From the IMG/VR virus record IMGVR_UViG_3300042889_001503, positions 1-64,000 of that record: a DNA stretch of 64,000 nucleotides, one strand, 5' to 3'. The position numbers and the translations under genes are program-made. The notes under the pieces were generated by a model. That model worked only from the letters and a program-made list of their open reading frames with translations, did no database searches and was not told the origin of the DNA. Shown one piece after another: positions 1 through 64,000 of the stretch (positions are counted from its first letter, which is position 1; every line of letters starts with the position of its first letter).

Positions 1-44
1 TGCCCCGAATAACTATTACGAATAGTCAATTCCGTGTCACTCCC
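1..44 (-). ncRNA. ssrA: probable tmRNA 5' end (truncated by window edge)
   Basis: The minus strand reads GGGAGTGACACGGAATTGAC-N21-GCA. This matches the tmRNA 5' pattern (GGG.. acceptor strand with G3, GG..(T/C)GAC, GCA(T) at about nt 42) and is preceded by a complete Bacteroidetes promoter. Only 44 nt are visible. Confidence 0.55.
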
Positions 45-58
45 ATATTTTGATACCA

Positions 59-89
59 CAAAGATAATACATTTTTGGATAAATCCAAA
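59..89 (-). promoter_or_regulatory. Bacteroidetes-type primary sigma promoter (TTTG-N19-TATCTTTG)
   Basis: Minus strand TTTG at 86-89 and TATCTTTG at 59-66, with a 19 nt spacer. Confidence 0.7.
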
Positions 90-121
90 TAAAATTATAT
101 TTATTATTAAAATAAATATCA

Positions 122-1489
122 ATGCCTAATACAAACGACTCTCACGGGGAATCTAAAATAATATTTGAAGACGAAGATTGGTTAATTGTAGAACCTATGG
201 ACTACGATTCCTATTTATATTATGCTCCGGACAATACAAGATTAATGTGGAAAGATGTTAGGAATGGACAACTATTTTGTATTGTAGATAAGGAGAATAA
301 CGCCGGTCTTGGAGGAGGATTTAGAACTTATATAATTTTCAAAGACGAAGATAATAAAATCTCATATTATAATTGGAATAGTAAACCATTTTCAAAGAGT
401 ACTTTTCTTGAGGCAATACCTGAGGATATTAAACCACAAGTTGTAGAAGTTATTGGTGTTGGTAAAATGTATGATTTATTAACTAGAATTGTTAACGGAG
501 AACCGGTTAGTTCTCGTTGGATGGAAAATGTTGATGAGTCAGTTTATGATTTTAAATACACCCCAAAGGCACCATTTAAAAGTAAAATAGTGTTGAAGTT
601 TGATGACGACGAATATATTAAACTATTTGACCCAAGCGATGACGATATGTGGTACTACAACGTAATTACATCATACTATGATTCATATGAATGGGACGAT
701 GGTTACCAAGCTACCGAGGATTTTGGGGAGGGTTATTTTTTTAGTTACTTTAACGGTGATAACCTTAAAAAAATAAAAGAAATCCTTTCAATTATTGAAC
801 CTAGTTCAGTCCCGTTGGAAACGGATGAACAAAAATCAGATGCTGGTAAAAAATTACTTGATATGTTTGGAAATGAAATTGATAGCATCATCTCGGATTA
901 TACTAGCGAACAAAATCAATGTAAAACCAAAGGGTTTAACACAATGATAAAAAATGATTTTTGTAACGCATTTGACAATTACGGTATTTTTACAAAATAT
1001 TGTCTTACAGAATATTTTACAAGTGTTGGTATGTTATTATCTCTATACGATACGATGGGTGATAAAACATTAACTATAAGTGAATTATTGTTTAGAATAG
1101 GTTCAGAGATGCAGATTGCTGGTTGGAGTGAATATATTTATGAAGTTGATTGTGAGGATTTTGACCAAGAATCATTTGATTCATATACATCAACTAACTT
1201 AGATAAAATTATTGAAAAACTTGAAGATGAATCTCAATATGAAGATATTCACGCATATGGTGACATATACAGAAGACTTGATGCTAAGTTTAAAGTAAAT
1301 AACCGATATAAAACTAAATCCGGAAGAGAATTTTTCTATAGAGGAATTAACGTAAGAAATAACAGAATACTCATTGATGTGTTTAAAAAAGACAATGGAG
1401 GAATGGAAAGTAGAAGTTATACCGAAGAAGAATTTAATAACTTCTTAGTATCTCCGGAATTATTTGAAGGGTTCATTAGAATAAATTAA
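122..1489 (+). CDS. hypothetical protein, acidic (455 aa)
   Basis: Long ORF; TATTTAT motif at 98-104 upstream. Confidence 0.8.
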   Translation: MPNTNDSHGESKIIFEDEDWLIVEPMDYDSYLYYAPDNTRLMWKDVRNGQLFCIVDKENNAGLGGGFRTYIIFKDEDNKISYYNWNSKPFSKSTFLEAIPEDIKPQVVEVIGVGKMYDLLTRIVNGEPVSSRWMENVDESVYDFKYTPKAPFKSKIVLKFDDDEYIKLFDPSDDDMWYYNVITSYYDSYEWDDGYQATEDFGEGYFFSYFNGDNLKKIKEILSIIEPSSVPLETDEQKSDAGKKLLDMFGNEIDSIISDYTSEQNQCKTKGFNTMIKNDFCNAFDNYGIFTKYCLTEYFTSVGMLLSLYDTMGDKTLTISELLFRIGSEMQIAGWSEYIYEVDCEDFDQESFDSYTSTNLDKIIEKLEDESQYEDIHAYGDIYRRLDAKFKVNNRYKTKSGREFFYRGINVRNNRILIDVFKKDNGGMESRSYTEEEFNNFLVSPELFEGFIRIN

Positions 1490-1497
1490 AATAATTC

Positions 1498-1527
1498 TTT
1501 GTTATTTAATTATTTTTTCTATCTTTG
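1498..1527 (+). promoter_or_regulatory. Bacteroidetes-type promoter (TTTG-N18-TATCTTTG)
   Basis: TTTG 1498-1501, TATCTTTG 1520-1527, ATG at 1532. Confidence 0.55.
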
Positions 1528-1531
1528 CTGA

Positions 1532-2350
1532 ATGGAAAGAAATTATCAATTATTAAAAGACGTTTTGTCGGTTCCGACAGTAACATATCAAGAAGACCGT
1601 ATGGTGGAATTTATAACCAATTGGTTAGAAGAAAATGGAATTCCCTTCAATGTGGATGAACATAACAACATTTATGCAATAAAACAAACAGATGAGTTTG
1701 TGGATTACTTCCCCTGTGTAATTGCTCACACTGATACAGTTCATAATATTGACACGATTAATATTCGTGAGGAAATGTTACAAAATAGTCAGTATGAAAT
1801 CAAACCGGCTTTAAAAGCTTATAACGATTTGGGTAACCCAACCGGAATTGGTGGTGATGACAAATGTGGTGTTTATGCGTGTTTAGAACTATTAAAAGAA
1901 TTACCAAATCTGAAAGCCGCGTTCTTTGTATCTGAAGAAACCGGATGTCACGGGTCCAAGAAAGCCGACCCAAACTTCTTTATGAATGTTGGTTATGGTA
2001 TTCAGTTTGATGCTCCGGGAAATACAATGGTTACAGAAATTTGTATGGGAACAAGATTGTTTGATAGAGACAGTGAGTTTTTTGAAACTTGTAACGGTGT
2101 ATTAAATGAGAGTTTCAATGGACGACAAGAATACTTCTCAAACCCTTATACCGATGTTTACGCATTAAAGAACTCTTTTGACTTCGCCTGTATCAATTTT
2201 GCGATAGGTTATTACGACTATCACACAAGAAATGAGTATGTGGTTATCGAGGATGTTTATAATGGAATTGAGACGGGTAAAAAGATGATTCAAGAATTGG
2301 GGAATAAAAAATACCAATATAAAGTAGAATCAAAATTTAAAATGTTTTAA
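1532..2350 (+). CDS. M20/M28-family zinc peptidase
   Basis: Metal-ligand motifs AHTDTV, GGDDKCG, EETG, QFD, YH. Confidence 0.85.
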   Translation: MERNYQLLKDVLSVPTVTYQEDRMVEFITNWLEENGIPFNVDEHNNIYAIKQTDEFVDYFPCVIAHTDTVHNIDTINIREEMLQNSQYEIKPALKAYNDLGNPTGIGGDDKCGVYACLELLKELPNLKAAFFVSEETGCHGSKKADPNFFMNVGYGIQFDAPGNTMVTEICMGTRLFDRDSEFFETCNGVLNESFNGRQEYFSNPYTDVYALKNSFDFACINFAIGYYDYHTRNEYVVIEDVYNGIETGKKMIQELGNKKYQYKVESKFKMF

Positions 2351-2374
2351 GAGACTTCGGTCTCTTTTTTTTTT
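2349..2374 (+). terminator. rho-independent terminator
   Basis: AAGAGAC-TTCG-GTCTCTT followed by a T run. Confidence 0.9.
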
Positions 2375-2401
2375 ATATGATATTTATAAATAAAATATTT
2401 T

Positions 2402-3214
2402 ATGAAAAAACTATATTTCTTAAATGAAGAAGAAAAAAATAGAATTTTAAATCTTCACGAAAGTGCCACAAAACGACAATATTTAAGTGAGCAAATTCCA
2501 TTTGGACCTCAAATACCACCAAACCCATATAAGACAGCCCTTGATAATATGAAAGGTAATGCGAATTGGGAAGGAAAATATTCTTGTGTTCCTAGCCAAG
2601 GGGTTAAACCAACCAAATTAAAAGATGGGTCAACTATGTATATTATTAATGGTGTAAAATACTATAGTAATGGTAGAAAAAAAATGGCTGACGGTAAAAT
2701 GTTAAATTATGCTTGTGAGACGGAATTTATTAAAGAAGGTGAACGACAAACAAATATTACAAAAGTTTATTGTAGTGTTAAAAATGGGATGATAACAACC
2801 GGAAGTCTTAAAAATTCACCATGGAACGACTATGTTAAATCTTTTAAAATAACTAGTCAAGAAATAGAAACGGCTAAAAAATCTTGTCCTAAAACTAATA
2901 AAACTAAACAAAGTTCTGGTAATAGACAACAAATTATTTCTCAAACAGAAAATAACACAAAGGCAATTCAGAAATTATTAAAGTTACCTGAAACGGGGAT
3001 TATGGATACAACATTATTACAAAAAATTAATGAAGTGTTAAATGGTGGGGGACAACAAGCTCAACCAAGACCTCAAGTTGAACCAATCCAACAACTGACT
3101 CCGGCAGGTGTTAAAACACAACAATTAACAACTATGTCTCCGGAACAATTAACCGCAGGGTTGCAACAAATGCAACAAAAAGCTGCCGCTGCAACCGCAG
3201 GATTAAAACGATAA
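2402..3214 (+). CDS. putative internal virion protein with shared N-terminal leader and weak PG-binding-like segment
   Basis: Leader EEEKNRILNLHESATKRQYLSEQ; segment KAIQKLLKLPETGIMDTTLL; TATTTAT at 2381. Confidence 0.7.
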   Translation: MKKLYFLNEEEKNRILNLHESATKRQYLSEQIPFGPQIPPNPYKTALDNMKGNANWEGKYSCVPSQGVKPTKLKDGSTMYIINGVKYYSNGRKKMADGKMLNYACETEFIKEGERQTNITKVYCSVKNGMITTGSLKNSPWNDYVKSFKITSQEIETAKKSCPKTNKTKQSSGNRQQIISQTENNTKAIQKLLKLPETGIMDTTLLQKINEVLNGGGQQAQPRPQVEPIQQLTPAGVKTQQLTTMSPEQLTAGLQQMQQKAAAATAGLKR

Positions 3215-3223
3215 TATATAAAG

Positions 3224-3871
3224 ATGAAAAAAGTTATATTAGAAGAAATTGAAAATATGAAATACCTTTTGGGGTATAAAAGAGGTGTTGTTATTTCTGA
3301 ACAAGAAGAAAAAAATGATTTGATTGATAAATACTCAACTAAATCAATATCAAATTCTATCGATTCAGGTGATTACTCAAATCTTGACCCAAGAGTTGCT
3401 GATGCAATTAAACAATCTCAGAATATGGTTGGTGGACAATCTATTTTACCTAACTCAACTTCAGGAACTACGTCAGGAACTACGTCAGGAACTACTTCAG
3501 GAACTACGTCAGGAGCAACAACTCCGGCACCATCAACCCCTGCAACACCAATAAAAATCGGTGTAAAATATCCATCAATAATGGAATTACAAAATTCATT
3601 AAATACTAAATTTCAATCAGGATTAACTCCGGATGGTATGTATGGACCTAAAACCTCATCAAGTATTTTAGCAGCATTAACAAAAACATCAACAACAACC
3701 ACCGCAAATACGACACCGGTAAATACTGTTGTTGGTGGTGACGCATCATCTGAAGCGATTAAAAAAACCGCTGAGGCAAATGCTTCAATATCTAAAGGTG
3801 TTGTTGCTAATGCACCAAAACCGGCAGCAAATTCTAATTTTGCTGAAGTAGACGGTGGTGATTTTACATAA
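3224..3871 (+). CDS. putative internal virion protein with leader, SGTT repeats and PG_binding_1-like domain
   Basis: Leader EEIENMKYLLGY..ISEQ; segment ELQNSLN..LTPDGMYGPKT. Confidence 0.7.
   Translation: MKKVILEEIENMKYLLGYKRGVVISEQEEKNDLIDKYSTKSISNSIDSGDYSNLDPRVADAIKQSQNMVGGQSILPNSTSGTTSGTTSGTTSGTTSGATTPAPSTPATPIKIGVKYPSIMELQNSLNTKFQSGLTPDGMYGPKTSSSILAALTKTSTTTTANTTPVNTVVGGDASSEAIKKTAEANASISKGVVANAPKPAANSNFAEVDGGDFT
3461..3520 (+). repeat. 12-bp tandem repeat (TCAGGAACTACG, about 5 copies) encoding SGTT
   Basis: Directly visible in the sequence. Confidence 0.95.
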
Positions 3872-3897
3872 AATATAAACAATAAAAAATAAAAAAA

Positions 3898-4335
3898 ATG
3901 AAAAATTTATTCAACAGTATTTCTCAAGAAGAAAAAAATAGAATACTTGAGATGCACTCAGGTAAAAAAAATGTAATATCTGAACAATCTGAACACGGAA
4001 AAGGGGCGATTATTCCTGAACCTAAAAAAAATAAAGTTGCAACACCACAGATGTTAGATAAAGTTTTAAAAAAACTTAATTATGATATTGAAACAGGGGG
4101 TTCTAAATTAAAATTTATGAAAAATATACCTGAAAAAAAATTAACTTTATTTGTTACTTTTACTCCGGAATATGCGATTGTTAATAAGAAAAAAGATAAA
4201 GAACCAACTCAAACAGGAACTGATGGTAAAATTCACGGAATGGGATTAGCGATTCCAGCTGAAAAGTTTCCTTTATTGTTGAAACCTAATACTCTAAAAG
4301 AATTTGAAAAATTTCTTATGAGTTGTGAAAAATAA
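3898..4335 (+). CDS. putative internal virion protein with shared leader
   Basis: Leader SQEEKNRILEMHSGKKNVISEQ. Confidence 0.7.
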   Translation: MKNLFNSISQEEKNRILEMHSGKKNVISEQSEHGKGAIIPEPKKNKVATPQMLDKVLKKLNYDIETGGSKLKFMKNIPEKKLTLFVTFTPEYAIVNKKKDKEPTQTGTDGKIHGMGLAIPAEKFPLLLKPNTLKEFEKFLMSCEK

Positions 4336-4337
4336 TA

Positions 4338-4367
4338 AAAAAAAGAGGACTATTTGTCCTCTTTTTT
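4338..4367. terminator. bidirectional terminator between convergent genes
   Basis: A run-GAGGAC-TATTT-GTCCTC-T run. Confidence 0.85.
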
Positions 4368-6395
4368 CTTTCTACTCTTTTTTACCTCTTCCGGTTTAAC
4401 TACCACTTCTTTCTCTACGGAGATAAGGGTGTATGGAACACCCTCCACCATATTTCCTTTGATAATCTCTTCGGACACAAAATCCTCAATTTTATCTTGG
4501 ATTGCTCTTTTGATTGGTCTAGCCCCGTAGGTCTCATCAAATCCAACTTCAGATATTAGTTCTAAAATAGTTTCATCAAATGTGATGTCATATTTCAACC
4601 CAACTAGTCTGTTGGATAATTTATCCAATTCCAATTTAACAATTTTCTTAACGTCTTCCTTAACCAAAGAATTAAAGATAACTACCTCATCAATTCTGTT
4701 TAAGAATTCCGGAGTAAAAAATTTCTTAAGTTCTTTTTTAAGTGTCTCACGTTTGTATTCTTCTTCCACATAAGAACTAGCACCTGTTTTGAAACCAACC
4801 CCTGAACCAAAATCTTGTAATTTTTTAGCTCCAACATTAGATGTCATAATGATGACACAATTTTTGAAGTTAATCTTTCTCCCCATACCATCGGTAAGGT
4901 GACCGTCGTCTAATACTTGAAGAAGTGTTGAGAAGATATCTTTGTTTGCTTTCTCAATCTCATCAAATAGAATTACAGAATAAGGTTTGTTTTTCACCTG
5001 TTCAGTTAATTGTCCCCCCTCATCGTATCCAACGTATCCCGGAGGTGCACCAATCAATCTTGAAATGGTGTGTTTCTCTTGGTATTCAGACATATCCACA
5101 CGAATCATATTATCTTCACTACCAAACATTTGTTTCGCTAGTTGTTTTGCCAAGTATGTTTTACCCACACCTGTTGACCCTAAGAAGATGAATGAACCGA
5201 TTGGTTTGTTCGGGTCCTTGATACCAATTCTATTTCTACGGATTGACTTTGCAATCTTTGAAACAGCTTCTGCTTGTCCAATTACTTTATCAGATAGATT
5301 CGCCTCCATCTCAGATAATAGTTTGGTTTCATCTGCATTTAATTTGGTTACCGGGATTTTAGTCATATTGGAAACAACCTCATAAACTAAATCAAGGGTG
5401 ATAACTTTCTTGTGAGTAAGAAGTTCTTCCTCAAACTTTTTCTTTTCAGTCTCAAGTTTAGTTAAGATACGTTTTTCTTTATCACGTAGGTTTGCTGCCT
5501 CTTCATATCGTTGTTGTTTTACAACGTCCACCTTTTCTTGTTTGATGTCGGCAGCTTGTTGTTTCAACTTCTCGATTGATTCCGGCATTTTAATTTCCAC
5601 TTGACTTCTCGCTCCAACCTCATCGATGATGTCAAACCCTTTGTCCGGGAATTCTCTATCGGTGATGTATCTGTCGGCTAAGTCAACACATACTGACAAT
5701 ACTTCATCCGTATAAGTTACCTTATGGAAGTTCTCGTATTTGTCTTTTACGTTTTTAAGGATTTCTAAAGTTTCAGCTTTGGTTGCTGAATCCACAACAA
5801 CTTTTTGGAAACGTCTTTCTAACGCTCCGTCCTTCTCAAAGTTTTTTCTATACTCATCCAAGGTTGTTGCTCCAACACATTGAATCTCCCCACGGGCAAG
5901 TGCCGGTTTAAAGATGTTTGATGCGTCCATTGAACCTGATGAATTTCCTGCACCAACTATGGTGTGGATTTCGTCAATGAATACGATGATGTTTGGTGCG
6001 TTTTGAAGTTCTTCGATGATTACTTTCATTCTTTCTTCAAATTGTCCACGGTATTTGGTTCCGGCAACAATTGATGTCATATCTAAGGATACGATACGTT
6101 TGTCCATTAAGTTTCTTGGACATTCCCCATTATAAATCATAATGGCAAGACCTTCAACGATTGCGGTTTTACCACAACCAGGTTCACCAATGATTATTGG
6201 GTTATTTTTCTTTCTACGTGAAAGGATTTGAGCAATTCGAGTAATTTCTCTTTCTCTACCAATAACCGGGTCAAGTTTACCCTCTTCGGCAAGTTTTATC
6301 AAATCTCTACTAAAATTGTCTAATACGGGTGTTGATGAGTCAGTCTTAACTGCTTTATTACCACCATTACTTCCACCATCCATAGATTCTGTCAT
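4350..6395 (-). CDS. clpC: ClpC-like AAA+ ATPase lacking the N-terminal domain
   Basis: Two Walker A motifs ([16 protein letters not shown]), [17 protein letters not shown], a UVR-like middle domain ([12 protein letters not shown]) and a VGF ClpP-docking loop. Confidence 0.9.
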
Positions 6396-6451
6396 AATTT
6401 ATTTGTTTTAATTAAGTATAAGGATTATTTTCACTTTTTCAAATGATTCTA

Positions 6452-6482
6452 CAAAAGTAATACAAATAATTGGATGGACAAA
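6452..6482 (-). promoter_or_regulatory. Bacteroidetes-type promoter for clpC (TTTG-N19-TACTTTTG)
   Basis: Minus strand TTTG at 6479-6482 and TACTTTTG at 6452-6459. Confidence 0.7.
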
Positions 6483-6507
6483 ACAAATTTTAATTATATT
6501 TATCAAT

Positions 6508-6849
6508 ATGGAAAAAAGACCCGCTTGGAAAAAATATATGGACTTGGTTCATCCGGAATCTGAATTAACTGATGTCTACAGAAAAATTCGTCACGCCTTC
6601 CAAAGAGAGGGTTGGACTCAAGAACAATTGGAGAAACCCCCGTATTATCCTCAGGATATTATGAATTACTATCAAAAAATATCTAATTTAGTGACTGACT
6701 TAAAAACTGAGATGAAAACTTATTTTGGTGATATTGACTCTGACGAATTTACTGATTACATTCATAGTAAATTAAAACATATAGATTTAGAAACACCTTT
6801 AAGAGATGGCAATATTAAAAGAAACAATTCAAGGGACGAAGATAATTAA
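6508..6849 (+). CDS. hypothetical protein
   Basis: ORF with TATTTAT at 6497-6503. Confidence 0.65.
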   Translation: MEKRPAWKKYMDLVHPESELTDVYRKIRHAFQREGWTQEQLEKPPYYPQDIMNYYQKISNLVTDLKTEMKTYFGDIDSDEFTDYIHSKLKHIDLETPLRDGNIKRNNSRDEDN

Positions 6850-7048
6850 TGAAATCCAATCGTCAAATGTTAAAAAAACAGAATACGATACTGAAACTAA
6901 AGTAATGTTAGTTGAGTTTAATAATGGACAAAAATACGAGTATGATGAGGTTCCTCACCAAGTATATACTCAATTCAGAATGGCGGAATCTCAAGGGAAA
7001 TTCTTCTCAACAAAAATAGTTAAAACATACAAACACAAAAAACTTTAA
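6806..7048 (+). CDS. KTSC domain protein
   Basis: SSNV..YD....LVEFNNG..YEY..VP..VY..F..AESQGKFF pattern. Confidence 0.85.
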   Translation: MAILKETIQGTKIINEIQSSNVKKTEYDTETKVMLVEFNNGQKYEYDEVPHQVYTQFRMAESQGKFFSTKIVKTYKHKKL

Positions 7049-7078
7049 CAATTATAGATATTTAAGTATTTATAGTTA

Positions 7079-7855
7079 ATGAGTAATCTAAAAAGTATAT
7101 TATCTAGCTTTCATTTACAGGATGAACTAAATCCTAAGATTTGGGAATTACCTAATGAACGTGATATGTCCGACCCAAAAGGTCAGGTTGAAGTGATGGT
7201 TCCTAAGGTTAGAGAACGTCTATTAGAAATCGCCTATGAGTTCATAGAATTCTTAGGGGTTGATGTTATTATATCCGATGTTGTAATGACGGGTTCATTA
7301 GCCAATTACAATTGGTCCAAATATTCTGATGTTGATTTACACTTAATTGCCGACTTTGAACAATTCTCAGAAAAAGAACTCCCATTATATGAGGAACTCT
7401 TCAAATTAAAAAAAACTTTATTTAACGACAAACACAACATCAAAATCTATGGTTATGATGTAGAACTTTATGTCCAAGACGAAGTTGAATCTCATTTTAG
7501 TAGTGGGGAATATTCAGTTTTATTTAATGAATGGAAAACCAAACCGTCAAAAGAAAATGTTGAGATTGACACTAACTTAATTAAAACCAAATCTGAACAT
7601 TGGATGAAAACAATTGATGAGGTTATTGATGACGTAAAAGAAGAACCATTACAGTCCGGAGTTGAGAGTATCAATAAGGTTAAGGATAAATTAAAAAAAT
7701 ATAGAACTGCCGGATTAGAAGATGGTGGTGAAATGTCTGATGAAAATTTAGTATTCAAAGTTTTGAGAAGAAATGGGTACATTCAAAAACTTTTTGATTT
7801 TCAAAATGAATACCAAGACAATAAACTTTCTTTGAAAGAAAAATCAATTAATTAG
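7079..7855 (+). CDS. nucleotidyltransferase (Pol-beta superfamily)
   Basis: TGSLANYNWSKYSDVDLH (GS..DxD) and a downstream VELY motif. Confidence 0.8.
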   Translation: MSNLKSILSSFHLQDELNPKIWELPNERDMSDPKGQVEVMVPKVRERLLEIAYEFIEFLGVDVIISDVVMTGSLANYNWSKYSDVDLHLIADFEQFSEKELPLYEELFKLKKTLFNDKHNIKIYGYDVELYVQDEVESHFSSGEYSVLFNEWKTKPSKENVEIDTNLIKTKSEHWMKTIDEVIDDVKEEPLQSGVESINKVKDKLKKYRTAGLEDGGEMSDENLVFKVLRRNGYIQKLFDFQNEYQDNKLSLKEKSIN

Positions 7856-7935
7856 TAGAAATAACGACAGAATTATAACATTTTTAATTCTGAACATATT
7901 TATATATAAAATAATTCCAAACAAAAACACATAAA

Positions 7936-9288
7936 ATGGGAAACAATTTAAAACCGGTTGGTAGCGAAAAACTACAAGGAATGGAAAAAGTTCAACGTAT
8001 CATGGAAATCGCTAGATATAAGGAGAATATTCCAAACCCTATTAATGAAGATAAATCTACAGAATATACTAAAGTTTTAGCGAACGGTAGAACTTATAAA
8101 ATTGATAAGGAAAGAAATGGTTACGTACTTAAAAGTAGTATAAATGAATCAGCTAATGAGTTCGATTATATGGAGCCTATGAAAAATAGAAAATATTATT
8201 CTTCATATTCTCAAGCGTTGAAACGTCTTAACCTAGTTGCTAAAGAAGTTAACGTTAACGAAGGTAGTGAGAAAAACGTTAATTTATTTTATGAAAGTGA
8301 AAACGATGCAACCAAATACATTTTAAAAATGAAAGGTGGGGAAACTGACGAACAAGTTGCTCCGGCACCCGCTCCATCTGCGGCTCCTGCTCCGGCACCC
8401 GCTCCTGCTCCGGCACCCGCTCCGGCACCTGAAGAGATGTCAGAACCGGCACCTGAAGATATGGATTTAGGTGATGATATGGAAGATGACGACAACAATG
8501 AAGAAGTTACTTTAAAATCTATTCAAAAATTGACAGGTAAATTAGCTCAAAAATTAAGAGCGTTCCAAGAAACAGAAGAAGGTCAAGATATGACATCTAA
8601 AGATTCAAAATATGTTATTAACTCAATTTTGTCCGCAATAGATTTAGAATCTATTGATGATGAAGACAAAGAAGAAATTGTTAATAAAATTGAAGGTACT
8701 GAAGATGAAGGTATGGGAGATTTTAACCCTGATGATATGGGTGATAATGAAGCTGATTTTGGTGACGAAATGGGAGATGAAGAACCGGTTGCCCCTGAAG
8801 GAGAAATGGGTGAAGGTTTTGATGATTTTGAAATGAAATCAAGATTCAGAGATTTTGATGATGACGAATTTAGTGAAATTAATTTAGAAAAAGATTTTGA
8901 TTTTAAACCAAGACACCCAAAACATAGAAGTTTAAATCATCCTGATATTGACTCTAAACACTCAGGTCACATTGAAGATATGATTGAAGGAATTTTTACT
9001 GAATCTAAAGTTGATAAAATTATAGAAGGTTATTTTAAATTGAACGATAAAGAACAACAATTATTAGAATCTAAAAAAAGACAATCTAAATTAGTAACTG
9101 AAAATAAAAAAGCTAAAATTAATAAAATAAAACAATTGTCTGAAAGTATCTCTCAAGAAGTTGGTGCTAGAAAATTAATGGAAAAATATCCAAACGCTAA
9201 GTTGGTTGGTAAAACAAACAGACAAAATTTAGTATTTGAAATGAATGACAAACAATTAAGAGTTAATACAAAAGGTCAGGTTATATAA
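7936..9288 (+). CDS. acidic prohead core-like/internal protein with AP repeat
   Basis: D/E-rich; (AP)n linker; repeated [ILV]-N-E sites; TATTTAT at 7897. Confidence 0.6.
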   Translation: MGNNLKPVGSEKLQGMEKVQRIMEIARYKENIPNPINEDKSTEYTKVLANGRTYKIDKERNGYVLKSSINESANEFDYMEPMKNRKYYSSYSQALKRLNLVAKEVNVNEGSEKNVNLFYESENDATKYILKMKGGETDEQVAPAPAPSAAPAPAPAPAPAPAPAPEEMSEPAPEDMDLGDDMEDDDNNEEVTLKSIQKLTGKLAQKLRAFQETEEGQDMTSKDSKYVINSILSAIDLESIDDEDKEEIVNKIEGTEDEGMGDFNPDDMGDNEADFGDEMGDEEPVAPEGEMGEGFDDFEMKSRFRDFDDDEFSEINLEKDFDFKPRHPKHRSLNHPDIDSKHSGHIEDMIEGIFTESKVDKIIEGYFKLNDKEQQLLESKKRQSKLVTENKKAKINKIKQLSESISQEVGARKLMEKYPNAKLVGKTNRQNLVFEMNDKQLRVNTKGQVI

Positions 9289-9698
9289 TGAGTTATTTAA
9301 TATATGTTAATGAATTAGGTCCTAATTATAAAGGTGATAACATATATGAATTTATTTTCTCGGATAGTTCAGAAGACGTTTGGGGTGAATCTTGGGAATC
9401 AAAACCGTCTAACGGTTACCCACTCCCACCGGACATAGAACACATAAAAACAGTAGGAGTTTTGAAGAATGACCAAATCACAATGTCAGTAATTCAAAAC
9501 TCTGACTATTTTTCGATGATAGATTCAATGGATGATATAATCGCATTATGTTGGGAAAACGAAAGTGAAGACGTTGATTTCACACGTCAAAGAAGATTGG
9601 TGTTTAAGTTTGGAGAAACAGAACAATCAGTCAAAGATAAATTATACGAAAGAGATATCGTATTAGAGTTTGAAAAAAAAATCGAATATGAACACTAA
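9288..9698 (+). CDS. hypothetical protein
   Basis: ORF overlapping the upstream stop (TAATG). Confidence 0.75.
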   Translation: MSYLIYVNELGPNYKGDNIYEFIFSDSSEDVWGESWESKPSNGYPLPPDIEHIKTVGVLKNDQITMSVIQNSDYFSMIDSMDDIIALCWENESEDVDFTRQRRLVFKFGETEQSVKDKLYERDIVLEFEKKIEYEH

Positions 9699-10626
9699 TC
9701 AAAAAAAATTAAAACTAGTGAAGGAGGGAATTAAAGCGTCTACTCTAAATAAAATGACTGATAGTCAGGTTGATGTGTTGTTCAGTAAATTACAAGAACA
9801 AGTTAGTACGGTAACTGAACCTGCTAAAACAGGATATAAAGTTGGTGATAAAGGTGGTAATTTACCTGCAACACCTAAAGGGTATAATGTAAAGAAAAAT
9901 CCTGATGGGACTATTCTTGCAACCCCTAACGAACAAGACAATACTTTAAATGTTGTCCAAGACCCTGACGCGACTGAGGACGGTATGGGTATGTTTGAAG
10001 AAAAAGAAATTGATGAAAAATTTGAATCAAAAAAACAACAAAAATATTTCTTCGCTAAATGTGGTGATGGAAAAACAAAAGAACAAAAAAAATGGTGTAA
10101 AATGGCTGATGAGTTTGCTGAAAAGACTAACTTTGCCAAACTTCCTGAAAAGAAAAAAGAAACCAAAGAAGGTTATGATGATATGGTTGGTGGGGCTTTA
10201 AATAAAATTGCTCAATCCAAATTAAGTCAGGTAAAACCAAGTGTTACTATGGGAGAAAGTAAAATTGAAAAAGAAATTATGAGACTTGTAGAAAAACACA
10301 TTACACCAAAAATGTCTAAAAAAGATTTTAATAATCTTTTAGAAGGAGACACAAAGACAGCTCCGGCGAAACCAAAGGTTAGTCCTGGTACAAAACCAAA
10401 ACATCCATTCCAACCGGACCCTGATAAAAAAGGAGCTCCTAAAGCAAAAAAAAGAGTGATGGATGAGGATACAAAAACTGCACCGGCAAAACCAAAAGTT
10501 AATCCGGGAACAAAACCAAAACATCCTTTTGCTCCGGACCCAAGTAAACAAGGTGCTCCAAAAGCAATTAAAAGAGAATTACCAAGTTTTTTAAAATTCA
10601 ATCAGTTAGGACTTAAAACAAAATAA
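9688..10626 (+). CDS. Lys/Pro-rich protein with duplicated 33-aa peptide (start moved to MNTNQ)
   Basis: The ATG at 9688 overlaps the end of the previous gene; DTKTAPAKPKV.PGTKPKHPF.PDP.K.GAPKA occurs twice. Confidence 0.75.
   Translation: MNTNQKKLKLVKEGIKASTLNKMTDSQVDVLFSKLQEQVSTVTEPAKTGYKVGDKGGNLPATPKGYNVKKNPDGTILATPNEQDNTLNVVQDPDATEDGMGMFEEKEIDEKFESKKQQKYFFAKCGDGKTKEQKKWCKMADEFAEKTNFAKLPEKKKETKEGYDDMVGGALNKIAQSKLSQVKPSVTMGESKIEKEIMRLVEKHITPKMSKKDFNNLLEGDTKTAPAKPKVSPGTKPKHPFQPDPDKKGAPKAKKRVMDEDTKTAPAKPKVNPGTKPKHPFAPDPSKQGAPKAIKRELPSFLKFNQLGLKTK
10348..10566 (+). repeat. direct repeat, two copies of about 99 bp with 120-bp period
   Basis: Copies at 10348-10446 and 10468-10566. Confidence 0.85.
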
Positions 10627-10628
10627 TT

Positions 10629-12017
10629 ATGAGCGTAAATTTAAAAATGGAAAAAATATTGAAAGCCAAAAGTGACTTAGATAAAAAATTAGTTAATGAA
10701 GGGTTAACCAATAATCAAACAACTATGTTGAACGAAATTAATCGTCGTTTAAATGAGGCTCCTGTTAGTTATGATGGTCCTGAAAGAATGGAACCGGGTA
10801 TTGAAAGACAAATTAATCAAAGAGAAACCCCATATAAAGAACATCCAGCATTACCACAAGATGGTGATAGAGATTTCATTGAAATGATTACCTCTCAACG
10901 ATTTAAAGACTCTGTAGACAAAGTAAGAAGATTTTTAGGTGATACTACACCAATTCAGGGAAATAATCCAATGATGGGACTAATGAGTTCTGTAATGGGT
11001 AGTTTACAACAAATTAAAAGAGTTGAAGTTCAAAACAAAGAATATCTTGAAAACTTGGCAGTTGATTTAGTTAAAAAAGAATTAGGTATTCCTGAAGGTC
11101 AATTACAGTTTGAGGTTGAATTAGTTAATGGACCAATGGGAGCGTCTGAAGGAATGCAAACACAACCGGAACAACCGGACGAAGAAGATGTCGAAGAAGC
11201 ATTCAAAGAAAGCGAAGAACACCAAGAAGAAATAGAAGACTTTATGGATTCTATGGAAAAATTCAATTTAGAGAAAGCAAAAAGAAGAATGATTAATTCA
11301 TTAGTTCAAGGAGCGGCATTTAAAGGTGGACATATGTATACATTAGTTAGTGACGAGATAAATAGATTAAGTCCAAACTTACTAAACCTATATGGTGTTA
11401 CACAATCATTGATGGAACACTTATATTGGTTATATCCGGATATGGAAAATATGGCCGGTGGTGGAGGTGGTCAAATGGGACAATCAGAATCTGACCCTGA
11501 AACTGACCCACCAACAATTAAAGCGAAAGCATTTACATTCCCTTTATTAGTTCACGAAATAGTTAAAGGTATTTATTCATTATATGGTGACCAAGGATTA
11601 CCAAACGACCCTGTTCAAAGAAGTATGGTTGTCGGTGCTGAGGATACATTACCAGCAGAAATATGGGATTCAAGATTAGGTCCAATATTTTGGGAAAAAT
11701 TCAGAGATTCTTGGCCTGATAAATTATATGAAGACGACCAAAGACACCTTCAACAATACTTATTTATGAAATTGTCTCAATTAGAGGCGAAAGATTTTAT
11801 TGTATTAGCGAAAGCCATTATGGCTGATAAACCTGAAGCAAAAGAGGTAATAAATAGAATGGTTGCAGAAATCGTTGAAATCCTTAAAAACCACGAGTAT
11901 GAATCAAAAATGTCTGATGACGAAGATGATGAAGACGATAGTGAAAATTATGGTGATTACGGATTTGATGACTTAGATGACTTAGATGATATTGATTTAT
12001 CTTCGTTAGGATTCTAA
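10629..12017 (+). CDS. hypothetical protein upstream of terminase
   Basis: 462-aa ORF with an acidic C-terminus. Confidence 0.8.
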   Translation: MSVNLKMEKILKAKSDLDKKLVNEGLTNNQTTMLNEINRRLNEAPVSYDGPERMEPGIERQINQRETPYKEHPALPQDGDRDFIEMITSQRFKDSVDKVRRFLGDTTPIQGNNPMMGLMSSVMGSLQQIKRVEVQNKEYLENLAVDLVKKELGIPEGQLQFEVELVNGPMGASEGMQTQPEQPDEEDVEEAFKESEEHQEEIEDFMDSMEKFNLEKAKRRMINSLVQGAAFKGGHMYTLVSDEINRLSPNLLNLYGVTQSLMEHLYWLYPDMENMAGGGGGQMGQSESDPETDPPTIKAKAFTFPLLVHEIVKGIYSLYGDQGLPNDPVQRSMVVGAEDTLPAEIWDSRLGPIFWEKFRDSWPDKLYEDDQRHLQQYLFMKLSQLEAKDFIVLAKAIMADKPEAKEVINRMVAEIVEILKNHEYESKMSDDEDDEDDSENYGDYGFDDLDDLDDIDLSSLGF

Positions 12018-12038
12018 AAATTACCGACAACAGTATGT

Positions 12039-13808
12039 ATGTCGAATTTAACAAAAGAACAAGTATTAATAGAATACGTAAAATGTAGTAGAGATATTGA
12101 ATACGCACTTAAGACGTATTTAGAAACTTATGATAACACCGTTAAAAAATATGTTCCATTGGAACTTTTTCCGGACCAGTTAACATTACTGAATGACTAC
12201 GAAGAATACAATGAGAATATAGCATTAAAATACAGACAGGCCGGGGTATCAACAGTTACCGCGGCTTGGATGTCTAAAAAACTTGTATTCGCAAGAAAAG
12301 AAACTCCCGAAAAAATATTAATTATCGCCAATAAGTTGGATACTTCATTGGAGATGGCGAACAAGATAAAAGCGTTCGTTGGTCAATGGCCGTCTTGGAC
12401 AGGTGTAGATTTTGATAAAGCAAAAAATTCCCAAAAACATTATAAGTTAACAAACGGATGTGAGGTTAAAGCCGTTGCAACATCTAAGGATGCCTTGCGT
12501 GGATTTACACCAACCATACTTGTATTTGATGAGGCGGCGTTTATTGAGGCAGATAGTGATTTCTGGTCTGCCTGTATGGCGTCCCTATCTACGGGGGGTA
12601 AAGTAATTGTGGTTTCAACACCTAACGGTTATGACGCAATTTACTATGAAATATACGACCAAGCGTTACGTAATATGAATGACTTCAAAATTACGGAAAT
12701 GTTTTGGTATCGAGACCCAAGATACACCAAAGATTTATTTTTTGTTAAAACAGATAACATTATTCATTATTTGTTAAACAAAGAGGAATATGACCCTAAT
12801 GGATTTATTGATTGGGGTAGTAAATCATATGACGCTCGAAACTTTGATGATGTTAAATTATTAATGAATGACGGATACAAACCTTGTTCATCTTGGTTTG
12901 AGGCGATGGTTAAGAAATTAAAATACGATAAACGTAAGGTTTCTCAGGAGTTAGAATGTAACTTTTTAGGTTCCGGAGATAACGTATTTGATTCTCTTAT
13001 GATGCAAGATATTCGTGAAAATCAAATCCAAGAACCTATTAACAAATTGATGGGGAATGCTCTTTGGATTTGGAAGGAACCGGTTGTTGGACATAAATAC
13101 ATTATGGGTGTCGACGTTTCCCGTGGGGATTCTGAAGATTTTAGTTCATTTCAAATTGTTGATTTTGATGAAAGAGAACAAGTTGCTGAATATGTTGGTA
13201 AATTACCACCCGATACTATGGCTGAAATTTGTCATAAATGGGCTGTTATATATTCTTGTTTTGTCGTTATCGATATTACAGGTGGTATGGGTGTTGCAAC
13301 TTCAAGAAAACTCCAAGAAATGAATTATCGTGATTTATATGTTGATGGTGTTGATGTCTCTAACAAATGGAAATACGACCCAGCCGCGGCAGATAAAATT
13401 CCGGGATTAAATTTTAATAATAAAAGGGTTCAAATTATTGCCTCATTTGAAGAGGCGATGAGACATAAATTTAGGATTTATAGTTCTCGTTTAAATAATG
13501 AGATGAACACCTTTGTATATATCAATGGTAGACCTGACCACCAAAAAGGACATCACGATGATTTAATTATGTCAATCGCGATGGCGACGTATGTTGCGGA
13601 GTCTTCTTTTGGAAAATTAACTAAAGTTACGGAACAAACTAAAGCGATGTTAGATTCTTGGTCCGTTAACAATAATGAATCAATTAAAGAAAACATCAAT
13701 TTTAACCCTGTAATCCCACATTATCAAGATAGAATAAATCAATTTAACAGCCAACAAGTTAGTCGAGACGATTATCAAAAATATGGTTGGTTATTTGGCG
13801 GAATGTAA
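12039..13808 (+). CDS. terL: terminase large subunit (T4 gp17-like)
   Basis: LKYRQAGVST (Walker A region), LVFDEAAF (Walker B), STPNG, QELEC, nuclease motifs GVDVSRG and HDDLIM. Confidence 0.92.
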   Translation: MSNLTKEQVLIEYVKCSRDIEYALKTYLETYDNTVKKYVPLELFPDQLTLLNDYEEYNENIALKYRQAGVSTVTAAWMSKKLVFARKETPEKILIIANKLDTSLEMANKIKAFVGQWPSWTGVDFDKAKNSQKHYKLTNGCEVKAVATSKDALRGFTPTILVFDEAAFIEADSDFWSACMASLSTGGKVIVVSTPNGYDAIYYEIYDQALRNMNDFKITEMFWYRDPRYTKDLFFVKTDNIIHYLLNKEEYDPNGFIDWGSKSYDARNFDDVKLLMNDGYKPCSSWFEAMVKKLKYDKRKVSQELECNFLGSGDNVFDSLMMQDIRENQIQEPINKLMGNALWIWKEPVVGHKYIMGVDVSRGDSEDFSSFQIVDFDEREQVAEYVGKLPPDTMAEICHKWAVIYSCFVVIDITGGMGVATSRKLQEMNYRDLYVDGVDVSNKWKYDPAAADKIPGLNFNNKRVQIIASFEEAMRHKFRIYSSRLNNEMNTFVYINGRPDHQKGHHDDLIMSIAMATYVAESSFGKLTKVTEQTKAMLDSWSVNNNESIKENINFNPVIPHYQDRINQFNSQQVSRDDYQKYGWLFGGM

Positions 13809-13828
13809 TATTTATTTAAAAAGAATAA

Positions 13829-16800
13829 ATGGGATTTGATAGTAGAAAAAAATCGGGTAATATAATCGGGGGGTCAAGACTTAATGTTATTGGTCAGGGG
13901 ATTTATAATGTGAAAATTATCCCACCTGGATTTACTAAGCGTTTACCTGCGTATGCCGATGCTGGTGGAAACCCACCAAGTCAAACACCAAGTAACACTC
14001 CAACTCAAACTCCAACACTATCAATAACCCCATCAAATACGCCAACACCTACATATACTCCAACACCAACTCAAACTGCAACACCATTATATTGTGATTT
14101 TAGTTATTATGTTAACGCAATCACTCCAACTCCAACATCAACATCATTAGCGTGTGATTTCACATATGAAGTCGAATTATTTACAAATACCCCAACACCA
14201 ACCCCAACACCAACTCCAACACAAACAATAACACAAACACCAACACAAACTGAGACGCCAACACAAACACCAACACAAACTGAGACGCCAACACAAACTC
14301 CAACACCAACACAAACTGAGACGCCAACACAAACCCCAACACAAACCCCAACATCCTCTCCATTACCACCAACAGTTGAGTATTTCCAAGATTGTTGTGA
14401 TAGTCTTACCGTATATAAAGTTGGTGGTGTATCAACCCCTATTATTGTTGGTAACACTTATTACATCAACACTGATGGATTTAGTGGTTGTGGGACTGCG
14501 GTAAGTGGTCCACCATATAATAGTCAATCTTTAATTATTAGTGTTACATCATACTCAAATTGTGTTCTGTGTGAGGTAGACAATCCTTGCCCAACACCAA
14601 CACCAACACCAACAATGACAGTAACACCAACAAATACTCAAACCCCAACGGTTACACAAACACCGACGGTTACTCAAACACCAACTAATACACCAACAAA
14701 TACTCAAACCCCAACTAATACACTTACACCTACACCTACTCCAACAGTTTGTATTCCACAAATGATATATAGTGGTGAAAAATTTATTAATATACCACTT
14801 CATACTAGTGCGTCTTTCAAACCGGATGGTACGATATTATATATTGCAATTCATAATGGTTCACCAACTGATAGTGTATGTGCTTATTCATTATCAACAC
14901 CGTGGGATGTTTCAACAATTACATTACCACTAATAGGATGTTCAATTGCTGTTCCGGTAATTTCCGGATTAACCCCTACTAGTGTAATTGGTCATCATTT
15001 TTCACCGGACGGTAGTAAATTATTTGTAGTTGAGACAGCATCAAAAAGTGTCCTTAGATATATATTATCAACATCGTGGGATGTTACAACATCTAGTTAT
15101 TCACCCGGTGACTTATTTACTATAGTTGGTTTAACTCCGTCACATATTGATTTTACCCCTGACGGTTTATTTATGTTTGTTACTGTTACGGGTAGCCTTC
15201 TTAAAAAATATAGTTTAACCACACCTTGGGTTATAAATACGGGGGTTGTGGAAATTCAATCAATTTCCAACTCAATTGTTTCCGATTTTACTTTTCAAAA
15301 TAGTGGAACTTATTTGTTTTCAATAGTATCAGGTCCAAGTATAAGAAGACAAACACTATCTACACCGTATGATTTAACTTCAATTGTTCCTGTTTTAACT
15401 CAGACAGAAAATGTAAGTAGTTTTATTTCAGGAGGTAATCTTTATTCTCTTAATTTTAAAGATGGTTATAAAGGGTTTATTGGTGGTTATTACTCAACCG
15501 GTTTGAACGGAATTACAGCTTTTAATCTTACCTGTGAATACGATATTAGCGGGACTTTAATATTACCAACACCTACTCCAACACCAACTCAGACGGTTAC
15601 ACCAACCAATACAGTTACTCCAACACCAACATTACCACCATCGTTTGTTTCAGTATGGAGAACAACAACACCATCTGAAAGTATTACATTACCATATTCA
15701 CCATCAGGAACATATAGTGGAACAATAGATTGGGGCGACGGTAGTATATCCGCTAACACATATGCAAATAGAACACACACATACTCATTATCAGGTAATT
15801 CTACTGTTACAATTTATGGAACAACTAATGGTTGGGCGTTTGGTAATACTGGTGACATATTAAAAATTAGAGAAGTTTTAAAATGGGGACCATTAAAAAT
15901 TAGTAATGGTGCTCAAGTTTTTAGAGGATGTAGTAATTTAGTATTAACCGGTGTTACGGACACTATTGATTTAACAAGTGTTAATAATTTAATTTATATG
16001 TTTGGAGGTTGTTCATCTCTTACAACCATCAACAACGTTAATAGTTGGAATGTTTCAGGAATTACCGTTATGAGTAATATGTTTCAATCATCAACTTTTG
16101 ACGATGATATAAGTTCTTGGAGTGTTTCAAATGTTACAGATATGAATCGTATGTTCCAATTTGGAGCATTTAACCATAATATAAATTCGTGGAATGTTTC
16201 AGGGGTTACAAGTATGGAAAATATGTTTAGACAATCTTCTTTTAATCAACCATTATCAGGTTGGAATGTTTCAAAGGTTACATCTACTATGGCAGGTATG
16301 TTTGATGGAACCTTATTTAACCAAGATATAAGTATGTGGAATGTTTCAGGGGTTACAAGTATGAGTGGTATGTTTAGATACACCCCATTTAATTATTCTC
16401 TTAATAATTGGAATGTTTCAAAGGTAACAAATATGTCTAATATGTTTTATGGTGCGTCATTTAATTTACCATTATCAGGCTGGAATGTTTCAAAGGTTAC
16501 AAATATGAATTCTATGTTCGCATCAACTTCACAATTTAACCAAAACATTAATTCGTGGAATGTTTCAGGTGTTACAGATATGGGTTCTATGTTTTATCAA
16601 AACGCATATTTTAACCAACCATTATCCGGATGGAGTGTGTCAAACGTTAGAAATATGTCTTTTATGTTTTACAATTCACCATTTAATTATCCTATTGGTA
16701 ATTGGGATGTTTTAAATGTTACAGGAATGACATCTATGTTCCAAAGTTCATCATTTAACCAAGACATCGGAAATTGGAATATATCGGGAGTAACCAATTT

Positions 16801-17017
16801 CACTGATTTTATGTTTGCAAAAACACCGATTACATTCTCAACAATAAATTTAGATTCTATTTATAATGGATGGCAAACCAAAACACCGCAAACCGGATTA
16901 ACAATTAATTTTGGTTCTGCAAAATACACATTAGCGAGTCAACCGGGTAAAGATATACTAACAGGTTCAACTATGAGCGGTGGATATGGTTGGACAATAA
17001 CAGATGGGGGGATATAA
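13829..17017 (+). CDS. large surface/fibre protein: Pro/Thr linkers, Cys-rich module, beta-propeller-like repeats, DUF285/BspA-like repeats
   Basis: (PT)n tracts; F.PDG..L(Y/F)....Y.LSTPWDV repeats; IDWGDG; FNQPLSGWNVS.VT.M..MF repeats. Confidence 0.85.
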   Translation: MGFDSRKKSGNIIGGSRLNVIGQGIYNVKIIPPGFTKRLPAYADAGGNPPSQTPSNTPTQTPTLSITPSNTPTPTYTPTPTQTATPLYCDFSYYVNAITPTPTSTSLACDFTYEVELFTNTPTPTPTPTPTQTITQTPTQTETPTQTPTQTETPTQTPTPTQTETPTQTPTQTPTSSPLPPTVEYFQDCCDSLTVYKVGGVSTPIIVGNTYYINTDGFSGCGTAVSGPPYNSQSLIISVTSYSNCVLCEVDNPCPTPTPTPTMTVTPTNTQTPTVTQTPTVTQTPTNTPTNTQTPTNTLTPTPTPTVCIPQMIYSGEKFINIPLHTSASFKPDGTILYIAIHNGSPTDSVCAYSLSTPWDVSTITLPLIGCSIAVPVISGLTPTSVIGHHFSPDGSKLFVVETASKSVLRYILSTSWDVTTSSYSPGDLFTIVGLTPSHIDFTPDGLFMFVTVTGSLLKKYSLTTPWVINTGVVEIQSISNSIVSDFTFQNSGTYLFSIVSGPSIRRQTLSTPYDLTSIVPVLTQTENVSSFISGGNLYSLNFKDGYKGFIGGYYSTGLNGITAFNLTCEYDISGTLILPTPTPTPTQTVTPTNTVTPTPTLPPSFVSVWRTTTPSESITLPYSPSGTYSGTIDWGDGSISANTYANRTHTYSLSGNSTVTIYGTTNGWAFGNTGDILKIREVLKWGPLKISNGAQVFRGCSNLVLTGVTDTIDLTSVNNLIYMFGGCSSLTTINNVNSWNVSGITVMSNMFQSSTFDDDISSWSVSNVTDMNRMFQFGAFNHNINSWNVSGVTSMENMFRQSSFNQPLSGWNVSKVTSTMAGMFDGTLFNQDISMWNVSGVTSMSGMFRYTPFNYSLNNWNVSKVTNMSNMFYGASFNLPLSGWNVSKVTNMNSMFASTSQFNQNINSWNVSGVTDMGSMFYQNAYFNQPLSGWSVSNVRNMSFMFYNSPFNYPIGNWDVLNVTGMTSMFQSSSFNQDIGNWNISGVTNFTDFMFAKTPITFSTINLDSIYNGWQTKTPQTGLTINFGSAKYTLASQPGKDILTGSTMSGGYGWTITDGGI

Positions 17018-17020
17018 TAT

Positions 17021-19432
17021 ATGGGAACAATTTTAAAAATATTATCAATAAATTACGACGGACAATTCGCCGACATTACCTTTTACCCTTGTTCGGGTGG
17101 GAGTATTAATATCGGTGAAGTTAACTTACCATATAATTATTATTCGGAAAATTACTACGGAACATATAACATTTATTTACTTGATTCGGGTAAAACTTGT
17201 TTGTTAAATGTTCCTTGTTTAACACCTACGCCTACTCCAACAACAACAATGACATTAACTCCAACAAATACTCCAACACCAACAAACACACCCGCACCAA
17301 ATTGTGATTTATTAGGTTTAGATATTACAACCCCAACCCCAACTCCAACACCTACAATGACACCAACACCAAGTTCTACACCATTATTACCATTTATATC
17401 TGTGTGGAGAACAACATCTCCGTCTGAGAGTATAACATTACCTTATTACGGTTTAGATTATTCAGGAACCATTGATTGGGGTGATGGAAATTTTTCGGCG
17501 AATACATTTGCAAATAGGACACATATTTATACAACTCCTGATGACTATGTAATAACTATTACAGGTAAAGTTAATGTGTGGTCGTTTTATTATACACCAA
17601 CAAGTAAACTTAAAATAAGAGAAATAACACAGTGGGGATGTCTTAACATAACTCAACTATCATATAATTTTTATGAGTGTTCTAATTTAATATTAACAGG
17701 TGTTACTGACACTCTAAATTTATCTCAAGTGACAAATTTAACATATATATTTCGTGGATGTTCGTCTATTACAACCATAAATAATATTAATAATTGGGAT
17801 GTTTCTAACATTACAGGTATGTCAGGAATGTTTGGTCAAAGTAATTTTAACGATAACATTAATAATTGGGATGTTTCGGGAGTTGAGGATATGAGTTATA
17901 TGTTCCAAGGAGCAACATCTTTCAACGAACCATTATCTGGTTGGACTGTTTCAGGTGTTACAAATATGTCGAATATGTTCCAAGGAACAACATCTTTCAA
18001 CCAACCATTATCAGGTTGGAACGTTTCAAATGTTGCGTCTATGACATATATGTTCCAAAATTCACAATTTAATCAAGATATTAATAATTGGGATGTTTCA
18101 AGTGTTATTTATATGAATTATATGTTTAACGGCACACCGTTTAATCAACCGTTGTCAGGTTGGAATGTTTCAAATGTTACAAGTACGTATTATATGTTTG
18201 CTAGCACCCCATTCAATCAACCAATCGGAAATTGGGATGTCTCAAAAGTGGTTAATATGGAGGGTATGTTCCAAAACGCAACATCCTTCAACCAACCAAT
18301 TAATAATTGGAATGTTTCAGGAGTTACCAATATGACATCAATACTCCAAAGCACTGATTTCAACCTACCATTATCCGGATGGAATGTTTCAAATGTCTAT
18401 AATATGACTTTTATGTTTGCCAATTCACCATTCAATCAACCAATTGGGAATTGGAATGTTTCGGGTGTTACAAATATGGTAGGTATGTTCCAAGGAGCAA
18501 CATCGTTCAATCAACCATTATCCGGATGGAATGTAAGTAACGTTAATAGTATGAGGCAAATGTTTAATACTGCTACCGACTTTAACCAACCTATTGGGTC
18601 TTGGAATGTTTCGGGGGTTACAGATTTGGGTTATATGTTTTATGCGTCATCATTTGACTATCCATTATCTGGGTGGAATGTTTCAAAAGTTACAGATATG
18701 ACTTATATGTTTGCCAATTCCCCATTCAATCAACCAATCGGAAATTGGGATGTCTCAAAAGTTAAAAATATGTCAGGTATGTTTGTCAATACATCATTTG
18801 ATTATCCGATTGGGAATTGGACTGTTTCAGGGGTAACAAATATGAGTAATATGTTTCAAAACGACCAATATTTTAATCAACCATTATCTGGATGGAACGT
18901 CTCAAATGTTGTTGATATGACATCTATGTTCCGAAATTCACAATTTAATCAAGATATTAATAATTGGGATGTTTCAAGTGTTATTTATATGAATTATATG
19001 TTCGCATCTTCCCTATTTAATCAACCATTATCCGGATGGAATGTTTCAAATGTTGGTGATATGAACAATATGTTTTATAATTCGGAGTTCAATTACCCTA
19101 TTGGAAATTGGGATGTATCTAATGTTGTTAATATGAACAATATGTTTAATATTAATACATATTTTAACCAAGATATTGGAAATTGGAGTATATCAAATGT
19201 AACTAATTTTACTGACTTTATGTTAGGTAAAACACCATTAACATTCTCAACAACAAATTTAGATTCAATCTATAGTGGATGGTCAACTAAAAATCCGTAT
19301 ACAGGAAGAACAATAAATTTTGGAAGTGCTAACTACACAATATCCGGAGGACAACCAGGTAAAAATACATTAACGGGTTCAACTATGAGTGGAGGATATG
19401 GTTGGACAATAACTGATGGAGGAGGAATTTAA
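17021..19432 (+). CDS. DUF285/BspA-like repeat surface protein with shared N-terminal module
   Basis: Roughly 20 repeats of about 25 aa (FNQP(L/I)..W(N/D)VS.VT.M..MF); IDWGDG; PT linker. Confidence 0.88.
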   Translation: MGTILKILSINYDGQFADITFYPCSGGSINIGEVNLPYNYYSENYYGTYNIYLLDSGKTCLLNVPCLTPTPTPTTTMTLTPTNTPTPTNTPAPNCDLLGLDITTPTPTPTPTMTPTPSSTPLLPFISVWRTTSPSESITLPYYGLDYSGTIDWGDGNFSANTFANRTHIYTTPDDYVITITGKVNVWSFYYTPTSKLKIREITQWGCLNITQLSYNFYECSNLILTGVTDTLNLSQVTNLTYIFRGCSSITTINNINNWDVSNITGMSGMFGQSNFNDNINNWDVSGVEDMSYMFQGATSFNEPLSGWTVSGVTNMSNMFQGTTSFNQPLSGWNVSNVASMTYMFQNSQFNQDINNWDVSSVIYMNYMFNGTPFNQPLSGWNVSNVTSTYYMFASTPFNQPIGNWDVSKVVNMEGMFQNATSFNQPINNWNVSGVTNMTSILQSTDFNLPLSGWNVSNVYNMTFMFANSPFNQPIGNWNVSGVTNMVGMFQGATSFNQPLSGWNVSNVNSMRQMFNTATDFNQPIGSWNVSGVTDLGYMFYASSFDYPLSGWNVSKVTDMTYMFANSPFNQPIGNWDVSKVKNMSGMFVNTSFDYPIGNWTVSGVTNMSNMFQNDQYFNQPLSGWNVSNVVDMTSMFRNSQFNQDINNWDVSSVIYMNYMFASSLFNQPLSGWNVSNVGDMNNMFYNSEFNYPIGNWDVSNVVNMNNMFNINTYFNQDIGNWSISNVTNFTDFMLGKTPLTFSTTNLDSIYSGWSTKNPYTGRTINFGSANYTISGGQPGKNTLTGSTMSGGYGWTITDGGGI

Positions 19433-19436
19433 TATT

Positions 19437-21650
19437 ATGAAAACTTTTGAAATATTTACAACAAATTACGACGGGTATATCGGAGATATAAGTTATTCCG
19501 CATATACCGGAGGAACTATTAGTTTAGGTTCACAGTTATTACCATACGATTATAATACAGATTATTATTATGGAACATATACCGTATACATACCTTTTTA
19601 TAATAAAACCTGTATTTTAGATTATCCGCCACCTTCTTGGGATTTAATCGGTGATACGTTAATATTGTTCATTTCAAGTTGGAAAACCGACAATGAAGGT
19701 TTTACTAACACTAATCAAATTGGTATTGTGTTAGACCCATCAGGAACTTTTAATTTTGTAATTGATTGGGGTGATGGAAATACAGACACAATAACATCAT
19801 ATAGTCAACCTGAGCTTATACATACTTACAATGTTATAGGAACATATACTATACGTATGTTTGGAGTAATTGACGGGTTTAATATAGGAAATTATGCTGG
19901 TGATTATGGTAAAATTTTAAGTGTTCAACAGTGGGGTGATGTAAAATTAATTGATGGTGGATATCAATTTTATTATTGTTTTAATTTAGATTTATCTACC
20001 GTAATCGATACTTTAGACACTTCAAATCTGACTAATATCGACGCTATGTTTGCAGAATGTTATAGTTTAACATCTGTAAATAATATACAATCGTGGGACA
20101 TTTCTAATATAACAAGTTTATCTTATTTATTCTCCGGATGTATATTATTTAATCAAAACTTAAATAATTGGGATATTTCGGGAATTACAAATATAAGTGG
20201 AATGTTTTATTTGACAAGTTATAATCAACCATTATCCGGGTGGAATGTTTCAAATGTTCAATACACAAATTATATGTTTAGTAATTCTCAATTTAATCAA
20301 CCATTATCCGGATGGGATGTTTCAAATGTTGTTGATATGAGTAATATGTTTGAGTCTTGTCCATTTAACCAACCAATCAATAATTGGAATGTTTCAGGTG
20401 TTACAAATATGGGTTATATGTTTAATGGGTCATCATTTAATCAACCATTATCCGGATGGGATGTTTCAAATGTTACAGATATGAGTTATATGTTCTATAA
20501 CAACTCAATATTTAATCAACCTATTGAAAATTGGAATGTTTCAAATGTTACAAATATGAGTGGTATGTTCTATTACAACTCAGCATTTAACCATCCAATT
20601 GGGAATTGGAATGTTTCGGGTGTTACCAATATGAGTTATATGTTCTATTACAACTCAACATTTAACCATCCAATTGGGGATTGGAATGTTTCGGGTGTTA
20701 CCAATATGTCGGGTATGTTCTCTAATAATCAAATATTTAATCAACCATTATCCGGGTGGAACGTCTCAAATGTTACCAATATGTCGAATATGTTCTATTC
20801 CAACTCAACATTTAATCAACCATTATCAAGTTGGACTGTTAGTAATGTAACAAATATGTCAGGTATGTTTTATAATAATAGAATATTTAACCAACAAATT
20901 GATAATTGGGATGTATCTAAAGTTACAAATATGAGTTATATGTTTTTTAACAGTTTATTTGACCAACCATTATCCGGATGGAATGTTTCTAAAGTTACTC
21001 TTATGTTTTCCATGTTTAATAATTCTCAATTTAATCAAAATATAAATAATTGGAATGTTTCTGGAGTTACAAATATGAGTGATATGTTCTCTAATAATCA
21101 AATATTTAATCAACCATTATCCGGGTGGAATGTTTCAAAGGTTACAAGTATGAGTAATATGTTTGCCACTTCATCATTCAATCAACCAATTAATAATTGG
21201 AATGTGTCGGGTGTCACAGATATGGGTGCGATGTTCTATCAATCTCAATTTAATCAACCATTATCCGGGTGGAATGTTTCAAATGTTATTAGTTTGTTTA
21301 ATATGTTTAGGGGTTCAAAATTTAATCAACCTATTGGAAATTGGGATATTTCTAAAGTATCTAATGTTGTGTATATGTTTTATGAAAACCAATATTTTAA
21401 ACAAAATTTAGGGAATTGGAACATATCAGGTGTTACAAATTTTTATTATTTTATGGGAACTAAAAACCCTATTACTTTTTTCACATACAATTTAGATAGT
21501 ATTTATAATGGGTGGGTAACAAAAAACCCACAAATAGGGATACAGATTAATTTTGGTAGTGCAAAATACACATCAGCTGGTTTGGCGGCAAGGACAACCC
21601 TTGTAACAACTTATTTTTGGTCAATTAGCGACGGAGGAATGTTAACTTAA
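19437..21650 (+). CDS. DUF285/BspA-like repeat surface protein with shared N-terminal module (start MKTFEIF)
   Basis: Same repeat type; the ATG at 19437 follows the upstream stop and aligns with the paralog N-termini. Confidence 0.88.
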   Translation: MKTFEIFTTNYDGYIGDISYSAYTGGTISLGSQLLPYDYNTDYYYGTYTVYIPFYNKTCILDYPPPSWDLIGDTLILFISSWKTDNEGFTNTNQIGIVLDPSGTFNFVIDWGDGNTDTITSYSQPELIHTYNVIGTYTIRMFGVIDGFNIGNYAGDYGKILSVQQWGDVKLIDGGYQFYYCFNLDLSTVIDTLDTSNLTNIDAMFAECYSLTSVNNIQSWDISNITSLSYLFSGCILFNQNLNNWDISGITNISGMFYLTSYNQPLSGWNVSNVQYTNYMFSNSQFNQPLSGWDVSNVVDMSNMFESCPFNQPINNWNVSGVTNMGYMFNGSSFNQPLSGWDVSNVTDMSYMFYNNSIFNQPIENWNVSNVTNMSGMFYYNSAFNHPIGNWNVSGVTNMSYMFYYNSTFNHPIGDWNVSGVTNMSGMFSNNQIFNQPLSGWNVSNVTNMSNMFYSNSTFNQPLSSWTVSNVTNMSGMFYNNRIFNQQIDNWDVSKVTNMSYMFFNSLFDQPLSGWNVSKVTLMFSMFNNSQFNQNINNWNVSGVTNMSDMFSNNQIFNQPLSGWNVSKVTSMSNMFATSSFNQPINNWNVSGVTDMGAMFYQSQFNQPLSGWNVSNVISLFNMFRGSKFNQPIGNWDISKVSNVVYMFYENQYFKQNLGNWNISGVTNFYYFMGTKNPITFFTYNLDSIYNGWVTKNPQIGIQINFGSAKYTSAGLAARTTLVTTYFWSISDGGMLT

Positions 21651-21653
21651 TTT

Positions 21654-21863
21654 ATGGAATATATATATAGAATATCGACAAATAATTATACCGGATATAC
21701 CGCCGATATAACTTTTAATCCATCAACAGGTGGAACAATTAATATTGGTACGGTTACATTACCGTATGATTACCCTACAGATTATCCGTATGGTGATTAT
21801 TATATATACATACCGGCAACAGGTGTATCGGGGTCTTTGAATAATCCCCCACCAACACCTTAA
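21654..21863 (+). CDS. stand-alone copy of the shared N-terminal module (69 aa)
   Basis: NYTGYTADITFNPSTGGTINIGTVTLPYDY..DYPYGDYYIY aligns with the N-termini of 17021, 19437 and 21884. Confidence 0.8.
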   Translation: MEYIYRISTNNYTGYTADITFNPSTGGTINIGTVTLPYDYPTDYPYGDYYIYIPATGVSGSLNNPPPTP

Positions 21864-21883
21864 TTTATACGAACTAACAATAT

Positions 21884-24800
21884 ATGAGTACAACTTTAGA
21901 AATATTAACTGCGAATTATAACGGACAATTAGCCGATATAACCTTTTTCCCTTGTTCGGGGGGGGTTATAAATATTGGTGAAGTTACATTACCGTATAAT
22001 TACGAATCCGAAAATTATTATGGAACTTACATTATTTACGTAATGTATTACGATGAAACTTGCTCGTTGGATATTCCTTGTATATCATTAACACCGACAA
22101 ATACACCGACAAATACACCGACACCTACTATTACAGATACTCCAACTCAAACACCAACTCAAACTAATACTGTTACACCAACTAATACTGGAACACCAGC
22201 ACAAACCCCAACACAAACGACAACGCAGACACAAACACAAACACCTTCCAATACAGCTACACCTACTAACACTATCACTCCAACTCAAACTCCAACTAAG
22301 ACTCATACTCCCACACCAACAAATCGCCCTACAACAACACCAACAATGACACCAACAAATACTCCTACACAAACAAATACTCAAACAAATACGCCAACAA
22401 ATACGCAAACGCAAACACAAACGCAAACTCAAACCACTACACAAACTCCGACTAACACTCCAACACAAACACAAACTCAAACACAAACACCGTCACCATT
22501 ACCTCCAACAATTGGGTATTTTGAAGATTGTTGTTACCCATCTATAATATATAAAGTGGGTGGAATAATATATCCTGTTTTTATTGATAACTTCTATTAT
22601 ATAGAGACTACCGGATATAGTGGTTGTGTTAAAGCAATAAATCCTACGTCATTTAACAGTCAATATGAAATTATTAGTTTAACTTCATATGTGAGTTGCC
22701 TTATTTGTCAATTAGACCACGAATGTATTTTACCTACACCTACACCAACTCCAACTCAAACTGTGACTCCAACGGTAACGCCAACAGTAACTCCAACAAT
22801 TTCAACAACACCAACAAATACTCCTACACAAACACAAACACAAACTTCAACACCAACACAAACACCTACCAATACACCAACAAACACTCAAACACAAACT
22901 CAAACACAAACACAAACTCAAACTTCAACACCGACACAAACACCTACTCAAACTCCGACTAACACTCCAACCAAAACTCAAACTCCAACAACAACAACGA
23001 CATTAACCGCAACACCAACTCAGACTCAAACTCCAACAAACACTCAAACACCAACAAAAACTCAAACACCAACACCAACAAAAACAATGACTCAAACACC
23101 TACTAATACTCAAACACAAACACCAACCAAAACTCAAACACAGACGCCTACAAACACACCAGTTTGTTCAGCACCTCAAATGTTAGGTGTTACATTGTCA
23201 TCAGGTTCAATTTTATCTGTTTCGATTATTCCGGGACCAAATTGTAGTGGTATTTTTATGATATATTCTTATGATAATATAAACTTTAATTCTGCTGTGG
23301 CAACTCCAAGTAACTGTACATCACCGTTTACTTTTGACTCTCTTACTACAACAGGAAATGTTTATGTAAAAGTGGGTCAATTATGTACATCAGGTGGTAT
23401 TAGCGCATATTCTGAAGTTTTCCCATATTTCTTCCCAACCCCAACTCCGACACCAACACCAACAAATACACAAACGCCTACTAAAACTCCAACCAACACT
23501 CCAACTAAAACTCAAACCCCAACAACAACAACAACATTAACTGCAACTCCGACTCAGACTCAGACGCCAACTAAAACTCCTACTAACACTCCAACCAAAA
23601 CACAAACACAAACTCCAACTAAAACTCAAACTCCAACAACAACAACAACATTAACTGCAACTCCGACGCAAACACAAACGCCTACTAAAACTCCTACACA
23701 AACACCTACTCGAACAAACACTCCAACGCCAACAACATCGTGTGGTGTTACATTAATTTCTACCACATATGTTTCAGGAACCACTTGGAATTATAATTTC
23801 ACAACAGCAGGTTCTTGTGGAACACTTTTACCGGAATATTCGTCTGATAATATAACTTGGACTTTGGGTGGTGCAGGTGGTTGTACTTCACCTAGGTCGG
23901 CAATAACCGGTATTAATAGTGGAACAATATACTTTAGAATGACATTATTTTGTTCGTCTCTTACGGGAGTTTCAAATGTTATTACTTATGTGTTCCCATC
24001 ACCAACACCTACACCTACAAGAACTCAAACACCAACACCAACAAAAACACCTACACCTACACCGACTGAAACACCACCTGGAGTAACTTGTGTATGTTAT
24101 GAATTATATTGGTCTCCACCAGGTGGTCCTTTCTTTGGTTCAACAACTTTTGATTATATTGATTGTGAAGGGTTCCCTGCAAGTTCCTTTGCTAACAATA
24201 TGGGTGATTCACCGAATATTTGTGCTCAAGAAAACACTATTTCATTTGGCGGTGGTGACAATTCAGGTGGTTGGCTTCCATCAATATATAATTGTTGCGC
24301 AACAAATATTACATTAGGATATAGAGTGTCAAATGCTGTATGTTCGTTACCTGGTTGGGCGTTAGTTAATCAATGTATAAATCGTTCCGCAATTTTAGGT
24401 TTATGTGACGCAACCGAATTATATGATGATGATATATCCGGTAATTGTACCTTCGCATTTGCAGCTGCGGGTTATTATAAAACCACTGATAACTTTAGTA
24501 GAAGATATTGGGATGGAACCGCATTTACGGGTGCTTGTTTTTCGTGTGGTTGTTTAGTTGTTAATACAGTAATAACATTATCTGATGGTTCAACTAAATT
24601 AATACAAGATGTTCAAGTTAACGACATACTTAAATCTATTGATGTTTCAGGAATGCCACAACCATCAAACGAATGGTACTCTTGGAGTAGTGACACTTTA
24701 AATTATGTAGAATCAACCTCTACAGTAATTAATTTTACAATATATGAATTTGATTCGGTTATTAATATTAATAACGATAAATTAATTGCGACTGATTCTC

Positions 24801-25006
24801 ATAACCACGTTGTTAAACAAAATGGTGTTTGGTATATCAGAACAACATCTGATTTAAATGTTGGTGATGTATTATTAGATATTGACAATACTGAATTTGA
24901 AATCACATCATTAGTGACAATTACAGAATCAACAACAGTTTATAACGTTGATGTGAATAATAGTAATTTATATTTTGCGAATAATGTCTTAACTCACAAT
25001 AAGTAA
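21884..25006 (+). CDS. mucin-like Thr/Pro-rich surface protein with C-terminal Hint domain
   Basis: Shared N-module; long TPTQT tracts; Cys-rich modules; C-terminal CLVVNT...TDSH...VYNVDV..LYFANNVLTHNK. Confidence 0.85.
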   Translation: MSTTLEILTANYNGQLADITFFPCSGGVINIGEVTLPYNYESENYYGTYIIYVMYYDETCSLDIPCISLTPTNTPTNTPTPTITDTPTQTPTQTNTVTPTNTGTPAQTPTQTTTQTQTQTPSNTATPTNTITPTQTPTKTHTPTPTNRPTTTPTMTPTNTPTQTNTQTNTPTNTQTQTQTQTQTTTQTPTNTPTQTQTQTQTPSPLPPTIGYFEDCCYPSIIYKVGGIIYPVFIDNFYYIETTGYSGCVKAINPTSFNSQYEIISLTSYVSCLICQLDHECILPTPTPTPTQTVTPTVTPTVTPTISTTPTNTPTQTQTQTSTPTQTPTNTPTNTQTQTQTQTQTQTSTPTQTPTQTPTNTPTKTQTPTTTTTLTATPTQTQTPTNTQTPTKTQTPTPTKTMTQTPTNTQTQTPTKTQTQTPTNTPVCSAPQMLGVTLSSGSILSVSIIPGPNCSGIFMIYSYDNINFNSAVATPSNCTSPFTFDSLTTTGNVYVKVGQLCTSGGISAYSEVFPYFFPTPTPTPTPTNTQTPTKTPTNTPTKTQTPTTTTTLTATPTQTQTPTKTPTNTPTKTQTQTPTKTQTPTTTTTLTATPTQTQTPTKTPTQTPTRTNTPTPTTSCGVTLISTTYVSGTTWNYNFTTAGSCGTLLPEYSSDNITWTLGGAGGCTSPRSAITGINSGTIYFRMTLFCSSLTGVSNVITYVFPSPTPTPTRTQTPTPTKTPTPTPTETPPGVTCVCYELYWSPPGGPFFGSTTFDYIDCEGFPASSFANNMGDSPNICAQENTISFGGGDNSGGWLPSIYNCCATNITLGYRVSNAVCSLPGWALVNQCINRSAILGLCDATELYDDDISGNCTFAFAAAGYYKTTDNFSRRYWDGTAFTGACFSCGCLVVNTVITLSDGSTKLIQDVQVNDILKSIDVSGMPQPSNEWYSWSSDTLNYVESTSTVINFTIYEFDSVININNDKLIATDSHNHVVKQNGVWYIRTTSDLNVGDVLLDIDNTEFEITSLVTITESTTVYNVDVNNSNLYFANNVLTHNK
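24551..25003 (+). other. Hint (intein/Hedgehog-like) domain
   Basis: Cys1 at 24551, block B TxxH, block F VYN, terminal His-Asn followed by a single Lys and a stop. Confidence 0.8.
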
Positions 25007-25070
25007 AACAGATACTTATTAGAACAAAGTAAACTATTTATATAAGGAAAATTATATTTAAATTTAGAAT

Positions 25071-26957
25071 ATGGAAAATAATGAAAATAATGATTTAACG
25101 GTTTGGCAAAGGTTATCAAGAGCCTTTGGACCAAACGCGTTATTAAATCAAGACTACCCAACATATAAGTTAGATAAGAAAGAGTTGTTAAAGACAACAT
25201 CACAAGCGGAATATGAAAGAGAAAAATTACAAGCTCAACAAACATATTACCTATCTAACCAATGGACTAAGATTGAAAGTAATCTATACACTCAAGCAGT
25301 TTATTATGAACCAACTCGTTTGGCTTCATTTTACGATTATGAATCTATGGAATACACCCCTGAGATATCAGCGGCATTAGACATCTATGGTGAAGAATCA
25401 ACAACTGTTGATGAGAATGGATATATGTTACAAATTTATTCTGAATCAAAAAGAATAAAATCTATACTAGCCGATTTATTCAATAACGTATTAGACGTTA
25501 ATACGAATTTAACTATGTGGACAAGAAATACTTGTAAGTATGGTGATAACTTTGTTTATTTAAAATTAGATTCAGATAAAGGTATTGTTGGTTGTATGCA
25601 ATTACCAAACATTGAAATAGAACGTTTGGAAAGAGGTATGGCAGCAAAATCTGCAACTATAGATGAACCTGCAGAACACAAAGGATTAAGATTTAAGTGG
25701 AAGGCAAAAGATATGGAGTTTAACTCTTGGGAAGTTGCCCACTTCCGTTTATTAGGTGACGATAGAAAACTTCCATACGGAACGTCAATGTTAGAAAAAG
25801 CAAGACGTATTTGGAAACAATTATTATTATCGGAAGATGCGATGTTAATTTATAGAACTTCAAGAGCACCGGAAAGACGTGTGTTCAAAGTATTCGTTGG
25901 TAATATGGATGATAAAGATGTTGAGGCTTACGTACAACGTGTTGCAAACAAATTTAAACGTGACCAAGTTGTTGATGCTAAAACAGGTAATGTCGATATG
26001 AGATTCAACCAAATGGCTGTTGACCAAGATTACTTTATTCCTGTTAGAGACCCAGCGGCGGCATCACCAATTGATACGTTACCGGGAGCAACAAACTTAT
26101 CTGAAATTGCCGATATAGAATATATCCAAAAGAAATTATTAACCGCTCTTCGTGTTCCTAAAGCATTTTTAGGATTTGAAGAAACTGCCGGTGATGGTAA
26201 GAATTTATCATTACAGGATATTCGTTTTGCAAGAACAATCAATAAGATTCAAAAATCAATGATTGCCGAATTAAATAAAATTGCAATCATTCATTTATTC
26301 TTATTAGGGTTTGAAGATGAGTTATCTAACTTTACGTTAGGACTAACCAATCCATCATCCCAAGCAGATTTATTAAAGAATGACCTTTGGAAAGAAAAAA
26401 TTGCATTATACCAACAAGCCGTTGCGGCAATTGCGGGTATTGCTCCGGTATCTGTATCGTGGGCTAAGAAACATATTTTAGGATTCTCTGATGAGGAAAT
26501 CAAACTTGATTTACAACAACAAAGAATTGAGATGGCTGTCGGAGCTGAATTAACAAATACGGCAACTATCATAACACATACAGGTATCTTCGATAATATC
26601 GATAAATTATATGGTAACCCTGCATCCGGAGCAACTGCCGGTGGTGCGGCACCATCATCCCCACCACCACCGGGAGGTGGAGGAGGTTTCGGCGGAGGTG
26701 GAGACTTAGGTGGAGGAATGGAAGATTTAGGTGGACCTGAACCAGGACCTGAACCGGGTGGACCTGAACCGGGTGGAGCCCCTGAGGCGGCAGCTCCCGA
26801 AGCAGAAGTAACTCCTGAATCATTTAATAGAGATAATTTAAAAATATTGGTAGAAAGAAGTAATATGACAGAAGATGATTCATACATTGATTTATCCAAA
26901 GGTGGAAACTCTTTAGGAGAAATTGAAGCTCAATTAGGTAAACTTCTAAAAGATTAG
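25071..26957 (+). CDS. portal protein (T4 gp20-like)
   Basis: LLLSEDAMLIYRTSRAPERRVFKVFVGNM, DYFIP, IDTLPG, YIQKKLLTALRVP; G/P-rich tail. Confidence 0.92.
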   Translation: MENNENNDLTVWQRLSRAFGPNALLNQDYPTYKLDKKELLKTTSQAEYEREKLQAQQTYYLSNQWTKIESNLYTQAVYYEPTRLASFYDYESMEYTPEISAALDIYGEESTTVDENGYMLQIYSESKRIKSILADLFNNVLDVNTNLTMWTRNTCKYGDNFVYLKLDSDKGIVGCMQLPNIEIERLERGMAAKSATIDEPAEHKGLRFKWKAKDMEFNSWEVAHFRLLGDDRKLPYGTSMLEKARRIWKQLLLSEDAMLIYRTSRAPERRVFKVFVGNMDDKDVEAYVQRVANKFKRDQVVDAKTGNVDMRFNQMAVDQDYFIPVRDPAAASPIDTLPGATNLSEIADIEYIQKKLLTALRVPKAFLGFEETAGDGKNLSLQDIRFARTINKIQKSMIAELNKIAIIHLFLLGFEDELSNFTLGLTNPSSQADLLKNDLWKEKIALYQQAVAAIAGIAPVSVSWAKKHILGFSDEEIKLDLQQQRIEMAVGAELTNTATIITHTGIFDNIDKLYGNPASGATAGGAAPSSPPPPGGGGGFGGGGDLGGGMEDLGGPEPGPEPGGPEPGGAPEAAAPEAEVTPESFNRDNLKILVERSNMTEDDSYIDLSKGGNSLGEIEAQLGKLLKD

Positions 26958-26979
26958 ATATTTATAAATAAAAAAACTT

Positions 26980-27696
26980 ATGAACTTCGGTATATTAAAA
27001 ACAAAAATAGAAAGAGTGTTGTTAGAATCATACGCTAACGACACATTTAAAGACGAAATAAAAAATTTCAAAAAATATGTTTTAGAAAACAAAAACATAA
27101 GTAAATTATTTTATTTATACGATGAATTAAATTCTCCAAAAGCATTAAGTGAATCTTACGCCAGAGAGTTTATTAACGAAAGTATTAAAATGTATGAGAA
27201 CACAATCAATAAAATCAAGCAATCTGATTTAAATAAAATAAAATCTTGGGTTGGTAATAAACAGATAGAGAATCAATATGAGACTATCGATACGTTGTTT
27301 TCTTCAGATATATTAACGATTGAATCTAAAATTAAATGTAGAAACATTCTGTCAGAATCTCTTAGAAAATTACCGGTGGTGAAAACAGAAGGGATTGATT
27401 TACCGTTAACAACAATGGTAAGTGTTGCAAACAAAACTATTAAAAGTTATATTGATGGTTTAACTGAATCTGACAAAAAAGAATTAATGTCTTTATTGTC
27501 TGAAGATGATTCAACATTGAATGAAAAATACGTTACACTTAAAGAAGGTGTAGTTACGAAACTAACGGAAATGAAGAATGCTAGCACTGATTCAACAATG
27601 CAAATAAGAATTGAGGATACTATCTCAAAAGTAATTTCTGAAAAATACGACAAACTTACGTACTTCAAACTTAAAAACCTTAAAGAAAATCTTTAA
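26980..27696 (+). CDS. hypothetical head-module protein
   Basis: ORF after the portal gene, with TATTTATAAATA upstream. Confidence 0.75.
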   Translation: MNFGILKTKIERVLLESYANDTFKDEIKNFKKYVLENKNISKLFYLYDELNSPKALSESYAREFINESIKMYENTINKIKQSDLNKIKSWVGNKQIENQYETIDTLFSSDILTIESKIKCRNILSESLRKLPVVKTEGIDLPLTTMVSVANKTIKSYIDGLTESDKKELMSLLSEDDSTLNEKYVTLKEGVVTKLTEMKNASTDSTMQIRIEDTISKVISEKYDKLTYFKLKNLKENL

Positions 27697-27887
27697 TTAT
27701 CGTCTGATTTAAATTTTTTCTGAACATACTTAGCTTTTGAAAGACCATCACGTTTAATTACTGATGGTTTTTTAAATTCTTTTCGTTTTGATAATTCAGA
27801 GCTTTGACGGGTTTTAATTACTTTACTTTTATAGAGTTTTAGAGCTTTCTCAATCGTAATGTGATTATTTAATTTTACTATTAGCAT
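27693..27887 (-). CDS. rpsU: ribosomal protein bS21
   Basis: MLIVKL....IEKALK.YK.KV.KT.Q..EL..RKEF.KPSV.KR, a Bacteroidetes-type bS21 pattern. Confidence 0.85.
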   Translation of the reverse strand: MLIVKLNNHITIEKALKLYKSKVIKTRQSSELSKRKEFKKPSVIKRDGLSKAKYVQKKFKSDDN

Positions 27888-27890
27888 ATA

Positions 27891-27910
27891 CTACATATAT
27901 CTCCCTCCTA
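27891..27910 (-). promoter_or_regulatory. AGGAGG motif plus ATG-TAG start-stop element upstream of bS21
   Basis: Minus strand TAGGAGG-GAGATAT-ATG-TAG-TAT-ATG(bS21). Confidence 0.45.
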
Positions 27911-27920
27911 CAAAAAAGTT

Positions 27921-27949
27921 TTGACATTACCCATAAAAACACCTATTAT
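27921..27949 (+). promoter_or_regulatory. possible sigma70-like promoter TTGACA-N17-TATTAT
   Basis: TTGACA at 27921-27926 and TATTAT at 27944-27949, upstream of the ORF at 27982. Confidence 0.4.
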
Positions 27950-27981
27950 TTTTAAAAATAAACAGGAAAATATGAAAATTA

Positions 27982-28452
27982 ATGAAAAAGGGAAAAACTT
28001 CTCTACTACACGGGTTCAAAACAGCGAAGATTGTTTATGGAACGGTAGACTCAATCAAACTTAAATCACTTTACTTAAACATCCAAACTTGGGTTGAACC
28101 AATATACGAATGTGATAATTGGACAAGAACAGTTCTTAACCTAAGTAGGAGTATTAAACACTCAATCTACGAGTCAATAAACAAAGATATATTCAACGAC
28201 AAATTTATTGTAGACTTAGATTTAAGGTCCAGCGGACTCAATCTAAACAAAAAATCGTTTATGAACCTTGAAATAAATTTTTATTTAATACAAGAAGATT
28301 TGGATTTCAAATGTAACGAAATAAAAGAATCATTACAACAAATAACAAAACAAATTTTTAAAGATAATTTTTTAGATAATGAAAATTTTAACTTTTATCT
28401 AACCAAAAACAGTAAAATCACAGAAGAATTGTTACAAACCGAGAATGTTTAA
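27982..28452 (+). CDS. hypothetical protein
   Basis: 156-aa ORF divergent from bS21. Confidence 0.75.
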   Translation: MKKGKTSLLHGFKTAKIVYGTVDSIKLKSLYLNIQTWVEPIYECDNWTRTVLNLSRSIKHSIYESINKDIFNDKFIVDLDLRSSGLNLNKKSFMNLEINFYLIQEDLDFKCNEIKESLQQITKQIFKDNFLDNENFNFYLTKNSKITEELLQTENV

Positions 28453-28475
28453 TATTTATAAATAAAACATTCAAA

Positions 28476-29201
28476 ATGAATTTAAGAATATTACAACCAA
28501 GTGAATCAGGGAAAGGTATATTAGTTGAATACGATGCTGGGTATATTAACCCAAATGATAATCGTAACGAAACATTAATTAGAGAATCTAGCGAAACTCT
28601 TGACCACACTAAACCAATTGAGTTTTATGCCGTATTACAAAAATATGATACCCCTAATAGAAATGGTAGATTATATCCTGAACGTATATTAAAAAGAGAG
28701 GCGGAGAATTATAAAAAAATGATTAAAAAGGGAACAGCCCTATCCGAGTTAAATCACCCGGAATCATCTTTAATCGATTTAGATAGAGTTTCTCACGCAA
28801 TCACCGAAGTATGGTGGGAAGGTAATGTCCTAATGGGTAAAATAAAACTACTTACATCACCGGGATATCACGAAAGTGGTATTTGTTCAACCAAAGGTGA
28901 CTTAGCAGCTAACTACCTAAGACAAGGAGTTACATTAGGTATCTCATCAAGAGGTGTAGGTTCCCTTAAAAAGATTGGTGAACAAAATGAAGTTCAAGAC
29001 GATTTTGAATTAATCTGTTTTGATTTAGTATCATCACCATCAACCCCGGGAGCGTATCTATTCTTAAATAAAGAGGATAAACAACTATACGATGAGAACT
29101 TAGAAGAAGAGAAAAAAATGAGTGTTGAGAGACACGTTGGTGATTCCGGAAATAAATCGCTTGACTTAATGAAAAAATTAAACGATTATTTGGGTTACTA
29201 A
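28476..29201 (+). CDS. prohead core protease (T4 gp21-like)
   Basis: NRNGRLYP, ELNHP, SHAI, GISSRGVGSL, DLVSSPSTPGAY. Confidence 0.92.
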   Translation: MNLRILQPSESGKGILVEYDAGYINPNDNRNETLIRESSETLDHTKPIEFYAVLQKYDTPNRNGRLYPERILKREAENYKKMIKKGTALSELNHPESSLIDLDRVSHAITEVWWEGNVLMGKIKLLTSPGYHESGICSTKGDLAANYLRQGVTLGISSRGVGSLKKIGEQNEVQDDFELICFDLVSSPSTPGAYLFLNKEDKQLYDENLEEEKKMSVERHVGDSGNKSLDLMKKLNDYLGY

Positions 29202-29215
29202 TAAAAAAAAACAAA

Positions 29216-29425
29216 ATGGAAGAAAAGTATTTTATCGCAAAAGTTACCTTGGACTCAGTTGATGAGGCATCAGGTAAGATTAAAAAATTAAGAGAAGAAA
29301 AATTAGTAAGTGGTTACAACCCTACTGATGTTGAGGCGAAAGTTACCAAAGTTTTTGAACATTATACAATGGAGTGGAGAATTACCGCTATTGTAGAAAG
29401 TAAAATTGATGAAGTAATTGAGTAG
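29216..29425 (+). CDS. small protein, DUF4494-like
   Basis: YFIAKV......GKIKKLREEKLV......VEAKV resembles Bacteroidetes DUF4494 (recognised from memory, not searched). Confidence 0.45.
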   Translation: MEEKYFIAKVTLDSVDEASGKIKKLREEKLVSGYNPTDVEAKVTKVFEHYTMEWRITAIVESKIDEVIE

Positions 29426-29446
29426 TTAAATTTTTAATTATTAAGT

Positions 29447-29474
29447 AAAAGAGGACATATAGTCCTCTTTTTTT
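29447..29474 (+). terminator. rho-independent terminator
   Basis: AAAAGAGGAC-ATATA-GTCCTCTTTT followed by a T run. Confidence 0.88.
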
Positions 29475-29592
29475 ATGCTTTTTATTTTTTGGAGATATTT
29501 ATCAATGTATAAAAACCTAACTCAATTTAAGTAAATTTTAAACTTTTTTTGAATTAGGAGATATTTATATATTAAAATAACAACAAAACGAA

Positions 29593-31104
29593 ATGGCAAA
29601 AGAAAAATCTTTAGTTGAAGAGGCTATCATCCAAATGAAAAACTTGGAAGAAGCGGTAGCTGAAAATGCAAAAGGAATACTTGCTTCTACAATGAAACAA
29701 GAAATCAAAGACCTAGTAAAAGAATCTCTAACTGAACAAGACGAGATTAACCCTGATGACGTTGAAGTGGATGAACCTATGGGTTCTGATGATATTGCCG
29801 ATATTGATATGGGTGATGATTCAGATGAAGAAGGTGATGAAATGGATACTGATGATACTGATGACGAAGAAGATATGGACTTTGGTGACGAAGAAGATAT
29901 GGACGACGAGGAAGACACTATTGACTTAACTGACGCAGACGATGAAGAAGTACTTAGAGTATTTCAACTTATGGGTCCGGATGACAACATTGTCGTAACA
30001 AAAGACGACAAAGGAAACACTCACCTTAAAGATGAGGAAACCGGTAAAGAGTATATGATTGTTGGTGAAAGTGAAGAAGAAGAATTTGAAATGTCTGAAG
30101 AATGGGACGAAGAACTTGAAGAAGATGAGATGGGTGACGAATCTATTGAATCAATCGTTGAGAGAATGTTCGGTTCTGATGATGAAGACGAAGACGAAGT
30201 GGAATTTGATTTTGAAGAGTTTGACGAATCTGATGATATGGACGATGAAGAAATCGTTTATGAAATCGAAATGGATGAAGAAGACGAAGAAGAATTAGGT
30301 GAAGAAGAAATGGATGATGAATCTATTACTGAAGCTAAAATGTCTATCAAACCAAAAGGTGTTGGGATGGGTAATCAATCAAAATTTAAATTTAACAAAT
30401 CACCTAATCAAGGAACAGGATTTAAAACTAAAATGAAAGAGGCTCCAAAATCTGTAGGAACAGGTAAAGCGAAATTCGAGTATAAAGAAGGTGAAAATTC
30501 AGGAACTAAATTAGGAACAAACAAAGTTGTTAAGAAAACTGAAACAAAAGAAGGTTCAACTAGAAAACCAATGGTTAAAAAAGTTGAAGGTAAAAAAGAA
30601 GAGACAAAAGAGGCTGTAAGAACTTTAGGTTCAGGGTCTAACTTTAGAAAAGGTGGTTTACCAAAACCAAGAGCTCATTCAAGTTTTAATACTGCTATCA
30701 AAGAAAGTAACACTAATTCAGAGTTACAAGTTCTTAGAGAAAAAAACGAAGAATACAGAAAAGCACTTAATGTTTTCAGAAGTAAATTAAACGAGGTTGC
30801 AATCTTCAATTCAAACTTGGCTTACGCTACACGTTTGTTCACTGAACATTCAACATCAAAACAAGAAAAAATTAACATTTTAAGAAGATTTGATGGTGTT
30901 GAAACTATCAAAGAATCTAAAAATCTATATCAGGTCGTTAAAAATGAATTATCCTCAGGAACTAAAACTCAAACTATGAACGAGTCAATTGAAAGAACAA
31001 TCGCAAAATCACCTTCTACAGGAGCGGTTAACTTACTTGAATCAAAAACATATGAGAATCCACAGTTCTTAAGAATGAAAGATTTAATGGCAAAAATAAA
31101 ATAA
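29593..31104 (+). CDS. prohead scaffold/core protein (gp22-like)
   Basis: Lies between protease and MCP; very acidic middle; coiled-coil NEVAIFNSNLAYATRLF; C-terminal FLRMKDLMAKIK. Confidence 0.8.
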   Translation: MAKEKSLVEEAIIQMKNLEEAVAENAKGILASTMKQEIKDLVKESLTEQDEINPDDVEVDEPMGSDDIADIDMGDDSDEEGDEMDTDDTDDEEDMDFGDEEDMDDEEDTIDLTDADDEEVLRVFQLMGPDDNIVVTKDDKGNTHLKDEETGKEYMIVGESEEEEFEMSEEWDEELEEDEMGDESIESIVERMFGSDDEDEDEVEFDFEEFDESDDMDDEEIVYEIEMDEEDEEELGEEEMDDESITEAKMSIKPKGVGMGNQSKFKFNKSPNQGTGFKTKMKEAPKSVGTGKAKFEYKEGENSGTKLGTNKVVKKTETKEGSTRKPMVKKVEGKKEETKEAVRTLGSGSNFRKGGLPKPRAHSSFNTAIKESNTNSELQVLREKNEEYRKALNVFRSKLNEVAIFNSNLAYATRLFTEHSTSKQEKINILRRFDGVETIKESKNLYQVVKNELSSGTKTQTMNESIERTIAKSPSTGAVNLLESKTYENPQFLRMKDLMAKIK

Positions 31105-31136
31105 AAATAAATTAAAATTAATAAAAACCAAAAAAA

Positions 31137-33008
31137 ATGGGAGCATTATTAGAATCAGGATTAGTTGGTAACATCGGGTTAAAACACCTTAAAGTTATCA
31201 AAGAAGACACAATCAACAAATGGGATAAATTAGGATTCCTAGAAGGTCTTAAAGGACACATGAGAGAAAACGTAGCTCAGTTATATGAGAACCAAGCGTC
31301 TTTCTTAATAAACGAAGCTACAGGTGAAGGTTCAAACGGTTCATTCGAAACGGTTGTATTCCCTATCGTAAGAAGAGTATTCTCTAAATTACTTGCGAAT
31401 GAAATCGTATCAGTACAAGCTATGAACTTACCAATCGGTAAATTGTTCTTCTTCGTACCTAAAATTCAAGGTTACCAATCAGGTCAAGAAACTATCTTAG
31501 GAACTCAATTAGGTGGTGGTACTCACTACGGACCAATTGGTGCGGCTGATGGACAAACTGCGGCTGATGGTCAATCAGGAGCTGGTTACACAGGAGCAAA
31601 CGCATTCAAGAAAAATCTTTATGATTTATTCTATGAAGGAAACGAAGGTCAATTAGACCCTCCAGGATTGTTTGACTACTCTAAAGGACAATGGTCGGCA
31701 GTTACTAAACCAACAACAGTTATGGTTTGGTCAAATGGTAGTTTAGTTGTTGCTGACGCAACTGCATTAGCTAACCAATTCAATGGAAAAAACATTAGAA
31801 AAGTAATCGTAGCATTATCAGGATTCACAACTGCTGGTACAGGTAAATTAATCGGACCAGACGGTAATGAAGTTGATACTGAAACTTTCTTATCTGATTT
31901 AAGAATCTACAGTGATTCTACAACTGCATGGACTTCAACAACATCACCTTGTAGTGTTGTAAGTGGGTCTACCGGAATAAACTCATTATTGTTTAGAGTT
32001 GTTACTCAACAATATGGTGAAGGTATCGTTTCAGGATTAAACGGAAGAGGAACTACATCATTTGCAACTACAGGTAATAACGGTACTTACAATGATACTT
32101 GTTCTCCTGCAGGAATCATCTACTTAGAAGTTGATTTATCTTGTCCAACTTGTCCTTCTTGTGGTGACACATTAGACGGTTATACAGGAACAACTATCGG
32201 AGTATTACCATCAACTGGGTTTACTGCTGTTTACAGACGTTACGCTGATATGGAATTTGAAGATAAAATCGGTGAGGTTTCTTTCGAATTAGATTCAGTT
32301 ACTGTATCTGTTACAGAAAGAAAATTAAGAGCACAATGGTCTCCTGAGTTAGCTCAAGACGTTGCAGCTTTCCACAACATCGATGCTGAGGCTGAATTAA
32401 CAGCTTTATTATCTGAACAAGTTGCGGCTGAAATCGACCGTGAAATCTTAAGAGATTTACGTAAAGGTGCGGCATGGAACTTACGTTGGGATTACAATGG
32501 TTGGAGAAGAATCTCTTCAACAACAAACTATACACAAAAAGATTGGAACCAAACTTTGATTACTGCAATTAACCAATTGTCAGCACAAATCCACAAATCT
32601 ACTTTAAGAGGTGGAGCTAACTGGATTGTAGTATCTTCTGAGGTTTCAGCGATTATGGATGACTTAGAATACTTCCACGTATCTAATGCTTCACCTGAAC
32701 AAGACCAATATAATATGGGTATTGAAAGAGTTGGAACATTAGCAGGACGTTACCAAGTATATCGTGACCCTTACTTCCCAGCTAACCAAGTGTTAATTGG
32801 ACACAAAGGAACATCGTTACTTGATACAGGATACATCTACGCTCCGTATGTACCATTACAATTAACACCTACAATGTACAACCCATTCAACTTTACACCG
32901 ATTAAAGGTATAATGACTCGTTACGCGAAAAAGATGGTGAATAATAGATTTTACGGCAGAATTACTGTAGATGGTGTTAGAACATTCGATTTAAGAGAAT
33001 TGAGATAA
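31137..33008 (+). CDS. major capsid protein (T4 gp23-like)
   Basis: FPIVRRVF..L.A..IVSVQAM, RKLRAQWSPELAQDV.AFH.IDAEAEL, EIDREI, GYIYAPYVPL, GIMTRYA. Confidence 0.95.
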   Translation: MGALLESGLVGNIGLKHLKVIKEDTINKWDKLGFLEGLKGHMRENVAQLYENQASFLINEATGEGSNGSFETVVFPIVRRVFSKLLANEIVSVQAMNLPIGKLFFFVPKIQGYQSGQETILGTQLGGGTHYGPIGAADGQTAADGQSGAGYTGANAFKKNLYDLFYEGNEGQLDPPGLFDYSKGQWSAVTKPTTVMVWSNGSLVVADATALANQFNGKNIRKVIVALSGFTTAGTGKLIGPDGNEVDTETFLSDLRIYSDSTTAWTSTTSPCSVVSGSTGINSLLFRVVTQQYGEGIVSGLNGRGTTSFATTGNNGTYNDTCSPAGIIYLEVDLSCPTCPSCGDTLDGYTGTTIGVLPSTGFTAVYRRYADMEFEDKIGEVSFELDSVTVSVTERKLRAQWSPELAQDVAAFHNIDAEAELTALLSEQVAAEIDREILRDLRKGAAWNLRWDYNGWRRISSTTNYTQKDWNQTLITAINQLSAQIHKSTLRGGANWIVVSSEVSAIMDDLEYFHVSNASPEQDQYNMGIERVGTLAGRYQVYRDPYFPANQVLIGHKGTSLLDTGYIYAPYVPLQLTPTMYNPFNFTPIKGIMTRYAKKMVNNRFYGRITVDGVRTFDLRELR

Positions 33009-33030
33009 TCAAAATCTTAAAATATTTAAC

Positions 33031-33058
33031 AAAAAGGGACTATATGTCCCTTTTTTTT
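33031..33058 (+). terminator. rho-independent terminator after MCP
   Basis: AAAAAGGGAC-TATAT-GTCCCTTTTT followed by a T run. Confidence 0.9.
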
Positions 33059-33103
33059 ATGTATATTTGTAAACAATCAAGTTTATGGTTGTATTTATAA
33101 TAT

Positions 33104-33784
33104 ATGAAGAAAATACTATTAGAAAAATCAGTTGTTGATGAAATTTTGAGATTATATAATGATGAGATGTTAGGCTCTCCATCTATATCTGAAAAATTAA
33201 ATATTAACAAACAAGTTGTGTTACGAACATTAAAAGAAAATGGTGCTATTGTCGGTATCTCCGGTAGAAAATATAAGGGTGGGAAATCTGAATCAGATAA
33301 ACGACATTATCTTAAAAATAGAGAAAAACGATTACAATATTTTTCTGATTGGCAAAAAGATAATAGAGACCGTCTAAATGATTACCATCAAAAATGGAGA
33401 GAAAAAAATATTGATAAACATAGAGAATATAAACGTAAGTATGAAAAACATCGTAAAGATACTGACCCCCTCTATAAACTAATCACCAATTTCAGAACTG
33501 CAATATGGACAGTATTAAAAGAAAGTAATGTAGACAAATATGGACATTACTTTGATGTTCTACAATATAGTCCGGAGGAATTGATTAATCATTTAGAAAA
33601 ACAATTTAAGGATGATATGACGTGGGATAACTATGGAATTTGGCACGTGGACCATAAACTACCAATTACATCTTTTGATATACAAGAGATGGGTGACGAG
33701 GAATTTATGAGATGTTGGTGTTTGGATAACCTTCAACCAATGTGGGGTGAGGAGAATATTCGTAAATCAAATAAAGTTTTTTAA
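33104..33784 (+). CDS. HNH endonuclease (free-standing, homing-type)
   Basis: WHVDHKLP...NLQPMWGEENIRKSNK; N-terminal HTH-like segment; basic helical linker. Confidence 0.8.
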   Translation: MKKILLEKSVVDEILRLYNDEMLGSPSISEKLNINKQVVLRTLKENGAIVGISGRKYKGGKSESDKRHYLKNREKRLQYFSDWQKDNRDRLNDYHQKWREKNIDKHREYKRKYEKHRKDTDPLYKLITNFRTAIWTVLKESNVDKYGHYFDVLQYSPEELINHLEKQFKDDMTWDNYGIWHVDHKLPITSFDIQEMGDEEFMRCWCLDNLQPMWGEENIRKSNKVF

Positions 33785-33814
33785 ATACTGAGGTATTTAT
33801 ATAAAAAGAAAAAT

Positions 33815-34957
33815 ATGAACAATTTATTTGAGATATCGAGTGAGGAAAGAAGTAGAATATTAAATCTTCACGAGAGTGCAACAAAACGACAATATTTAAC
33901 GTTAGAACAGGTTGTTCAACCCCAATATCATTCGACAACTACATCAAAATCGACTAACACTACTTTTCCGGTTCAAAATGTTGGTGATAAATTTGCTTAT
34001 GGTCAGGTTGATTCTCCAAATGTTAAGTCAAAAATAATTTCATTAAAACCTCAAATTGATAAATTTATCAAGGATGATGGTGGTAAAAATTTTGTTATAA
34101 CTATTACTGCAGGGGAATCTAATGTTACGAATCCAAAAGGATTTGAAGAAAAGGGTAGTTTAGCATTGGCGAGAGCTAATTCTGTGAAAGGGTATTTTGA
34201 AGAAGTATTTCAAGATTTAATTAAAAATGGTGTTTTAACTATTAAAGTTCCTACAGATGTTAGTCAAGTATCTTTAGGTAAAACACCATATGATAAGACT
34301 AAAGGTGATAATAAAAATCCTGATAAGATTAAATTATATAGTGGTGAGCAATTTGTAAACTTTACTATCACAGGTAGTGGTTCAAAGTGTAATTTTGTTT
34401 TAGATGTTGAAGCTGGTCAAGGGGACCCTAATTTAGATTATGTAACAACTGATGAGATTTTAGAAGGTAAAGGGGAAGTTACATTTACTCCGGGACAGAT
34501 TCCGGATAGATTGGTTATTATGGATAGTCAGGGTAAAATAGAAACGGACACAGGGTATATTACGGGTGACGTTAGTAAATACCCGGATTGGAAATATACT
34601 CCACTATATGTTTATCTTTTAACTTTGGTAAGTCAAACTAACCCGGTTGCGGTTTCAGGTAGTGAAATATTAACGATAACAGTTACAGATTATGCTGATT
34701 TGGTTAAACAATTATTGAATGACCCCAATTCACGTAGTTATCAAAAAATGGGTAGTGAGATAGAACCGGGGTTAAAAGCTATGGCGGGTATGATTAAAAA
34801 AGGGCGAACAGAGTTTGTTATTTATAAATTATCGAATGCGGGAACCACAGTTCAATTTGATTCACCAAATAATGATAAAAAAATCAAAGTATATTCACCT
34901 ATTGGAACCGGAACAATTAAAACAGGTTACGGGTTAGTAGGTCGTTGTATTAATTAA
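33815..34957 (+). CDS. putative internal virion protein with shared leader and OmpA-C-like segment
   Basis: Leader EERSRILNLHESATKRQYLTLEQ; AGES.V.N....LALARANSVKGYF. Confidence 0.65.
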   Translation: MNNLFEISSEERSRILNLHESATKRQYLTLEQVVQPQYHSTTTSKSTNTTFPVQNVGDKFAYGQVDSPNVKSKIISLKPQIDKFIKDDGGKNFVITITAGESNVTNPKGFEEKGSLALARANSVKGYFEEVFQDLIKNGVLTIKVPTDVSQVSLGKTPYDKTKGDNKNPDKIKLYSGEQFVNFTITGSGSKCNFVLDVEAGQGDPNLDYVTTDEILEGKGEVTFTPGQIPDRLVIMDSQGKIETDTGYITGDVSKYPDWKYTPLYVYLLTLVSQTNPVAVSGSEILTITVTDYADLVKQLLNDPNSRSYQKMGSEIEPGLKAMAGMIKKGRTEFVIYKLSNAGTTVQFDSPNNDKKIKVYSPIGTGTIKTGYGLVGRCIN

Positions 34958-35198
34958 TTCGTTTTGAACTAATTAACTCATAAGTTAATTTATTATCTTT
35001 TGCGTAGGCAATATAGGTTTTGATAGTATCGTTTTTAGTAATTTTCATTATAGAAAAAACTTTTTTGTTATAAACTTTAGATAACGAATCCATCAAGACG
35101 TTGGCATCTTTGTCAATGTCTTTTGTTTTTGGTTTAACTTGAGCCACAGAGGTTAATGTTCCGATAAGTAATAACGATAATAAGAATAACTTTTTCAT
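34950..35198 (-). CDS. small secreted protein with Sec signal peptide
   Basis: MKKLFLLSLLLIGTLTSVA|Q; Bacteroidetes promoter upstream. Confidence 0.7.
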   Translation of the reverse strand: MKKLFLLSLLLIGTLTSVAQVKPKTKDIDKDANVLMDSLSKVYNKKVFSIMKITKNDTIKTYIAYAKDNKLTYELISSKRIN

Positions 35199-35218
35199 AG
35201 TGTTTGTGTTTTGTTTGA

Positions 35219-35249
35219 CAAATATAAATATAATATTTTAACTGCCAAA
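35219..35249 (-). promoter_or_regulatory. Bacteroidetes-type promoter (TTTG-N19-TATATTTG)
   Basis: Minus strand TTTG at 35246-35249 and TATATTTG at 35219-35226. Confidence 0.65.
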
Positions 35250-35260
35250 ATTTTTATATA

Positions 35261-35286
35261 AAAAAAGACGTTATTCTACGTCTTTT
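35261..35286 (-). terminator. terminator hairpin
   Basis: AAAAAAGACGT-TATTCT-ACGTCTTTTT. Confidence 0.7.
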
Positions 35287-35495
35287 TCTTTTTTGGCGGT
35301 TACTCTAATTGCTTTTGATAATACTTCACATTCTCCTAATGAGAATATTCCGGATTGATATGCGTATTTAACGGCTTGGGTTAGATAGTATATTCCGTGT
35401 TCTTTATCCATAGTTTCAAGTATGGCATCTAAGTGTTCTTCAGATTGGATTGGTATTGATTCAAATAGCTTTCCGAATAATTGAGGTTCTTCCAT
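35271..35495 (-). CDS. hypothetical protein (74 aa, start MEEPQLF)
   Basis: The upstream extension in the track is antisense to the 35526 gene; the ATG at 35495 has an A-rich leader. Confidence 0.65.
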   Translation of the reverse strand: MEEPQLFGKLFESIPIQSEEHLDAILETMDKEHGIYYLTQAVKYAYQSGIFSLGECEVLSKAIRVTAKKEKDVE

Positions 35496-35525
35496 TTTTT
35501 TAATTTGTTTGATATTTATAAGTAT

Positions 35526-36755
35526 ATGAACAAAAATAACAAAATACAGATTAAAGAGGCTACCGGAGAGAGTGGAACTAGAGGTTCGTTTATAGCACCT
35601 CTTCAAGTGGGTATTAGAAAATTCAAAAAATCTCAAATGGGTCCGTTTACGACATCGGTATCTAAGTATGATAATCCTGAATTGGAATTTGATAGTTATG
35701 ATGGTTCGATGGATGAAACAAAGAAACAGATTAAGAAGATAGAGGGGAAGGCAAGAAAGGTAACTAATTATATGACGAAACACCCTGATTCGACCAATAG
35801 TGATGAAGAGGGTAACAACATTAATCAAACACCCGGTAAGAAAAATTTAAAAGTTGTTCCAATTAAAGAAAATACGTTGGCTAGTAATGCCGGTGAATAC
35901 AATGGTCCAATTGAGTTAGGATTAAAAAAATGGAGAAAGACTGAATTATTTCCTTTTAGTATTGATGTTGATAATCACCATAATAAAAAAGCTAAAGGTA
36001 AACATATAAAAAATAATGTTGAACGTGTTATTGGTATGTGGGAGAAAGGTGTTGACGGAAGTTATGATATAGACACACACGACGTTCATACGGTTAAAGA
36101 ATGGGTTGAGATAACCGAAGGCACCATATTGGGAGATATTGTCCCAAATGGACTAAAAATGTCCTCTAATTACGACAGAGTTATTGATAAGTTTAGAAAG
36201 GATATTCCTGAGGATAAAATGAAGGAATATGATTTGATTTCTGAGAAGATAAAAGATTTTGTTCAAGATAGGGGATATGTTATAAAAGTATTGAATTCTT
36301 GTAACACCGGATTTAAAGGGGTTAGAACAAATAAGGCAATTATTTTATGTTCACCTGAAATGTTTCCAAATTTTGCATCATTTGTTTATATTTTATTCCA
36401 CGAATTAAGGCACGAACAACAGATGAGTGAATTTGATTTGAAGGATTCCTATATGGGGGATATTGAGGATTTTGAGGAATTTTATAAAATCTATTGGGAT
36501 ATGGAAATGGATGCCGATAATTACGGTAAGGATTGGGTTAAAAAAATTGGTGATGTGTTAAAATTGCCTGAGGATGTTTATTATCTAGATAATATGATTA
36601 AAAATTATCCATCAATGTCAAATATGGTTAGACAAATGACATCACACCTACACAGAGAAATACAAACCTTAAAGAGTCGAGGAATGACGTATACGGACAT
36701 TAGTGACTTGGATATCGTTAAGAAACACTTACAGAGTCTTGAAGATATGTTTTAA
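35526..36755 (+). CDS. modular protein with internal repeat and C-terminal HExxH metalloprotease-like domain
   Basis: FHELRHEQQ..EMDAD; two IKE..G...P...G..K..K....PF units; TATTTAT at 35513. Confidence 0.7.
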   Translation: MNKNNKIQIKEATGESGTRGSFIAPLQVGIRKFKKSQMGPFTTSVSKYDNPELEFDSYDGSMDETKKQIKKIEGKARKVTNYMTKHPDSTNSDEEGNNINQTPGKKNLKVVPIKENTLASNAGEYNGPIELGLKKWRKTELFPFSIDVDNHHNKKAKGKHIKNNVERVIGMWEKGVDGSYDIDTHDVHTVKEWVEITEGTILGDIVPNGLKMSSNYDRVIDKFRKDIPEDKMKEYDLISEKIKDFVQDRGYVIKVLNSCNTGFKGVRTNKAIILCSPEMFPNFASFVYILFHELRHEQQMSEFDLKDSYMGDIEDFEEFYKIYWDMEMDADNYGKDWVKKIGDVLKLPEDVYYLDNMIKNYPSMSNMVRQMTSHLHREIQTLKSRGMTYTDISDLDIVKKHLQSLEDMF

Positions 36756-36759
36756 ATAA

Positions 36760-36788
36760 CAAACCCCTACTCAACAGTGGGGGTTTTT
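36760..36788. terminator. bidirectional terminator
   Basis: AAACCCCTAC-TCAACA-GTGGGGGTTT between convergent genes. Confidence 0.75.
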
Positions 36789-37210
36789 GATTTAATTAAG
36801 ATTCTATTCTTTAATTTTGATAATGAATGTTCCACTTGGGATTTCATTTGTTCAATACGTTGCATTCTATTTTGTTGCACTTTGTTATCATACATATTGG
36901 ACATTTTCTTCCAATCTCTATCAGTAAGGGGGATATTACTATAATAACAAACGTGATTGATTATTGTAATTTTTTTATCGTCTAAGATAATGAATACACC
37001 TAATTTTTTATTTTCTATAATTCTATGGTCAGATAGTGGAGCAATTTCATAAATGGAATTGGAATGTCGTAAGACATTACGGAAAATAAATTTACAATCA
37101 TTGATATCCGCCAATCTTCCCGGGTCAACAACATCGTATAATATCTGTAACTCTAATAGTTTCTTTCTAACAGCTCTACGTTTTAATTTTCGTTTTATGT
37201 ATTTTATCAT
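36767..37210 (-). CDS. hypothetical protein
   Basis: ORF; TATCTTTG (minus strand, 37231-37238) upstream. Confidence 0.7.
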   Translation of the reverse strand: MIKYIKRKLKRRAVRKKLLELQILYDVVDPGRLADINDCKFIFRNVLRHSNSIYEIAPLSDHRIIENKKLGVFIILDDKKITIINHVCYYSNIPLTDRDWKKMSNMYDNKVQQNRMQRIEQMKSQVEHSLSKLKNRILIKSKTPTVE

Positions 37211-37288
37211 ATCTTTAGTGAATTATCGGACAAAGATACGTAAAAATTTTATATATAAAAAAATAATTTGATAAAAAAAAGGAGAAAA

Positions 37289-37567
37289 TTAAATTCCTCC
37301 TTTATTTTTTGCTTTATCTAAGTAGTCATAAGCTCTATCTCCATACATTTCATATATTTTTTTGAAGAATTGTGCGGGGTTTTTTCTTATGTATCTAAGA
37401 ACATCATTTGGGATATACGAACCGTATTTGTCACCAAAGATTGATTTGACTTGTCTCTCTCTATCACTCGTTGGTCTATTAACATCGGATGAGTAATCTT
37501 GTTCAGACATTACTTTTTTAATAATGTTTGATAAATCTGATTCTGAAAGTTTAACTACCTTACCCAT
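37289..37567 (-). CDS. small protein with leader-like N-terminus
   Basis: MGKVVKLSESDLSNIIKKVMSEQ. Confidence 0.7.
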   Translation of the reverse strand: MGKVVKLSESDLSNIIKKVMSEQDYSSDVNRPTSDRERQVKSIFGDKYGSYIPNDVLRYIRKNPAQFFKKIYEMYGDRAYDYLDKAKNKGGI

Positions 37568-37570
37568 AAC

Positions 37571-38176
37571 TTACGAATTTAATCCATTCATTCCACCAAG
37601 TTCGATTGCATCTAGTAAGACAACTGCCTTACCATACGCGTTTGTCCAAGTTGGGTGGGGTGGGACAACTGTTATAGTGTTACCACTACAATCAAGTACA
37701 CACATAATTGTTTCTGTTCCTGCGGATATAGGTGGTGGTGATACACAATTTTCACAATCTAAAAAGGGACCTGAATAGTAATAATAATTTGTTTCACCCG
37801 AATTAGTTAACCCATCAAAAGTTACGCAAAATGGTGTTCCTCTACCAAATTGTATTTCATAAGTACTACCTGATGTGGGAGCACCAAAGTAACTACAAAA
37901 TTCAGTTGGGTCTATATTAATCTCTTCTAATGTACCACATCGTATAAATTTAAAATTTAAATCCACTGTGGTCTCACTTAAACACTCACAACAATCTGTA
38001 TATGATATCCCCAAGGTTACCCCTATAGTTGGAGGGTTAGACGTTTCTACCCCAACAGTAGCACAAAATCCTATCTCGTCAATAGAATACCCTACTGTTT
38101 CTCCCACTGTTAACGTTATTGCAGAAACAATGTATTCCTCATTAGTTAAACAATCATTTATAATATAATTTGCCAT
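37571..38176 (-). CDS. Cys-rich virion-type protein
   Basis: Two C..(FC)..DC..C modules similar to those in 13829 and 21884. Confidence 0.7.
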   Translation of the reverse strand: MANYIINDCLTNEEYIVSAITLTVGETVGYSIDEIGFCATVGVETSNPPTIGVTLGISYTDCCECLSETTVDLNFKFIRCGTLEEINIDPTEFCSYFGAPTSGSTYEIQFGRGTPFCVTFDGLTNSGETNYYYYSGPFLDCENCVSPPPISAGTETIMCVLDCSGNTITVVPPHPTWTNAYGKAVVLLDAIELGGMNGLNS

Positions 38177-38222
38177 ATATTTTGTATTATTTTTTTTTTA
38201 GTTTTTATTTATAAATATCTTA

Positions 38223-39683
38223 TTATTCCAAATACTTCACATTAACAATCTGAAATTTGATTTGTTTTTTGTAGGTATTAATCACCCCACTACTCTCAAC
38301 TTTCAAATCAACATAGTATTCGTTTGGTATTTTATCCCTCGTATCGAACATAAAGTAATATTCATTTGGGGTTTGGTTAATTCTTGTCCATCCTTGAACT
38401 TGAACTTCTGTTTGCCCTTCTCTTACATACACTCGGTAATGAGCCTTTACGTTTGGAAGTAACTTATTTGTTGTGTAAGCTTGTTTAATTACCACGCCAA
38501 CTTTTCTAATATCTGTGTTGTATATTTTTTCGTCTTGTTTTATTCCGTAAAAATCAAATCCATAAATCTTTGGGTCCTGAGTTGACGTACCAATTTGAAT
38601 TGAATGTTTTAACGGGTATAATACAAAGTCATTGGTTATATTAGGTAAAGAAAAACCATTTAATTTTAACCCTGACCAAATGTCATAAAAAGAACAAGGT
38701 GTACGATACCCAATTAATGGTGGTATTGTAACTTCATAAACACCTTTGGTTCTCTGACATACATCTAAGTAAGGACTCATTAATCCTAAAATAGGAGTTC
38801 CATTGGAATCCGAAATAGACACTGACGGTAATTCATCTAAGTTGATAGGATTACCATCTTCGTATATGTATAAGTATAATTTATTGATTTTCCCTAACGA
38901 AAATGAGTTTCTGTCATCCTCAATCAAATCATCATAGTTTGTTTCTAAGAATGGTTCGTAGAAGGTTTGAGTATGTCTTGTAAAGAATTGAACTTCGTAG
39001 TTCTCAGTTAACCCCGTTAAGTTTTCAATTTGAGGTAAATAAGCAATTCCCCATCCTGTTACACCGGTTAAACCATTTGTTAAGATATTATTAATTTCAC
39101 TTGTCATATCAAAAGATATGTCTTCATTCCCGAATTGAAAATGTTGTGTGTCTACAATAGTTAACGCACTGTATGGTGTTGAACCTGAATTATTATTGTT
39201 ATAGATACCCGGTGATGTCCACCCACTTAATGTTGTTGTTTGAATCCAATTTGACGGTCTTGTTGAGAAGTTTCTATCTGAATTACTATAATCATATATT
39301 AAGTCAGCAAAGTCATATCCAACACCTTCGTCCCACATTTGGTTGTTAGGTATTCTAAATAATATTAAATCAAAGGAAGTTGCTCTCAATCTAGCTTGAG
39401 ATGTTGTTGTATTTAACTCTTCAATATTAAAGGTTGATGTGTTAACCATTCTTAACGTATGTGTCATAGCATCAGGACAAGTTGTAGATATTGTTCCGTC
39501 AGATATTTTTTCTTGAAGAAGAGACATATCCAAATCAAAAATGAAACGGCTAAACCCATTTGGGTATTGTGAAGTCGCTAATGAACCATAAAATAGTTCA
39601 GTCACAGGGTTTCTTCCGGTGTTTGTTAAACTATTTGATATGATTGTATTGTTTTTACTAAAATAGGAATTGTTAATTGACAT
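38223..39683 (-). CDS. putative structural protein (start MSINNSY)
   Basis: Beta-rich 486-aa ORF; TATTTAT at 39698-39704 just upstream of the ATG at 39683. Confidence 0.7.
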   Translation of the reverse strand: MSINNSYFSKNNTIISNSLTNTGRNPVTELFYGSLATSQYPNGFSRFIFDLDMSLLQEKISDGTISTTCPDAMTHTLRMVNTSTFNIEELNTTTSQARLRATSFDLILFRIPNNQMWDEGVGYDFADLIYDYSNSDRNFSTRPSNWIQTTTLSGWTSPGIYNNNNSGSTPYSALTIVDTQHFQFGNEDISFDMTSEINNILTNGLTGVTGWGIAYLPQIENLTGLTENYEVQFFTRHTQTFYEPFLETNYDDLIEDDRNSFSLGKINKLYLYIYEDGNPINLDELPSVSISDSNGTPILGLMSPYLDVCQRTKGVYEVTIPPLIGYRTPCSFYDIWSGLKLNGFSLPNITNDFVLYPLKHSIQIGTSTQDPKIYGFDFYGIKQDEKIYNTDIRKVGVVIKQAYTTNKLLPNVKAHYRVYVREGQTEVQVQGWTRINQTPNEYYFMFDTRDKIPNEYYVDLKVESSGVINTYKKQIKFQIVNVKYLE

Positions 39684-39705
39684 AAAATCTTTTAACAATA
39701 AATAT

Positions 39706-41274
39706 TTAGTTTAATCGAATATTTTGATTTAAGACAGTATTATTTACATCGGCTAGTAATTGATTGATACTAGTCTTGGTTGTTTTAGAACCTTGAGTCG
39801 CTTCATCCGGAACCATATTAGCATGAGGATGGACGTGATTGTTTAAAAATTCAACAATTTTCTCAATCAGTTTAACCAATTCTTCACCTCTAACACTTGA
39901 GTATGTTTTCTCAAATAATGTATCTCCGGCACCAACAAATTTATCCTGTGGAATACCGTATAACGTATTAGATAAATCAATTTGTCCTTTAGGACTTGTT
40001 GCGTTTTGAGATAATAAAAATACTTTTTGAGCACCTAACACACCGTAAGTAACATCTTCATTTTGAAATGTTGTTGGTATTACTGTTTCTTCTTTAACAG
40101 TTCCTTGAGGACCAAATAAAGGTTTACCCCCTTTATTTTCTGAAACCAAAAACCAACCTTCTTCTTTTGAATTATTTAATTTAATTTTATTAAAAAATCT
40201 TTTGTAATTCACGTATTCAACAACATCATTTAATGCCGTTGATGGTGTAAAGTTTTTACCGGTATCGTATGTTTGTTTTGATGGTGTAACAACAAAAGGA
40301 AATTGGTCAGCAAGATTTTTTGGGTTATTAATTGTTATTCCTGTAAATGTAACATTTGGGTTAAATACTTTAGAAATAAAATCATTAATTGATTTAACCG
40401 ATTCCTGAAAAGTTTTACCCACAAACGATATGGACTCTAGTTCAACACCATAATCTTCACCACTATTTAATTTTAATATGGTATCGTATTTAAAGTTGTC
40501 CGTATTAACTTTTGGACTTGGTTTAAGATTATACAATTTAACTGACCCGGTAAAGGAATCTGCCGTCGTATTTAATGTTGCAATATCCCAAACAATCATT
40601 TTTTTAACTAATAAAACATCTTGAACTAATCTATATTTTGTTTCAGGTGGTAATGTTTTTTTAGTTTGAGTAAATCTTGTTAACTGTAAAAAGGCTCTAT
40701 TTTGATTACCAATTGGGAATTTATCTTTAGATAATTCTTTTGTTTTTCCGGCACGGATTAATACTTCATTTTCTTTTACAATAACGTCAGCGGTTCCTCT
40801 ACCTAACAAAGCGTTGTCACCAGGTTCAGGGAAGATACCTTGACTGTTTTTATCACGGTATTCACCGTCTTGGTTTTTAAGACTCATACCTTGTTTAATT
40901 CTATCTCCGGCTGCCAAGAATTTTTTGGCGCCTTGGTAGTGTTCAAAAGGTGTTGTCATTGGAGACGAGAACGGACCTTGAATATAAAATTGGTTATTAA
41001 ATTCGGACATTCTATTCATATAAACAATATGAACATACTCATCCTTTTTAGGTGTCTGACTAATATAAAACGGTAATAACGGCATAAAAAGTAATGGGTC
41101 TCTCGATGTCCATATATCTTTTTGTTCATCCCAATTCGGAACGGACGCGATTATATCGTTATAATTTTTAGTTTCAGGAATAACTCTAATTCTACCCAAC
41201 ATCATTGGGTCTTGGTTATCGTAAACATATCCCGGAAATAATATTTGATACTTATTTTGACTATCTATTATCAT
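39706..41274 (-). CDS. baseplate hub/spike protein (gp5/VgrG-like)
   Basis: N-terminal OB-fold signature DNQDPMMLGRIRV; PEPGD..L.GR; C-terminal VRGEEL...HVHPH metal-binding tip. Confidence 0.7.
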   Translation of the reverse strand: MIIDSQNKYQILFPGYVYDNQDPMMLGRIRVIPETKNYNDIIASVPNWDEQKDIWTSRDPLLFMPLLPFYISQTPKKDEYVHIVYMNRMSEFNNQFYIQGPFSSPMTTPFEHYQGAKKFLAAGDRIKQGMSLKNQDGEYRDKNSQGIFPEPGDNALLGRGTADVIVKENEVLIRAGKTKELSKDKFPIGNQNRAFLQLTRFTQTKKTLPPETKYRLVQDVLLVKKMIVWDIATLNTTADSFTGSVKLYNLKPSPKVNTDNFKYDTILKLNSGEDYGVELESISFVGKTFQESVKSINDFISKVFNPNVTFTGITINNPKNLADQFPFVVTPSKQTYDTGKNFTPSTALNDVVEYVNYKRFFNKIKLNNSKEEGWFLVSENKGGKPLFGPQGTVKEETVIPTTFQNEDVTYGVLGAQKVFLLSQNATSPKGQIDLSNTLYGIPQDKFVGAGDTLFEKTYSSVRGEELVKLIEKIVEFLNNHVHPHANMVPDEATQGSKTTKTSINQLLADVNNTVLNQNIRLN

Positions 41275-41485
41275 TTGGTTTTATTCTTTTTTGATATTCT
41301 TTTAATATGGTGTTGTAAGTTAACTCTAACTTATCTAATTGTTCAGTTCCTTTTAAAACTAATTTTTTAGTAAATTCAAAATCCTCCAAAAGATAATCCA
41401 TCGCAAGAATTAAATCTTTATTTGACGATGTTTTATGTTCTTTAATGATTTGTAATACTTTTTCAGATTTTTCTTTCTTATCCAT
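41261..41485 (-). CDS. hypothetical protein
   Basis: 74-aa ORF within the operon. Confidence 0.7.
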   Translation of the reverse strand: MDKKEKSEKVLQIIKEHKTSSNKDLILAMDYLLEDFEFTKKLVLKGTEQLDKLELTYNTILKEYQKRIKPNDNR

Positions 41486-41487
41486 AA

Positions 41488-43383
41488 TTAGAATTTTTTA
41501 CCATACGAACTGGCAGGAACAGTCAAGAACGCCGGAGTTACCACCAATGGTCCCACCGCAACTTGAAGTTTATTATTTTCCGCATCTTCCATAGCCATCG
41601 CTTTCATTTGTCCAAACTTCCCTAATAAATCAAAATTTGGTGCACCACTTGGCATCGCTCCGGTAGGGATTCCCATACTTTGCATTTCTTCAATGGCACC
41701 AATAAAGGCTCTTGATTCGGAGTAACCATCCAATAATTGTGCGGCATATAAGAATGGTAATGGTATTCCACTACTCAGTCCGGGGAGATTTAATAAATTC
41801 AATAACGCCAATATATCGTCTATTAAGTTTTTACACTTACGATAATCCGTTATCAATCCAATGATTGCCAATAATAACGCAATTAATTTTAATATCATTG
41901 CATATTTTTTAACAATCTTTTCTTTAACAATATCTTTAATAACTTGTTGAACAAGTTTCAAAATGTCTTCTTTAATTAATTTAAACAATTCCTCAACAAA
42001 TATTGCACCTACTTTAGATACTAAATTAATGAAGAACTTTTTAAATATTTTAGCGAAATCAACAAATGATTTTATATTGTCCGCCAATGTATTACCCAAC
42101 GCTTTATACATAACAATAATTGGTAATATCATTTTTGGAGTAATTAAAGCACTAATCATTCCGTTACTTATTAATTTTATAAAATTTGTGTCAACAACAA
42201 CCTGTGGGGTAACATTTATTCCAACACCAATCCAAGCCGGATTGTTTGCCAAAACATCTGTTATGTTATTTGCCGCCTCTTCAAACTCAGAACCTTCATA
42301 AAAATTTAATTGTCCTAACGCACTTATAATTTCGTTGAAGTTAACAGGTAAATCAATGTTATCACAATCCTCAAATTGAATAACCCCTTTCTTAATGTTT
42401 TGTGTTCTAATATCAATATTTCTTAAATCAATTTCAGTAAACTCAAAAAATGAATCGTCAACACCATCTAGTTCAGCTATCTTAGCAATACCACTAGTAT
42501 CTATTTCATTACCCCTACTATCAAAACAAAGTCCTAATATTCTTGCCAATATTAATTCGTATTTACTTGCGTTTTCAACTTGAGATGTTCCCGCAGATAC
42601 TTTCATTGATATTGCACCGGATAAGGATTCCATAATAGACCCAATAATATCGGTGTCTTCCGCCATTCTTATTGTGTCGTAATAATCAACCATAAATTCA
42701 CCTACTCTAAGAGGTCCGGTTCTACTACTTAAATCAACCTGAAACCAACCACCTGTTACACCATTTGGGTCAGCGTTTACATATTGTATTTTAAATAAAT
42801 CTTGACCCGACTTACCTACGTGAGTGTATATACTATTATTTTGAGTTAATTGATGTAATTCTCGATTCATTGAGAATGGAATTTGTCCTACTTGAATCGA
42901 CTTCTTTTCGTAAACAACAGCACCTACTTCATCTTGGGGGTCAATTAATAATCTATTAAATAAATCGATAGAACCAACTTTTACATAAATTGTTTCCGGA
43001 GATGTGTATGTTTGTTGTTGGTCACACCCTAATGCTGTTAAACAATCTTTAATAACAATTGTTCGTAACCTTGGTTGTACGTTTTTAATTGTTCTAATTA
43101 AGAGTCTTTTAATATATGATGGTGAACCACTACCATTTCCACCTGTTGTGTTGGTTAAATCTAAAAGTTGTTCAAATTGGTTTTTTACTTGTTTCTGATA
43201 TCTTTTAGTTTGACTTTTAACACTGTTTAATGATTCTGAAACTTGAGATTTTGTTTTTTCAAAGGAACTACCCGCTTTTCTATTTGCCTCGTCATACTGA
43301 GACTTAATATCAGCAAAAGATTTTGTTGCGTTAACTTTCTTTTGAATTTTATTATATCCAAAATTAATGTCTAATGAACCCAT
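41488..43383 (-). CDS. hypothetical protein, probably baseplate/tail-associated
   Basis: 631-aa ORF next to the gp5-like gene. Confidence 0.7.
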   Translation of the reverse strand: MGSLDINFGYNKIQKKVNATKSFADIKSQYDEANRKAGSSFEKTKSQVSESLNSVKSQTKRYQKQVKNQFEQLLDLTNTTGGNGSGSPSYIKRLLIRTIKNVQPRLRTIVIKDCLTALGCDQQQTYTSPETIYVKVGSIDLFNRLLIDPQDEVGAVVYEKKSIQVGQIPFSMNRELHQLTQNNSIYTHVGKSGQDLFKIQYVNADPNGVTGGWFQVDLSSRTGPLRVGEFMVDYYDTIRMAEDTDIIGSIMESLSGAISMKVSAGTSQVENASKYELILARILGLCFDSRGNEIDTSGIAKIAELDGVDDSFFEFTEIDLRNIDIRTQNIKKGVIQFEDCDNIDLPVNFNEIISALGQLNFYEGSEFEEAANNITDVLANNPAWIGVGINVTPQVVVDTNFIKLISNGMISALITPKMILPIIVMYKALGNTLADNIKSFVDFAKIFKKFFINLVSKVGAIFVEELFKLIKEDILKLVQQVIKDIVKEKIVKKYAMILKLIALLLAIIGLITDYRKCKNLIDDILALLNLLNLPGLSSGIPLPFLYAAQLLDGYSESRAFIGAIEEMQSMGIPTGAMPSGAPNFDLLGKFGQMKAMAMEDAENNKLQVAVGPLVVTPAFLTVPASSYGKKF

Positions 43384-43384
43384 A

Positions 43385-43765
43385 TTATTTTTTCATTTTA
43401 TAAGAATCGTTATCTTTTGAAATGTCTTTTTCCATTAGAGTTCTGAATAGTTCATCATCCCCTAAATCAGTTATTGAGAATCCTGCTCCACTATCTTTAT
43501 TAGCGTTAGATTTTTCCCACATAGAAGATTGTAACTTAGATAGGGTTAGTTTTTTCTCAATACAGTCGTTAACAATTTTTTGTTGTTTTTCGATAACCGG
43601 ACCAATGACAGTCATATCCTCCGGTTCTTTCATCATTGTTAACATCTTGTTTTGTATTCTTATTGCAGTATTTCGTTGTTCCACAACTTCGTTATAGATT
43701 TCCTGCATCAATGATAACATTGATTCTTTTGAAAGATTAATTTCTTTTTTTGTCGGTCTTGCCAT
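43385..43765 (-). CDS. hypothetical coiled-coil protein
   Basis: ORF with TATTTAT at 43770-43776. Confidence 0.7.
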   Translation of the reverse strand: MARPTKKEINLSKESMLSLMQEIYNEVVEQRNTAIRIQNKMLTMMKEPEDMTVIGPVIEKQQKIVNDCIEKKLTLSKLQSSMWEKSNANKDSGAGFSITDLGDDELFRTLMEKDISKDNDSYKMKK

Positions 43766-43790
43766 AACAATAAATATTTAATATTGGATT

Positions 43791-44540
43791 TTATTTAACC
43801 ATAGTTTGGACTAACTCAAAATACATATTTTTATATTTCTTCATTGACCCTCTAATTTCTTTAGTAGAAAGGTTGGTCATTTCCCTCAATGAGAGTAATA
43901 TTATATTCTTGTTGAATTTATTATTGTCGTTACCCACAAAAATATTTTCATAATTATCGAATAAATCGTATAATGCTTGTCCGAGTTTTATTTCATTCTC
44001 ACTTAGATTTTCATTTTTAACAAACAAATCTAATTTGATTAAAAAATGATGAATAATCCTTTCAGAATCTAAATTATCATTTTCAATGTAATATGCGAAC
44101 CCTTCATCGTTTTCTAAACTAGTTGAAATATCTTCGTAAGAAATTTTTCTATTAGTTTCTTTTTGGTCCTTAATAATTTGACCCATAAGATAATTTTTAC
44201 ATATGGTTCCAAAATAAGAGTAAGCCTTCTTTTCTTTAGAAGGCTTAAACTTATCTATTTTTGTTATTAAGAATGAGTGAGTATCTGTATGGATTTCATT
44301 AAAATCCATGTCTTTTCTATATAATTTGTATCTTCTTATAATCGAAGATATCATCTTATCTAAAGGTTTTAATAAAAACTCATTATAAATTTTATTTCTC
44401 TCGTGATGACATTCGGTTTCTAAAAATCGAACAACTGCCAGTTCTTCTCGAACATCAAAATAATTTAATTGGGTTGGTTTTCTACCTTTCTTCTTTAACT
44501 CAACGCTGGTGTCTCCTGTCAAATTAACTGATTCAGTCAT
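43791..44540 (-). CDS. sigma-factor-like protein (T4 gp55-like late sigma)
   Basis: Region-2-like KIDKFKPSKEKKAYSYFGTICKNYL. Confidence 0.6.
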   Translation of the reverse strand: MTESVNLTGDTSVELKKKGRKPTQLNYFDVREELAVVRFLETECHHERNKIYNEFLLKPLDKMISSIIRRYKLYRKDMDFNEIHTDTHSFLITKIDKFKPSKEKKAYSYFGTICKNYLMGQIIKDQKETNRKISYEDISTSLENDEGFAYYIENDNLDSERIIHHFLIKLDLFVKNENLSENEIKLGQALYDLFDNYENIFVGNDNNKFNKNIILLSLREMTNLSTKEIRGSMKKYKNMYFELVQTMVK

Positions 44541-45352
44541 TACGATTCTTGAGATTCGTATTTTATGGCTCTGTCATTAATAAAGAAAAACTCTTTTTTT
44601 GCTGACTCTACCCAAAATTTAACCTCGTCCGGGGAAATGATATCGTCACCATTTTTGTAATTCCAAAAAATAGAACCTTCACGTAAGTTCATATGTTTGT
44701 AACCAATTTTAGGAATTGTCATAATTCTTATTGAGTTGTATGTCATTCTTAAAAAGAATTCGTACCCAAAGGTTAATTTAAACGATGGTTTTAACAATCC
44801 ATAATCAATGAATGATTCTTTTTTAATTACTATCCCTGATAGTTGGAAATTTTGATAATCCATTAACGTTTCATTTGTTAAGATTCCCATTTCAGGTGTA
44901 AAATTTGCTGCGAATGTTGCCTCATTAGTGAAACCCGCAAAATTTGTGTTTTGGTCTACGTCAACAACTATTGGTAAAAATGCCGATACCTCAGGATATA
45001 TTTCAGAATATTTAAGAACGTTCTTAAACCAAATTGAAGAATATTCATCATCAAATTCAAACAATGAAACCCACGTTGATTTTGCACTTCTAACACCATA
45101 GTTAATTTGTGCCGAGTAATTTGGTTCTTTAGTCCACTCAACTTTAATTACCGGTAAATCACCAAAGTCAAAATCGTTTAAGTATTCAACTAAAGATGTT
45201 TCGTTAGTATGAACAATAACAAGTTCTTTTATTTCTGTTTTTTGTATTCTTAACGAATCGATAGCTTTTTTAAAGTATTCGTCAAAATCTCGTGCTTTAG
45301 ACGATTTAATCGGTAAGATAACCGATACATCAAATGTTTTAATTTCTTCCAT
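44540..45352 (-). CDS. glycosyltransferase, GT2/GT-A fold
   Basis: VSVILPI, NYGV, FEFDDEY. Confidence 0.75.
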   Translation of the reverse strand: MEEIKTFDVSVILPIKSSKARDFDEYFKKAIDSLRIQKTEIKELVIVHTNETSLVEYLNDFDFGDLPVIKVEWTKEPNYSAQINYGVRSAKSTWVSLFEFDDEYSSIWFKNVLKYSEIYPEVSAFLPIVVDVDQNTNFAGFTNEATFAANFTPEMGILTNETLMDYQNFQLSGIVIKKESFIDYGLLKPSFKLTFGYEFFLRMTYNSIRIMTIPKIGYKHMNLREGSIFWNYKNGDDIISPDEVKFWVESAKKEFFFINDRAIKYESQES

Positions 45353-45359
45353 ATTGTTC

Positions 45360-46415
45360 TTAAATTGTTTGTAGTTTAGATAATTGTTCAGTAAAAGATT
45401 CTTGTCTTGACGTTAAATATTTATCAAATAATTCAACAGATTCTTTTTCAAAAGATTCTTTAGTTGGTAATGAATCAACAGTTTTTTTCATTTGAATAAA
45501 TAAGTTTTCGTTTACATTATCCTCTAACCAATTTTGTAAATAATCGGCAATGAAGTCAACTAATTGTATTTTATTGTTAATCCATAAACCATTTTCCTCA
45601 CTCATCCATTCAGGAATTAAACTAGGAACTAAACCTAATACAGGTATTCCACATTTCATAGATTCTAATGGGTATGTTCCATAAGCACTTGTCTCATCAA
45701 TCCATACTGATAAACAAGATTCTTCCAACCCGGTTGAAAATTCTTTTTCTGTTAGACTTCTCATATCTCTGAAGGTTACCCATCTATATTGAGGAAATTT
45801 AATGTAGAATGTTTTAATTAAGTTAACCGTATCTCTTTGGTCTCTTGAATGTACTGTAATGATTGGTTTTGCGGGTAAGGTTTGAGGTTTAAAACTATCA
45901 GAAATGTATGGAGTTAAGATATCAAAAGATATGTTTCTCATAACACTTTCGATTTGTTCTTTTTGTTTGTTTGATGTTGTTATACATTTTAAAAATCCTA
46001 AGTCACTCCAAGATTGTCCTGGCTGTAACGTTTCTAACATATGGTCGTATGATTGACATAATACAATTTTACCACAAGGTAAATTGTTAACTTGAGACAT
46101 AACAAAACCGTATAGTTCCGGGATGATAATTAAGTCTTCCGGAGAAACATCTAAATTCTGACCCTCAATTGATTTATGTGGTATTACCATATATTCTTCA
46201 CCTAACCATTCAGATACACCAGTGTAATCAGGAGTTTCGTGTAAAATAATTGGGTTATACCCGGCGTTTAATAATGATAACGCTAATCTATAGATGTAAG
46301 CAATAGATGCTTTAGCGTTACCTTTGGTGTCTTGAGCAATAAGATAAATTCTAGATTTCTTATTTTTCATATTCTCAATAGACAATTCTAATTTTGTAAT
46401 TTGTTCTTGATTCAT
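45360..46415 (-). CDS. glycosyltransferase, GT-B-like
   Basis: SAYGTYPLESMKCGIPVLG motif. Confidence 0.7.
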   Translation of the reverse strand: MNQEQITKLELSIENMKNKKSRIYLIAQDTKGNAKASIAYIYRLALSLLNAGYNPIILHETPDYTGVSEWLGEEYMVIPHKSIEGQNLDVSPEDLIIIPELYGFVMSQVNNLPCGKIVLCQSYDHMLETLQPGQSWSDLGFLKCITTSNKQKEQIESVMRNISFDILTPYISDSFKPQTLPAKPIITVHSRDQRDTVNLIKTFYIKFPQYRWVTFRDMRSLTEKEFSTGLEESCLSVWIDETSAYGTYPLESMKCGIPVLGLVPSLIPEWMSEENGLWINNKIQLVDFIADYLQNWLEDNVNENLFIQMKKTVDSLPTKESFEKESVELFDKYLTSRQESFTEQLSKLQTI

Positions 46416-46416
46416 A

Positions 46417-46695
46417 TTATATTTTATTTAGTAAGTTTTTATAAAGTAGCGTGTTAAACGCAATTTTAAATGGTATTGATAAATTGTTAGTACCCTTTGC
46501 ACCTAATTGTTCATCAATCTCTTCCGGTTCGTCCATAATTATTTCCATCATTAATTTAACCGTTTCATATTTAATTATACTAATGTGGGTTGATTCTGTA
46601 ATACCTGAGGTAACAACTTTATCCCCTTTAATTTGAACGTAGTCATCTATTTTGTCTAAATCCAAATAATAATTTTCACCTAATACTTTTAACAT
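46417..46695 (-). CDS. hypothetical protein
   Basis: ORF within the operon. Confidence 0.7.
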   Translation of the reverse strand: MLKVLGENYYLDLDKIDDYVQIKGDKVVTSGITESTHISIIKYETVKLMMEIIMDEPEEIDEQLGAKGTNNLSIPFKIAFNTLLYKNLLNKI

Positions 46696-47291
46696 TATAT
46701 TATTTTTGTTAATTCAAATTCTAATTCTTTAATTGTTGTTATAGAATTGTCTAATTTGATATGTTTATTGTATTCCGTTTGATATTGTATGATAATTTTA
46801 TCATCCGGATGTTCTAATAATAAGGCGGGATTAGCCGTAAGTAAAACATCAATTTCGTCCCACATTGAATTTATTGTCATATTACTATAGAATTTTACTT
46901 TTTCTATCTGACAACCAAATTTTGATAAGAAGAATAACGATGATGGTTTTGACCTACCCATTTCATCAGACACAATTAATATGTCGTGATTATCTCTTAA
47001 ATTTACGTATATCTCATTTAAATCATTGAAGGTTGAATATTCAGTTGATTGAGAGTGTCCAAAAATTTCCATAGGAAACTCCTCATATAAAAATGAATAT
47101 AATTCTTCGTCCGTTTGGAACTTAAAATGATTTCTAAGATTTAAACTATCTACCGGTAGGGATATCTCATATTTAAAAGATTCTTCGTCTTCCAACCCCT
47201 CCGTCTTATCTATCATATATTTTTGATAGGTTTGTTCTATTTTATCTATTGTATTTCTTAATACTCCGTTAATCTCAATTGCTATTCTCAT
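46695..47291 (-). CDS. HAD-like 5'(3')-nucleotidase homolog with degenerate motif I
   Basis: MRIAIEINGVLRN in place of DxDGVL; C-terminal EYNK. Confidence 0.5.
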   Translation of the reverse strand: MRIAIEINGVLRNTIDKIEQTYQKYMIDKTEGLEDEESFKYEISLPVDSLNLRNHFKFQTDEELYSFLYEEFPMEIFGHSQSTEYSTFNDLNEIYVNLRDNHDILIVSDEMGRSKPSSLFFLSKFGCQIEKVKFYSNMTINSMWDEIDVLLTANPALLLEHPDDKIIIQYQTEYNKHIKLDNSITTIKELEFELTKII

Positions 47292-48036
47292 CCGGTTCGT
47301 TATCGTATTTACGTAATATCTTACTAATTAATGGGTTTCGTACAATATCGTTTTTATCTTTAAATTCAAACGTTGACACATAGTCATCATCTCTAAACTT
47401 TTCGATTGCGTCCCATAAACCACTGTGGGTTTTATTTTTATATTTGTCCGATTGTTCCACATCACCTGATATGAAGAATTTACTGTTAAACCCAATTCTT
47501 GTTAAAAGAAGTTTCATTTGACTTGGCGAGGCATTCTGACCTTCTTCAAATATTAGAATAGAATTATCAATATTCATACCTCTCATAAACGCTAATGCAA
47601 ATACTTCAATAACTTCAATCTCTTTAAGTTTTTCACGAGATTCTTTTCCAATAATTTTATTTAATAAATAATATGATGGAAAAATATATGGGTCTAATTT
47701 TTCTTCTACGTTACCGGGTAGTGAACCTAATTTTTCTTCGGCTTCAACCGCCGGTCTAACAATGATAATTTTCTCATAAGGAGTTTTTGGGTCTGATAAT
47801 AAATCAATTGCAGCTTTCATTGTTATGTAACTTTTACCAACGCCCGCTGGTCCGGAACAAACAGTAATTTCACTTTCAATTAGAGTATCGTAATACTTTT
47901 TTTGATTTACTGTTAAAAACTTTTCTTTAGTTTTTCTCCTGATGATTTGACCAATTAAATCTTTTTTACTTACCGGTTTACCGGTGACTTCCGGAGTCGG
48001 AGTTGTTGTTGGTTTTCTTTTTCTAGCTTCAGCCAT
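47275..48036 (-). CDS. phoH: PhoH-family ATPase
   Basis: GPAGVGKS, RPAVE, LGSLPG, AFMRG, EGQN, GDVEQSD, DIVRNPLI. Confidence 0.92.
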   Translation of the reverse strand: MAEARKRKPTTTPTPEVTGKPVSKKDLIGQIIRRKTKEKFLTVNQKKYYDTLIESEITVCSGPAGVGKSYITMKAAIDLLSDPKTPYEKIIIVRPAVEAEEKLGSLPGNVEEKLDPYIFPSYYLLNKIIGKESREKLKEIEVIEVFALAFMRGMNIDNSILIFEEGQNASPSQMKLLLTRIGFNSKFFISGDVEQSDKYKNKTHSGLWDAIEKFRDDDYVSTFEFKDKNDIVRNPLISKILRKYDNEPDENSN

Positions 48037-48043
48037 TTTTTAA

Positions 48044-49033
48044 TTATTGTTGTTTATAATATGTTAACCAATGTTCAATCATTTCGTCTAACATAGTTTC
48101 AAAGGTATAGTCGTGAGTCCATCCCGTTGCTTTTACTAATTTTGATGGGTCACCTTTTAAATTATGTAATTCTTCCGGTCTTAAAAACTTCTCATCTTGT
48201 TTCACATATAATTCCCAATCTAAATCTAATTTTCCAAAAACATACTCACATAGGTCTTGTACTGAATGTGATATCCCTGTTGCACATACAAAATCATCAG
48301 GTTTATCCAATTGAAGAATCTCCCACATTACTTTAACATAATCTTTAGCGTGTCCCCAATCTCGAGTAGCATCTAAGTTACCTAGTTTAAGTTCATTCGA
48401 TAATCCAAATTTAATTTTAACGGCCTCTTTACAGACTTTATTAGTTACAAAGTTAGTTCCTCTTCTTGGTGATTCGTGGTTGAATAATATTCCGTTTGAT
48501 ATGAACATACCATAAGAATTTCTATAGTTACGACAAATATTGTAACTAAAAACTTTGGCACATCCGTAAGGTGATACAGGGTTCAATGGTGTAGTTTCTC
48601 TTTGATATCCATCGGTATCAATTGAATTACCAAACATTTCTGATGATGACGCTTGATAAATTTTAATAGATGGGTCTAATAATTTAACCGACTCTAAAAC
48701 ATTTAAAGTTCCTATTCCAGTAACATTTGCGGTGTATAATGGTTGGTCAAATGATATTCTTACGTGTGACTGAGCGGCTAAATTATATATCTCAATTGGT
48801 TTAACCTCACTAATAACTCGTACTAATGATGATAAGTCAGTTAAATCAGCGTAATGTAATTTAACTTTATCATATACTTTATCCAATCTTGATGTTTGAT
48901 TTTCTGCTACTGAATTTCTTTTTAAAGTTCCGTGAACTTCATATCCTTTTTCTATTAAGAATTCTGCAAGATAAGAACCATCTTGACCATTAATCCCTGT
49001 AATTAAAGCAATTTTATTTTCTTGTGTTTTCAT
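48044..49033 (-). CDS. gmd: GDP-mannose 4,6-dehydratase
   Basis: ALITGINGQDGSYLAE, NLAAQSHV, YQASSSEMFG, SPYGCAK, NHESPRRG, RDWGHAKDYV. Confidence 0.95.
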   Translation of the reverse strand: MKTQENKIALITGINGQDGSYLAEFLIEKGYEVHGTLKRNSVAENQTSRLDKVYDKVKLHYADLTDLSSLVRVISEVKPIEIYNLAAQSHVRISFDQPLYTANVTGIGTLNVLESVKLLDPSIKIYQASSSEMFGNSIDTDGYQRETTPLNPVSPYGCAKVFSYNICRNYRNSYGMFISNGILFNHESPRRGTNFVTNKVCKEAVKIKFGLSNELKLGNLDATRDWGHAKDYVKVMWEILQLDKPDDFVCATGISHSVQDLCEYVFGKLDLDWELYVKQDEKFLRPEELHNLKGDPSKLVKATGWTHDYTFETMLDEMIEHWLTYYKQQ

Positions 49034-49916
49034 AATTTTCTATAAACCAATTTATTGTTTCTTTTAATCCCTGTTCAATTGGGGTAAATTCAAAATTAGG
49101 TAAATACGATTTTAATTTTGAATTATCCGATGGTTTTCTAAATTGACCATCAGGTTTTGTTTTGTCAAATATTACTTTCCCTTTAAAGTTAAACTCATTA
49201 ACTAATAAATCAACCAAATCTTTAATACTAATTTCATTTGAGTTACTGAATATAATAGGTTCTGATTCATTATAATTGTCTAAGGCCCATTCAGATAATT
49301 TTGCGATATCTTTAGAATATATAAATTCCCTTAATGGTGTTCCACTACCCCAAACAACAAAATCAGCGTTATCTCTTTGAGCGTTATACATTTTATGTAA
49401 TAACATAGGGATTACGTGACCGGTGTCTAATGAAAAATTATCATTTGGTCCGTAAATGTTTGTTGGGATTACTGACACATATTCTAACCCATATTGTTCC
49501 CTATAAGCTCTTATTTGAATATCAGCCATTCTTTTTGCGTATGCGTATGGGTAATTTGAAAAGTGAGGGGCTCCTAAGTGAATTTTTTTCTCAGTTATTG
49601 GGTATTCAATATTGTCCGGAAATACACAAGTTGATAAAAATGATACTAATTTTTTAACATTATTTTTTCTGGCCGATTCAATAACGTTAGTGTTAATCAT
49701 TATGTTATCGTAAAAAAACTCTCCTTTATAATTCATATTGGCACTAAGACCACCTACTTTACCGGCACAATGAATAACGTGAGTTGGTTTATGGTATTCA
49801 AACATTTTATCGGTTTCTTCAATATTTCTCAAATCATACTCTTTACCAATTTTTACATCAGAAGTAATGGAAGAACCAACTAAACCATTACCACCGGTTA
49901 CTAATAATTTTTTCAT
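49014..49916 (-). CDS. fcl: GDP-4-keto-6-deoxymannose epimerase/reductase (GDP-L-fucose synthase / ColC-like)
   Basis: GGNGLVG, AGKVGG, LSTCVFP, YAYAKR, PTNIYGPNDNF, WGSGTPLREF. Confidence 0.9.
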   Translation of the reverse strand: MKKLLVTGGNGLVGSSITSDVKIGKEYDLRNIEETDKMFEYHKPTHVIHCAGKVGGLSANMNYKGEFFYDNIMINTNVIESARKNNVKKLVSFLSTCVFPDNIEYPITEKKIHLGAPHFSNYPYAYAKRMADIQIRAYREQYGLEYVSVIPTNIYGPNDNFSLDTGHVIPMLLHKMYNAQRDNADFVVWGSGTPLREFIYSKDIAKLSEWALDNYNESEPIIFSNSNEISIKDLVDLLVNEFNFKGKVIFDKTKPDGQFRKPSDNSKLKSYLPNFEFTPIEQGLKETINWFIENYENTRK

Positions 49917-51064
49917 ATATTTTCGTTAACAATTTTAATTACTTTAGTTATTTCTTCTTCAGTCATTTGGTGATTGTTTGGTAAGTATAAACCATATTCG
50001 TGTACTAACTTTGAATTAGGTAATTCTTGTTTCCCATATCTTTCATACCAAAATGGGTGTTCGTTTATTGACCCACAAATTAATGGTCGACATTCGATAT
50101 CATTATTTTGTAATTCAGTTATCAATCTGTCAAGATTTTTAGTTATTATAGGATAAGAAAAATTTGACACATAGGAATTACTTGTTGGTTTAACCTCCCA
50201 AAAATCATTTTTGATACCTTCTTTATATCTTATGTAATTCTTATATCTAGATTCAACAATATGGTCTAATTTATCCATTTGTTGAATTCCGATAAACGCT
50301 TGTAAGTCAGTTGCTCTTAAATTAAACCCCGGGTAATAAAAGGTGTATAATGATTTAAAATCATTAACCTTATATTTTTCGCGTAATTCTTTTTGTTTCG
50401 ATAAAGGTAAATCTCTGTCCCACCCGTGCGACCTAATGGATAATAAAATATGATACAATTCTTCATTATCTGTTGATACCATACCACCTTCAATTGTTGA
50501 CATATGATGTCCAAAATAAAATGAAAAGGTTGATAAATCTCCAAAAGTTCCTAAATGTTTATCACCGTATTTTGAACCAATAGATTCACAAGTATCCTCA
50601 ATTAATAAAATATCATTTTCTTCACATAGCTCAATGATTTCTTTCATATGATTAGGAAAACCTAATACGTGAACTAATATAATTGCGGAAGGGTTTTCTT
50701 CTTTAATTAACGTTTTTAAATGGTTAATATCTAAACCTAAATTATCCTTATCACAATCACACATAATAGGCGTTAATCCTAATTGTATTGCCGGTGTCAC
50801 AGTAGTTACCCAAGAAACTGCTGGAACAATAATTTTATTATTTTTTAACTTACCGGATAGTATTAACGAATAAATCGCCGCTAAATTGGCTGAAGACCCG
50901 GAATTCACAAATACCGAATACTTACACCCTAACCATTTAGACCATAAGTCCTCAAAAGTTGTTGTTAATTCTCCTTTAGTTAATCTTGGATTGGTTTTTA
51001 ACCATTCTATTAATTTGGTGATGTCATCAAAATCAATAGTGTCCTTTACTAGTTTAATACTCAT
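49913..51064 (-). CDS. colD: ColD-like GDP-4-keto-6-deoxymannose 3-dehydratase (DegT/DnrJ family)
   Basis: NSGSSAN, VPAVSW, EDTCES, SFYFGHHMSTIEGG (His in place of the Schiff-base Lys), RSHGW.R, PGFNLR. Confidence 0.75.
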   Translation of the reverse strand: MSIKLVKDTIDFDDITKLIEWLKTNPRLTKGELTTTFEDLWSKWLGCKYSVFVNSGSSANLAAIYSLILSGKLKNNKIIVPAVSWVTTVTPAIQLGLTPIMCDCDKDNLGLDINHLKTLIKEENPSAIILVHVLGFPNHMKEIIELCEENDILLIEDTCESIGSKYGDKHLGTFGDLSTFSFYFGHHMSTIEGGMVSTDNEELYHILLSIRSHGWDRDLPLSKQKELREKYKVNDFKSLYTFYYPGFNLRATDLQAFIGIQQMDKLDHIVESRYKNYIRYKEGIKNDFWEVKPTSNSYVSNFSYPIITKNLDRLITELQNNDIECRPLICGSINEHPFWYERYGKQELPNSKLVHEYGLYLPNNHQMTEEEITKVIKIVNENI

Positions 51065-51833
51065 ATATGTCTTTAATTGTTAAGTTGATTAGGTCGTTAT
51101 AATCTATTGTTTTTTCGCAACTATAATAACCACCTCTTTTTATTTTTAAGTTATTGGATTCGTCGTATTCTATGTAATCTATAATGTTTTTATTTAATTT
51201 TGTAAAGATGTCCTCAATAAACTTTTGAACATTGATTAATTCACCTAAACCAACAATACAATCTTTATCGGCTTTTAATGAAACATCAACAATGTTTTTA
51301 GGGTGGGTTAAATCTCTATTAAAATTAATATCACCAATAGATATTTTTTTATCGTTCAGTATTGAATCAAATATTTTACCAAAGAGAAACCCTTCTTTTC
51401 TATAAACAGAATTAAAGTTAAATGGGTAGATTATTATTACGTTAGGGTAAACATCTCTGTTATGATTAATATAGTTACAGAGAATTTCTTTTGATTTAAT
51501 ATATGGTGAGTAATTATAGTTATACTCATCACTTAGGGAGACACACCCGTCGTATTTATTCCACAATTCTGATGTTGAATAAATGATGACCTTATTTGAG
51601 ATGTCTTTAAACTTATTAATAACTTCTAACGTATAATCAAAATTAGTTTTTATAAAAAACTCATCAGATTCATTTAAAAAAGTTCGTTGTTCCGCAAATA
51701 ATAAAAAAACCTTGTCATACTTTTTAGAACAAAGTGTTGCAAAATCTATGTTTCGGGACGATATTTTTTCATAATCATTGGGGAAATAATGACTTAACTG
51801 AGATGTATTCCCAATTACTAAATTACTCAACAC
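51054..51833 (-). CDS. NAD-dependent epimerase/dehydratase-like protein
   Basis: LVIGNTSQL, YSTSE, YIKSK (YxxxK), RDLTH. Confidence 0.65.
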   Translation of the reverse strand: MLSNLVIGNTSQLSHYFPNDYEKISSRNIDFATLCSKKYDKVFLLFAEQRTFLNESDEFFIKTNFDYTLEVINKFKDISNKVIIYSTSELWNKYDGCVSLSDEYNYNYSPYIKSKEILCNYINHNRDVYPNVIIIYPFNFNSVYRKEGFLFGKIFDSILNDKKISIGDINFNRDLTHPKNIVDVSLKADKDCIVGLGELINVQKFIEDIFTKLNKNIIDYIEYDESNNLKIKRGGYYSCEKTIDYNDLINLTIKDIYEY

Positions 51834-52167
51834 CTTTATATAATTTTACCGAATCCTCAATTAATGATTTACCTTGACTTATTGAATTATCAACCATCCG
51901 ATTTATTGCCTCAACATATTTAGGTCGTTTACTTTTAAAACAGATGTCAATTTTTTTCTTTAACACAGCAATTTCAGAGTCGGTTTTAGCATCACTAATG
52001 GCGTCTTCTAAATACCACATTCTACAATGTAATATGGATAATTTTTCAATCACCTCACCTAAATTATCGGTTTCAATGATATCATCAGGTAATTCAACAT
52101 TTTTATTTTTAGTTAAAATTTCTAATGTTTTATTTTTAATTATTTCTTCAATTTTTTCACCTATCAT
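51823..52167 (-). CDS. hypothetical protein, DUF4254-like
   Basis: LGEVIEKLSIL..RMWYLED. Confidence 0.45.
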   Translation of the reverse strand: MIGEKIEEIIKNKTLEILTKNKNVELPDDIIETDNLGEVIEKLSILHCRMWYLEDAISDAKTDSEIAVLKKKIDICFKSKRPKYVEAINRMVDNSISQGKSLIEDSVKLYKGVE

Positions 52168-52169
52168 AA

Positions 52170-53039
52170 TTATTTAATTTTTAAATTTATTTCATTTTGT
52201 ATTGTTGTTATCATATTAGGATAATTTAAATTATTTGACCATAAATTTTTATTTTTACCATCATAATAAAATATACCTTCAGATTCATTAAATGTGAATG
52301 AAATGAATGTTTTTTTATCGTCATTAAAATTTTCTTTAGTATGTGTAAAACAAAATGGTCCGGAAGCCCTTCCTACAATAATATCACAATGATTTGAAAT
52401 TAGACTAATTTGTAATAAATCAGGTAATGATTCTGTTATTTGTGGATATGTTGTAATAACATTAGAATTATTTTCATATAATTGATTAGTACTTAAAAAT
52501 AAACAATTAGGGTTATTTTCAGACAAATTTTCAACAATAGGTGTGAAACTAAAATTATGTGATTGACTTGAATTTACATTACCGTCACAAACTAAAATAA
52601 TTAAATCATATTTTAGTTTTAATTCTTTTATTTTGTTTACAATATTATCATGCGATTTTAAATTAGTATTAATCACAGAGGGTAAATACTTATTAAAATC
52701 ATTATCTAATTCAATATTATAGAAATCACAAATATCGGTAACTAATTTAAAATGATTAATAAATGAACAACCAGGAATAGGTTGGTGTGATACATAAATC
52801 ATTTGTTTTTGTCCTATCCAAGTATTCACAATATTATTTTCTAAATTTGTGTTGTGAATATCATAATTTCCGGGGATACCCACAATTTCATTAACTTCAG
52901 GTAAATCTTCAAATAATGGTGATTGTAGATTATGATAGTATGTAATGTTATAATGGTTTTTTAAAATATTAATTAATATTCTTGAGTAAAATATATCACC
53001 ATTGTGGAAATGATTATATAATGTTATATTGTTTTTCAT
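52170..53039 (-). CDS. putative glycosyltransferase (GT-B-like)
   Basis: HNGD N-terminal motif; CDIIVGRASGP; start taken as MKNNITLY. Confidence 0.55.
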   Translation of the reverse strand: MKNNITLYNHFHNGDIFYSRILINILKNHYNITYYHNLQSPLFEDLPEVNEIVGIPGNYDIHNTNLENNIVNTWIGQKQMIYVSHQPIPGCSFINHFKLVTDICDFYNIELDNDFNKYLPSVINTNLKSHDNIVNKIKELKLKYDLIILVCDGNVNSSQSHNFSFTPIVENLSENNPNCLFLSTNQLYENNSNVITTYPQITESLPDLLQISLISNHCDIIVGRASGPFCFTHTKENFNDDKKTFISFTFNESEGIFYYDGKNKNLWSNNLNYPNMITTIQNEINLKIK

Positions 53040-53043
53040 ATTA

Positions 53044-53817
53044 TTAACTATAATGTATGTGTTTATCCATATATTTAAAATTTTCATTTAAATTATTTAA
53101 TAATGAAAAAGTTGATACGTTACTTCTACTTACTAATTTAAAATCAGTTAATGATAATAAAATAGAATCAACAATAACTTCTTCGGCTAATTTAGATTTA
53201 TTTGGTAGATTTGAAAAATGTAAACCAACATTAGAATCACCCCTTCTTGATTCAGTATAAATTAAAGTATCACCTAATTCTTTTTTAAAAAAATTCAAAG
53301 AATTATTATCATCAGTCATTAAATAAATTTTATCATAACTGTTATGTTTAAATTCTTCATTAATATTTGACAAAATAATTTCATCAGATAATAATGCTCC
53401 GTGAGTACTATGGTCTGTACCTCTTTTTTGAACACCTAAAGTTTTTAACCCTTTAAAATAATTTTTATCAATATTGTTAAAAAAAATATTATCCATTAAT
53501 TTTAAATCAATCAATGTTTGAGAGGGGGTTTTTAAATTTTTTAAAATAGTTAATTCATCAAGTCCATTTCCAATAGCTTCAGGGAAATAATACCCATAAG
53601 GGGTTAAATTAATAAATGTTGACGTAATTGGTTCAATATCATAAACTTGTTTAAAAAATTTATCATATAGATTTTCGTTAGATAAATCACTATACATATA
53701 ATTAAACCATTCAACATTAAATTTTTGATTATTATCGTTAAAATACATTATACCCGCTAATAATGTTAAAAAATCCGAAAAAAAACCTTCGTTTCGGTTT
53801 ATTATTAATTTATTCAT
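53044..53817 (-). CDS. NodZ/FUT-like GDP-sugar (fucosyl/colitosyl) transferase
   Basis: EGFFS, LGVQKRGTD, IYLMTDD, D..LLS.TD....SNVS. Confidence 0.7.
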   Translation of the reverse strand: MNKLIINRNEGFFSDFLTLLAGIMYFNDNNQKFNVEWFNYMYSDLSNENLYDKFFKQVYDIEPITSTFINLTPYGYYFPEAIGNGLDELTILKNLKTPSQTLIDLKLMDNIFFNNIDKNYFKGLKTLGVQKRGTDHSTHGALLSDEIILSNINEEFKHNSYDKIYLMTDDNNSLNFFKKELGDTLIYTESRRGDSNVGLHFSNLPNKSKLAEEVIVDSILLSLTDFKLVSRSNVSTFSLLNNLNENFKYMDKHIHYS

Positions 53818-53823
53818 ATTTTA

Positions 53824-54501
53824 TTATAAATTTTTATTTAATTCAAAATTTATTGATTTTCTTTTTAGATATAAATTTTTATCAATATAATCATTTTTAG
53901 AATTTTCTAAATGTATATTGTCTCGACCACCGAATCCAACATCAGGATGTTCATGTTTAATTATTAGTTCATTAAAATAAGTTTGTTTATTTAATAAGTT
54001 TGCAACATCCATAAATTCGTTATCCGCCCATAAAGATTTATATTCTGGATGATAAATGTAATTAAACCTCTCATAATATTTTTTACCTAAAATACATAAA
54101 GTATTCAATCTATTACCTTGATAACCATCATTAAACCATAAAACACCATCAGTATCCGGATATTTTTCTTTCATTTTTTTTCTAATGATTGTATCGTAAC
54201 CTTTAACTTTTGGTATCATATCATCAGATGCTAATAAGACAATATCCCAATCATTTTCGGTTTCCATATCTCTATTTATGGCTTCGATTTTTGATTTACT
54301 TTCACCATAAATGTATGATAAGTTTTTGTATTCTTTAAACATCTCAATAACACCCGGTTGATTCATAACTTTATCATCAGTGTCTAATGTTACTAAAAAT
54401 TTAATATTATCTAAATCATCACACATTGTGTAATACATTTTTAAAACATTAAAGAATTTAAATGTTCGTCCTCTAGTAGGAAACTTAATTAAAATTTTCA
54501 T
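53824..54501 (-). CDS. glycosyltransferase, GT-A fold
   Basis: KFPTRGR, LASDDM, WADNE, IKHEH. Confidence 0.7.
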   Translation of the reverse strand: MKILIKFPTRGRTFKFFNVLKMYYTMCDDLDNIKFLVTLDTDDKVMNQPGVIEMFKEYKNLSYIYGESKSKIEAINRDMETENDWDIVLLASDDMIPKVKGYDTIIRKKMKEKYPDTDGVLWFNDGYQGNRLNTLCILGKKYYERFNYIYHPEYKSLWADNEFMDVANLLNKQTYFNELIIKHEHPDVGFGGRDNIHLENSKNDYIDKNLYLKRKSINFELNKNL

Positions 54502-55882
54502 TCTTAAAATTTTTGTTCATTATTTTATTATACAACTCTTGTTGGTTGTTATTCGCCTCTGTTGATACGGTTCCGTCACTTTCGTGGTGAAAATATACAA
54601 AAAGAGGTTTTGGTATTCTTTTCCCCGAATATCCCTTCAATCCCATTCTAATCCATAAATCATAATCTTCCCATCCTTTCAATGTAACATCATACCCGTC
54701 ACAAACATCAAACGCTTCTTTATGAAACATTGAACAATTAACTATAAACGGACCTTCTCTTAATCTTTCTATAGACCATTCAGGTCTTTTTTCGATTCCT
54801 TGTATTTGACCTATATGATGTGTATCACAATAAACCGGACTAATGGTTTTATTGTTTTTTAAAATGTTAACACAGAATTGAATATAATCCGGATGAATAG
54901 TGTCATCACCATCTAATGGTAGTATAAAAATACCATTTGAATTTTTAACCCCATTATTTCTTGCTGAAGATGGTCCTTGATTTTCTTGATATATGATTTT
55001 AATATTTGGATGGTCTTTAATACTCTCTAATTTTAATTTAACGTAAGTATCGGTTGACCCGTCATCAACAATTACTATCTCTACATTTTTATAGGTAGAA
55101 TCAAATACTGATTGTAACGATTTTTCGAATTGTAACCCATAATTGTAAATCGGAATTATAACAGAAACTAACGGTAACTTTGGATTAATTTTATTTATCG
55201 GGTATTTTGATTCTAATTTAATAGGTAATTTTTCTTTGTATTTTTCTAAAAATAATAATCTATTCTGTTCCCACTGATTATTGGTCATACCAATAGAAAG
55301 ATGTGTTAACGGGACATTTGAAATTGTTCCAACTTTAACTCCGGATAAATGATTACTCATACAAAATGATGTATCATAAAAATGGAATCCGGTAAATGAT
55401 TCATCAAAATTAGTTTTTAAATTACTTTTTTTAACGGCAAAGAAAACACCATCAACAATAACGGAATCTATTATTTTTGACCCAAATGGTTTATTATATT
55501 CAGATAACCATTTTTTACCTTCGTGCTGATGATAAACTTGACCAATCATCTCACCCTGTATGTCCCACCATCTTCCGGAATTAGGGTAATATGATGTTCC
55601 AGCAACACCTAAAATACCGTATTCAGGTTTTTTGGTAAAATGTTCTAAAACTCGTTTACCCCAATATTCTTTTTCAAAAATGATATCATTATGACAAAAC
55701 ACAATAATATCATTAACTGATTCGTTTAATCCTTTGTTATAAACTTCAGTTAAACTAAATTGGTTATGGTTAACATACTCCAATATTTGAACATTTTTTA
55801 AACCAACAGTTTGTAACAAATGTTGTCTAAATTTGTTATTATATTGTTCGTCTTTATGTGTTGAATAAATTACTGTTATCAT
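54485..55882 (-). CDS. two-domain glycosyltransferase (GT2-like plus GT2)
   Basis: YNKG..FCHNDI..GVAG..VDGVF..FHFYD; second domain VSVIIPIYN, VDDGSTD, ARNNG, LDGDD, EDYDLW. Confidence 0.88.
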   Translation of the reverse strand: MITVIYSTHKDEQYNNKFRQHLLQTVGLKNVQILEYVNHNQFSLTEVYNKGLNESVNDIIVFCHNDIIFEKEYWGKRVLEHFTKKPEYGILGVAGTSYYPNSGRWWDIQGEMIGQVYHQHEGKKWLSEYNKPFGSKIIDSVIVDGVFFAVKKSNLKTNFDESFTGFHFYDTSFCMSNHLSGVKVGTISNVPLTHLSIGMTNNQWEQNRLLFLEKYKEKLPIKLESKYPINKINPKLPLVSVIIPIYNYGLQFEKSLQSVFDSTYKNVEIVIVDDGSTDTYVKLKLESIKDHPNIKIIYQENQGPSSARNNGVKNSNGIFILPLDGDDTIHPDYIQFCVNILKNNKTISPVYCDTHHIGQIQGIEKRPEWSIERLREGPFIVNCSMFHKEAFDVCDGYDVTLKGWEDYDLWIRMGLKGYSGKRIPKPLFVYFHHESDGTVSTEANNNQQELYNKIMNKNFKNENFN

Positions 55883-56484
55883 ACTAATCCTGTTGAACCA
55901 AATCCGTTTTCACCCCGTTCTTTTTTATTTATTTTCTCAACTTGATTTAATCCTACCCAAGCACCGTTTACAACGGGACAAAGAACCGCTTGTCCGAATT
56001 TCATACCTTTTGGTATTCTAACCTCAGTTGGGTTTGTATTAAAGATGATTCCTTTAACTTCTCCGGTGTAACCATTATCCACGGTTCCCGGTGAATTTAA
56101 AACCATAAGTCCTTGGTTGATTGCCAACCCACTTTTTGTTCTAACTTGTATCTCAAAACCGTCTTTAATGTCGAAACATAGTCCACTAGGAACTAACGCT
56201 CTACCAAACGGTGGGATAACAACATCCTCAACAGAATGTAAGTCAAACCCCGAATCACTATCGTAGTTATATTTTGGGTGAACAGCATCCGGGTGAAGTA
56301 TCTCATAAGGTAAATCTAATTTAGTTGCCCCCTCGGCAATATCTTTTTCAATTTGTTCTAAATCAATATCCATTTCTTTCAAAATGTCATCGTAATCCAC
56401 CTCACCTGTTTCGGATGAGAATGTCTCTTGTAAATTAAGTAATTTTTTTCTTAAATTTTCTAACTCTTCAAAATTGTCTAACAT
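55879..56484 (-). CDS. dut: dUTPase with acidic N-terminal extension
   Basis: SGFDL, RTKSGLA, NSPGTVDNGYTGE, RGENGFGSTG. Confidence 0.92.
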   Translation of the reverse strand: MLDNFEELENLRKKLLNLQETFSSETGEVDYDDILKEMDIDLEQIEKDIAEGATKLDLPYEILHPDAVHPKYNYDSDSGFDLHSVEDVVIPPFGRALVPSGLCFDIKDGFEIQVRTKSGLAINQGLMVLNSPGTVDNGYTGEVKGIIFNTNPTEVRIPKGMKFGQAVLCPVVNGAWVGLNQVEKINKKERGENGFGSTGLV

Positions 56485-57185
56485 TATTCTAATTCTTTTA
56501 ATTTTTTTATTACGTCAATTAGTACAAGTACGTCTCGTTCACAGTAAGCGGTGATTTCAGGTAACATATTTTTGTTCCAATATGCGTCGTGAACTTTATC
56601 TCCGGTAACATCACCTTCCTTTGGTGATGGAACATCCATACAAGTACACATTAAGTCTAACGAACCAATTGCCGTATATGCTCCGTATTGCCAAATTTCT
56701 TTGGTATCGATAGCTTTAATCTCCCACGGTTTTGTGTCGTAAGATGGTAAAAGTGTTGGAGGCATTAATCCGTTGATAATCATTCGTTTTGCCAACATAG
56801 GGATATCAAAATTCTTAAGATTGTGTCCACATAGATAAAAATCTAATTTACCACAACGATTAAGTAATGTTTGACATTCTTTTAATAGAACCTTTTCATC
56901 ATCACCTGAAAACGATTGTTTTTTAATATCACCATTGTCCATAACAAAGGCAACACTAACACAAACAATTTTTGCAAACTCAGGAACTAATGCGGCTCTT
57001 TTTTCAAAAACTTTATCGGCAGAAAATCCGGCATCTTCAGGAAATCGTTTTTGGAACCAATCAAAATATTTCTCAAATTGACTCGCAACATTAGGATTGT
57101 TAACTTTACACTCGGTATAGTTTTTACATCCACCAACAGTTTCTATATCAAGAAACAATATTTTGGTTAAAGGTATTTTTATCAT
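56484..57185 (-). CDS. 3'-5' exonuclease (PolB exo-like, DEDDy)
   Basis: FLDIETV, GHNLKNFDIP, YCERDV. Confidence 0.85.
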   Translation of the reverse strand: MIKIPLTKILFLDIETVGGCKNYTECKVNNPNVASQFEKYFDWFQKRFPEDAGFSADKVFEKRAALVPEFAKIVCVSVAFVMDNGDIKKQSFSGDDEKVLLKECQTLLNRCGKLDFYLCGHNLKNFDIPMLAKRMIINGLMPPTLLPSYDTKPWEIKAIDTKEIWQYGAYTAIGSLDLMCTCMDVPSPKEGDVTGDKVHDAYWNKNMLPEITAYCERDVLVLIDVIKKLKELE

Positions 57186-57188
57186 TTT

Positions 57189-58409
57189 TTATTTTATTAA
57201 AGATTTGTAAAATTCTGCTCTATTTTTTGTAACCACGTTAAGGTCGTATTTGTCTTTTACTGTATTATATAATCTTTCACCCAATACTTTAATCATTTCA
57301 GGGTTCTGAACTAATTTCTTAATTGCTTTAGACCAATCACTATGATTTCTACTTTCAGGGATTAAAATAGCGTTACCCTCTTCGTTAAATTCACCATTTT
57401 TCAAACAGTGAACTAAATCGATTGTGTATGGTCCAATTTCAGACGCGATTAAAGCTTTCTTATAAAACCCTGCCTCAATAACTTTTAATTGAGATTTCAT
57501 TCTGTTGAAGATGTGATTTTTAATCGGAGCCAAAGATATATCAAATTTTGAATAATTCATAGCGTAAGTTGTGACAGGTTTTGTCCAAACTCTAACATAA
57601 GGTAAAACATTTCCGGAATTATATTCACCTTCTTTAAATTGTTGTAAGAATTTTTTATAGTCATCATCAACTGTTTGATAATTGGTTGTAAAAATTTCCT
57701 CATAACGAGCCCATACAGTTTCGTGTGGTTTAATTTCTCGTTGTTTTTCTTCACCTGTTTGAGGATTTATTTCAGTTACAGTTCCTCTTGTATCAAAACC
57801 ACAAATCACATATTGTAATTTATCGTTAATGTCACTATTTTTTTGAACAAACCCCCCAAGTAATTCTAAATCGTGTAAGTGAGATGAGCCACCTAACCAC
57901 CCAACTCTAATTTTATCAGAAGGAGGTGTTGGTTGATTAAACTGTAATTCTTTTGGGTTAATGGCGTTTGGAAATACAATAACGTTTTTGTTTAATTTTT
58001 TGATTTCCTCAGCAAATATATCAGTAGTGGTGGTTACATAACTTGCCGCTCTCAGATTATTTTTAATTTTCTCATCAATTTTGTGTTTAACAATAATACT
58101 ATGTATTGGATGCTCAACCGTTGGTAACCAATAATCATCTAAATCGACAATAACGATAATACCCATTGACTTTAACCATTGGATTAATTGAGGGGCGATA
58201 TTATAATCTTGTCCAATTGTTCTGTGAGCATGAATTATCTGATATTTTTTCCAATATTCAATATTATTTATTTGAGGTTCGTAGTCAATATCTACGTGGA
58301 AGTCATCCGGATATAAGTTTTGTAAGAATACGTGAGGGTCAACAGAGCGAAATTTACCAACACCTGTTTTGTCACTTGGTAGAACTAATACATTAATTTT
58401 TTCTTTCAT
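57189..58409 (-). CDS. glycosyltransferase, GT-B (GT4-like)
   Basis: DLDDYW, GWLGGSSH..DL, DISLAP, FNRMKSQLKVIEAG, IAS. Confidence 0.8.
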   Translation of the reverse strand: MKEKINVLVLPSDKTGVGKFRSVDPHVFLQNLYPDDFHVDIDYEPQINNIEYWKKYQIIHAHRTIGQDYNIAPQLIQWLKSMGIIVIVDLDDYWLPTVEHPIHSIIVKHKIDEKIKNNLRAASYVTTTTDIFAEEIKKLNKNVIVFPNAINPKELQFNQPTPPSDKIRVGWLGGSSHLHDLELLGGFVQKNSDINDKLQYVICGFDTRGTVTEINPQTGEEKQREIKPHETVWARYEEIFTTNYQTVDDDYKKFLQQFKEGEYNSGNVLPYVRVWTKPVTTYAMNYSKFDISLAPIKNHIFNRMKSQLKVIEAGFYKKALIASEIGPYTIDLVHCLKNGEFNEEGNAILIPESRNHSDWSKAIKKLVQNPEMIKVLGERLYNTVKDKYDLNVVTKNRAEFYKSLIK

Positions 58410-58521
58410 AGTTTTAAATTATATTCTAAAATATAATAAAAAACAAAAAGAATATCAACCATATAAAACTAAAAAACCCCCAACTTGGTAGATGAGGGTT
58501 AATCTTGAGAGTAAATAAAGT

Positions 58522-59157
58522 TTAAGAGATTTTTTTTATCTTAGTAACCTTACCTTCAAATATATGTTTTCCAACTTTAAAAGAAAAGACTTCATTAGAT
58601 TTTTGTTCTGATTCAGACAAAATTCCATTTTCTTGTAGAACTTCCTCTACAACTTCACGAAGCATAGATTTTAATTCATTCACATTAAAGTTTGGTGATT
58701 GTGTCTGTTGTGGTCTTTTAGTTTGTTCGTTAACCGATTGTTTTGGTTGTTGATTCCCTTTTAAATTCATCAATCTAGATGCTTTCTCAACTAATTCGTC
58801 AGATAATACTGAACCACCACCACCCATTGAGTTTGGAACTTCTATTGGGTGTTCAATCATCAATCGTTTAATTGCGTCCGGTAATTTTGATGACATAACT
58901 CTATCTGCCGTTAGAGGTTGTGGCATTGTTGGTGCTTTAGGTATTGATGATAAATAAGGTTGTTCTGATTGTTGAGATTCTTGTAAAAATTCTTGTGGAA
59001 TATTATATTTTGCACCAACAGGTTCAAAAGATTCAACTTCAGGTGAATTATAGGAATCCATTGATGATGCCACACCACCTCTCGGTGTATTGTTATGGGC
59101 ATCCATTATTTTTTTAGATACCACTAATTTTTCCATTAAACTTAATTCGTTTGTCAT
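58522..59157 (-). CDS. hypothetical protein
   Basis: 211-aa ORF. Confidence 0.75.
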   Translation of the reverse strand: MTNELSLMEKLVVSKKIMDAHNNTPRGGVASSMDSYNSPEVESFEPVGAKYNIPQEFLQESQQSEQPYLSSIPKAPTMPQPLTADRVMSSKLPDAIKRLMIEHPIEVPNSMGGGGSVLSDELVEKASRLMNLKGNQQPKQSVNEQTKRPQQTQSPNFNVNELKSMLREVVEEVLQENGILSESEQKSNEVFSFKVGKHIFEGKVTKIKKIS

Positions 59158-59175
59158 AAAATTTAATTATTGTAT

Positions 59176-59565
59176 TTAGTTTTGTCCGAAGACAGCGTTT
59201 ATTATAACTTTTGTCATACTTTTATCCCCGTTAAGATTATAACCGGGTTTTGGTTCTGTAAACTTTTCACCTGATGGTCTGAATGATTGGATTTTATCAA
59301 CCCTAAATAATCTCCACCCCGGTAAAGGTTGTTCCCCTTTATATCCTGTGTGAGAAGCTCCTTCACTGTCCCAAGCACGTAATACAGGGTTTCCGGCTTT
59401 TGAGTATCCAAAACAAACAGGTTCAATATCTCGTAAACCACGTCCTCCGGGTTCATCACCGTCGTAATAAATTATTATCTTATCTTTATTTTTAATAGCG
59501 TTAACAATTGAGTCAATTGACGCTACTTCTAAAATAAGAGATTTAACTGTGTTGTAAAGTTTCAT
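59176..59565 (-). CDS. stand-alone WYL-domain protein
   Basis: IYY......R.IEP..G......LRAW......WRLFRVDKI. Confidence 0.75.
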   Translation of the reverse strand: MKLYNTVKSLILEVASIDSIVNAIKNKDKIIIYYDGDEPGGRGLRDIEPVCFGYSKAGNPVLRAWDSEGASHTGYKGEQPLPGWRLFRVDKIQSFRPSGEKFTEPKPGYNLNGDKSMTKVIINAVFGQN

Positions 59566-59861
59566 TACGCACTTGGTGTTGTATAAGGTGCATTTGGTTT
59601 ATACTCATTAATAACTAATTCAGAGTTTCTTTCTTGAATATCTTGAATAGCTCCCGCTTGTTGATTATAAACATCTAAAAAGTTACCTGTTCCTTTACCT
59701 GCGGTATCACCATCGGCAATTGCGTCAGGGTTAACTGAGGAGTATTCATTTGCTGTTTTTTTAAAATCATTTTTTGGAAATAATAATCTTCTTTGAGCCT
59801 CGGCAATTGATGACAAATCATTAGATGGTTGTTCAAAATTTAATGGTTCATTTACTGGCAT
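59565..59861 (-). CDS. hypothetical protein
   Basis: ORF coupled to the WYL gene (TAATG overlap). Confidence 0.7.
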   Translation of the reverse strand: MPVNEPLNFEQPSNDLSSIAEAQRRLLFPKNDFKKTANEYSSVNPDAIADGDTAGKGTGNFLDVYNQQAGAIQDIQERNSELVINEYKPNAPYTTPSA

Positions 59862-59866
59862 AATTG

Positions 59867-60334
59867 TTATATTTTTTGTATTAATTCGTTTATTCTTTTT
59901 AGACTCTCTGTGATAGCGGTGTCAAATTTATTAATTGATGAACTATGTTTTTGATTCGGTCTATTCATATCTTTAATCCCTTCTTTTTCGTGAGGGTTAA
60001 TGTATTGATTTGGTAATACTTCCGATTTTGATTGTTTTCCGGTATTAATACTATCTCTATCTCCTTTTAGGGTATTGTTCACCCAATCTTTAACGTAGTG
60101 TCCCCCATTTAAAATATGGGAAGTCTCATCTTGATGTCCATTGAAATTATCAAACCAATTCTTCATTCGTTTTAGTTGTTGATAAGTCACCTCACCTTTT
60201 TCACGCAAATCTTTATTACGTTTAAAACCTTCGGTAGTTTCATCAACTTCCCCAACAGCTTGATTACATTGTTCTAAATATTCAATAACGTCTTGCGGTA
60301 CCGTATATGTCTTTCCGTATAAATCACTATTCAT
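59867..60334 (-). CDS. hypothetical protein with C-terminal ITESLKRINELI helix
   Basis: ORF within the operon. Confidence 0.72.
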   Translation of the reverse strand: MNSDLYGKTYTVPQDVIEYLEQCNQAVGEVDETTEGFKRNKDLREKGEVTYQQLKRMKNWFDNFNGHQDETSHILNGGHYVKDWVNNTLKGDRDSINTGKQSKSEVLPNQYINPHEKEGIKDMNRPNQKHSSSINKFDTAITESLKRINELIQKI

Positions 60335-61160
60335 CTGAAGATTTTAACGCTTTTATCAGAGTATTGATACTAATACCTTCTTTATCTGCAATATTTTTAA
60401 TTACTTGTAAATTTTTCTTTAATATTTTACTAACACCGGTGTTTTTAATAACATCAGAAGAATCTTTTGATTTTTTGGTTAAAATATCCTCAACCATTTT
60501 CTTCATCATTTTTTTCTGTTGTTCTTCTATGGTATCCTTTTCTGATAATCTTTGTCTTAATTCACCGTCTTCTTTTTTTGCCTTTGGTAGTTTACCAAAT
60601 TCTTTAGCTCTTTCGATTGCGTTCTCAACACCCATTTCTTCAAGAGTTTTGACGGTATCTTTAAAGTCCATATCTTTTGTTTCTTCATATCCAAAAGCTT
60701 CTGAATAATCAACTTCATTAATTACTTCATCTGAACCTTCTTTACTTTCACCATAATAAACACGATAACCTCTTGTTAATGGGTCGTTTGTCGCTCTTGA
60801 CATTGCAATGGTTTGGTCCATAGTTTTGTGTGGAGTTAACACTTGACTAAGATTTGGTATTCTTGAACCTAACATATTACCGTCCTCATCAACAAATTCG
60901 TCAATTTCTTCTTTGGGTTTAATTCCTTTAAGTTTTTTATCTAAAGCTTTTTTAGAAACTTTTGATTTTGTTTTTAACGCTGAAGAAACCACACCTTTAA
61001 CTTTTTTTTCGTCTTTTTTATCGAACTCAAGTTTATCGTCAGACTTTCTTGATTCCGTTAAAGTGTCCGCCACATTATAATAAAGGGATATTTTGTTACC
61101 TCTATCTTTAATGTAGAAGTAACAATTGTTCCCAAAATATTCGGTATTAAAATTAATCAT
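60327..61160 (-). CDS. hypothetical protein
   Basis: ORF; TATTTAT at 61176-61182 (minus strand). Confidence 0.75.
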   Translation of the reverse strand: MINFNTEYFGNNCYFYIKDRGNKISLYYNVADTLTESRKSDDKLEFDKKDEKKVKGVVSSALKTKSKVSKKALDKKLKGIKPKEEIDEFVDEDGNMLGSRIPNLSQVLTPHKTMDQTIAMSRATNDPLTRGYRVYYGESKEGSDEVINEVDYSEAFGYEETKDMDFKDTVKTLEEMGVENAIERAKEFGKLPKAKKEDGELRQRLSEKDTIEEQQKKMMKKMVEDILTKKSKDSSDVIKNTGVSKILKKNLQVIKNIADKEGISINTLIKALKSSDE

Positions 61161-61215
61161 ATCAACTTTTTATATATAAATACTTCGTTTCTGACTATTT
61201 ATCATAAAAAAGATT

Positions 61216-64000
61216 GTGAGTCAAAATATAAATCAATTTCCGAAACCAAATTGGGGTGTAAAATTAGCGTTAGACGTTAGTGATATATCATTATCTACTG
61301 ATGAAAGAAACTATAAAGAAGAGGTTGTTTTTTCCCCTTATTTAATTGCCGAGACATATGGTAATAAATTACCTATTAATTTTGATATTAATAACCCAAT
61401 TTCTGCACAACAAATTGATTTATACTATAAAAACTATAACTTCAATAATCTTTTTGTTTCTAAAAACTATTACAACCCTGATAATGTTGATTTATTTTGT
61501 TTAACCGCTAATACATCTTGTGATATTGGTTTAACCGGGATTGACAATGGGTTGGTGGAATCAATGACGGGACAGTCAATCACATTTACAAACGGTATTA
61601 ATGATTACACCAAATTCAATAGATTGTCTTTTGATAGACGATTAAAGTTATTTCAAGTTACAGGATACACTAGTTCTAATGTTAGATTCTCAGGTTTTAA
61701 TGACACAATATTATATGAGGTTGTTAGTAAAAATGATAGTGTAGGTAGATACCACGAACTTTATGGTGGATTCTATCAAGGGTTCTATAGATTATTTGGT
61801 TATGACTATAACATTTTTCCTGAAAGAATGAATAAAGGATGGTCGGTTGAAATGTTGTTAAAACCAAGATTAATTAACGAATATACTCCATCGTTAGGTG
61901 AAACAACCTTAAATGAGATTTACCCAAACAACAAAGATATATTCTTTTACTTTGGGGCTCGTGCTGAAAATAAATTCTATCATTACGCCGACGGACACCC
62001 AAGATGTTTTACCGGTTACACTAGAGTTACCTCAGAGGTCACAGGTTTAACAACTTGTGCTTGTTGTAATAATTCTGTTGTTAATAGTAGATGTATCTAT
62101 GTTTATCCACCTAGACCAACTAAAGCGGATTGTGATGGTTGTATTAGTTGTGGTTGGGAATATAAAATACACGATTGTCCATTACCTACACCAACACCAA
62201 CTCCAACACCAACTCCGATACCGGTCCCTTCAAATTGCGAACCAATCACGGCTTGTACTGCGGGATGTACTTGTGTACAATGTATATCTTGTAACGATTG
62301 TCAAACTTGTGATAATTGTAATGTAACTCCGGGTTCAGTTGAGAATACTTGTGAGAGTGACCCATTGTTTGATTCAATGTCAAACGCATTATCATTTAAA
62401 TTATGTGGTGACCCACATAACCCTCAAATTGGTGTTAGATTACTAAGATTTACCGGAGGATGTGAGACTAGTGGAAGTTGTTCAACAACAGGAATTACTT
62501 ACACAACAGGATACACTATAGACAATTATTGTACACCACCAATTTATCCTTATTGTTTAGAAGTTAATCCAAGTTATTTAGATATGGAACATTGGTTTCA
62601 TATTACAGCCGTTTGGGAGAGATATACTTGGTTAGACACTTGTGACTTATGGTATAGAGGGGGTATTGGAGATATCACGGAGAAAAAATATTTAGATGGA
62701 TTAGCAAATAACTCAAAAGAGTTAATCACTGTTCCATATACACAAACTTGTGGGACTGACCCACAACAAATTGATTTGGTTAATCTAAATGAGAAATGGT
62801 TGATTGATAAGGATTTTAGAAAAGGAAGATTAAAAATATACATTAATGGAAGAATATTCCACACATTTCAAGATATTGAGGAAATTATCCCAAGAGCATT
62901 ATCCACAGATAAGGAAAAACAAGTCGGTGTTCCTTATAATATTTCGTGGGGTGGTGGAACCCAAGGTTTAAGAGAAAATTTAACTTTCTCGGCAATTACC
63001 GGAACAACTTATATCCAAGACCCGGAATGTTTACCAACTAACGATTTGTTAGGAACAACGTTTAGTGGATTAACGACTGATATATTATTAGAACAAAATT
63101 TTGGTGGAACATTTGATGGGGGTATATCTCAATTCAGAATGTATGTGGAGCCATTATCATCAGACGAAGTTAAACATAATTTTAAATTATTAAAAGATAC
63201 GTTTGATATGTTTAATCCTGATTGCCCTGATTGTGGTGAAAATTTCTGTCCGGTTGATGATTTTACATATGTGATTAATGGTCCTACTCCAACACCTACC
63301 AATACTCAAACACCAACACCCACATCAGAACCATTAAATTTAACCCTTTTCGTGGAATATACACCGGGTTCTATAATTGCGTATTATAGATTAGTATTGA
63401 ACCGTTCATATAGTGAAGAAATAAATGTTACTTTTGAAAATGTTCTAAATGTCTATAGTGGGACTCCGATTACAATATTTACTGGTGTTACGGTTAGTTT
63501 AGGGGATTTATCAGGACAAACTATTGTTACAATAAATGAAGATTATAACAACTATAATGGGGAACCATTTTTTAGTCAATTATCGGGAACTCCGAATGGA
63601 AGTACGTGGGAAATAATTTTAATCCAACCAACACCAACCCCAACACCAACTAATACCGTAACTCCAACTAATACCATAACACCAACTAATACCGTAACTC
63701 CAACTAATACCATAACACCAACACAAACCTTAACTCCGACTAATACCATAACACCAACACAAACCTTAACTCCGACTAATACTCCAACTGAAACACCAAC
63801 TCAAACCTTAACTGAAACTCCGACAAACACTCCAACTCCGACTATTACAGAAACTCCAACTAATACTCCAACAAATACCTTAACACCAACTCCGACCCCT
63901 ACACCAATTATACCATTAGTTTTAATACAAGGTTTATTTTCTTATGAAGGTTGCATACCTTGTGAGACTTCTTGTTTATTAGGTTTAATTACTTTATATA
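61216..64000 (+). CDS. large virion-type protein with split LamG/ConA-like domain, Cys-rich and Pro/Thr tracts (runs off window; not in ORF track)
   Basis: Manual translation from GTG 61216 stays open to 64000: GWSVEMLLKP, HWFHITAVW, LKIYINGR, FDGGISQFRMY..PLS..EV; CxxC run; (TPTNT)n; TATTTAT at 61196-61202. Confidence 0.85.
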   Translation, partial: MSQNINQFPKPNWGVKLALDVSDISLSTDERNYKEEVVFSPYLIAETYGNKLPINFDINNPISAQQIDLYYKNYNFNNLFVSKNYYNPDNVDLFCLTANTSCDIGLTGIDNGLVESMTGQSITFTNGINDYTKFNRLSFDRRLKLFQVTGYTSSNVRFSGFNDTILYEVVSKNDSVGRYHELYGGFYQGFYRLFGYDYNIFPERMNKGWSVEMLLKPRLINEYTPSLGETTLNEIYPNNKDIFFYFGARAENKFYHYADGHPRCFTGYTRVTSEVTGLTTCACCNNSVVNSRCIYVYPPRPTKADCDGCISCGWEYKIHDCPLPTPTPTPTPTPIPVPSNCEPITACTAGCTCVQCISCNDCQTCDNCNVTPGSVENTCESDPLFDSMSNALSFKLCGDPHNPQIGVRLLRFTGGCETSGSCSTTGITYTTGYTIDNYCTPPIYPYCLEVNPSYLDMEHWFHITAVWERYTWLDTCDLWYRGGIGDITEKKYLDGLANNSKELITVPYTQTCGTDPQQIDLVNLNEKWLIDKDFRKGRLKIYINGRIFHTFQDIEEIIPRALSTDKEKQVGVPYNISWGGGTQGLRENLTFSAITGTTYIQDPECLPTNDLLGTTFSGLTTDILLEQNFGGTFDGGISQFRMYVEPLSSDEVKHNFKLLKDTFDMFNPDCPDCGENFCPVDDFTYVINGPTPTPTNTQTPTPTSEPLNLTLFVEYTPGSIIAYYRLVLNRSYSEEINVTFENVLNVYSGTPITIFTGVTVSLGDLSGQTIVTINEDYNNYNGEPFFSQLSGTPNGSTWEIILIQPTPTPTPTNTVTPTNTITPTNTVTPTNTITPTQTLTPTNTITPTQTLTPTNTPTETPTQTLTETPTNTPTPTITETPTNTPTNTLTPTPTPTPIIPLVLIQGLFSYEGCIPCETSCLLGLITLY

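What the first reader, a model, noticed from the sequence alone, without database searches (positions are those of the whole stretch)
17021..22082. Shared ~60-aa anchor module heads four consecutive genes, one being the module alone
The motif I...NY.G..ADITF.P..GG.INIG.V.LPY.Y....YYG.Y.IY......C.L begins 17021, 19437 and 21884, and makes up nearly all of the 69-aa gene 21654. Downstream cargos differ (DUF285 repeats vs mucin plus Hint). Inference: it is a docking domain that plugs interchangeable adhesins into a common virion site, with the free module acting as a cap or competitor.
Basis: partly seen in the sequence, partly recalled or inferred. Interest (0 to 1): 0.62.

Follow-up and report, generated by a model that had tools for sequence, protein, structure and literature searches.

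The report
Shared N-terminal head on phage fibres
A widespread but unnamed 65-residue beta-sandwich heads at least six modular, adhesin-like proteins of an abundant freshwater T4-like phage, probably as their common mounting domain, and the 69-residue "module-only" gene is the orphaned head left when its cargo gained a different head.

Summary
The same ~65-aa module starts the genes at 17021, 19437 and 21884 and makes up the whole 69-aa gene at 21654 (41-69% identity; BLASTP 2e-19 for a diverged pair). The genome holds two more copies outside the window.

The window is part of a 159,912-bp T4-like phage. The genes fill a gap between large terminase and portal that is empty in the nearest cultured relatives.

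The module has no Pfam, PHROG, NCBIfam or PDB sequence match. It still defines a large family: 535 clusters at 50% identity, almost always at residues 1-67 and usually followed by a Pro/Thr linker and varied binding-type cargo. AlphaFold2 gives a confident six-stranded beta-sandwich (pLDDT 91) with only generic Ig/FN3-like neighbours.

A docking role fits the anatomy but is untested. No virion site was identified, and the one complex prediction gave no answer.

The "cap or competitor" idea has no support. The tree and synteny show that 21654 is the orthologue of the head of the last pre-portal gene in relatives. That gene's cargo (mucin-like, ending in a bacterial intein-like Hint domain) now carries a different head subtype at 21884. 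So 21654 is an orphaned head. It is intact and conserved in one relative, and its function is unknown.

The parts
12039..13808 (+). Large terminase subunit; upstream boundary of the cassette block
   Evidence: PHROG terminase large subunit E 2e-24; Terminase_6N in the identical JGI contig
13829..17017 (+). First gene of the block: DUF285 protein with Pro/Thr linkers and a different N-terminal head (MGFxxRKKSG..), without the module
   Evidence: Pfam DUF285 E 4e-127. The module HMM does not hit it. The same head starts the first gene after TerL in L029, L031 and L049
17021..17218 (+). Module copy, type 1 (Cys24/Cys60/Cys66), head of gene 17021-19432 (803 aa, DUF285 cargo)
17021..19432 (+). Gene: head, Pro/Thr linker, DUF285/BspA (PARCEL) repeats
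   Evidence: Pfam DUF285 E 6e-240; NCBIfam PARCEL repeat E 8e-60
19437..19634 (+). Module copy, type 2, head of gene 19437-21650 (737 aa, DUF285 cargo)
19437..21650 (+). Gene: head followed directly by DUF285 repeats
   Evidence: Pfam DUF285 E 3e-241
21654..21863 (+). 69-aa gene made of the module alone (type 3), ending ..NNPPPTP-stop at the start of the linker; the orphaned head
   Evidence: Groups at 97/97 support with the heads of the last pre-portal gene of relatives. AF2 pLDDT 91.4. Homologue P0002 is also 69 aa, in the same gene order
21864..21883 (+). 20-nt spacer between the orphaned head and the next gene. The 21884 frame is closed until 21878, so a frameshift cannot fuse the two
21884..22081 (+). 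Module copy, type 1, the present head of the mucin-like Hint protein
   Evidence: 69% identical to the 17021 head; about 73% nucleotide identity to the 17021 and L031_3046 heads; tree
21884..25006 (+). Gene: head, long Pro/Thr linkers with small Cys-containing domains, Cys-rich region, C-terminal Hint
   Evidence: The cargo is 60-62% identical over 315 aa to the last pre-portal gene of L031, L029 and L042
24548..25003 (+). Bacterial intein-like (Hint) domain: starts G-C-LVVNT and ends ..VLTHN-K
   Evidence: phmmer E 7e-7 to 6Y75/6TMM over the whole domain, identified as BIL2 in PMC8616854; weak Pfam Intein_splicing E 7.5e-4
25071..26957 (+). T4-type portal (gp20); downstream boundary of the block
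   Evidence: Pfam Portal_T4 E 3e-79

Best explanation
The module is an undescribed, self-contained N-terminal head domain of about 65 residues: a six-stranded beta-sandwich, in about half of the aligned family sample probably stapled by a Cys24-Cys66 disulfide. It occurs in a large group of uncultured phages; the runs that hold this window's sequence are labelled freshwater. In this T4-like phage it heads at least six late-operon proteins. Their remaining parts are flexible Pro/Thr linkers plus interchangeable, mostly binding-type cargo (BspA/DUF285 repeats, a mucin-like protein ending in a Hint domain, an LCIB-like carbonic-anhydrase domain, and an unknown domain). Most likely, but by inference only, the head is the part that mounts these otherwise unrelated proteins on the particle. 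It would then work like the conserved N-terminal anchor of tail fibres and spikes, or the capsid-binding domain of decoration proteins. New head-cargo combinations arise by recombination inside the repetitive linkers. The 69-aa gene at 21654 is a by-product of one such event. It is the original type-3 head of the last gene before the portal. It was cut off at the start of its linker when the cargo acquired a type-1 head with its own start codon at 21884. The orphan is still an intact, foldable ORF in the operon and is probably translated. Nothing shows that it has a role of its own. Shown here: the domain family, its position, its fold, the cargo diversity, the head swap and the origin of the orphan. 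Inferred: virion attachment, the binding site, and any activity of the orphan.
For: Real, portable domain: six copies in the genome, all N-terminal. There are 535 representative proteins at E<=1e-3 and 346 at E<=1e-10. Of the best 150, 146 have the module at the N-terminus (residues 1-6 to about 67). In 101 of 143 a Pro/Thr-rich linker follows directly.
Fold: AF2 pLDDT 91.4, pTM 0.74, six strands.
Extracellular character: Cys24 and Cys66 co-occur in 48 of the 49 sequences that have Cys24, and Cys66 never occurs alone. No signal peptide is visible in the sequences.
Cargo is varied and of binding type: Laminin_G_3, DUF285, LRR_5, beta-propeller, Fib_succ_major, F5/8 type C, PKD, LCIB_C_CA. One member has a collagen-like run straight after the head.
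Structural-gene context: the block lies between TerL and portal with 3-20 nt gaps and no terminator-like site between the genes. The other copies sit next to a fibre-like 1340-aa protein and other large surface-type proteins. The block is an accessory insertion, because TerL abuts the portal in Flavobacterium phage immuto and Microcystis phage Mel-JY01, which lack the module.
Head swap: the free module groups (97/97) with the heads of the last pre-portal gene in L031, L029 and L049, and the 21884 head groups with type-1 heads. The 21884 cargo is 60-62% identical over 315 aa to the cargo behind those type-3 heads.
Linker breakpoints recur: P0111 (84 aa) is head, linker, stop. L049_4705 is a type-C head, linker, stop, one base before a module gene, while P0109 carries that head fused to a module.
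The orphan is intact: it matches the family profile as well as its paralogues (iE 3e-27 against 6e-26 to 8e-31). Its branch length is ordinary (0.34 against 0.26-0.36). A 69-aa homologue at 87-88% identity sits in the same gene order.
Against: No experiment or prediction places any of these proteins on a virion, and no cultured phage in the INPHARED set has the module.
The fold is a generic small Ig/FN3-like sandwich (best Z 6.3; Foldseek E >= 0.02), so structure says nothing specific about docking.
The module can be internal (P0069, P0071, P0109), so a free N-terminus is not required.
An enzyme-like cargo (LCIB-type carbonic anhydrase) is an odd thing to mount on a particle.
For the remnant reading: the orphan keeps all family-invariant residues, and other short complete head-only ORFs exist in other lineages, some with a conserved ~25-aa tail (P0003, P0063). 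Head-only proteins may therefore be a used form.
The orphan's loss of Cys60 points toward decay, but 18 of 102 aligned family heads carry none of the three cysteines.
Confidence: 0.5

Rival explanations
1. The module is an ordinary accessory Ig-like domain of the kind scattered over phage structural proteins. In that reading it gives weak carbohydrate or surface adhesion, or acts as a spacer, and has no docking role. The proteins would be held on the virion by something else or by other proteins.
For: Only generic Ig/FN3/PKD-like structural neighbours were found. A PKD-repeat protein collects weak hits to the module profile. The module is internal in three family members. Other, unrelated head types exist in the same genome.
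Against: Accessory Ig-like domains are usually tandem, internal or C-terminal. This one is single and sits at residue 1 in 146 of the best 150 family proteins. It is also the only part shared by otherwise unrelated proteins. If they all sit on the particle, it is the only candidate for a common attachment.
Confidence: 0.2
2. One reading: the free 69-aa module is a maintained gene whose product occupies the docking site without cargo, as a cap, spacer or competitor that tunes how many adhesins are displayed.
For: The ORF is intact with a good family-profile score and a confident fold. It keeps the 3-nt spacing used by its neighbours. A 69-aa homologue at 87-88% identity has the same gene order, and its 9 changes all fall at variable positions. 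Complete head-only ORFs of 79-91 aa occur in other lineages.
Against: Its origin as the cut-off head of a gene whose cargo sits right behind it explains its existence without any function. None of 9 changes hitting 12 conserved positions is expected by chance about one time in five (my estimate). It lost Cys60, which all three full-length orthologues keep. No transcript contig covered it in the two RNA runs laid. Relatives with two or three heads and no free module evidently manage without one.
Confidence: 0.15
3. The module proteins are not virion parts. They would act in or on the infected cell or be released at lysis (host-surface remodelling, exclusion, enzymes), and the head would be a folding, sorting or partner-recognition tag.
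For: One cargo is an LCIB-type carbonic-anhydrase domain (Pfam E 5e-27), also seen in the family sample. Glycoside-hydrolase-like cargo occurs too. One copy lies next to the DNA polymerase gene rather than among head genes.
Against: No signal peptide or membrane segment is seen in the N-termini. The covarying cysteine pair and the mucin-like linkers suggest an exposed extracellular life. Four copies sit inside the head-gene operon. The cargo types mirror cell-surface adhesins.
Confidence: 0.1
4. The head is an oligomerisation domain. Heads of different paralogues would assemble into a trimer or ring that forms the base of a fibre, so the orphan would still be needed as one subunit.
For: Head subtypes are conserved by gene position across relatives. 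One family member continues directly into a collagen-like Gly-X-Y run, which implies three chains.
Against: Relatives carry two or three heads in the block, not a fixed set. Pro/Thr linkers and LRR solenoids are typical of monomeric proteins (general knowledge). The single prediction of the three heads together scored 0.00, which the tool states is no evidence either way.
Confidence: 0.05

Closest known systems
Conserved N-terminal anchor domains of phage tail fibres and tailspikes with exchangeable C-terminal receptor-binding parts (for example multi-depolymerase Klebsiella phages, CBA120 tailspikes, T4 gp10-like adaptors); from general knowledge
   Same: One conserved N-terminal part is shared by several paralogues in one genome, followed by unrelated binding or enzymatic parts. 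New combinations arise by recombination at the domain boundary.
   Different: No sequence or specific fold relation was found. Known anchors are trimeric and sit in the tail or baseplate gene module. This head looks like a single small sandwich followed by a flexible Pro/Thr linker, and four copies lie between terminase and portal.
Capsid decoration proteins with one capsid-binding domain and exposed Ig-like domains (T4 Hoc, T5 pb10); from general knowledge
   Same: A monomeric, non-essential, fibre-like display of binding domains encoded by a T4-like phage. In pb10 the capsid-binding domain is N-terminal. The block here is accessory and absent from the nearest cultured relatives.
   Different: No Hoc or pb10 similarity was detected. 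Here there are six paralogues with very different, large cargos. Binding to the major capsid protein was not tested.
Accessory Ig-like domains on phage structural proteins (Pfam Big_2, I-set, FN3, PKD classes); from general knowledge
   Same: A small beta-sandwich fold whose best structural neighbours are FN3, PKD, usher and T9SS C-terminal domains at Z 5.5-6.3.
   Different: It does not match any of those Pfam families. It is a single copy and almost always at the extreme N-terminus.
BspA/DUF285 (PARCEL-repeat) cell-surface proteins, named in several Bacteroidota and other microbial records, many ending in a T9SS sorting domain
   Same: The cargo of 17021 and 19437 is the same repeat family, at 35-64% identity to hundreds of cellular surface proteins.
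   Different: The cellular proteins carry signal peptides and often a C-terminal Por_Secre_tail (PF18962). The phage versions carry the N-terminal head instead.

Membership tests
Any curated protein family (Pfam-A, PHROGs v4, NCBIfam 20) | Significant match of the 65-aa module to a family profile | tested here: not met
   No family for the 69-aa protein in Pfam, PHROGs or NCBIfam. At E<=10 the only Pfam hit is DUF7061, E 0.022, in 2 of 6 copies.
Ig-like / FN3 / PKD beta-sandwich superfold | Two-sheet sandwich of 6-7 strands that superposes on known members | tested here: inconclusive
   The AF2 model has six strands. The best matches (Caf1A usher middle domain, CueP, T9SS C-terminal domains, FN3, PKD) have Z 5.5-6.3 and rmsd 2.6-3.3 over 62-67 residues, which the tool rates as a common arrangement. 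Foldseek gives E >= 0.1 against the PDB.
Phage tail-fibre/tailspike N-terminal anchor | Conserved N-terminal part shared by paralogues with divergent C-terminal parts | tested here: met
   Six paralogues share the head and have four or more cargo types. Head-cargo reassortment is seen between relatives.
Phage tail-fibre/tailspike N-terminal anchor | Physical attachment to a baseplate, adaptor or other virion protein | not testable with these tools
   No partner is known.
Phage tail-fibre/tailspike N-terminal anchor | Trimeric assembly | tested here: inconclusive
   The complex score of 0.00 is not evidence. One family member has a collagen-like run after the head. Most members have Pro/Thr linkers.
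Hoc/pb10-type capsid decoration protein | Sequence or fold relation to known decoration proteins | tested here: not met
   No such match in Pfam, PHROGs, PDB sequences, PDB folds or BFVD.
Hoc/pb10-type capsid decoration protein | Binding to the assembled major capsid protein lattice | not tested
   A capsid hexamer (6 x 623 aa) exceeds the size limit of the complex tool.
Hint / bacterial intein-like (BIL) domain (C-terminus of the 21884 protein) | Full-length similarity to a solved Hint domain, with an N-terminal Cys and a C-terminal His-Asn | tested here: met
   phmmer E 7e-7, residues 20-169 of the query against 5-147 of 6Y75 (BIL2). The sequence starts G-C-LVVNT and ends VLTHN-K. The Pfam Intein_splicing hit (E 7.5e-4) is below the curated cut-off. 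Autoprocessing activity was not tested.
DUF285 / BspA-type LRR (PARCEL repeat) proteins (cargo of 17021 and 19437) | Repeated DUF285 units above the Pfam gathering score | tested here: met
   782 and 786 bits against a cut-off of 25, with 8-10 stretches; TIGR02167 at 198 bits against a cut-off of 30.

The most novel reading that the evidence does not exclude
The head is a universal plug that lets one abundant freshwater phage display a changeable set of six or more different cargos, including an enzyme-like domain and a self-processing Hint protein, at one multi-copy site on its particle. Cargo-less heads such as 21654 would be kept because they set the occupancy of that site. That would be a natural plug-and-display system whose parts are exchanged by recombination in Pro/Thr linkers.
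Probability: 0.15. Interest if true: 0.7.

Novelty: new variant of a known kind. Interest (0 to 1): 0.45.

Why it matters
If the head is a docking domain, it defines a large unannotated family. It would let hundreds of hypothetical proteins in phage metagenomes be read as virion-mounted fibres, and it would mark where cargo exchange happens. It would also give a compact 65-residue tag for display on such phages. The orphaned head and the split and fused variants in relatives give a clear natural record of how repetitive Pro/Thr linkers act as recombination joints that create and break genes. Without a virion localisation, this remains a well-described domain family with an inferred role.

Tried and rejected
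1. Complex prediction of the three head subtypes together, with the free module as partner: score 0.00, verdict "no answer". It counts neither for nor against binding.

2. Expression check. Two freshwater metatranscriptome runs hold parts of the region. Only one contig (21859-22473) lies on unique sequence, and it starts 5 nt before the end of the 69-aa gene. The rest is cross-mapping of Pro/Thr repeats from other organisms. This is inconclusive, and DNA carry-over cannot be excluded.

3. pN/pS from population data. The JGI contig L004 and 17 of the 22 IMG/VR contigs of this phage are 100% identical over 9-15 kb; four differ by 1-5 bases and L008 is 98.3% identical. There is too little variation to use. 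The DNA of the 87-88% relative (P0002) could not be fetched.

4. A word search with the 737-aa neighbour, meant to find P0002's 795-aa neighbour, was swamped by cellular DUF285 proteins.

5. Frameshift fusion of 21654 with 21884 was rejected. The 21884 frame is closed until 21878.

6. tblastn of the free module and of the head plus carbonic-anhydrase protein against 50,697 phage records found no match. A profile search of the immuto and Mel-JY01 genomes found nothing.

7. A relation between the module and the second head type (MQVIEITS..) was rejected by hhalign (probability 0.5%).

8. The ESM Atlas search by features gave no usable hit. The Atlas's own model of the protein is poor (pLDDT 0.42), so its structural neighbours are meaningless.

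9. The promoter and terminator scan gave counts at or below shuffled expectation.

10. The SD-like GGAGG before 21654 is encoded by the conserved ..DGG end of the preceding gene. Other genes of the phage lack such a sequence, so it was not used as evidence for translation.

Full report
**What is there**

The window is positions 70,628-134,627 of a single 159,912-bp contig. It encodes a T4-type portal (Pfam Portal_T4 E 3e-79), a gp23-type major capsid protein (E 1e-74), a prohead protease and a large terminase. GC content is about 32%.

The nearest cultured relatives by portal are Microcystis phage Mel-JY01 (39.5% identity) and the Flavobacterium immuto phages (37.7%). The sequence is common in public data. 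The identical 69-aa protein is indexed in 221 blocks of the assembly collection. Contigs of this phage in IMG/VR and JGI are nearly all 100% identical over 9-15 kb. The runs that hold it are labelled freshwater.

**The observation**

Between terminase (12039-13808) and portal (25071-26957) lie five tightly packed genes on the + strand.

| Gene | Length | Head | Cargo |
|---|---|---|---|
| 13829-17017 | 1062 aa | MGFxxRKKSG.. head, no module | DUF285 |
| 17021-19432 | 803 aa | module, type 1 | DUF285 |
| 19437-21650 | 737 aa | module, type 2 | DUF285 |
| 21654-21863 | 69 aa | module, type 3 | none |
| 21884-25006 | 1040 aa | module, type 1 | Pro/Thr-rich, ends in a Hint domain |

- The other heads are 41-69% identical to the 17021 head, and the free module is 48-50% identical to the three window heads.
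- BLASTP of the free module against the 19437 head gives E 2e-19.
- A profile of the four, run over all six frames of the genome, also finds two copies that were not in the profile. These are L001:3149-4216 (355 aa, E 8e-10) and L001:17274-18347 (357 aa, E 6e-14). Nothing else scores below E 0.3.
- The first gene of the block does not carry the module.
- The cargos are as stated. DUF285/BspA-type repeats score E about 1e-240. The C-terminal 150 residues of the 21884 protein match the solved BIL2 intein-like domain over its full length (E 7e-7; identity of 6Y75/6TMM from PMC8616854).

**The module as a family**

The module hits nothing in Pfam, PHROGs, NCBIfam or PDB sequences. A profile of the six copies searched against 1.84 billion representatives finds 535 proteins at E<=1e-3 and 346 at E<=1e-10.
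- Of the best 150, 146 have the module at the very N-terminus, in proteins of 69-1727 aa. Three have it internally, and one is an unrelated PKD-repeat protein that collects weak hits.
- In 101 of 143 proteins a Pro/Thr-rich linker follows at once. One member continues into a collagen-like run.
- Most cargos have no Pfam match. Those that do are mainly binding or carbohydrate-active types: Laminin_G_3, DUF285, LRR_5, a beta-propeller, Fib_succ_major, F5/8 type C, PKD, an arabinofuranosidase-like domain, and LCIB-type carbonic anhydrase.
- The genome's own sixth copy is fused to an LCIB-type domain (E 5e-27).
- No cultured phage in the INPHARED set has the module, including the two nearest relatives. 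In those, terminase is followed directly by portal. The block is therefore an accessory insertion.

**Fold**

With 102 family sequences, AlphaFold2 gives a six-stranded all-beta domain (pLDDT 91.4, pTM 0.74). Structural neighbours are generic small sandwiches: an usher middle domain, CueP, T9SS C-terminal domains, FN3 and PKD. They score Z 5.5-6.3, which the tool warns is a common arrangement. Foldseek finds nothing below E 0.02.

Within the aligned sample of 102 heads, Cys24 and Cys66 occur together in 48 of the 49 sequences with Cys24, and Cys66 never occurs alone. This suggests a disulfide and an exposed, oxidising location, although the sequences are related and not independent. Cys60 is present in 80 of 102.

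**Where the 69-aa gene came from**

Related contigs have the same layout. Terminase is followed by a gene with the MGFxxRKKSG head, then two or three module genes, then the portal.
- A maximum-likelihood tree of 26 heads puts the free module in a clade (support 97/97) with the heads of the last pre-portal gene of L031, L029 and L049. The 21884 head groups with the 17021 and L031_3046 heads.
- The cargo of 21884 is 60-62% identical over its last 315 residues, Hint domain included, to the cargo behind those type-3 heads in L031, L029 and L042. It also shares the internal EYF(Q/E)DCC domain.
- So in this lineage the last gene was split. Its own head survives as a 69-aa ORF that stops three or four residues into the linker (..NNPPPTP-stop). 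Twenty bases later a type-1 head with its own ATG leads the old cargo.
- The new head is only about 73% identical in DNA to 17021 and L031_3046, so the event is not recent, or the donor was another phage.
- A frameshift cannot join the two ORFs.

Similar breaks in or next to linkers recur. P0111 is head, linker, stop. L049_4705 is another head type, linker, stop, one base before a module gene. P0109 is the fused form. Heads also change cargo between relatives: L049's type-3 head carries DUF285 rather than Hint.

**Is the orphan still used?**

For:
- It is intact and scores as well against the family profile as its full-length paralogues.
- Its branch length is ordinary and it folds confidently.
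- It keeps the 3-nt spacing of the operon.
- A relative has a 69-aa homologue at 87-88% identity in the same gene order, with all nine changes at variable positions.
- Complete head-only ORFs of 79-91 aa exist elsewhere. Two of them (P0003, P0063) carry a similar ~25-aa LLQE.GD-type tail.

Against:
- Its origin needs no function.
- Avoiding 12 conserved positions with nine changes is expected about one time in five (my estimate).
- It lost Cys60, which its three full-length orthologues keep.
- Relatives do without a free head.
- The RNA contigs laid did not cover it, though that test was weak.

I treat it as an orphaned head of unknown activity. The cap or competitor role remains possible but unsupported.

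**Mechanism**

The head is the only part common to proteins that otherwise share nothing. It is almost always first in the chain and is followed by a flexible stalk. It sits in late structural operons and looks extracellular. The simplest reading is a common mounting domain, working like a fibre anchor or a decoration protein's capsid-binding domain, with cargo exchanged at the linkers.

This is an inference. No site or partner was found, the fold is uninformative, and the single complex job (three heads together) returned no answer. The generic Ig-like-domain reading and a non-virion role remain open.

**Verdict**

The domain family appears undescribed in the libraries searched. The principle it most resembles, a conserved N-terminal anchor with swappable cargo, is well known.

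Noticed in passing
window 24548-25003 (+): The mucin-like 21884 protein ends in a bacterial intein-like Hint domain. It starts with Cys and ends ..THN-K, and matches BIL2 at E 7e-7. BIL2 transfers its N-terminal flank to lysines by an isopeptide bond. In L031 and L042 eight more residues follow the HN-K. The domain could cleave itself off or cross-link the fibre's C-terminus.
   Followed up: partly
L001:17274-18347 (genome 151,901-152,974), just upstream of the DNA polymerase gene: This is the sixth module copy, fused to an LCIB/LCIC-type beta-carbonic-anhydrase domain (Pfam E 5e-27). The position upstream of DNA polymerase holds a module gene in several relatives (L036, L040, L051), there with other cargo or only a short tail.
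   Followed up: partly
window 13829-13970 (+); also L029:1927, L031:1006, L049:4705: A second head type (MG.xxRKKSG.I..GS.LNV.GQGI..) starts the first gene after terminase in this phage and in three of its relatives, and is followed by a Pro/Thr linker. P0109 carries this head fused upstream of a module.
   Followed up: partly
L001:8774-9010 (genome about 143,400); L041:10619, L044:9380, L036:2099: A third N-terminal head (MQ.IEITS.TG.SPYDI.ICDIT.TYC.. with conserved cysteines) is also followed by a Pro/Thr linker and DUF285 cargo. It is not related to the module by profile comparison.
   Followed up: partly
window 61216-63999 continuing to L001:3134: A protein of about 1970 aa starts with a conserved ..QNINQ(F/Y).KPNWG.. 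head and contains DUF285 repeats and a C-terminal lectin-like region. The same head precedes runs of module genes in L041, L044 and L053. It is followed here by a module gene and a 1340-aa fibre-like protein with SGGTVTG..ISATTYQNLP repeats.
   Followed up: no
window 17300-17330, 19630-19660 and many family members: A short motif, (P/N)CD(F/L).G..., recurs just after heads or between Pro/Thr linkers (17021: PNCDLLGLDITT; 13829: CDFSYYV and CDFTYEV; relatives: CDLIGSF, CDFSGSV). Its meaning is unknown.
   Followed up: no
window about 27693-27887 (-): In the identical JGI contig, a 64-aa gene on the opposite strand inside the head-gene cluster has a weak ribosomal protein S21 hit. Mel-JY01 also encodes S21 in the same neighbourhood.
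   Followed up: no
window 4350-6395 (-): A 681-aa FtsH-like ATP-dependent protease (PHROG 4871, E 1e-240) is encoded on the opposite strand among + strand genes.
   Followed up: no
L001:11470-16494 (genome about 146,100-151,100): A run of five genes lies downstream of the fibre genes and is conserved in L036 and L044. In L053, which has different neighbouring genes, a gene in a comparable position has a Pfam GlcNAc hit (PF11397), so these may be glycosyltransferases. They might glycosylate the Pro/Thr linkers. That is a guess and was not scanned.
   Followed up: no
window 19400-19436, 21620-21653 and the same junctions in L029, L031 and L049: The DUF285 proteins end in ..GYGWTITDGG(I). The GAYGGAGG codons of that ending put an SD-like GGAGG 8-15 nt before the next gene's ATG. 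The 21884 gene, the portal and 13829 have no such sequence.
   Followed up: partly
window 31137-33008 (+): The major capsid protein is 623 aa, against 536 aa in immuto. The extra length lies in the poorly conserved middle region (about residues 120-370), which is a possible surface insertion.
   Followed up: no

Follow-up and report, generated by a model that had tools for sequence, protein, structure and literature searches.

The last 151 residues of a 1040-aa protein from an uncultivated freshwater jumbo phage would, by analogy with known systems and with a probability that we put at about 0.55, constitute a functional Hint domain resembling the type-A bacterial intein-like (BIL) domains and acting once on its own chain. 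Domains of the latter kind reportedly go back to work by Amitai in 2003 and Dassa in 2004. The gene (ORF P0001; 21884–25006 of the window, by which we mean the whole 64,000-nucleotide stretch analysed; + strand, as for all features below) codes for a large, modular, fibre- or decoration-like phage protein with the Hint domain at its C-terminus. It lies in the head/packaging block, between the genes for the terminase large subunit (12039–13808) and the portal (25071–26957), and is preceded by a cassette of sister genes (17021–21863) comprising two DUF285 (BspA-like repeat) proteins (17021–19432 and 19416–21650) and a 69-aa ORF (21654–21863), all of which share its N-terminal domain and none of which has a Hint. 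In cultured jumbo phages, distant relatives bear the annotation "virion structural protein" and adjoin tail-fibre genes, and a search of PHROGs gave one match, likewise to a "virion structural protein". From the gene order and these annotations by others, a virion fibre or decoration is the most likely product. A megablast search of the region against cultured phages returned no matches, and no second Hint was found at E ≤10 in the same genome record (160 kb, ~53% complete).

The Hint domain itself spans aa 890–1039 (150 aa; 24551–25000), as delimited by fold and profile matches, and has the full set of four HINT catalytic sites: the Cys1 nucleophile is Cys890 (TGT, 24551–24553), block B reads Thr970-Asp-Ser-His973 (the TxxH motif, 24791–24802), and block G is formed by His1038-Asn1039 (24995–25000). 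The sole "C-extein" is Lys1040 at +1 (codon 25001–25003), directly followed by a TAA stop (25004–25006). The scissile junction is predicted to be Gly889/Cys890 (24548–24553) from the invariance of Cys1 and a sharp jump in conservation at this point. The initial annotation had placed a complete Hint with Cys1, TxxH and a terminal His-Asn at 24551–25006, and these limits are exact, running from the TGT of Cys890 through the stop codon; residues, profile and fold all bear out the domain. It was equally right that no Cys, Ser or Thr occupies +1 and that an N-terminal part of about 890 residues (889 by our count) ends in ..Phe-Ser-Cys-Gly. At 150 aa the domain has no room for an endonuclease, and because the portal gene starts at 25071, 64 nt past the end of the ORF, no hidden C-extein follows the Hint. 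Read-through to such an extein was also considered and rejected: +1 would still be Lys, and the frame closes after 12 codons, ahead of the portal start. Nor is this one half of a split intein, as a single domain holds all four blocks. There is no toxin-like ORF downstream of the Hint, the portal gene being the next.

Searches against Pfam scored below threshold for Intein_splicing (22.9 bits, cut-off 35.8), PT-HINT (17.6 bits, cut-off 27.7) and Hint (PF01079; 14.4, cut-off 29.7), and all Hint matches from Pfam and PHROGs were sub-threshold. We know of no dedicated BIL model in Pfam, so that there would be no curated threshold for the domain to reach. The family profile, when compared with solved BIL domains, matched 6y75 and 6tmm, the BIL2 structures from the BUBL1 polyubiquitin-like locus of Tetrahymena thermophila, at E 3e-11, and 2lwy, the solved Clostridium thermocellum BIL structure, at 4e-9; these matches rank ahead of all inteins (best intein 4e-6). 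The AF2 model of the Hint domain (pLDDT about 88–93) gave Foldseek probabilities of 1.00 to BILs, inteins and Hedgehog, and VIA Z-scores of 14–19 to 83 chains. BIL2 is the best match in both sequence and structure (Foldseek E 4e-10; VIA Z 19.3, rmsd 1.7 Å over 137 residues), at an identity of only 23–26%; the C. thermocellum BIL has a Z of 18.3, and the inteins and Hedgehog lie slightly below the BILs. By its modelled fold, its block A nucleophile and its block B TxxH, the domain is a member of the HINT superfamily, and the analogy with BIL domains drawn in the initial annotation holds by profile, Foldseek and VIA alike.

With type-A BILs, of which a C-terminal His-Asn is a defining feature (PMC4031507), the phage Hint shares this ending along with the HINT fold, Cys1, TxxH, the absence of Cys, Ser or Thr at +1 and of a homing endonuclease, kinship with described members, and a home in a variable region of a non-conserved, probably extracellular protein. 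It differs from them in being phage-encoded, in standing at the extreme C-terminus with a tail of 1–10 aa or in tandem with linkers of 1–6 aa, in its strong preference for Lys at +1, and in being preceded by a disulfide-type Cys-rich module; in the literature searched, none of these traits was found described for BILs. BIL2, a Hint by which the N-extein is transferred to the amine of a lysine (PMC8616854), is eukaryotic and sits between two ubiquitin-like domains, its acceptor Lys belonging either to a folded C-extein or to other proteins, whereas the phage Hint has no folded C-extein and its N-extein is a fibre-like body. Class 1 mini-inteins (gp41-1, Ssp DnaB; Z about 17) have the same fold and the four motifs, but the phage Hint has Lys and a stop in place of a +1 Cys/Ser/Thr and a C-extein, and its flanking N-exteins are hypervariable. 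Judged from its sequence, it is not an intein, there being no +1 nucleophile, no conserved insertion site in a host protein and no endonuclease. The Hedgehog Hog/Hint (1at0; Z 16.5) resembles it in its C-terminal position and in thioester cleavage at Gly/Cys, by which the N-terminal part is released or modified; however, in Hog the Hint is followed by a sterol-recognition region, cholesterol serves as nucleophile and the terminal His-Asn is missing, whereas the phage Hint keeps His-Asn and is followed by Lys only. PT-HINT domains of polymorphic toxins are likewise found near the C-terminus of long filamentous or repeat proteins with recombinational exchange of the 3' end (PMC3482391), but they precede a toxin domain which they release, whereas nothing follows the phage Hint, whose PT-HINT score is under the gathering cut-off. 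The Peptidase_S74 chaperone domains of tailspikes and fibres offer a functional analogy only, as C-terminal fibre domains that are self-removed after their job; their fold and chemistry (a Ser-Lys dyad) are unrelated, and the phage protein has no Pfam match to them at E ≤1 and a HINT fold.

To place the domain in its family, a profile search recovered 336 cluster representatives at E ≤1e-30, and the 147 best relatives, with 314 Hint domains, were used for a census. Cys1 is present in 314/314 of these domains; the block B Thr and His are found in 290 (92%) and 303 (96%), and the penultimate His and terminal Asn of block G in 293 (93%) and 305 (97%), respectively. The +1 residue is Lys in 186 of the 314 (59%, a figure with a small bias, since half of the profile rows carry Lys in that column), Arg in 5% and Cys, Ser or Thr in 10%. 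The Hints of these 147 relatives are mostly terminal and tandem ones with Lys at +1: most of the proteins (for instance the 753-aa P0169 among the tandem ones) have 2–8 Hints in tandem, joined by 1–6-aa linkers that include K, KG, KGG and KGGG, and 17 of the 55 terminal Hints, each in a separate 50%-identity cluster, have the exact ending HN-K-stop. The −1 residue is Gly in most close relatives and often Gly or poly-Gly in the family. Among members with another +1 residue are NCTB (Ala), Dickeya phage AD1 and L112 (Thr), L121 (Val) and L106 (Ser). The distant relative AD1 gp108 combines its +1 Thr with a 10-aa tail and hence could splice classically. Besides AD1, cultured phages with homologues include those of Erwinia Alexandravirus. 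The initial annotation had treated the ending as a mere lack of a C-extein; none is indeed present, but on the census this lack is a family trait and His-Asn-Lys a conserved family signature. The ending His-Asn-Lys-stop thus marks a large unstudied family of Hints in big aquatic phages, whose members probably cut themselves off the fibre end or transfer it. The source names of ten database relatives all read "hypothetical protein", no relevant report of a Hint or BIL at the C-terminus of a phage fibre or virion protein came up in the literature, and the accessible part of the Dickeya AD1 paper makes no mention of intein, Hint or collagen.

Purifying selection acts on the Hint domain much as it does on the adjacent portal gene: the omega of the Hint is 0.07–0.15 at dS 0.4–1.9, against 0.04–0.07 for the portal, compared between the same pairs of genomes, and 0.43–0.82 for the 150 aa preceding Cys1. 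In the alignment conservation steps up exactly at the Gly/Cys junction, such that the Hint retains 73–90% identity where the neighbouring Cys-rich module has 37–53%. The His-Asn-Lys-stop ending is unchanged in >20 independent metagenome contigs and recurs in diverged relatives, and the catalytic residues are kept down to 25–30% identity (NCTB, Dickeya AD1 gp108, L109, L112, L121 and L122). The N-exteins of the relatives range from about 340 to 1442 aa and differ in content. Some alleles have a recombination scar at the 3' end, and some a tail of 7–9 aa after the Hint. In NCTB and G004, standalone degenerate Hint-like ORFs without Cys1 adjoin the Hint-bearing genes.

The 889-aa N-extein contains 29 Cys, as opposed to the single one of the Hint (Cys890), and is built of five globular Cys-bearing modules with four linkers between them. 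It begins with a ~64-aa domain (21884–22075) that is common to the three neighbouring genes (43–69% identity to the N-termini of the ORFs at 17021, 19416 and 21654), and such sharing with neighbour genes recurs in relatives. Going by the gene order and the annotations of others, this domain is probably a common virion-attachment module. Next come, as seen from composition and the Cys map, four Thr/Pro-rich linkers (aa 65–210, 279–428, 511–623 and 700–738) that alternate with three small Cys-bearing globular modules (aa 211–278, 429–510 and 624–699; 22076–24097 as a whole). The linker DNA consists of imperfect tandem repeats, and the match to phrog_15511 is confined to the linker region. The "mucin stalk" of the initial annotation is apt in that the N-extein is Thr/Pro-rich (28.7% Thr, 11.8% Pro), but the term is a compositional analogy only. 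Directly N-terminal of the Hint is a fast-evolving Cys-rich module (aa 739–889; 24098–24550) with ten Cys that are invariant in the alignment of relatives and the end ..Cys-x-x-Cys-Gly. It has no Pfam match, a feature search of the ESM Atlas gave no usable match for it, and AF2 on aa 740–1040 with a shallow alignment (mean pLDDT 41) modelled it at low confidence. The ~300-aa C-terminal unit formed by this module and the Hint recurs in other jumbo phages, where its gene neighbours are unrelated; by this distribution, the two travel together between unrelated phages.

Since the nearest solved relatives are BIL domains, the natural chemistry of the phage Hint would be to form a thioester at its N-terminus and then to cleave or transfer (PMC4031507). 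Known BILs mainly cleave at their two termini and splice to a minor extent via a freed amine (PMC4031507, PMC7664689, PMC7765530). On this model, Cys890, assisted by Thr970 and His973, would replace the peptide bond between Gly889 and itself by a thioester, His1038-assisted cyclisation of Asn1039 would cut off Lys1040, and water or a nearby amine (that of the freed Lys or of its side chain) would resolve the thioester. The Thr/Pro-rich multi-module body would thereby shed a 17-kDa Hint cap and acquire a new end, ..Phe-Ser-Cys-Gly or ..Gly-Lys. The body would be anchored to the virion by the shared 64-aa domain, with the fast-evolving Cys-rich module as its distal, host-facing tip, and the Hint would cap the C-terminus until its removal, much as do the self-cleaving C-terminal chaperone domains of tailspikes and tail fibres, to which it is unrelated by descent. 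The initial annotation had gone further and held canonical splicing to be impossible; the +1 nucleophile is indeed missing, but the statement is too strong as type-A BILs do splice at low yield (PMC4031507). They do so through the amine freed by Asn cyclisation, so that the product here could be the stalk plus Lys.

Three observations sit uneasily with a simple cap. The whole domain is conserved, beyond the strict need of a single-turnover cap, which could point to a retained binding role; the 2–8 tandem Hints of many relatives are not explained by it; and the +1 Lys is kept though needless for plain hydrolytic release, a hint at a different chemistry. Such a chemistry, possible though in our view doubtful, would be that of a ligase: by analogy with BIL2, the stalk might be joined by way of the thioester, through an isopeptide bond, from its C-terminal Gly889 to the side chain of a lysine, and so be left cross-linked and not simply released. 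The acceptor could be its own Lys1040 (lysine-mediated "splicing") or a lysine of another virion protein or of the host surface. The external nucleophile suggested in the initial annotation has a real precedent here, since BIL2, the closest solved structure, ligates its N-extein to lysine side chains through isopeptide bonds between the Lys epsilon-amine and the C-terminus, with several substrates serving as acceptors of the N-extein (PMC8616854). The predominance of Lys over Arg and Cys/Ser/Thr at +1 of the 314 Hints is in line with this, although it includes the small profile bias and although clear members (NCTB, AD1, L112, L121 and L106) have other residues there. The recurrence of HN-K-stop in 17 separate clusters, the K to KGGG linkers between tandem Hints and the frequent Gly or poly-Gly at −1, which resembles a ubiquitin-like C-terminus, point the same way. 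However, no candidate acceptor protein was identified, and the sister genes, which share the N-terminal domain, have no Hint, which indicates that cross-linking is not needed for this class of protein. A broader proposition, to which we give little credence, is that the His-Asn-Lys Hints of large aquatic phages are a class of their own in mechanism, where the +1 lysine would replace Cys/Ser/Thr as the nucleophile or relay the thioester to other lysines. If so, terminal and tandem Hints would make isopeptide-linked products independently of ATP, be it Lys-capped fibres, cross-links between fibres and virion proteins, or K-G-G-joined chains; the "ubiquitin-dispensing" reaction of BIL2 would then have its viral counterpart, employed in virion construction or host attachment.

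We consider it improbable that the Hint fold stays on the mature protein as a structural or binding knob (a distal tip or docking domain), with its catalytic residues kept for structural reasons. The conservation of the entire domain relative to the adjacent module would suit such a role, as would the presence of the module in otherwise unrelated phages, a distribution often seen for receptor-binding tips, and the Hint-like ORFs of NCTB and G004 indicate that lack of the N-terminal nucleophile need not mean loss of the fold. Yet catalytic positions that are 92–100% conserved over hundreds of domains, down to 25–30% identity, are hard to explain without catalysis; the only Cys of the Hint is Cys1, against 29 in the N-extein; and all characterised HINT domains with such a set of residues auto-process (PMC4031507). 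That the domain is a remnant or artefact (a decaying intein, the stalk of a polymorphic toxin minus its toxin, or an ORF truncated by mis-assembly), as the sub-threshold PT-HINT and Intein_splicing matches and the exchange of ends implied by the 3' recombination scar might suggest, is very improbable given the strong purifying selection, the identical ending in >20 contigs from different samples, the stop straight after Lys in diverged relatives and 17 separate clusters, and the absence of a downstream toxin-like ORF (the portal being 64 nt on), of a homing endonuclease and of a conserved host gene, the selection and recurrence data contradicting both toxin and decaying intein.

To our knowledge, self-processing of phage fibres has so far been known mainly from S74 chaperone domains. 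A Hint-based cap, as we prefer, or a ligase would, if true, be a second and chemically different route to it. For tests of amine-mediated splicing and ligation, the family also offers Hints of only 150 aa that contain a single Cys, carry a fixed Lys at +1 and have next to no C-extein, with a possible use as tags for traceless C-terminal cleavage or for Lys ligation. For phage biology, it marks a mobile module, made up of a fast-evolving Cys-rich tip and a conserved Hint, that is swapped between unrelated jumbo phages. More speculatively, the 1040-aa protein might be a candidate, open to testing, for the "hairs" on hairy jumbo myoviruses, which await explanation (PMC6143709).

P0001, a phage protein of 1040 aa encoded on the plus strand at 21884-25006, terminates in a 150-aa Hint domain reaching from Cys890 (Cys1; codon 24551-24553) to Asn1039. 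Translation of the ORF bears out the coordinates (24551-25006) and residues of the initial annotation: Cys1 is the single cysteine of the whole domain, block B (TxxH) is present as Thr-Asp-Ser-His at 970-973, and the penultimate and terminal His-Asn lie at 1038-1039, followed only by Lys1040 and a TAA stop (25004-25006). The N-terminal part, described there as ~890 aa ending in FSCG, is likewise an N-extein of 889 aa with Phe-Ser-Cys-Gly at its C-terminus. Since the next gene, that of the portal, begins at 25071, no C-extein is concealed downstream.

The Pfam scores of this domain are sub-threshold (Intein_splicing 22.9 bits, cut-off 35.8; PT-HINT 17.6, cut-off 27.7) and by themselves are not decisive. 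A profile built from the P0001 Hint and its phage relatives was therefore compared with solved structures, matching Tetrahymena BUBL1 BIL2 (6y75/6tmm; E 3e-11) and the Clostridium thermocellum BIL domain (2lwy; 4e-9), with the best intein at just 4e-6. An AF2 model of residues 860-1040 (pLDDT ~88-93 over the Hint) superimposes on BIL2 with a Foldseek E-value of 4e-10 and a VIA Z-score of 19.3 (rmsd 1.7 A, 137 residues), as against Z 18.3 for 2lwy, ~17 for mini-inteins and 16.5 for Hedgehog. As judged from profile and model, this is a real Hint of the HINT fold, with the BIL (bacterial intein-like) branch closest by a small margin.

At the sequence level, every hallmark of the type-A BILs is found in P0001: the fold, Cys1, TxxH and His-Asn are in place, a nucleophile at +1 (the residue after the terminal Asn) is missing, the host protein varies and an endonuclease is absent. 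Other families were rejected: it lacks the +1 nucleophile, C-extein and conserved site of class 1 inteins; the Hedgehog Hog domain differs in its sterol-recognition region, absent here, and in that His-Asn is present here; and PT-HINT is set aside by the absence of a toxin and the low Pfam score. Unlike described BILs, Hints of the P0001 type are phage-encoded, terminal or in tandem with minimal spacers, prefer Lys at +1 and are coupled to a fast-evolving Cys-rich tip, all of which are new relative to those domains. A literature search conducted mostly outside subscription journals, with the original BIL work consulted via reviews, found no description of phage Hints of this design.

Word searches and scans of viral contigs located close relatives with the same Hint (71-100% identity) at the C-terminal end of proteins of ~400-1442 aa, whose N-terminal parts vary in length and content. 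All keep Cys1, TxxH and Thr-His-Asn-Lys, and end either in Lys-stop or in Lys plus an acidic 6-8-residue tail with Pro/Phe. Across 15 relatives the median pairwise dN/dS (omega) of the Hint is 0.11, with dS up to 1.9; in matched genome pairs omega is 0.10-0.15 for the Hint versus 0.04-0.07 for the portal, and for the 150 aa preceding Cys1 it is 0.43-0.82 in all nine pairs compared. The alignment shows a step in conservation at Gly|Cys: downstream nearly all columns are fixed, and upstream only a ten-Cys skeleton, a few Gly and some aromatics. These substitution patterns indicate that the Hint is a functional domain under maintenance and that the module before it evolves in the manner of a host-facing tip; we regard a remnant or artefact as all but ruled out. 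Conserved cysteines lie at -2/-3 and -5/-6 from Cys1 (24536-24553; alignment A4 of the relatives), as Cys-x-x-Cys-Gly/Cys in P0001 and Cys-x-Gly/Cys in other relatives, the slash marking the junction. Some inteins have disulfide "redox traps" of similar arrangement, and by analogy redox state might hold back or trigger processing.

The last ~300 aa (Cys-rich module plus Hint) recur in complete jumbo phages of 308, 343 and 373 kb, in neighbourhoods sharing no other gene with the window; the module is thus mobile among phage lineages. In all longer-tail alleles the final 20-33 nt of the Hint ORF occur a second time, untranslated, just past the stop (viral contigs L030/L031/L037 6847-6915; L043 6239-6330; L044 1581-1650), and Lys-stop alleles have a single copy. 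This second copy is a recombination scar, which shows the Hint 3' end to be an exchange point.

From close relatives alone it could not be decided if the C-extein is missing by chance or as a trait of the family; an exhaustive profile search was therefore run, yielding 40,536 representatives at E <=1e-3, 11,153 at 1e-10 and 336 at 1e-30. Our census covers at most its best 150 matches. The best 147 proteins contain 314 full Hint domains. Cys1 is present in all 314; 290 have the block B Thr and 303 its His, and the penultimate His is kept in 293, the terminal Asn in 305. At +1, Lys occupies 186 (59%), Arg 16, and Cys, Ser and Thr combined 32 (10%); the query profile has Lys in that column in half its rows, which slightly favours Lys, by a few bits of >140. 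Among the best matches, 130 of 149 proteins (148 retrieved plus P0001) have 2-8 Hints, joined by linkers mostly of 1-6 residues with Lys first (K, KG, KGG, KGGG, KF), and in 58/144 the last Hint lies <=15 residues from the C-terminus. Outside P0001's own cluster, 17 of 55 C-terminal Hint ends read exactly His-Asn-Lys-stop. Given this census, the lack of a C-extein noted by the initial annotation is a design that recurs, with Lys favoured at +1.

Tandem-Hint proteins are encoded at L106 3086-5362, L125 10001-12262, L127 10001-12715 and in L105, and include P0018-P0020; two lie in phage-like contigs carrying PolB, PhoH, rows of 2OG-Fe(II) oxygenases and a Clp protease. There the tandem-Hint genes adjoin rows of four oxygenase genes. 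In the L106 and L105 arrays the first Hint starts with Ser and lacks TxxH.

The same design occurs at 25-35% identity in cultured jumbo phages; other viral contigs have two or three tandem Hints, and one further contig ends in His-Asn-Lys-stop at just 31% identity. The Hint of phage NCTB has poly-Gly before Cys1, TxxH, His-Asn and a 7-aa tail. In NCTB (BN7874_135; L001 744-1205) and G004 (L124, 155 aa), a Hint-ended gene is followed directly by a standalone Hint-like ORF of 153-155 aa; these ORFs lack Cys1 and TxxH and keep Val-His-Asn-Lys/Arg plus 1-2 residues. In Dickeya phage AD1 (gp108; L002 5020-6459) and the Erwinia Alexandravirus phages (L114/L115), the Hint ends a collagen-like (Gly-X-Y) "virion structural protein" adjoining tail-fibre genes; its His-Asn is followed by Thr and nine further residues, so that classical splicing could occur. 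Both belong to the "hairy" myoviruses (PMC6143709), and a link of the collagen-like protein to the hairs is speculation.

In the superfamily, Cys1 and block B form a thioester at the N-terminal junction, and the terminal Asn, with the penultimate His, cyclises and cleaves the C-terminal junction; lacking a +1 Cys/Ser/Thr, type-A BILs form no branched ester and therefore yield chiefly cleavage products (PMC4031507, PMC7664689, PMC7765530). By the same chemistry, P0001 would form a thioester at Gly889-Cys890 and lose Lys1040 through Asn1039 cyclisation, and the 889-aa body would then be freed with a Gly carboxylate or a Lys cap. We give such self-removal of the Hint slightly better than even odds (about 0.55). 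In BIL2, the nearest solved relative, the N-extein is instead passed on to the side chains of lysines, giving an isopeptide (PMC8616854); this chemistry and the conserved +1 Lys keep alive a role as a ligase or with lysine as nucleophile, which we consider improbable. Slightly less probable still is a retained, non-processing knob: whole-domain conservation agrees with it, but all catalytic positions are retained at 92-100% over very diverged domains.

The window belongs to an IMG/VR virus record of 159,912 bp with an estimated completeness of 53%; GC content is ~32%. The terminase large subunit (12039-13808) is followed by three DUF285/BspA-like repeat proteins (13829-21650), a 69-aa ORF (21654-21863, plus strand) directly before the P0001 gene, and then, past P0001, the portal (25071-26957), prohead protease S77 (28476-29201) and major head protein (31137-33008). 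This gene order, with annotations by others, suggests a virion location for P0001. Its N-terminal 64 aa share 43-69% identity with the N-terminal ends of ORFs 17021, 19416 and 21654; four adjoining genes (17021-22075: two DUF285/BspA-like, the 69-aa ORF, which has little beyond this domain, and P0001) thus share one N-terminal module, which we read as a common attachment domain and which looks like one module bearing interchangeable distal parts. The terminase-portal interval (13829-25006) is a variable cassette between genes 84-94% identical among the compared phages; DUF285 and Hint-ended genes vary in number, order and content between L031, L038, L072, L092 and L093.

The remaining N-extein consists of Cys-bearing globular modules separated by four Thr/Pro-rich linkers (overall Thr 28.7%, Pro 11.8%, 29 Cys). 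The linker DNA (22091-24076) consists of imperfect tandem repeats with periods of 6-114 nt, a likely source of allele length variation. The phage also carries a minus-strand sugar cluster (44540-55882) with GT2 glycosyltransferases (44540-45352, 54485-55882), PhoH (47275-48036), GDP-mannose 4,6-dehydratase (48044-49033), two NAD epimerase/reductase genes (49014-49916, 51054-51833) and a DegT aminotransferase (49913-51064), which might glycosylate the linkers or change the host surface; GC falls to 0.25 at 52-56 kb. A phage-encoded ClpB-like chaperone with two AAA+ domains lies at 4350-6395 on the minus strand (AAA_2 237 bits, ClpB_D2-small 74 bits).

What the first reader, a model, noticed from the sequence alone, without database searches (positions are those of the whole stretch)
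27885..27920. Strong SD-like motif and in-frame ATG-TAG start-stop immediately before phage bS21
The minus strand reads TTTTTTG-TAGGAGG-GAGATAT-ATG-TAG-TAT-ATG(bS21). Most genes here have A-rich leaders with no SD. Established: Bacteroidetes ribosomes sequester the anti-SD using bS21, and flavobacterial rpsU is an exceptional SD-bearing, autoregulated gene. Here AGGAGG is spaced 7 nt from the start-stop ATG and 16 nt from the real start, suggesting a bS21-sensing switch acting by blocking or re-initiation. Alternative: GGAGATATATGT is a degenerate copy of the GGAGATATTTAT late motif seen at 29491 and 29557, so the SD would not be transcribed.
Basis: partly seen in the sequence, partly recalled or inferred. 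Interest (0 to 1): 0.6.

Follow-up and report, generated by a model that had tools for sequence, protein, structure and literature searches.

The report
Unconserved SD-like hexamer before phage bS21
The AGGAGG and the ATG-TAG in front of this lake phage's ribosomal protein bS21 gene are really there, but related phages do not keep them, so they are most likely spacer sequence beside a conserved promoter-like box and not a bS21-sensing switch.

Summary
The letters are exactly as described: minus-strand AGGAGG at 27909-27904, ATG-TAG at 27896-27891, and the bS21 ATG at 27887-27885. bS21 is the only one of 199 ORFs in the 160-kb record with AGGAGG in its leader.

The phage belongs to the published freshwater Bacteroidota myovirus group that carries bS21 on the reverse strand of the structural module (PMC9723584).

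Across 186 related loci (57 distinct upstream sequences):
- AGGAGG survives in 8 variants.
- A start-stop occurs in about 18 variants and is not coupled to the SD.
- The hexamer changes as fast as or faster than 4-fold degenerate sites (8.5 against 5.5 parsimony changes per column).
- The adjacent GATATAT block is nearly invariant (1.3).

That block resembles the phage's own (G/A)ATATTTAT box. It sits 4 nt from the ATG, the same geometry as 20 other ORFs here, which predicts a leaderless or near-leaderless mRNA. The ATG-TA of the "start-stop" lies inside that box.

Genuine Bacteroidota rpsU leaders fetched as controls carry extended SDs, with the GGAGG core about 10 nt from the ATG. Here there are 6 bp, 16 nt away.

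The transcription start was not mapped. A weak or relic SD function in this lineage cannot be excluded (about 10%).

The parts
27693..27887 (-). bS21 (rpsU-like) gene, 64 aa. It is the lone reverse-strand gene in the structural module.
   Evidence: PF01165 at 30.4 bits. 40-47% identical to Bacteroidota bS21 proteins, whose N-termini (MLII.../MIIV...) begin at this ATG. Tyr54 is present. The context matches PMC9723584.
27904..27909 (-). AGGAGG, an SD-like hexamer at -22..-17 from the bS21 ATG. It is an unconstrained spacer and possibly a relic.
   Evidence: Unique among the 199 ORF leaders. Present in 8 of 57 relatives' variants. Parsimony changes per column are 0,14,13,7,10,7 (mean 8.5) against 5.5 at 4-fold sites.
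27891..27896 (-). ATG-TAG start-stop, in frame with bS21. It is a by-product of the conserved box.
   Evidence: ATG-TA lies inside GATATATGTA. The sixth base is the most variable in the block (13 changes). Relatives read TAG, TAA, TAT or TTA, or lack the ATG altogether (ATACTA, ATACAA).
27892..27901 (-). GATATATGTA, a conserved promoter-like box. Its 8-mer TATATGTA ends 4 nt before the bS21 ATG.
   Evidence: GATATAT shows 3,1,1,1,1,1,1 changes over 57 variants. It matches the phage box TATTTATA at 6 of 8 positions (GATATTTATA at 8 of 10). The box-to-ATG distance equals that of the 3-5-nt class.
27911..27917 (-). TTTTTTG tract upstream of the hexamer, mostly conserved. The same T-run-G plus GAGATAT layout occurs at 29485-29502 and 29544-29568.
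27921..27949 (+). Promoter-like TTGACA-N17-TATTAT for the divergent gene at 27982. It accounts for the conserved GTCAA seen on the minus strand.
   Evidence: 11 of 12 consensus matches. In relatives the hexamers and the spacer length are conserved while the spacer sequence varies freely. RNA contigs of that gene begin at 27966, 27980 and 27998.
27982..28452 (+). Divergent neighbour gene, 156 aa, no family match.
26980..27696 (+). Convergent neighbour gene, 238 aa, no family match. Its stop overlaps the bS21 stop by 4 nt (TTAA).
26957..26966 (+). GATATTTATA box upstream of the gene at 26980, used as a positive control for the box family.
   Evidence: GATATTTAT is invariant in all 16 relatives' variants while the leader varies.
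28451..28460 (+). AATATTTATA box upstream of the prohead protease gene at 28476, used as a positive control.
   Evidence: ATATTTAT is invariant in all 40 variants listed (42 distinct found).

Best explanation
The AGGAGG lies in a freely evolving 7-8-nt spacer. On one side is a T-run that borders the divergent gene's promoter. On the other is a conserved box, GATATATGTA, a variant of the phage's own (G/A)ATATTTAT promoter-like box. The 8-mer of that box ends 4 nt before the bS21 ATG. In Flavobacterium the sigma-A box occupies -12..-5, so this geometry puts the transcription start at or next to the A of the ATG. On this reading the bS21 mRNA is leaderless or nearly so, the AGGAGG and the ATG-TAG are not in the mRNA, and neither regulates translation. 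The ATG-TAG exists only because the box contains ATGTA. The AGGAGG may be a decaying relic of an ancestral sequence, or chance. Shown: non-conservation of the SD and the start-stop; strong conservation of the box; the shared geometry. Inferred: that the box is a promoter and that the mRNA is leaderless.
For: (1) Conservation. 186 related loci give 57 distinct upstream sequences. AGGAGG is in 8 and none reaches dG <= -13. Parsimony changes per column are 8.5 for the SD hexamer, 5.5 for 4-fold sites, 4.3 for third codon positions and 1.3 for GATATAT. (2) No coupling. Of the 8 AGGAGG variants, 3 have a start-stop and 5 have ATG-TAT/TTA-TAT-ATG. 3 variants (plus the 2 most divergent, which lack the box) have no upstream ATG, and 10 carry it out of frame. 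(3) The box family. TATTTAT is about 8-fold enriched in the sense orientation within 80 nt upstream of ORFs (58 hits). Box-to-ATG distances are bimodal at 3-5 and 12-19 nt. Host-type TTTG-N19-TAnnTTTG boxes show the same two classes. 20 ORFs fall in the 3-5-nt class. The box is invariant upstream of both flanking late genes in relatives. (4) The sigma-A box sits at -12..-5 in Flavobacterium psychrophilum (PMC9723704), so four intervening nt place +1 on the A of the ATG. (5) The bS21 proximal upstream region looks like the box class and not like a leader. Its A fraction is 0.33, against 0.32 for the box class and 0.54 for other ORFs. It has T at -3, -6 and -12. An ATG within 15 nt is present in 52 of 57 variants, against 7.5% of ORFs genome-wide. 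Bacteroidia disfavour nearby AUGs (PMC13000457). (6) The layout T-run-G, short spacer, GAGATAT recurs at the two boxes before the gene at 29593. (7) The family's bS21 is transcribed late together with the structural genes (PMC9723584).
Against: No transcription start was mapped. The RNA-derived contigs available do not cover 27647-27965 at all. The box matches the consensus at only 6 of 8 positions and differs from it in the same way in all relatives, so it could be something other than a promoter. No T4 gp55-like late sigma was found in this record or in two complete relatives, so the factor that reads these boxes is unknown. The only AGGAGG leader of the genome stands before bS21, the one gene for which a host precedent exists (about 0.002 by chance). 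GTAGGAGGAA also appears in at least four separate clades of the tree, so it is probably ancestral and not a one-off. The two most divergent relatives (L153, L158) lack the box altogether and must use another promoter.
Confidence: 0.6

Rival explanations
1. The bS21 mRNA starts upstream of AGGAGG. 30S subunits that lack bS21 have a free anti-SD, dock on AGGAGG and load on the AUG 7 nt downstream. They terminate at once at UAG and re-initiate 3 nt further on at the bS21 AUG. Phage bS21 synthesis would then track the pool of bS21-free ribosomes.
For: This is the only AGGAGG leader among 199 ORFs, mirroring Flavobacteriales, where rpsU is the only SD gene (PMC9976891). The 7-nt spacing to the upstream AUG is canonical. 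A 7-nt AGGAGGU put into a tuf reporter responded to bS21 loss: over 2-fold with the C-terminal deletion and 40-70% on depletion. AGGAGG occurs in several clades.
Against: Kept in 8 of 57 variants, at a rate at or above neutral. The start-stop is not coupled to the SD and is often replaced by a sense codon, or the ATG is absent. Host elements need 9-13 consecutive bp, and single mismatches abolish initiation. Controls from Bacteroidota genomes give -16 to -22 kcal/mol with the GGAGG core about 10 nt from the ATG. Here the value is -12.5 by the same yardstick, at 16 nt. No RNA structure is evident (z = +1.06).
Confidence: 0.1
2. Relic in a leader. bS21 is transcribed from a promoter further upstream, for example near the invariant GTTTATT at 27957-27963(-). 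AGGAGG would then sit in the 5' UTR as a decaying remnant of the SD-bearing leader captured with a host rpsU. It would have no effect, or a negligible one, because replete Bacteroidia ribosomes ignore SDs.
For: GTAGGAGGAA is probably ancestral for much of the family and is mostly lost by G-to-A steps. Replete F. johnsoniae ribosomes are blind to SDs. The L153 and L158 relatives lack the proximal box yet keep GTTTATT.
Against: The position does not line up with host leaders. The hexamer ends 16 nt from the homologous start codon, against about 10 nt from the GGAGG core in hosts. GTTTATT equally fits the 5' UTR of the divergent gene. No RNA contig crosses the intergenic region.
Confidence: 0.15
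3. The conserved GATATAT...TATATG block is not a promoter. It would be an operator on the mRNA or the DNA, an AT palindrome that includes the start codon, bound by a phage or host factor. Candidates are the co-evolving neighbour protein or bS21 itself. The factor would set bS21 translation or transcription.
For: The block is conserved well beyond its neighbours and covers the start codon. It is self-complementary in most variants. PMC9723584 reports a neighbour gene that co-evolves with bS21.
Against: (AT)n is trivially self-complementary. The predicted hairpin is weak and the region folds no better than shuffles. No RegA-type repressor was found. Neither neighbour protein matches any family.
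Confidence: 0.15

Closest known systems
Extended-SD autoregulation of rpsU (bS21) in Flavobacteriales and other Bacteroidia (PMC7797042, PMC9976891, PMC13000457, PMC13000453)
   Same: An SD-like purine tract stands before a bS21 gene in an otherwise SD-less genome. The encoded bS21 keeps Tyr54, which helps to sequester the anti-SD.
   Different: 6 bp instead of 9-13. 16 nt from the start codon, against about 10 nt from the GGAGG core in the controls. Not conserved among close relatives. Probably upstream of the transcription start.
Freshwater Bacteroidota myoviruses with reverse-strand bS21 in the structural module (Chen et al. 2022, PMC9723584)
   Same: Same gene order (portal, hypothetical gene, bS21 on the opposite strand, hypothetical gene, prohead protease). 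Lake metagenome origin. bS21 with Tyr54. Late expression is reported for the family.
   Different: That paper does not discuss promoters, leaders or SDs. The upstream analysis here is additional.
Bacteroidota sigma-A promoters (TTTG at -33, TAnnTTTG at -12..-5) and T4-type late promoters (a single AT-rich 8-mer, TATAAATA), with leaderless mRNAs
   Same: A single AT-rich 8-mer sits a fixed short distance before the start codon. This phage has both host-type boxes and its own TATTTAT box, and many copies form the palindrome TATTTATAAATA, which contains TATAAATA. About 10% of ORFs have a box 3-5 nt from the ATG.
   Different: The bS21 box departs from the phage consensus at two positions in every relative. 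No gp55 homologue was detected. No start site was mapped.
Minimal start-stop ORFs (AUG-stop) that regulate downstream translation (from general knowledge: E. coli start-stops seen by ribosome profiling; plant NIP5;1 AUGUAA)
   Same: An AUG directly followed by a stop, close to and in frame with the main start.
   Different: Not conserved here. It is explained by a DNA box and probably not transcribed.

Membership tests
Ribosomal protein bS21 (PF01165), Bacteroidia type | Pfam domain above the gathering score | tested here: met
   30.4 bits against a cut-off of 27, residues 4-56. Also found by the genome search.
Ribosomal protein bS21 (PF01165), Bacteroidia type | Tyr54 near the C-terminus, which stacks on A1534 and redirects the 16S tail | tested here: met
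   Residue 54 of the translation is Y (KAKYVQ). Its role is described in PMC9976891 and PMC9723584.
Bacteroidia rpsU extended-SD autoregulatory element | [quoted passage not shown] | tested here: not met
0 of 57 relatives reach -13. Bacterial controls give -16 to -22.
Bacteroidia rpsU extended-SD autoregulatory element | SD a short, canonical distance upstream of the bS21 start codon | tested here: not met
   The hexamer ends at -17, so 16 nt intervene. In the controls the GGAGG core ends about 10 nt from the ATG. The 7-nt spacing applies only to the upstream ATG.
Bacteroidia rpsU extended-SD autoregulatory element | Conserved among related genomes | tested here: not met
   8 of 57 variants, evolving at a rate at or above 4-fold sites.
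Bacteroidia rpsU extended-SD autoregulatory element | The only strong SD in the genome | tested here: met
   The only AGGAGG leader among 199 ORFs.
Bacteroidia rpsU extended-SD autoregulatory element | The SD lies within the mRNA leader | not testable with these tools
   Only assembled RNA contigs were available, and none covers 27647-27965.
Reverse-strand bS21 phages of Chen et al. 2022 | bS21 on the opposite strand between hypothetical genes, with portal and prohead protease close by | tested here: met
   Portal_T4 at 25071-26957 and Peptidase_S77 at 28476-29201. Gene map.
Reverse-strand bS21 phages of Chen et al. 2022 | Bacteroidota host | tested here: inconclusive
   Indirect only. TTTG-N19-TAnnTTTG boxes stand before many ORFs. 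Best bacterial bS21 matches are 40-47% identical, in the phylum sampled around a Bacteroidota-labelled MAG. No CRISPR or host test was done.
Phage promoter-like box (G/A)ATATTTAT | Match to the consensus core | tested here: inconclusive
   TATATGTA against TATTTATA is 6 of 8. GATATATGTA against GATATTTATA is 8 of 10.
Phage promoter-like box (G/A)ATATTTAT | Conserved position and sequence in relatives, with variable flanks | tested here: met
   Controls at the genes at 26980 and 28476 are.
Phage promoter-like box (G/A)ATATTTAT | Transcripts start a few nt downstream | not testable with these tools
   No 5'-end data.
Regulatory start-stop uORF | AUG-stop conserved at a fixed place before the main ORF | tested here: not met
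   About 18 of 57 variants. Replaced by sense codons in 26, and absent or out of frame in the rest.

The most novel reading that the evidence does not exclude
In the lineages that keep AGGAGG 7 nt before an AUG, some bS21 mRNA is made from an upstream promoter and is engaged preferentially by 30S subunits that lack bS21. That AUG is a start-stop in this phage and a 3-codon N-terminal extension in others. The phage would then borrow the logic of the host's rpsU autoregulation to dose its own bS21. The rapid turnover of the hexamer would reflect tuning to different hosts and not neutrality.
Probability: 0.1. Interest if true: 0.75.

Novelty: not a real feature. Interest (0 to 1): 0.25.

Why it matters
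A conserved SD before a phage bS21 would have been the first sign that a phage plugs into the bS21/anti-SD autoregulatory circuit of Bacteroidia. It would also have made the idea of phage takeover by ribosomal-protein exchange directly testable. The comparative data argue against that here. What remains useful is practical. For this abundant lake phage family, bS21 probably has a box-proximal, leaderless-type start, like about one in ten genes of the phage. The only constrained upstream element is GATATAT, which is the sequence to mutate or to map.

Tried and rejected
- blastn of 27400-28500 against GenBank phages found no match.
- tblastn of bS21 found only huge-phage bS21 genes at 46-52% identity.
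- The genome-contig scan with bS21 returned one locus, a phage contig binned in a MAG.
- Pfam and PHROGs gave nothing for the two neighbour genes or for the genes at 29216 and 29593. PHROGs did not even recognise bS21.
- T4 gp55 as a query found nothing in this record or in four related records, two of them 100% complete. This is not evidence of absence for a distant homologue.
- A RegA family search was negative.
- The RNA fold of the putative leader is no more stable than shuffles.
- RNA runs: only assembled contigs from a roughly 95%-similar strain were available. They cover both neighbour genes but not bS21 or the intergenic region, so they say nothing about the bS21 start.
- A host-type promoter reading was rejected. 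TTTTTTG lies 11 nt from the box, and the host-type promoters of this phage use N19.
- Homology between the upstream ATG and the host start codon was rejected. Host N-termini begin at the downstream ATG.
- Huge phage LR756501 has AAAGGAGGATAA-ATG before its bS21. In a 50-kb sample, 7 of 90 ORFs there have GGAGG, so it is not a unique mark in that genome.

Full report
**Observation.**
The minus strand reads TTTTTTG-TAGGAGG-GAGATAT-ATG-TAG-TAT-ATG. The coordinates are AGGAGG 27909-27904, upstream ATG 27896-27894, TAG 27893-27891 and bS21 ATG 27887-27885. The ORF 27693-27887(-) encodes a 64-aa protein that passes the Pfam bS21 threshold and carries Tyr54.

The two GGAGATATTTAT copies at 29491 and 29557 exist.

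**Context.**
The window is part of a 159.9-kb IMG/VR virus record, 32.5% G+C and about 53% complete. A T4-type portal lies at 25071-26957 and a prohead protease at 28476-29201. bS21 is a single reverse-strand gene between two unannotatable genes.

This is the arrangement published for freshwater Bacteroidota phages, where bS21 is transcribed late with the structural genes (PMC9723584). More than 555 viral contigs encode close relatives.

**How unusual is the hexamer?**
I called 199 ORFs with a simple script. Only bS21 has AGGAGG between -25 and -4, and only 3 have GGAGG. Leaders are A-rich.

With 34 AGGAGG copies on both strands of the record, one falling in the leader of a pre-named gene has a chance of about 0.002. 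The coincidence with the host precedent is therefore real and needs an explanation.

**Comparative test.**
Three scans gave 186 usable loci with 57 distinct upstream sequences, at bS21 identity from 100% down to about 72%. I built a tree from 330 nt per locus and counted parsimony changes per column:

| Region | Changes per column |
|---|---|
| AGGAGG columns | 0, 14, 13, 7, 10, 7 (mean 8.5) |
| 4-fold degenerate sites of bS21 | mean 5.5 |
| Third codon positions | mean 4.3 |
| GATATAT | mean 1.3 |
| GTCAAAA | 0-1 |

- AGGAGG is present in 8 of 57 variants. No variant reaches -13 kcal/mol, and the median is -5.9.
The script counted 19, one of which is an unrelated ATGTAG further upstream.
- 26 variants have ATG followed by TAT or TTA, which would add three residues. 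3 variants have ATA instead of ATG, and 10 carry the ATG one base out of frame. The 2 most divergent variants lack the whole block.
- Of the 8 AGGAGG variants, 3 have the start-stop and 5 have the extension, so the two features are not coupled.
- The tree places GTAGGAGGAA in at least four clades. It is probably ancestral for much of the family and was lost repeatedly, mostly by G-to-A steps. That is what neutral decay looks like.

**What is conserved.**
1. GATATAT(G/A), followed by TAT-ATG.
2. GTCAAAA. On the plus strand this is the TTGAC of TTGACA-N17-TATTAT (27921-27949; 11 of 12 matches). Its hexamers and spacer length are kept while the spacer sequence varies. It is the promoter of the divergent gene at 27982. 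It also fits the Bacteroidota TTG(-33)/TAnnTTT(-7) pattern.
3. A T-run next to it.

The AGGAGG sits in the variable stretch between (1) and (3).

**Box families in the phage.**
TATTTAT occurs 58 times in the sense orientation within 80 nt upstream of ORFs, about 8-fold above the genome rate. The conserved core in relatives is (G/A)ATATTTAT, invariant before the genes at 26980 and 28476. Host-type TTTG-N19-TAnnTTTG boxes are also present.

For both types the distance from the 8-mer to the ATG is bimodal: 3-5 nt (20 ORFs) and about 12-20 nt. In Flavobacterium psychrophilum the sigma-A box lies at -12..-5 (PMC9723704). Four intervening nucleotides therefore put +1 on the A of the ATG. I infer that the short class is leaderless.

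bS21 has TATATGTA followed by 4 nt and then the ATG, which matches TATTTATA at 6 of 8 positions. Its last 12 upstream bases have the composition of the box class (A fraction 0.33) and not of leaders (0.54). It lacks A at -3, -6 and -12. It carries an ATG 9 nt upstream in 52 of 57 variants, something rare before other ORFs (7.5%) and disfavoured in Bacteroidia leaders.

The layout of T-run-G, short spacer and GAGATAT is shared with the two boxes before the gene at 29593.

**Comparison with genuine elements.**
From 201 genomes of the phylum around a Bacteroidota-labelled MAG, 30 bS21 loci were read. Many show GAAAGGAGGTGT-like tracts with the GGAGG core about 10 nt before the ATG, downstream of a TAnnTTTG box. 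By the same energy yardstick they score -16 to -22 kcal/mol, against -12.5 for the window.

The literature states that the host mechanism needs 9-13 consecutive pairs and that single mismatches block initiation. A plain AGGAGGU reporter still gave a response of up to about 2-fold to bS21 loss. A weak effect is therefore physically possible if the hexamer is transcribed.

**RNA evidence.**
Four lake metatranscriptome runs hold a roughly 95%-similar strain, but only as assembled contigs. Contigs cover 27200-27646 and 27966-28327, and none covers 27647-27965. Nothing crosses the intergenic region, and bS21 itself is not covered. The transcription start remains unknown.

**Conclusion.**
The most likely reading (0.6) is that AGGAGG and ATG-TAG are not regulatory. 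The hexamer is unconstrained spacer, perhaps a relic, upstream of a conserved box that probably starts a leaderless bS21 mRNA. The start-stop is a by-product of that box.

The non-conservation part of this reading is shown. The promoter and leaderless parts are inferred.

The rivals are:
- a transcribed but inert relic (0.15);
- an operator role for the conserved block (0.15).

**Known or new.**
The phage family, the gene and its odd orientation are published. The host SD circuit is published. The proposed phage switch fails three of the five features that define the host element. I therefore rate the proposed element as not a real feature.

Two side observations may be worth a specialist's look: the unique, probably ancestral AGGAGG, and the apparent abundance of box-proximal (leaderless-type) genes in this phage.

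Noticed in passing
whole record G000; in the window e.g. 6508, 7079, 33104, 35526, 43765(-), 1532: 20 of 199 ORFs have a promoter-like 8-mer (TATTTATN or TAnnTTTG) ending 3-5 nt before the ATG. No boxes end at 0-2 or 6-7 nt. This suggests an unusually large leaderless gene class (about 10%) for a phage of Bacteroidota.
   Followed up: partly
window 27921-27949 (+): TTGACA-N17-TATTAT before the divergent gene. The hexamers and spacer length are conserved across relatives while the spacer sequence varies freely. It also fits the TTG(-33)/TAnnTTT(-7) pattern.
   Followed up: partly
window 27972-27984 (+): Two ATGs 10 nt apart, in different frames, are both conserved in all relatives at the start of the gene at 27982. 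The first opens a 30-codon ORF that overlaps the main start.
   Followed up: no
window 28443-28472 (+): An 8-bp inverted repeat (GAATGTTT ... AAACATTC) brackets the ATATTTAT box before the prohead protease gene and is conserved in relatives.
   Followed up: no
window 27693-27696: The stop codons of bS21 (-) and of the gene at 26980 (+) overlap in the palindrome TTAA. No terminator-like site was found between the convergent genes.
   Followed up: no
window 29448-29568 (+): A terminator-like hairpin with a T-tail is followed by two tandem GGAGATATTTAT boxes before the very acidic 503-aa gene at 29593. The first box is followed by a 9-codon mini-ORF.
   Followed up: no
window 26600-26900 (+), C-terminal part of the portal ORF: The T4-type portal carries a long Gly/Pro-rich low-complexity tail (GGGGGFGGGG, PEPGPEPGGPEPGG) after the Portal_T4 domain.
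   Followed up: no
L224/L227 (LR756501, 542927-543127): The bS21 gene of the 735-kb huge phage has AAAGGAGGATAA directly before its ATG. In a 50-kb sample, 7 of 90 ORFs there also have GGAGG, so it is not a unique mark. Three other huge-phage bS21 genes lack any SD.
   Followed up: partly
L189/L192 (CAZYEM010000401.1): A 2.8-kb contig with a phage-type bS21 (83-84% identical to the window's) is binned in a MAG labelled Bacteroides sp. The MAG also has its own bS21 on another contig. This is probably a phage contig in the bin, or a hint about the host.
   Followed up: partly
G000 about 45,000-53,000 (left of the window): Several spurious short ORFs there have tRNA-like upstream sequence (for example GGTTCGAGTCC), suggesting a tRNA gene cluster in the phage.
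   Followed up: no
L153, L158 (most divergent relatives): These lack both the T-run and the GATATAT box. GTCAAAA sits about 20 nt from the bS21 ATG and the leader is A-rich, so this branch must express bS21 differently.
   Followed up: no
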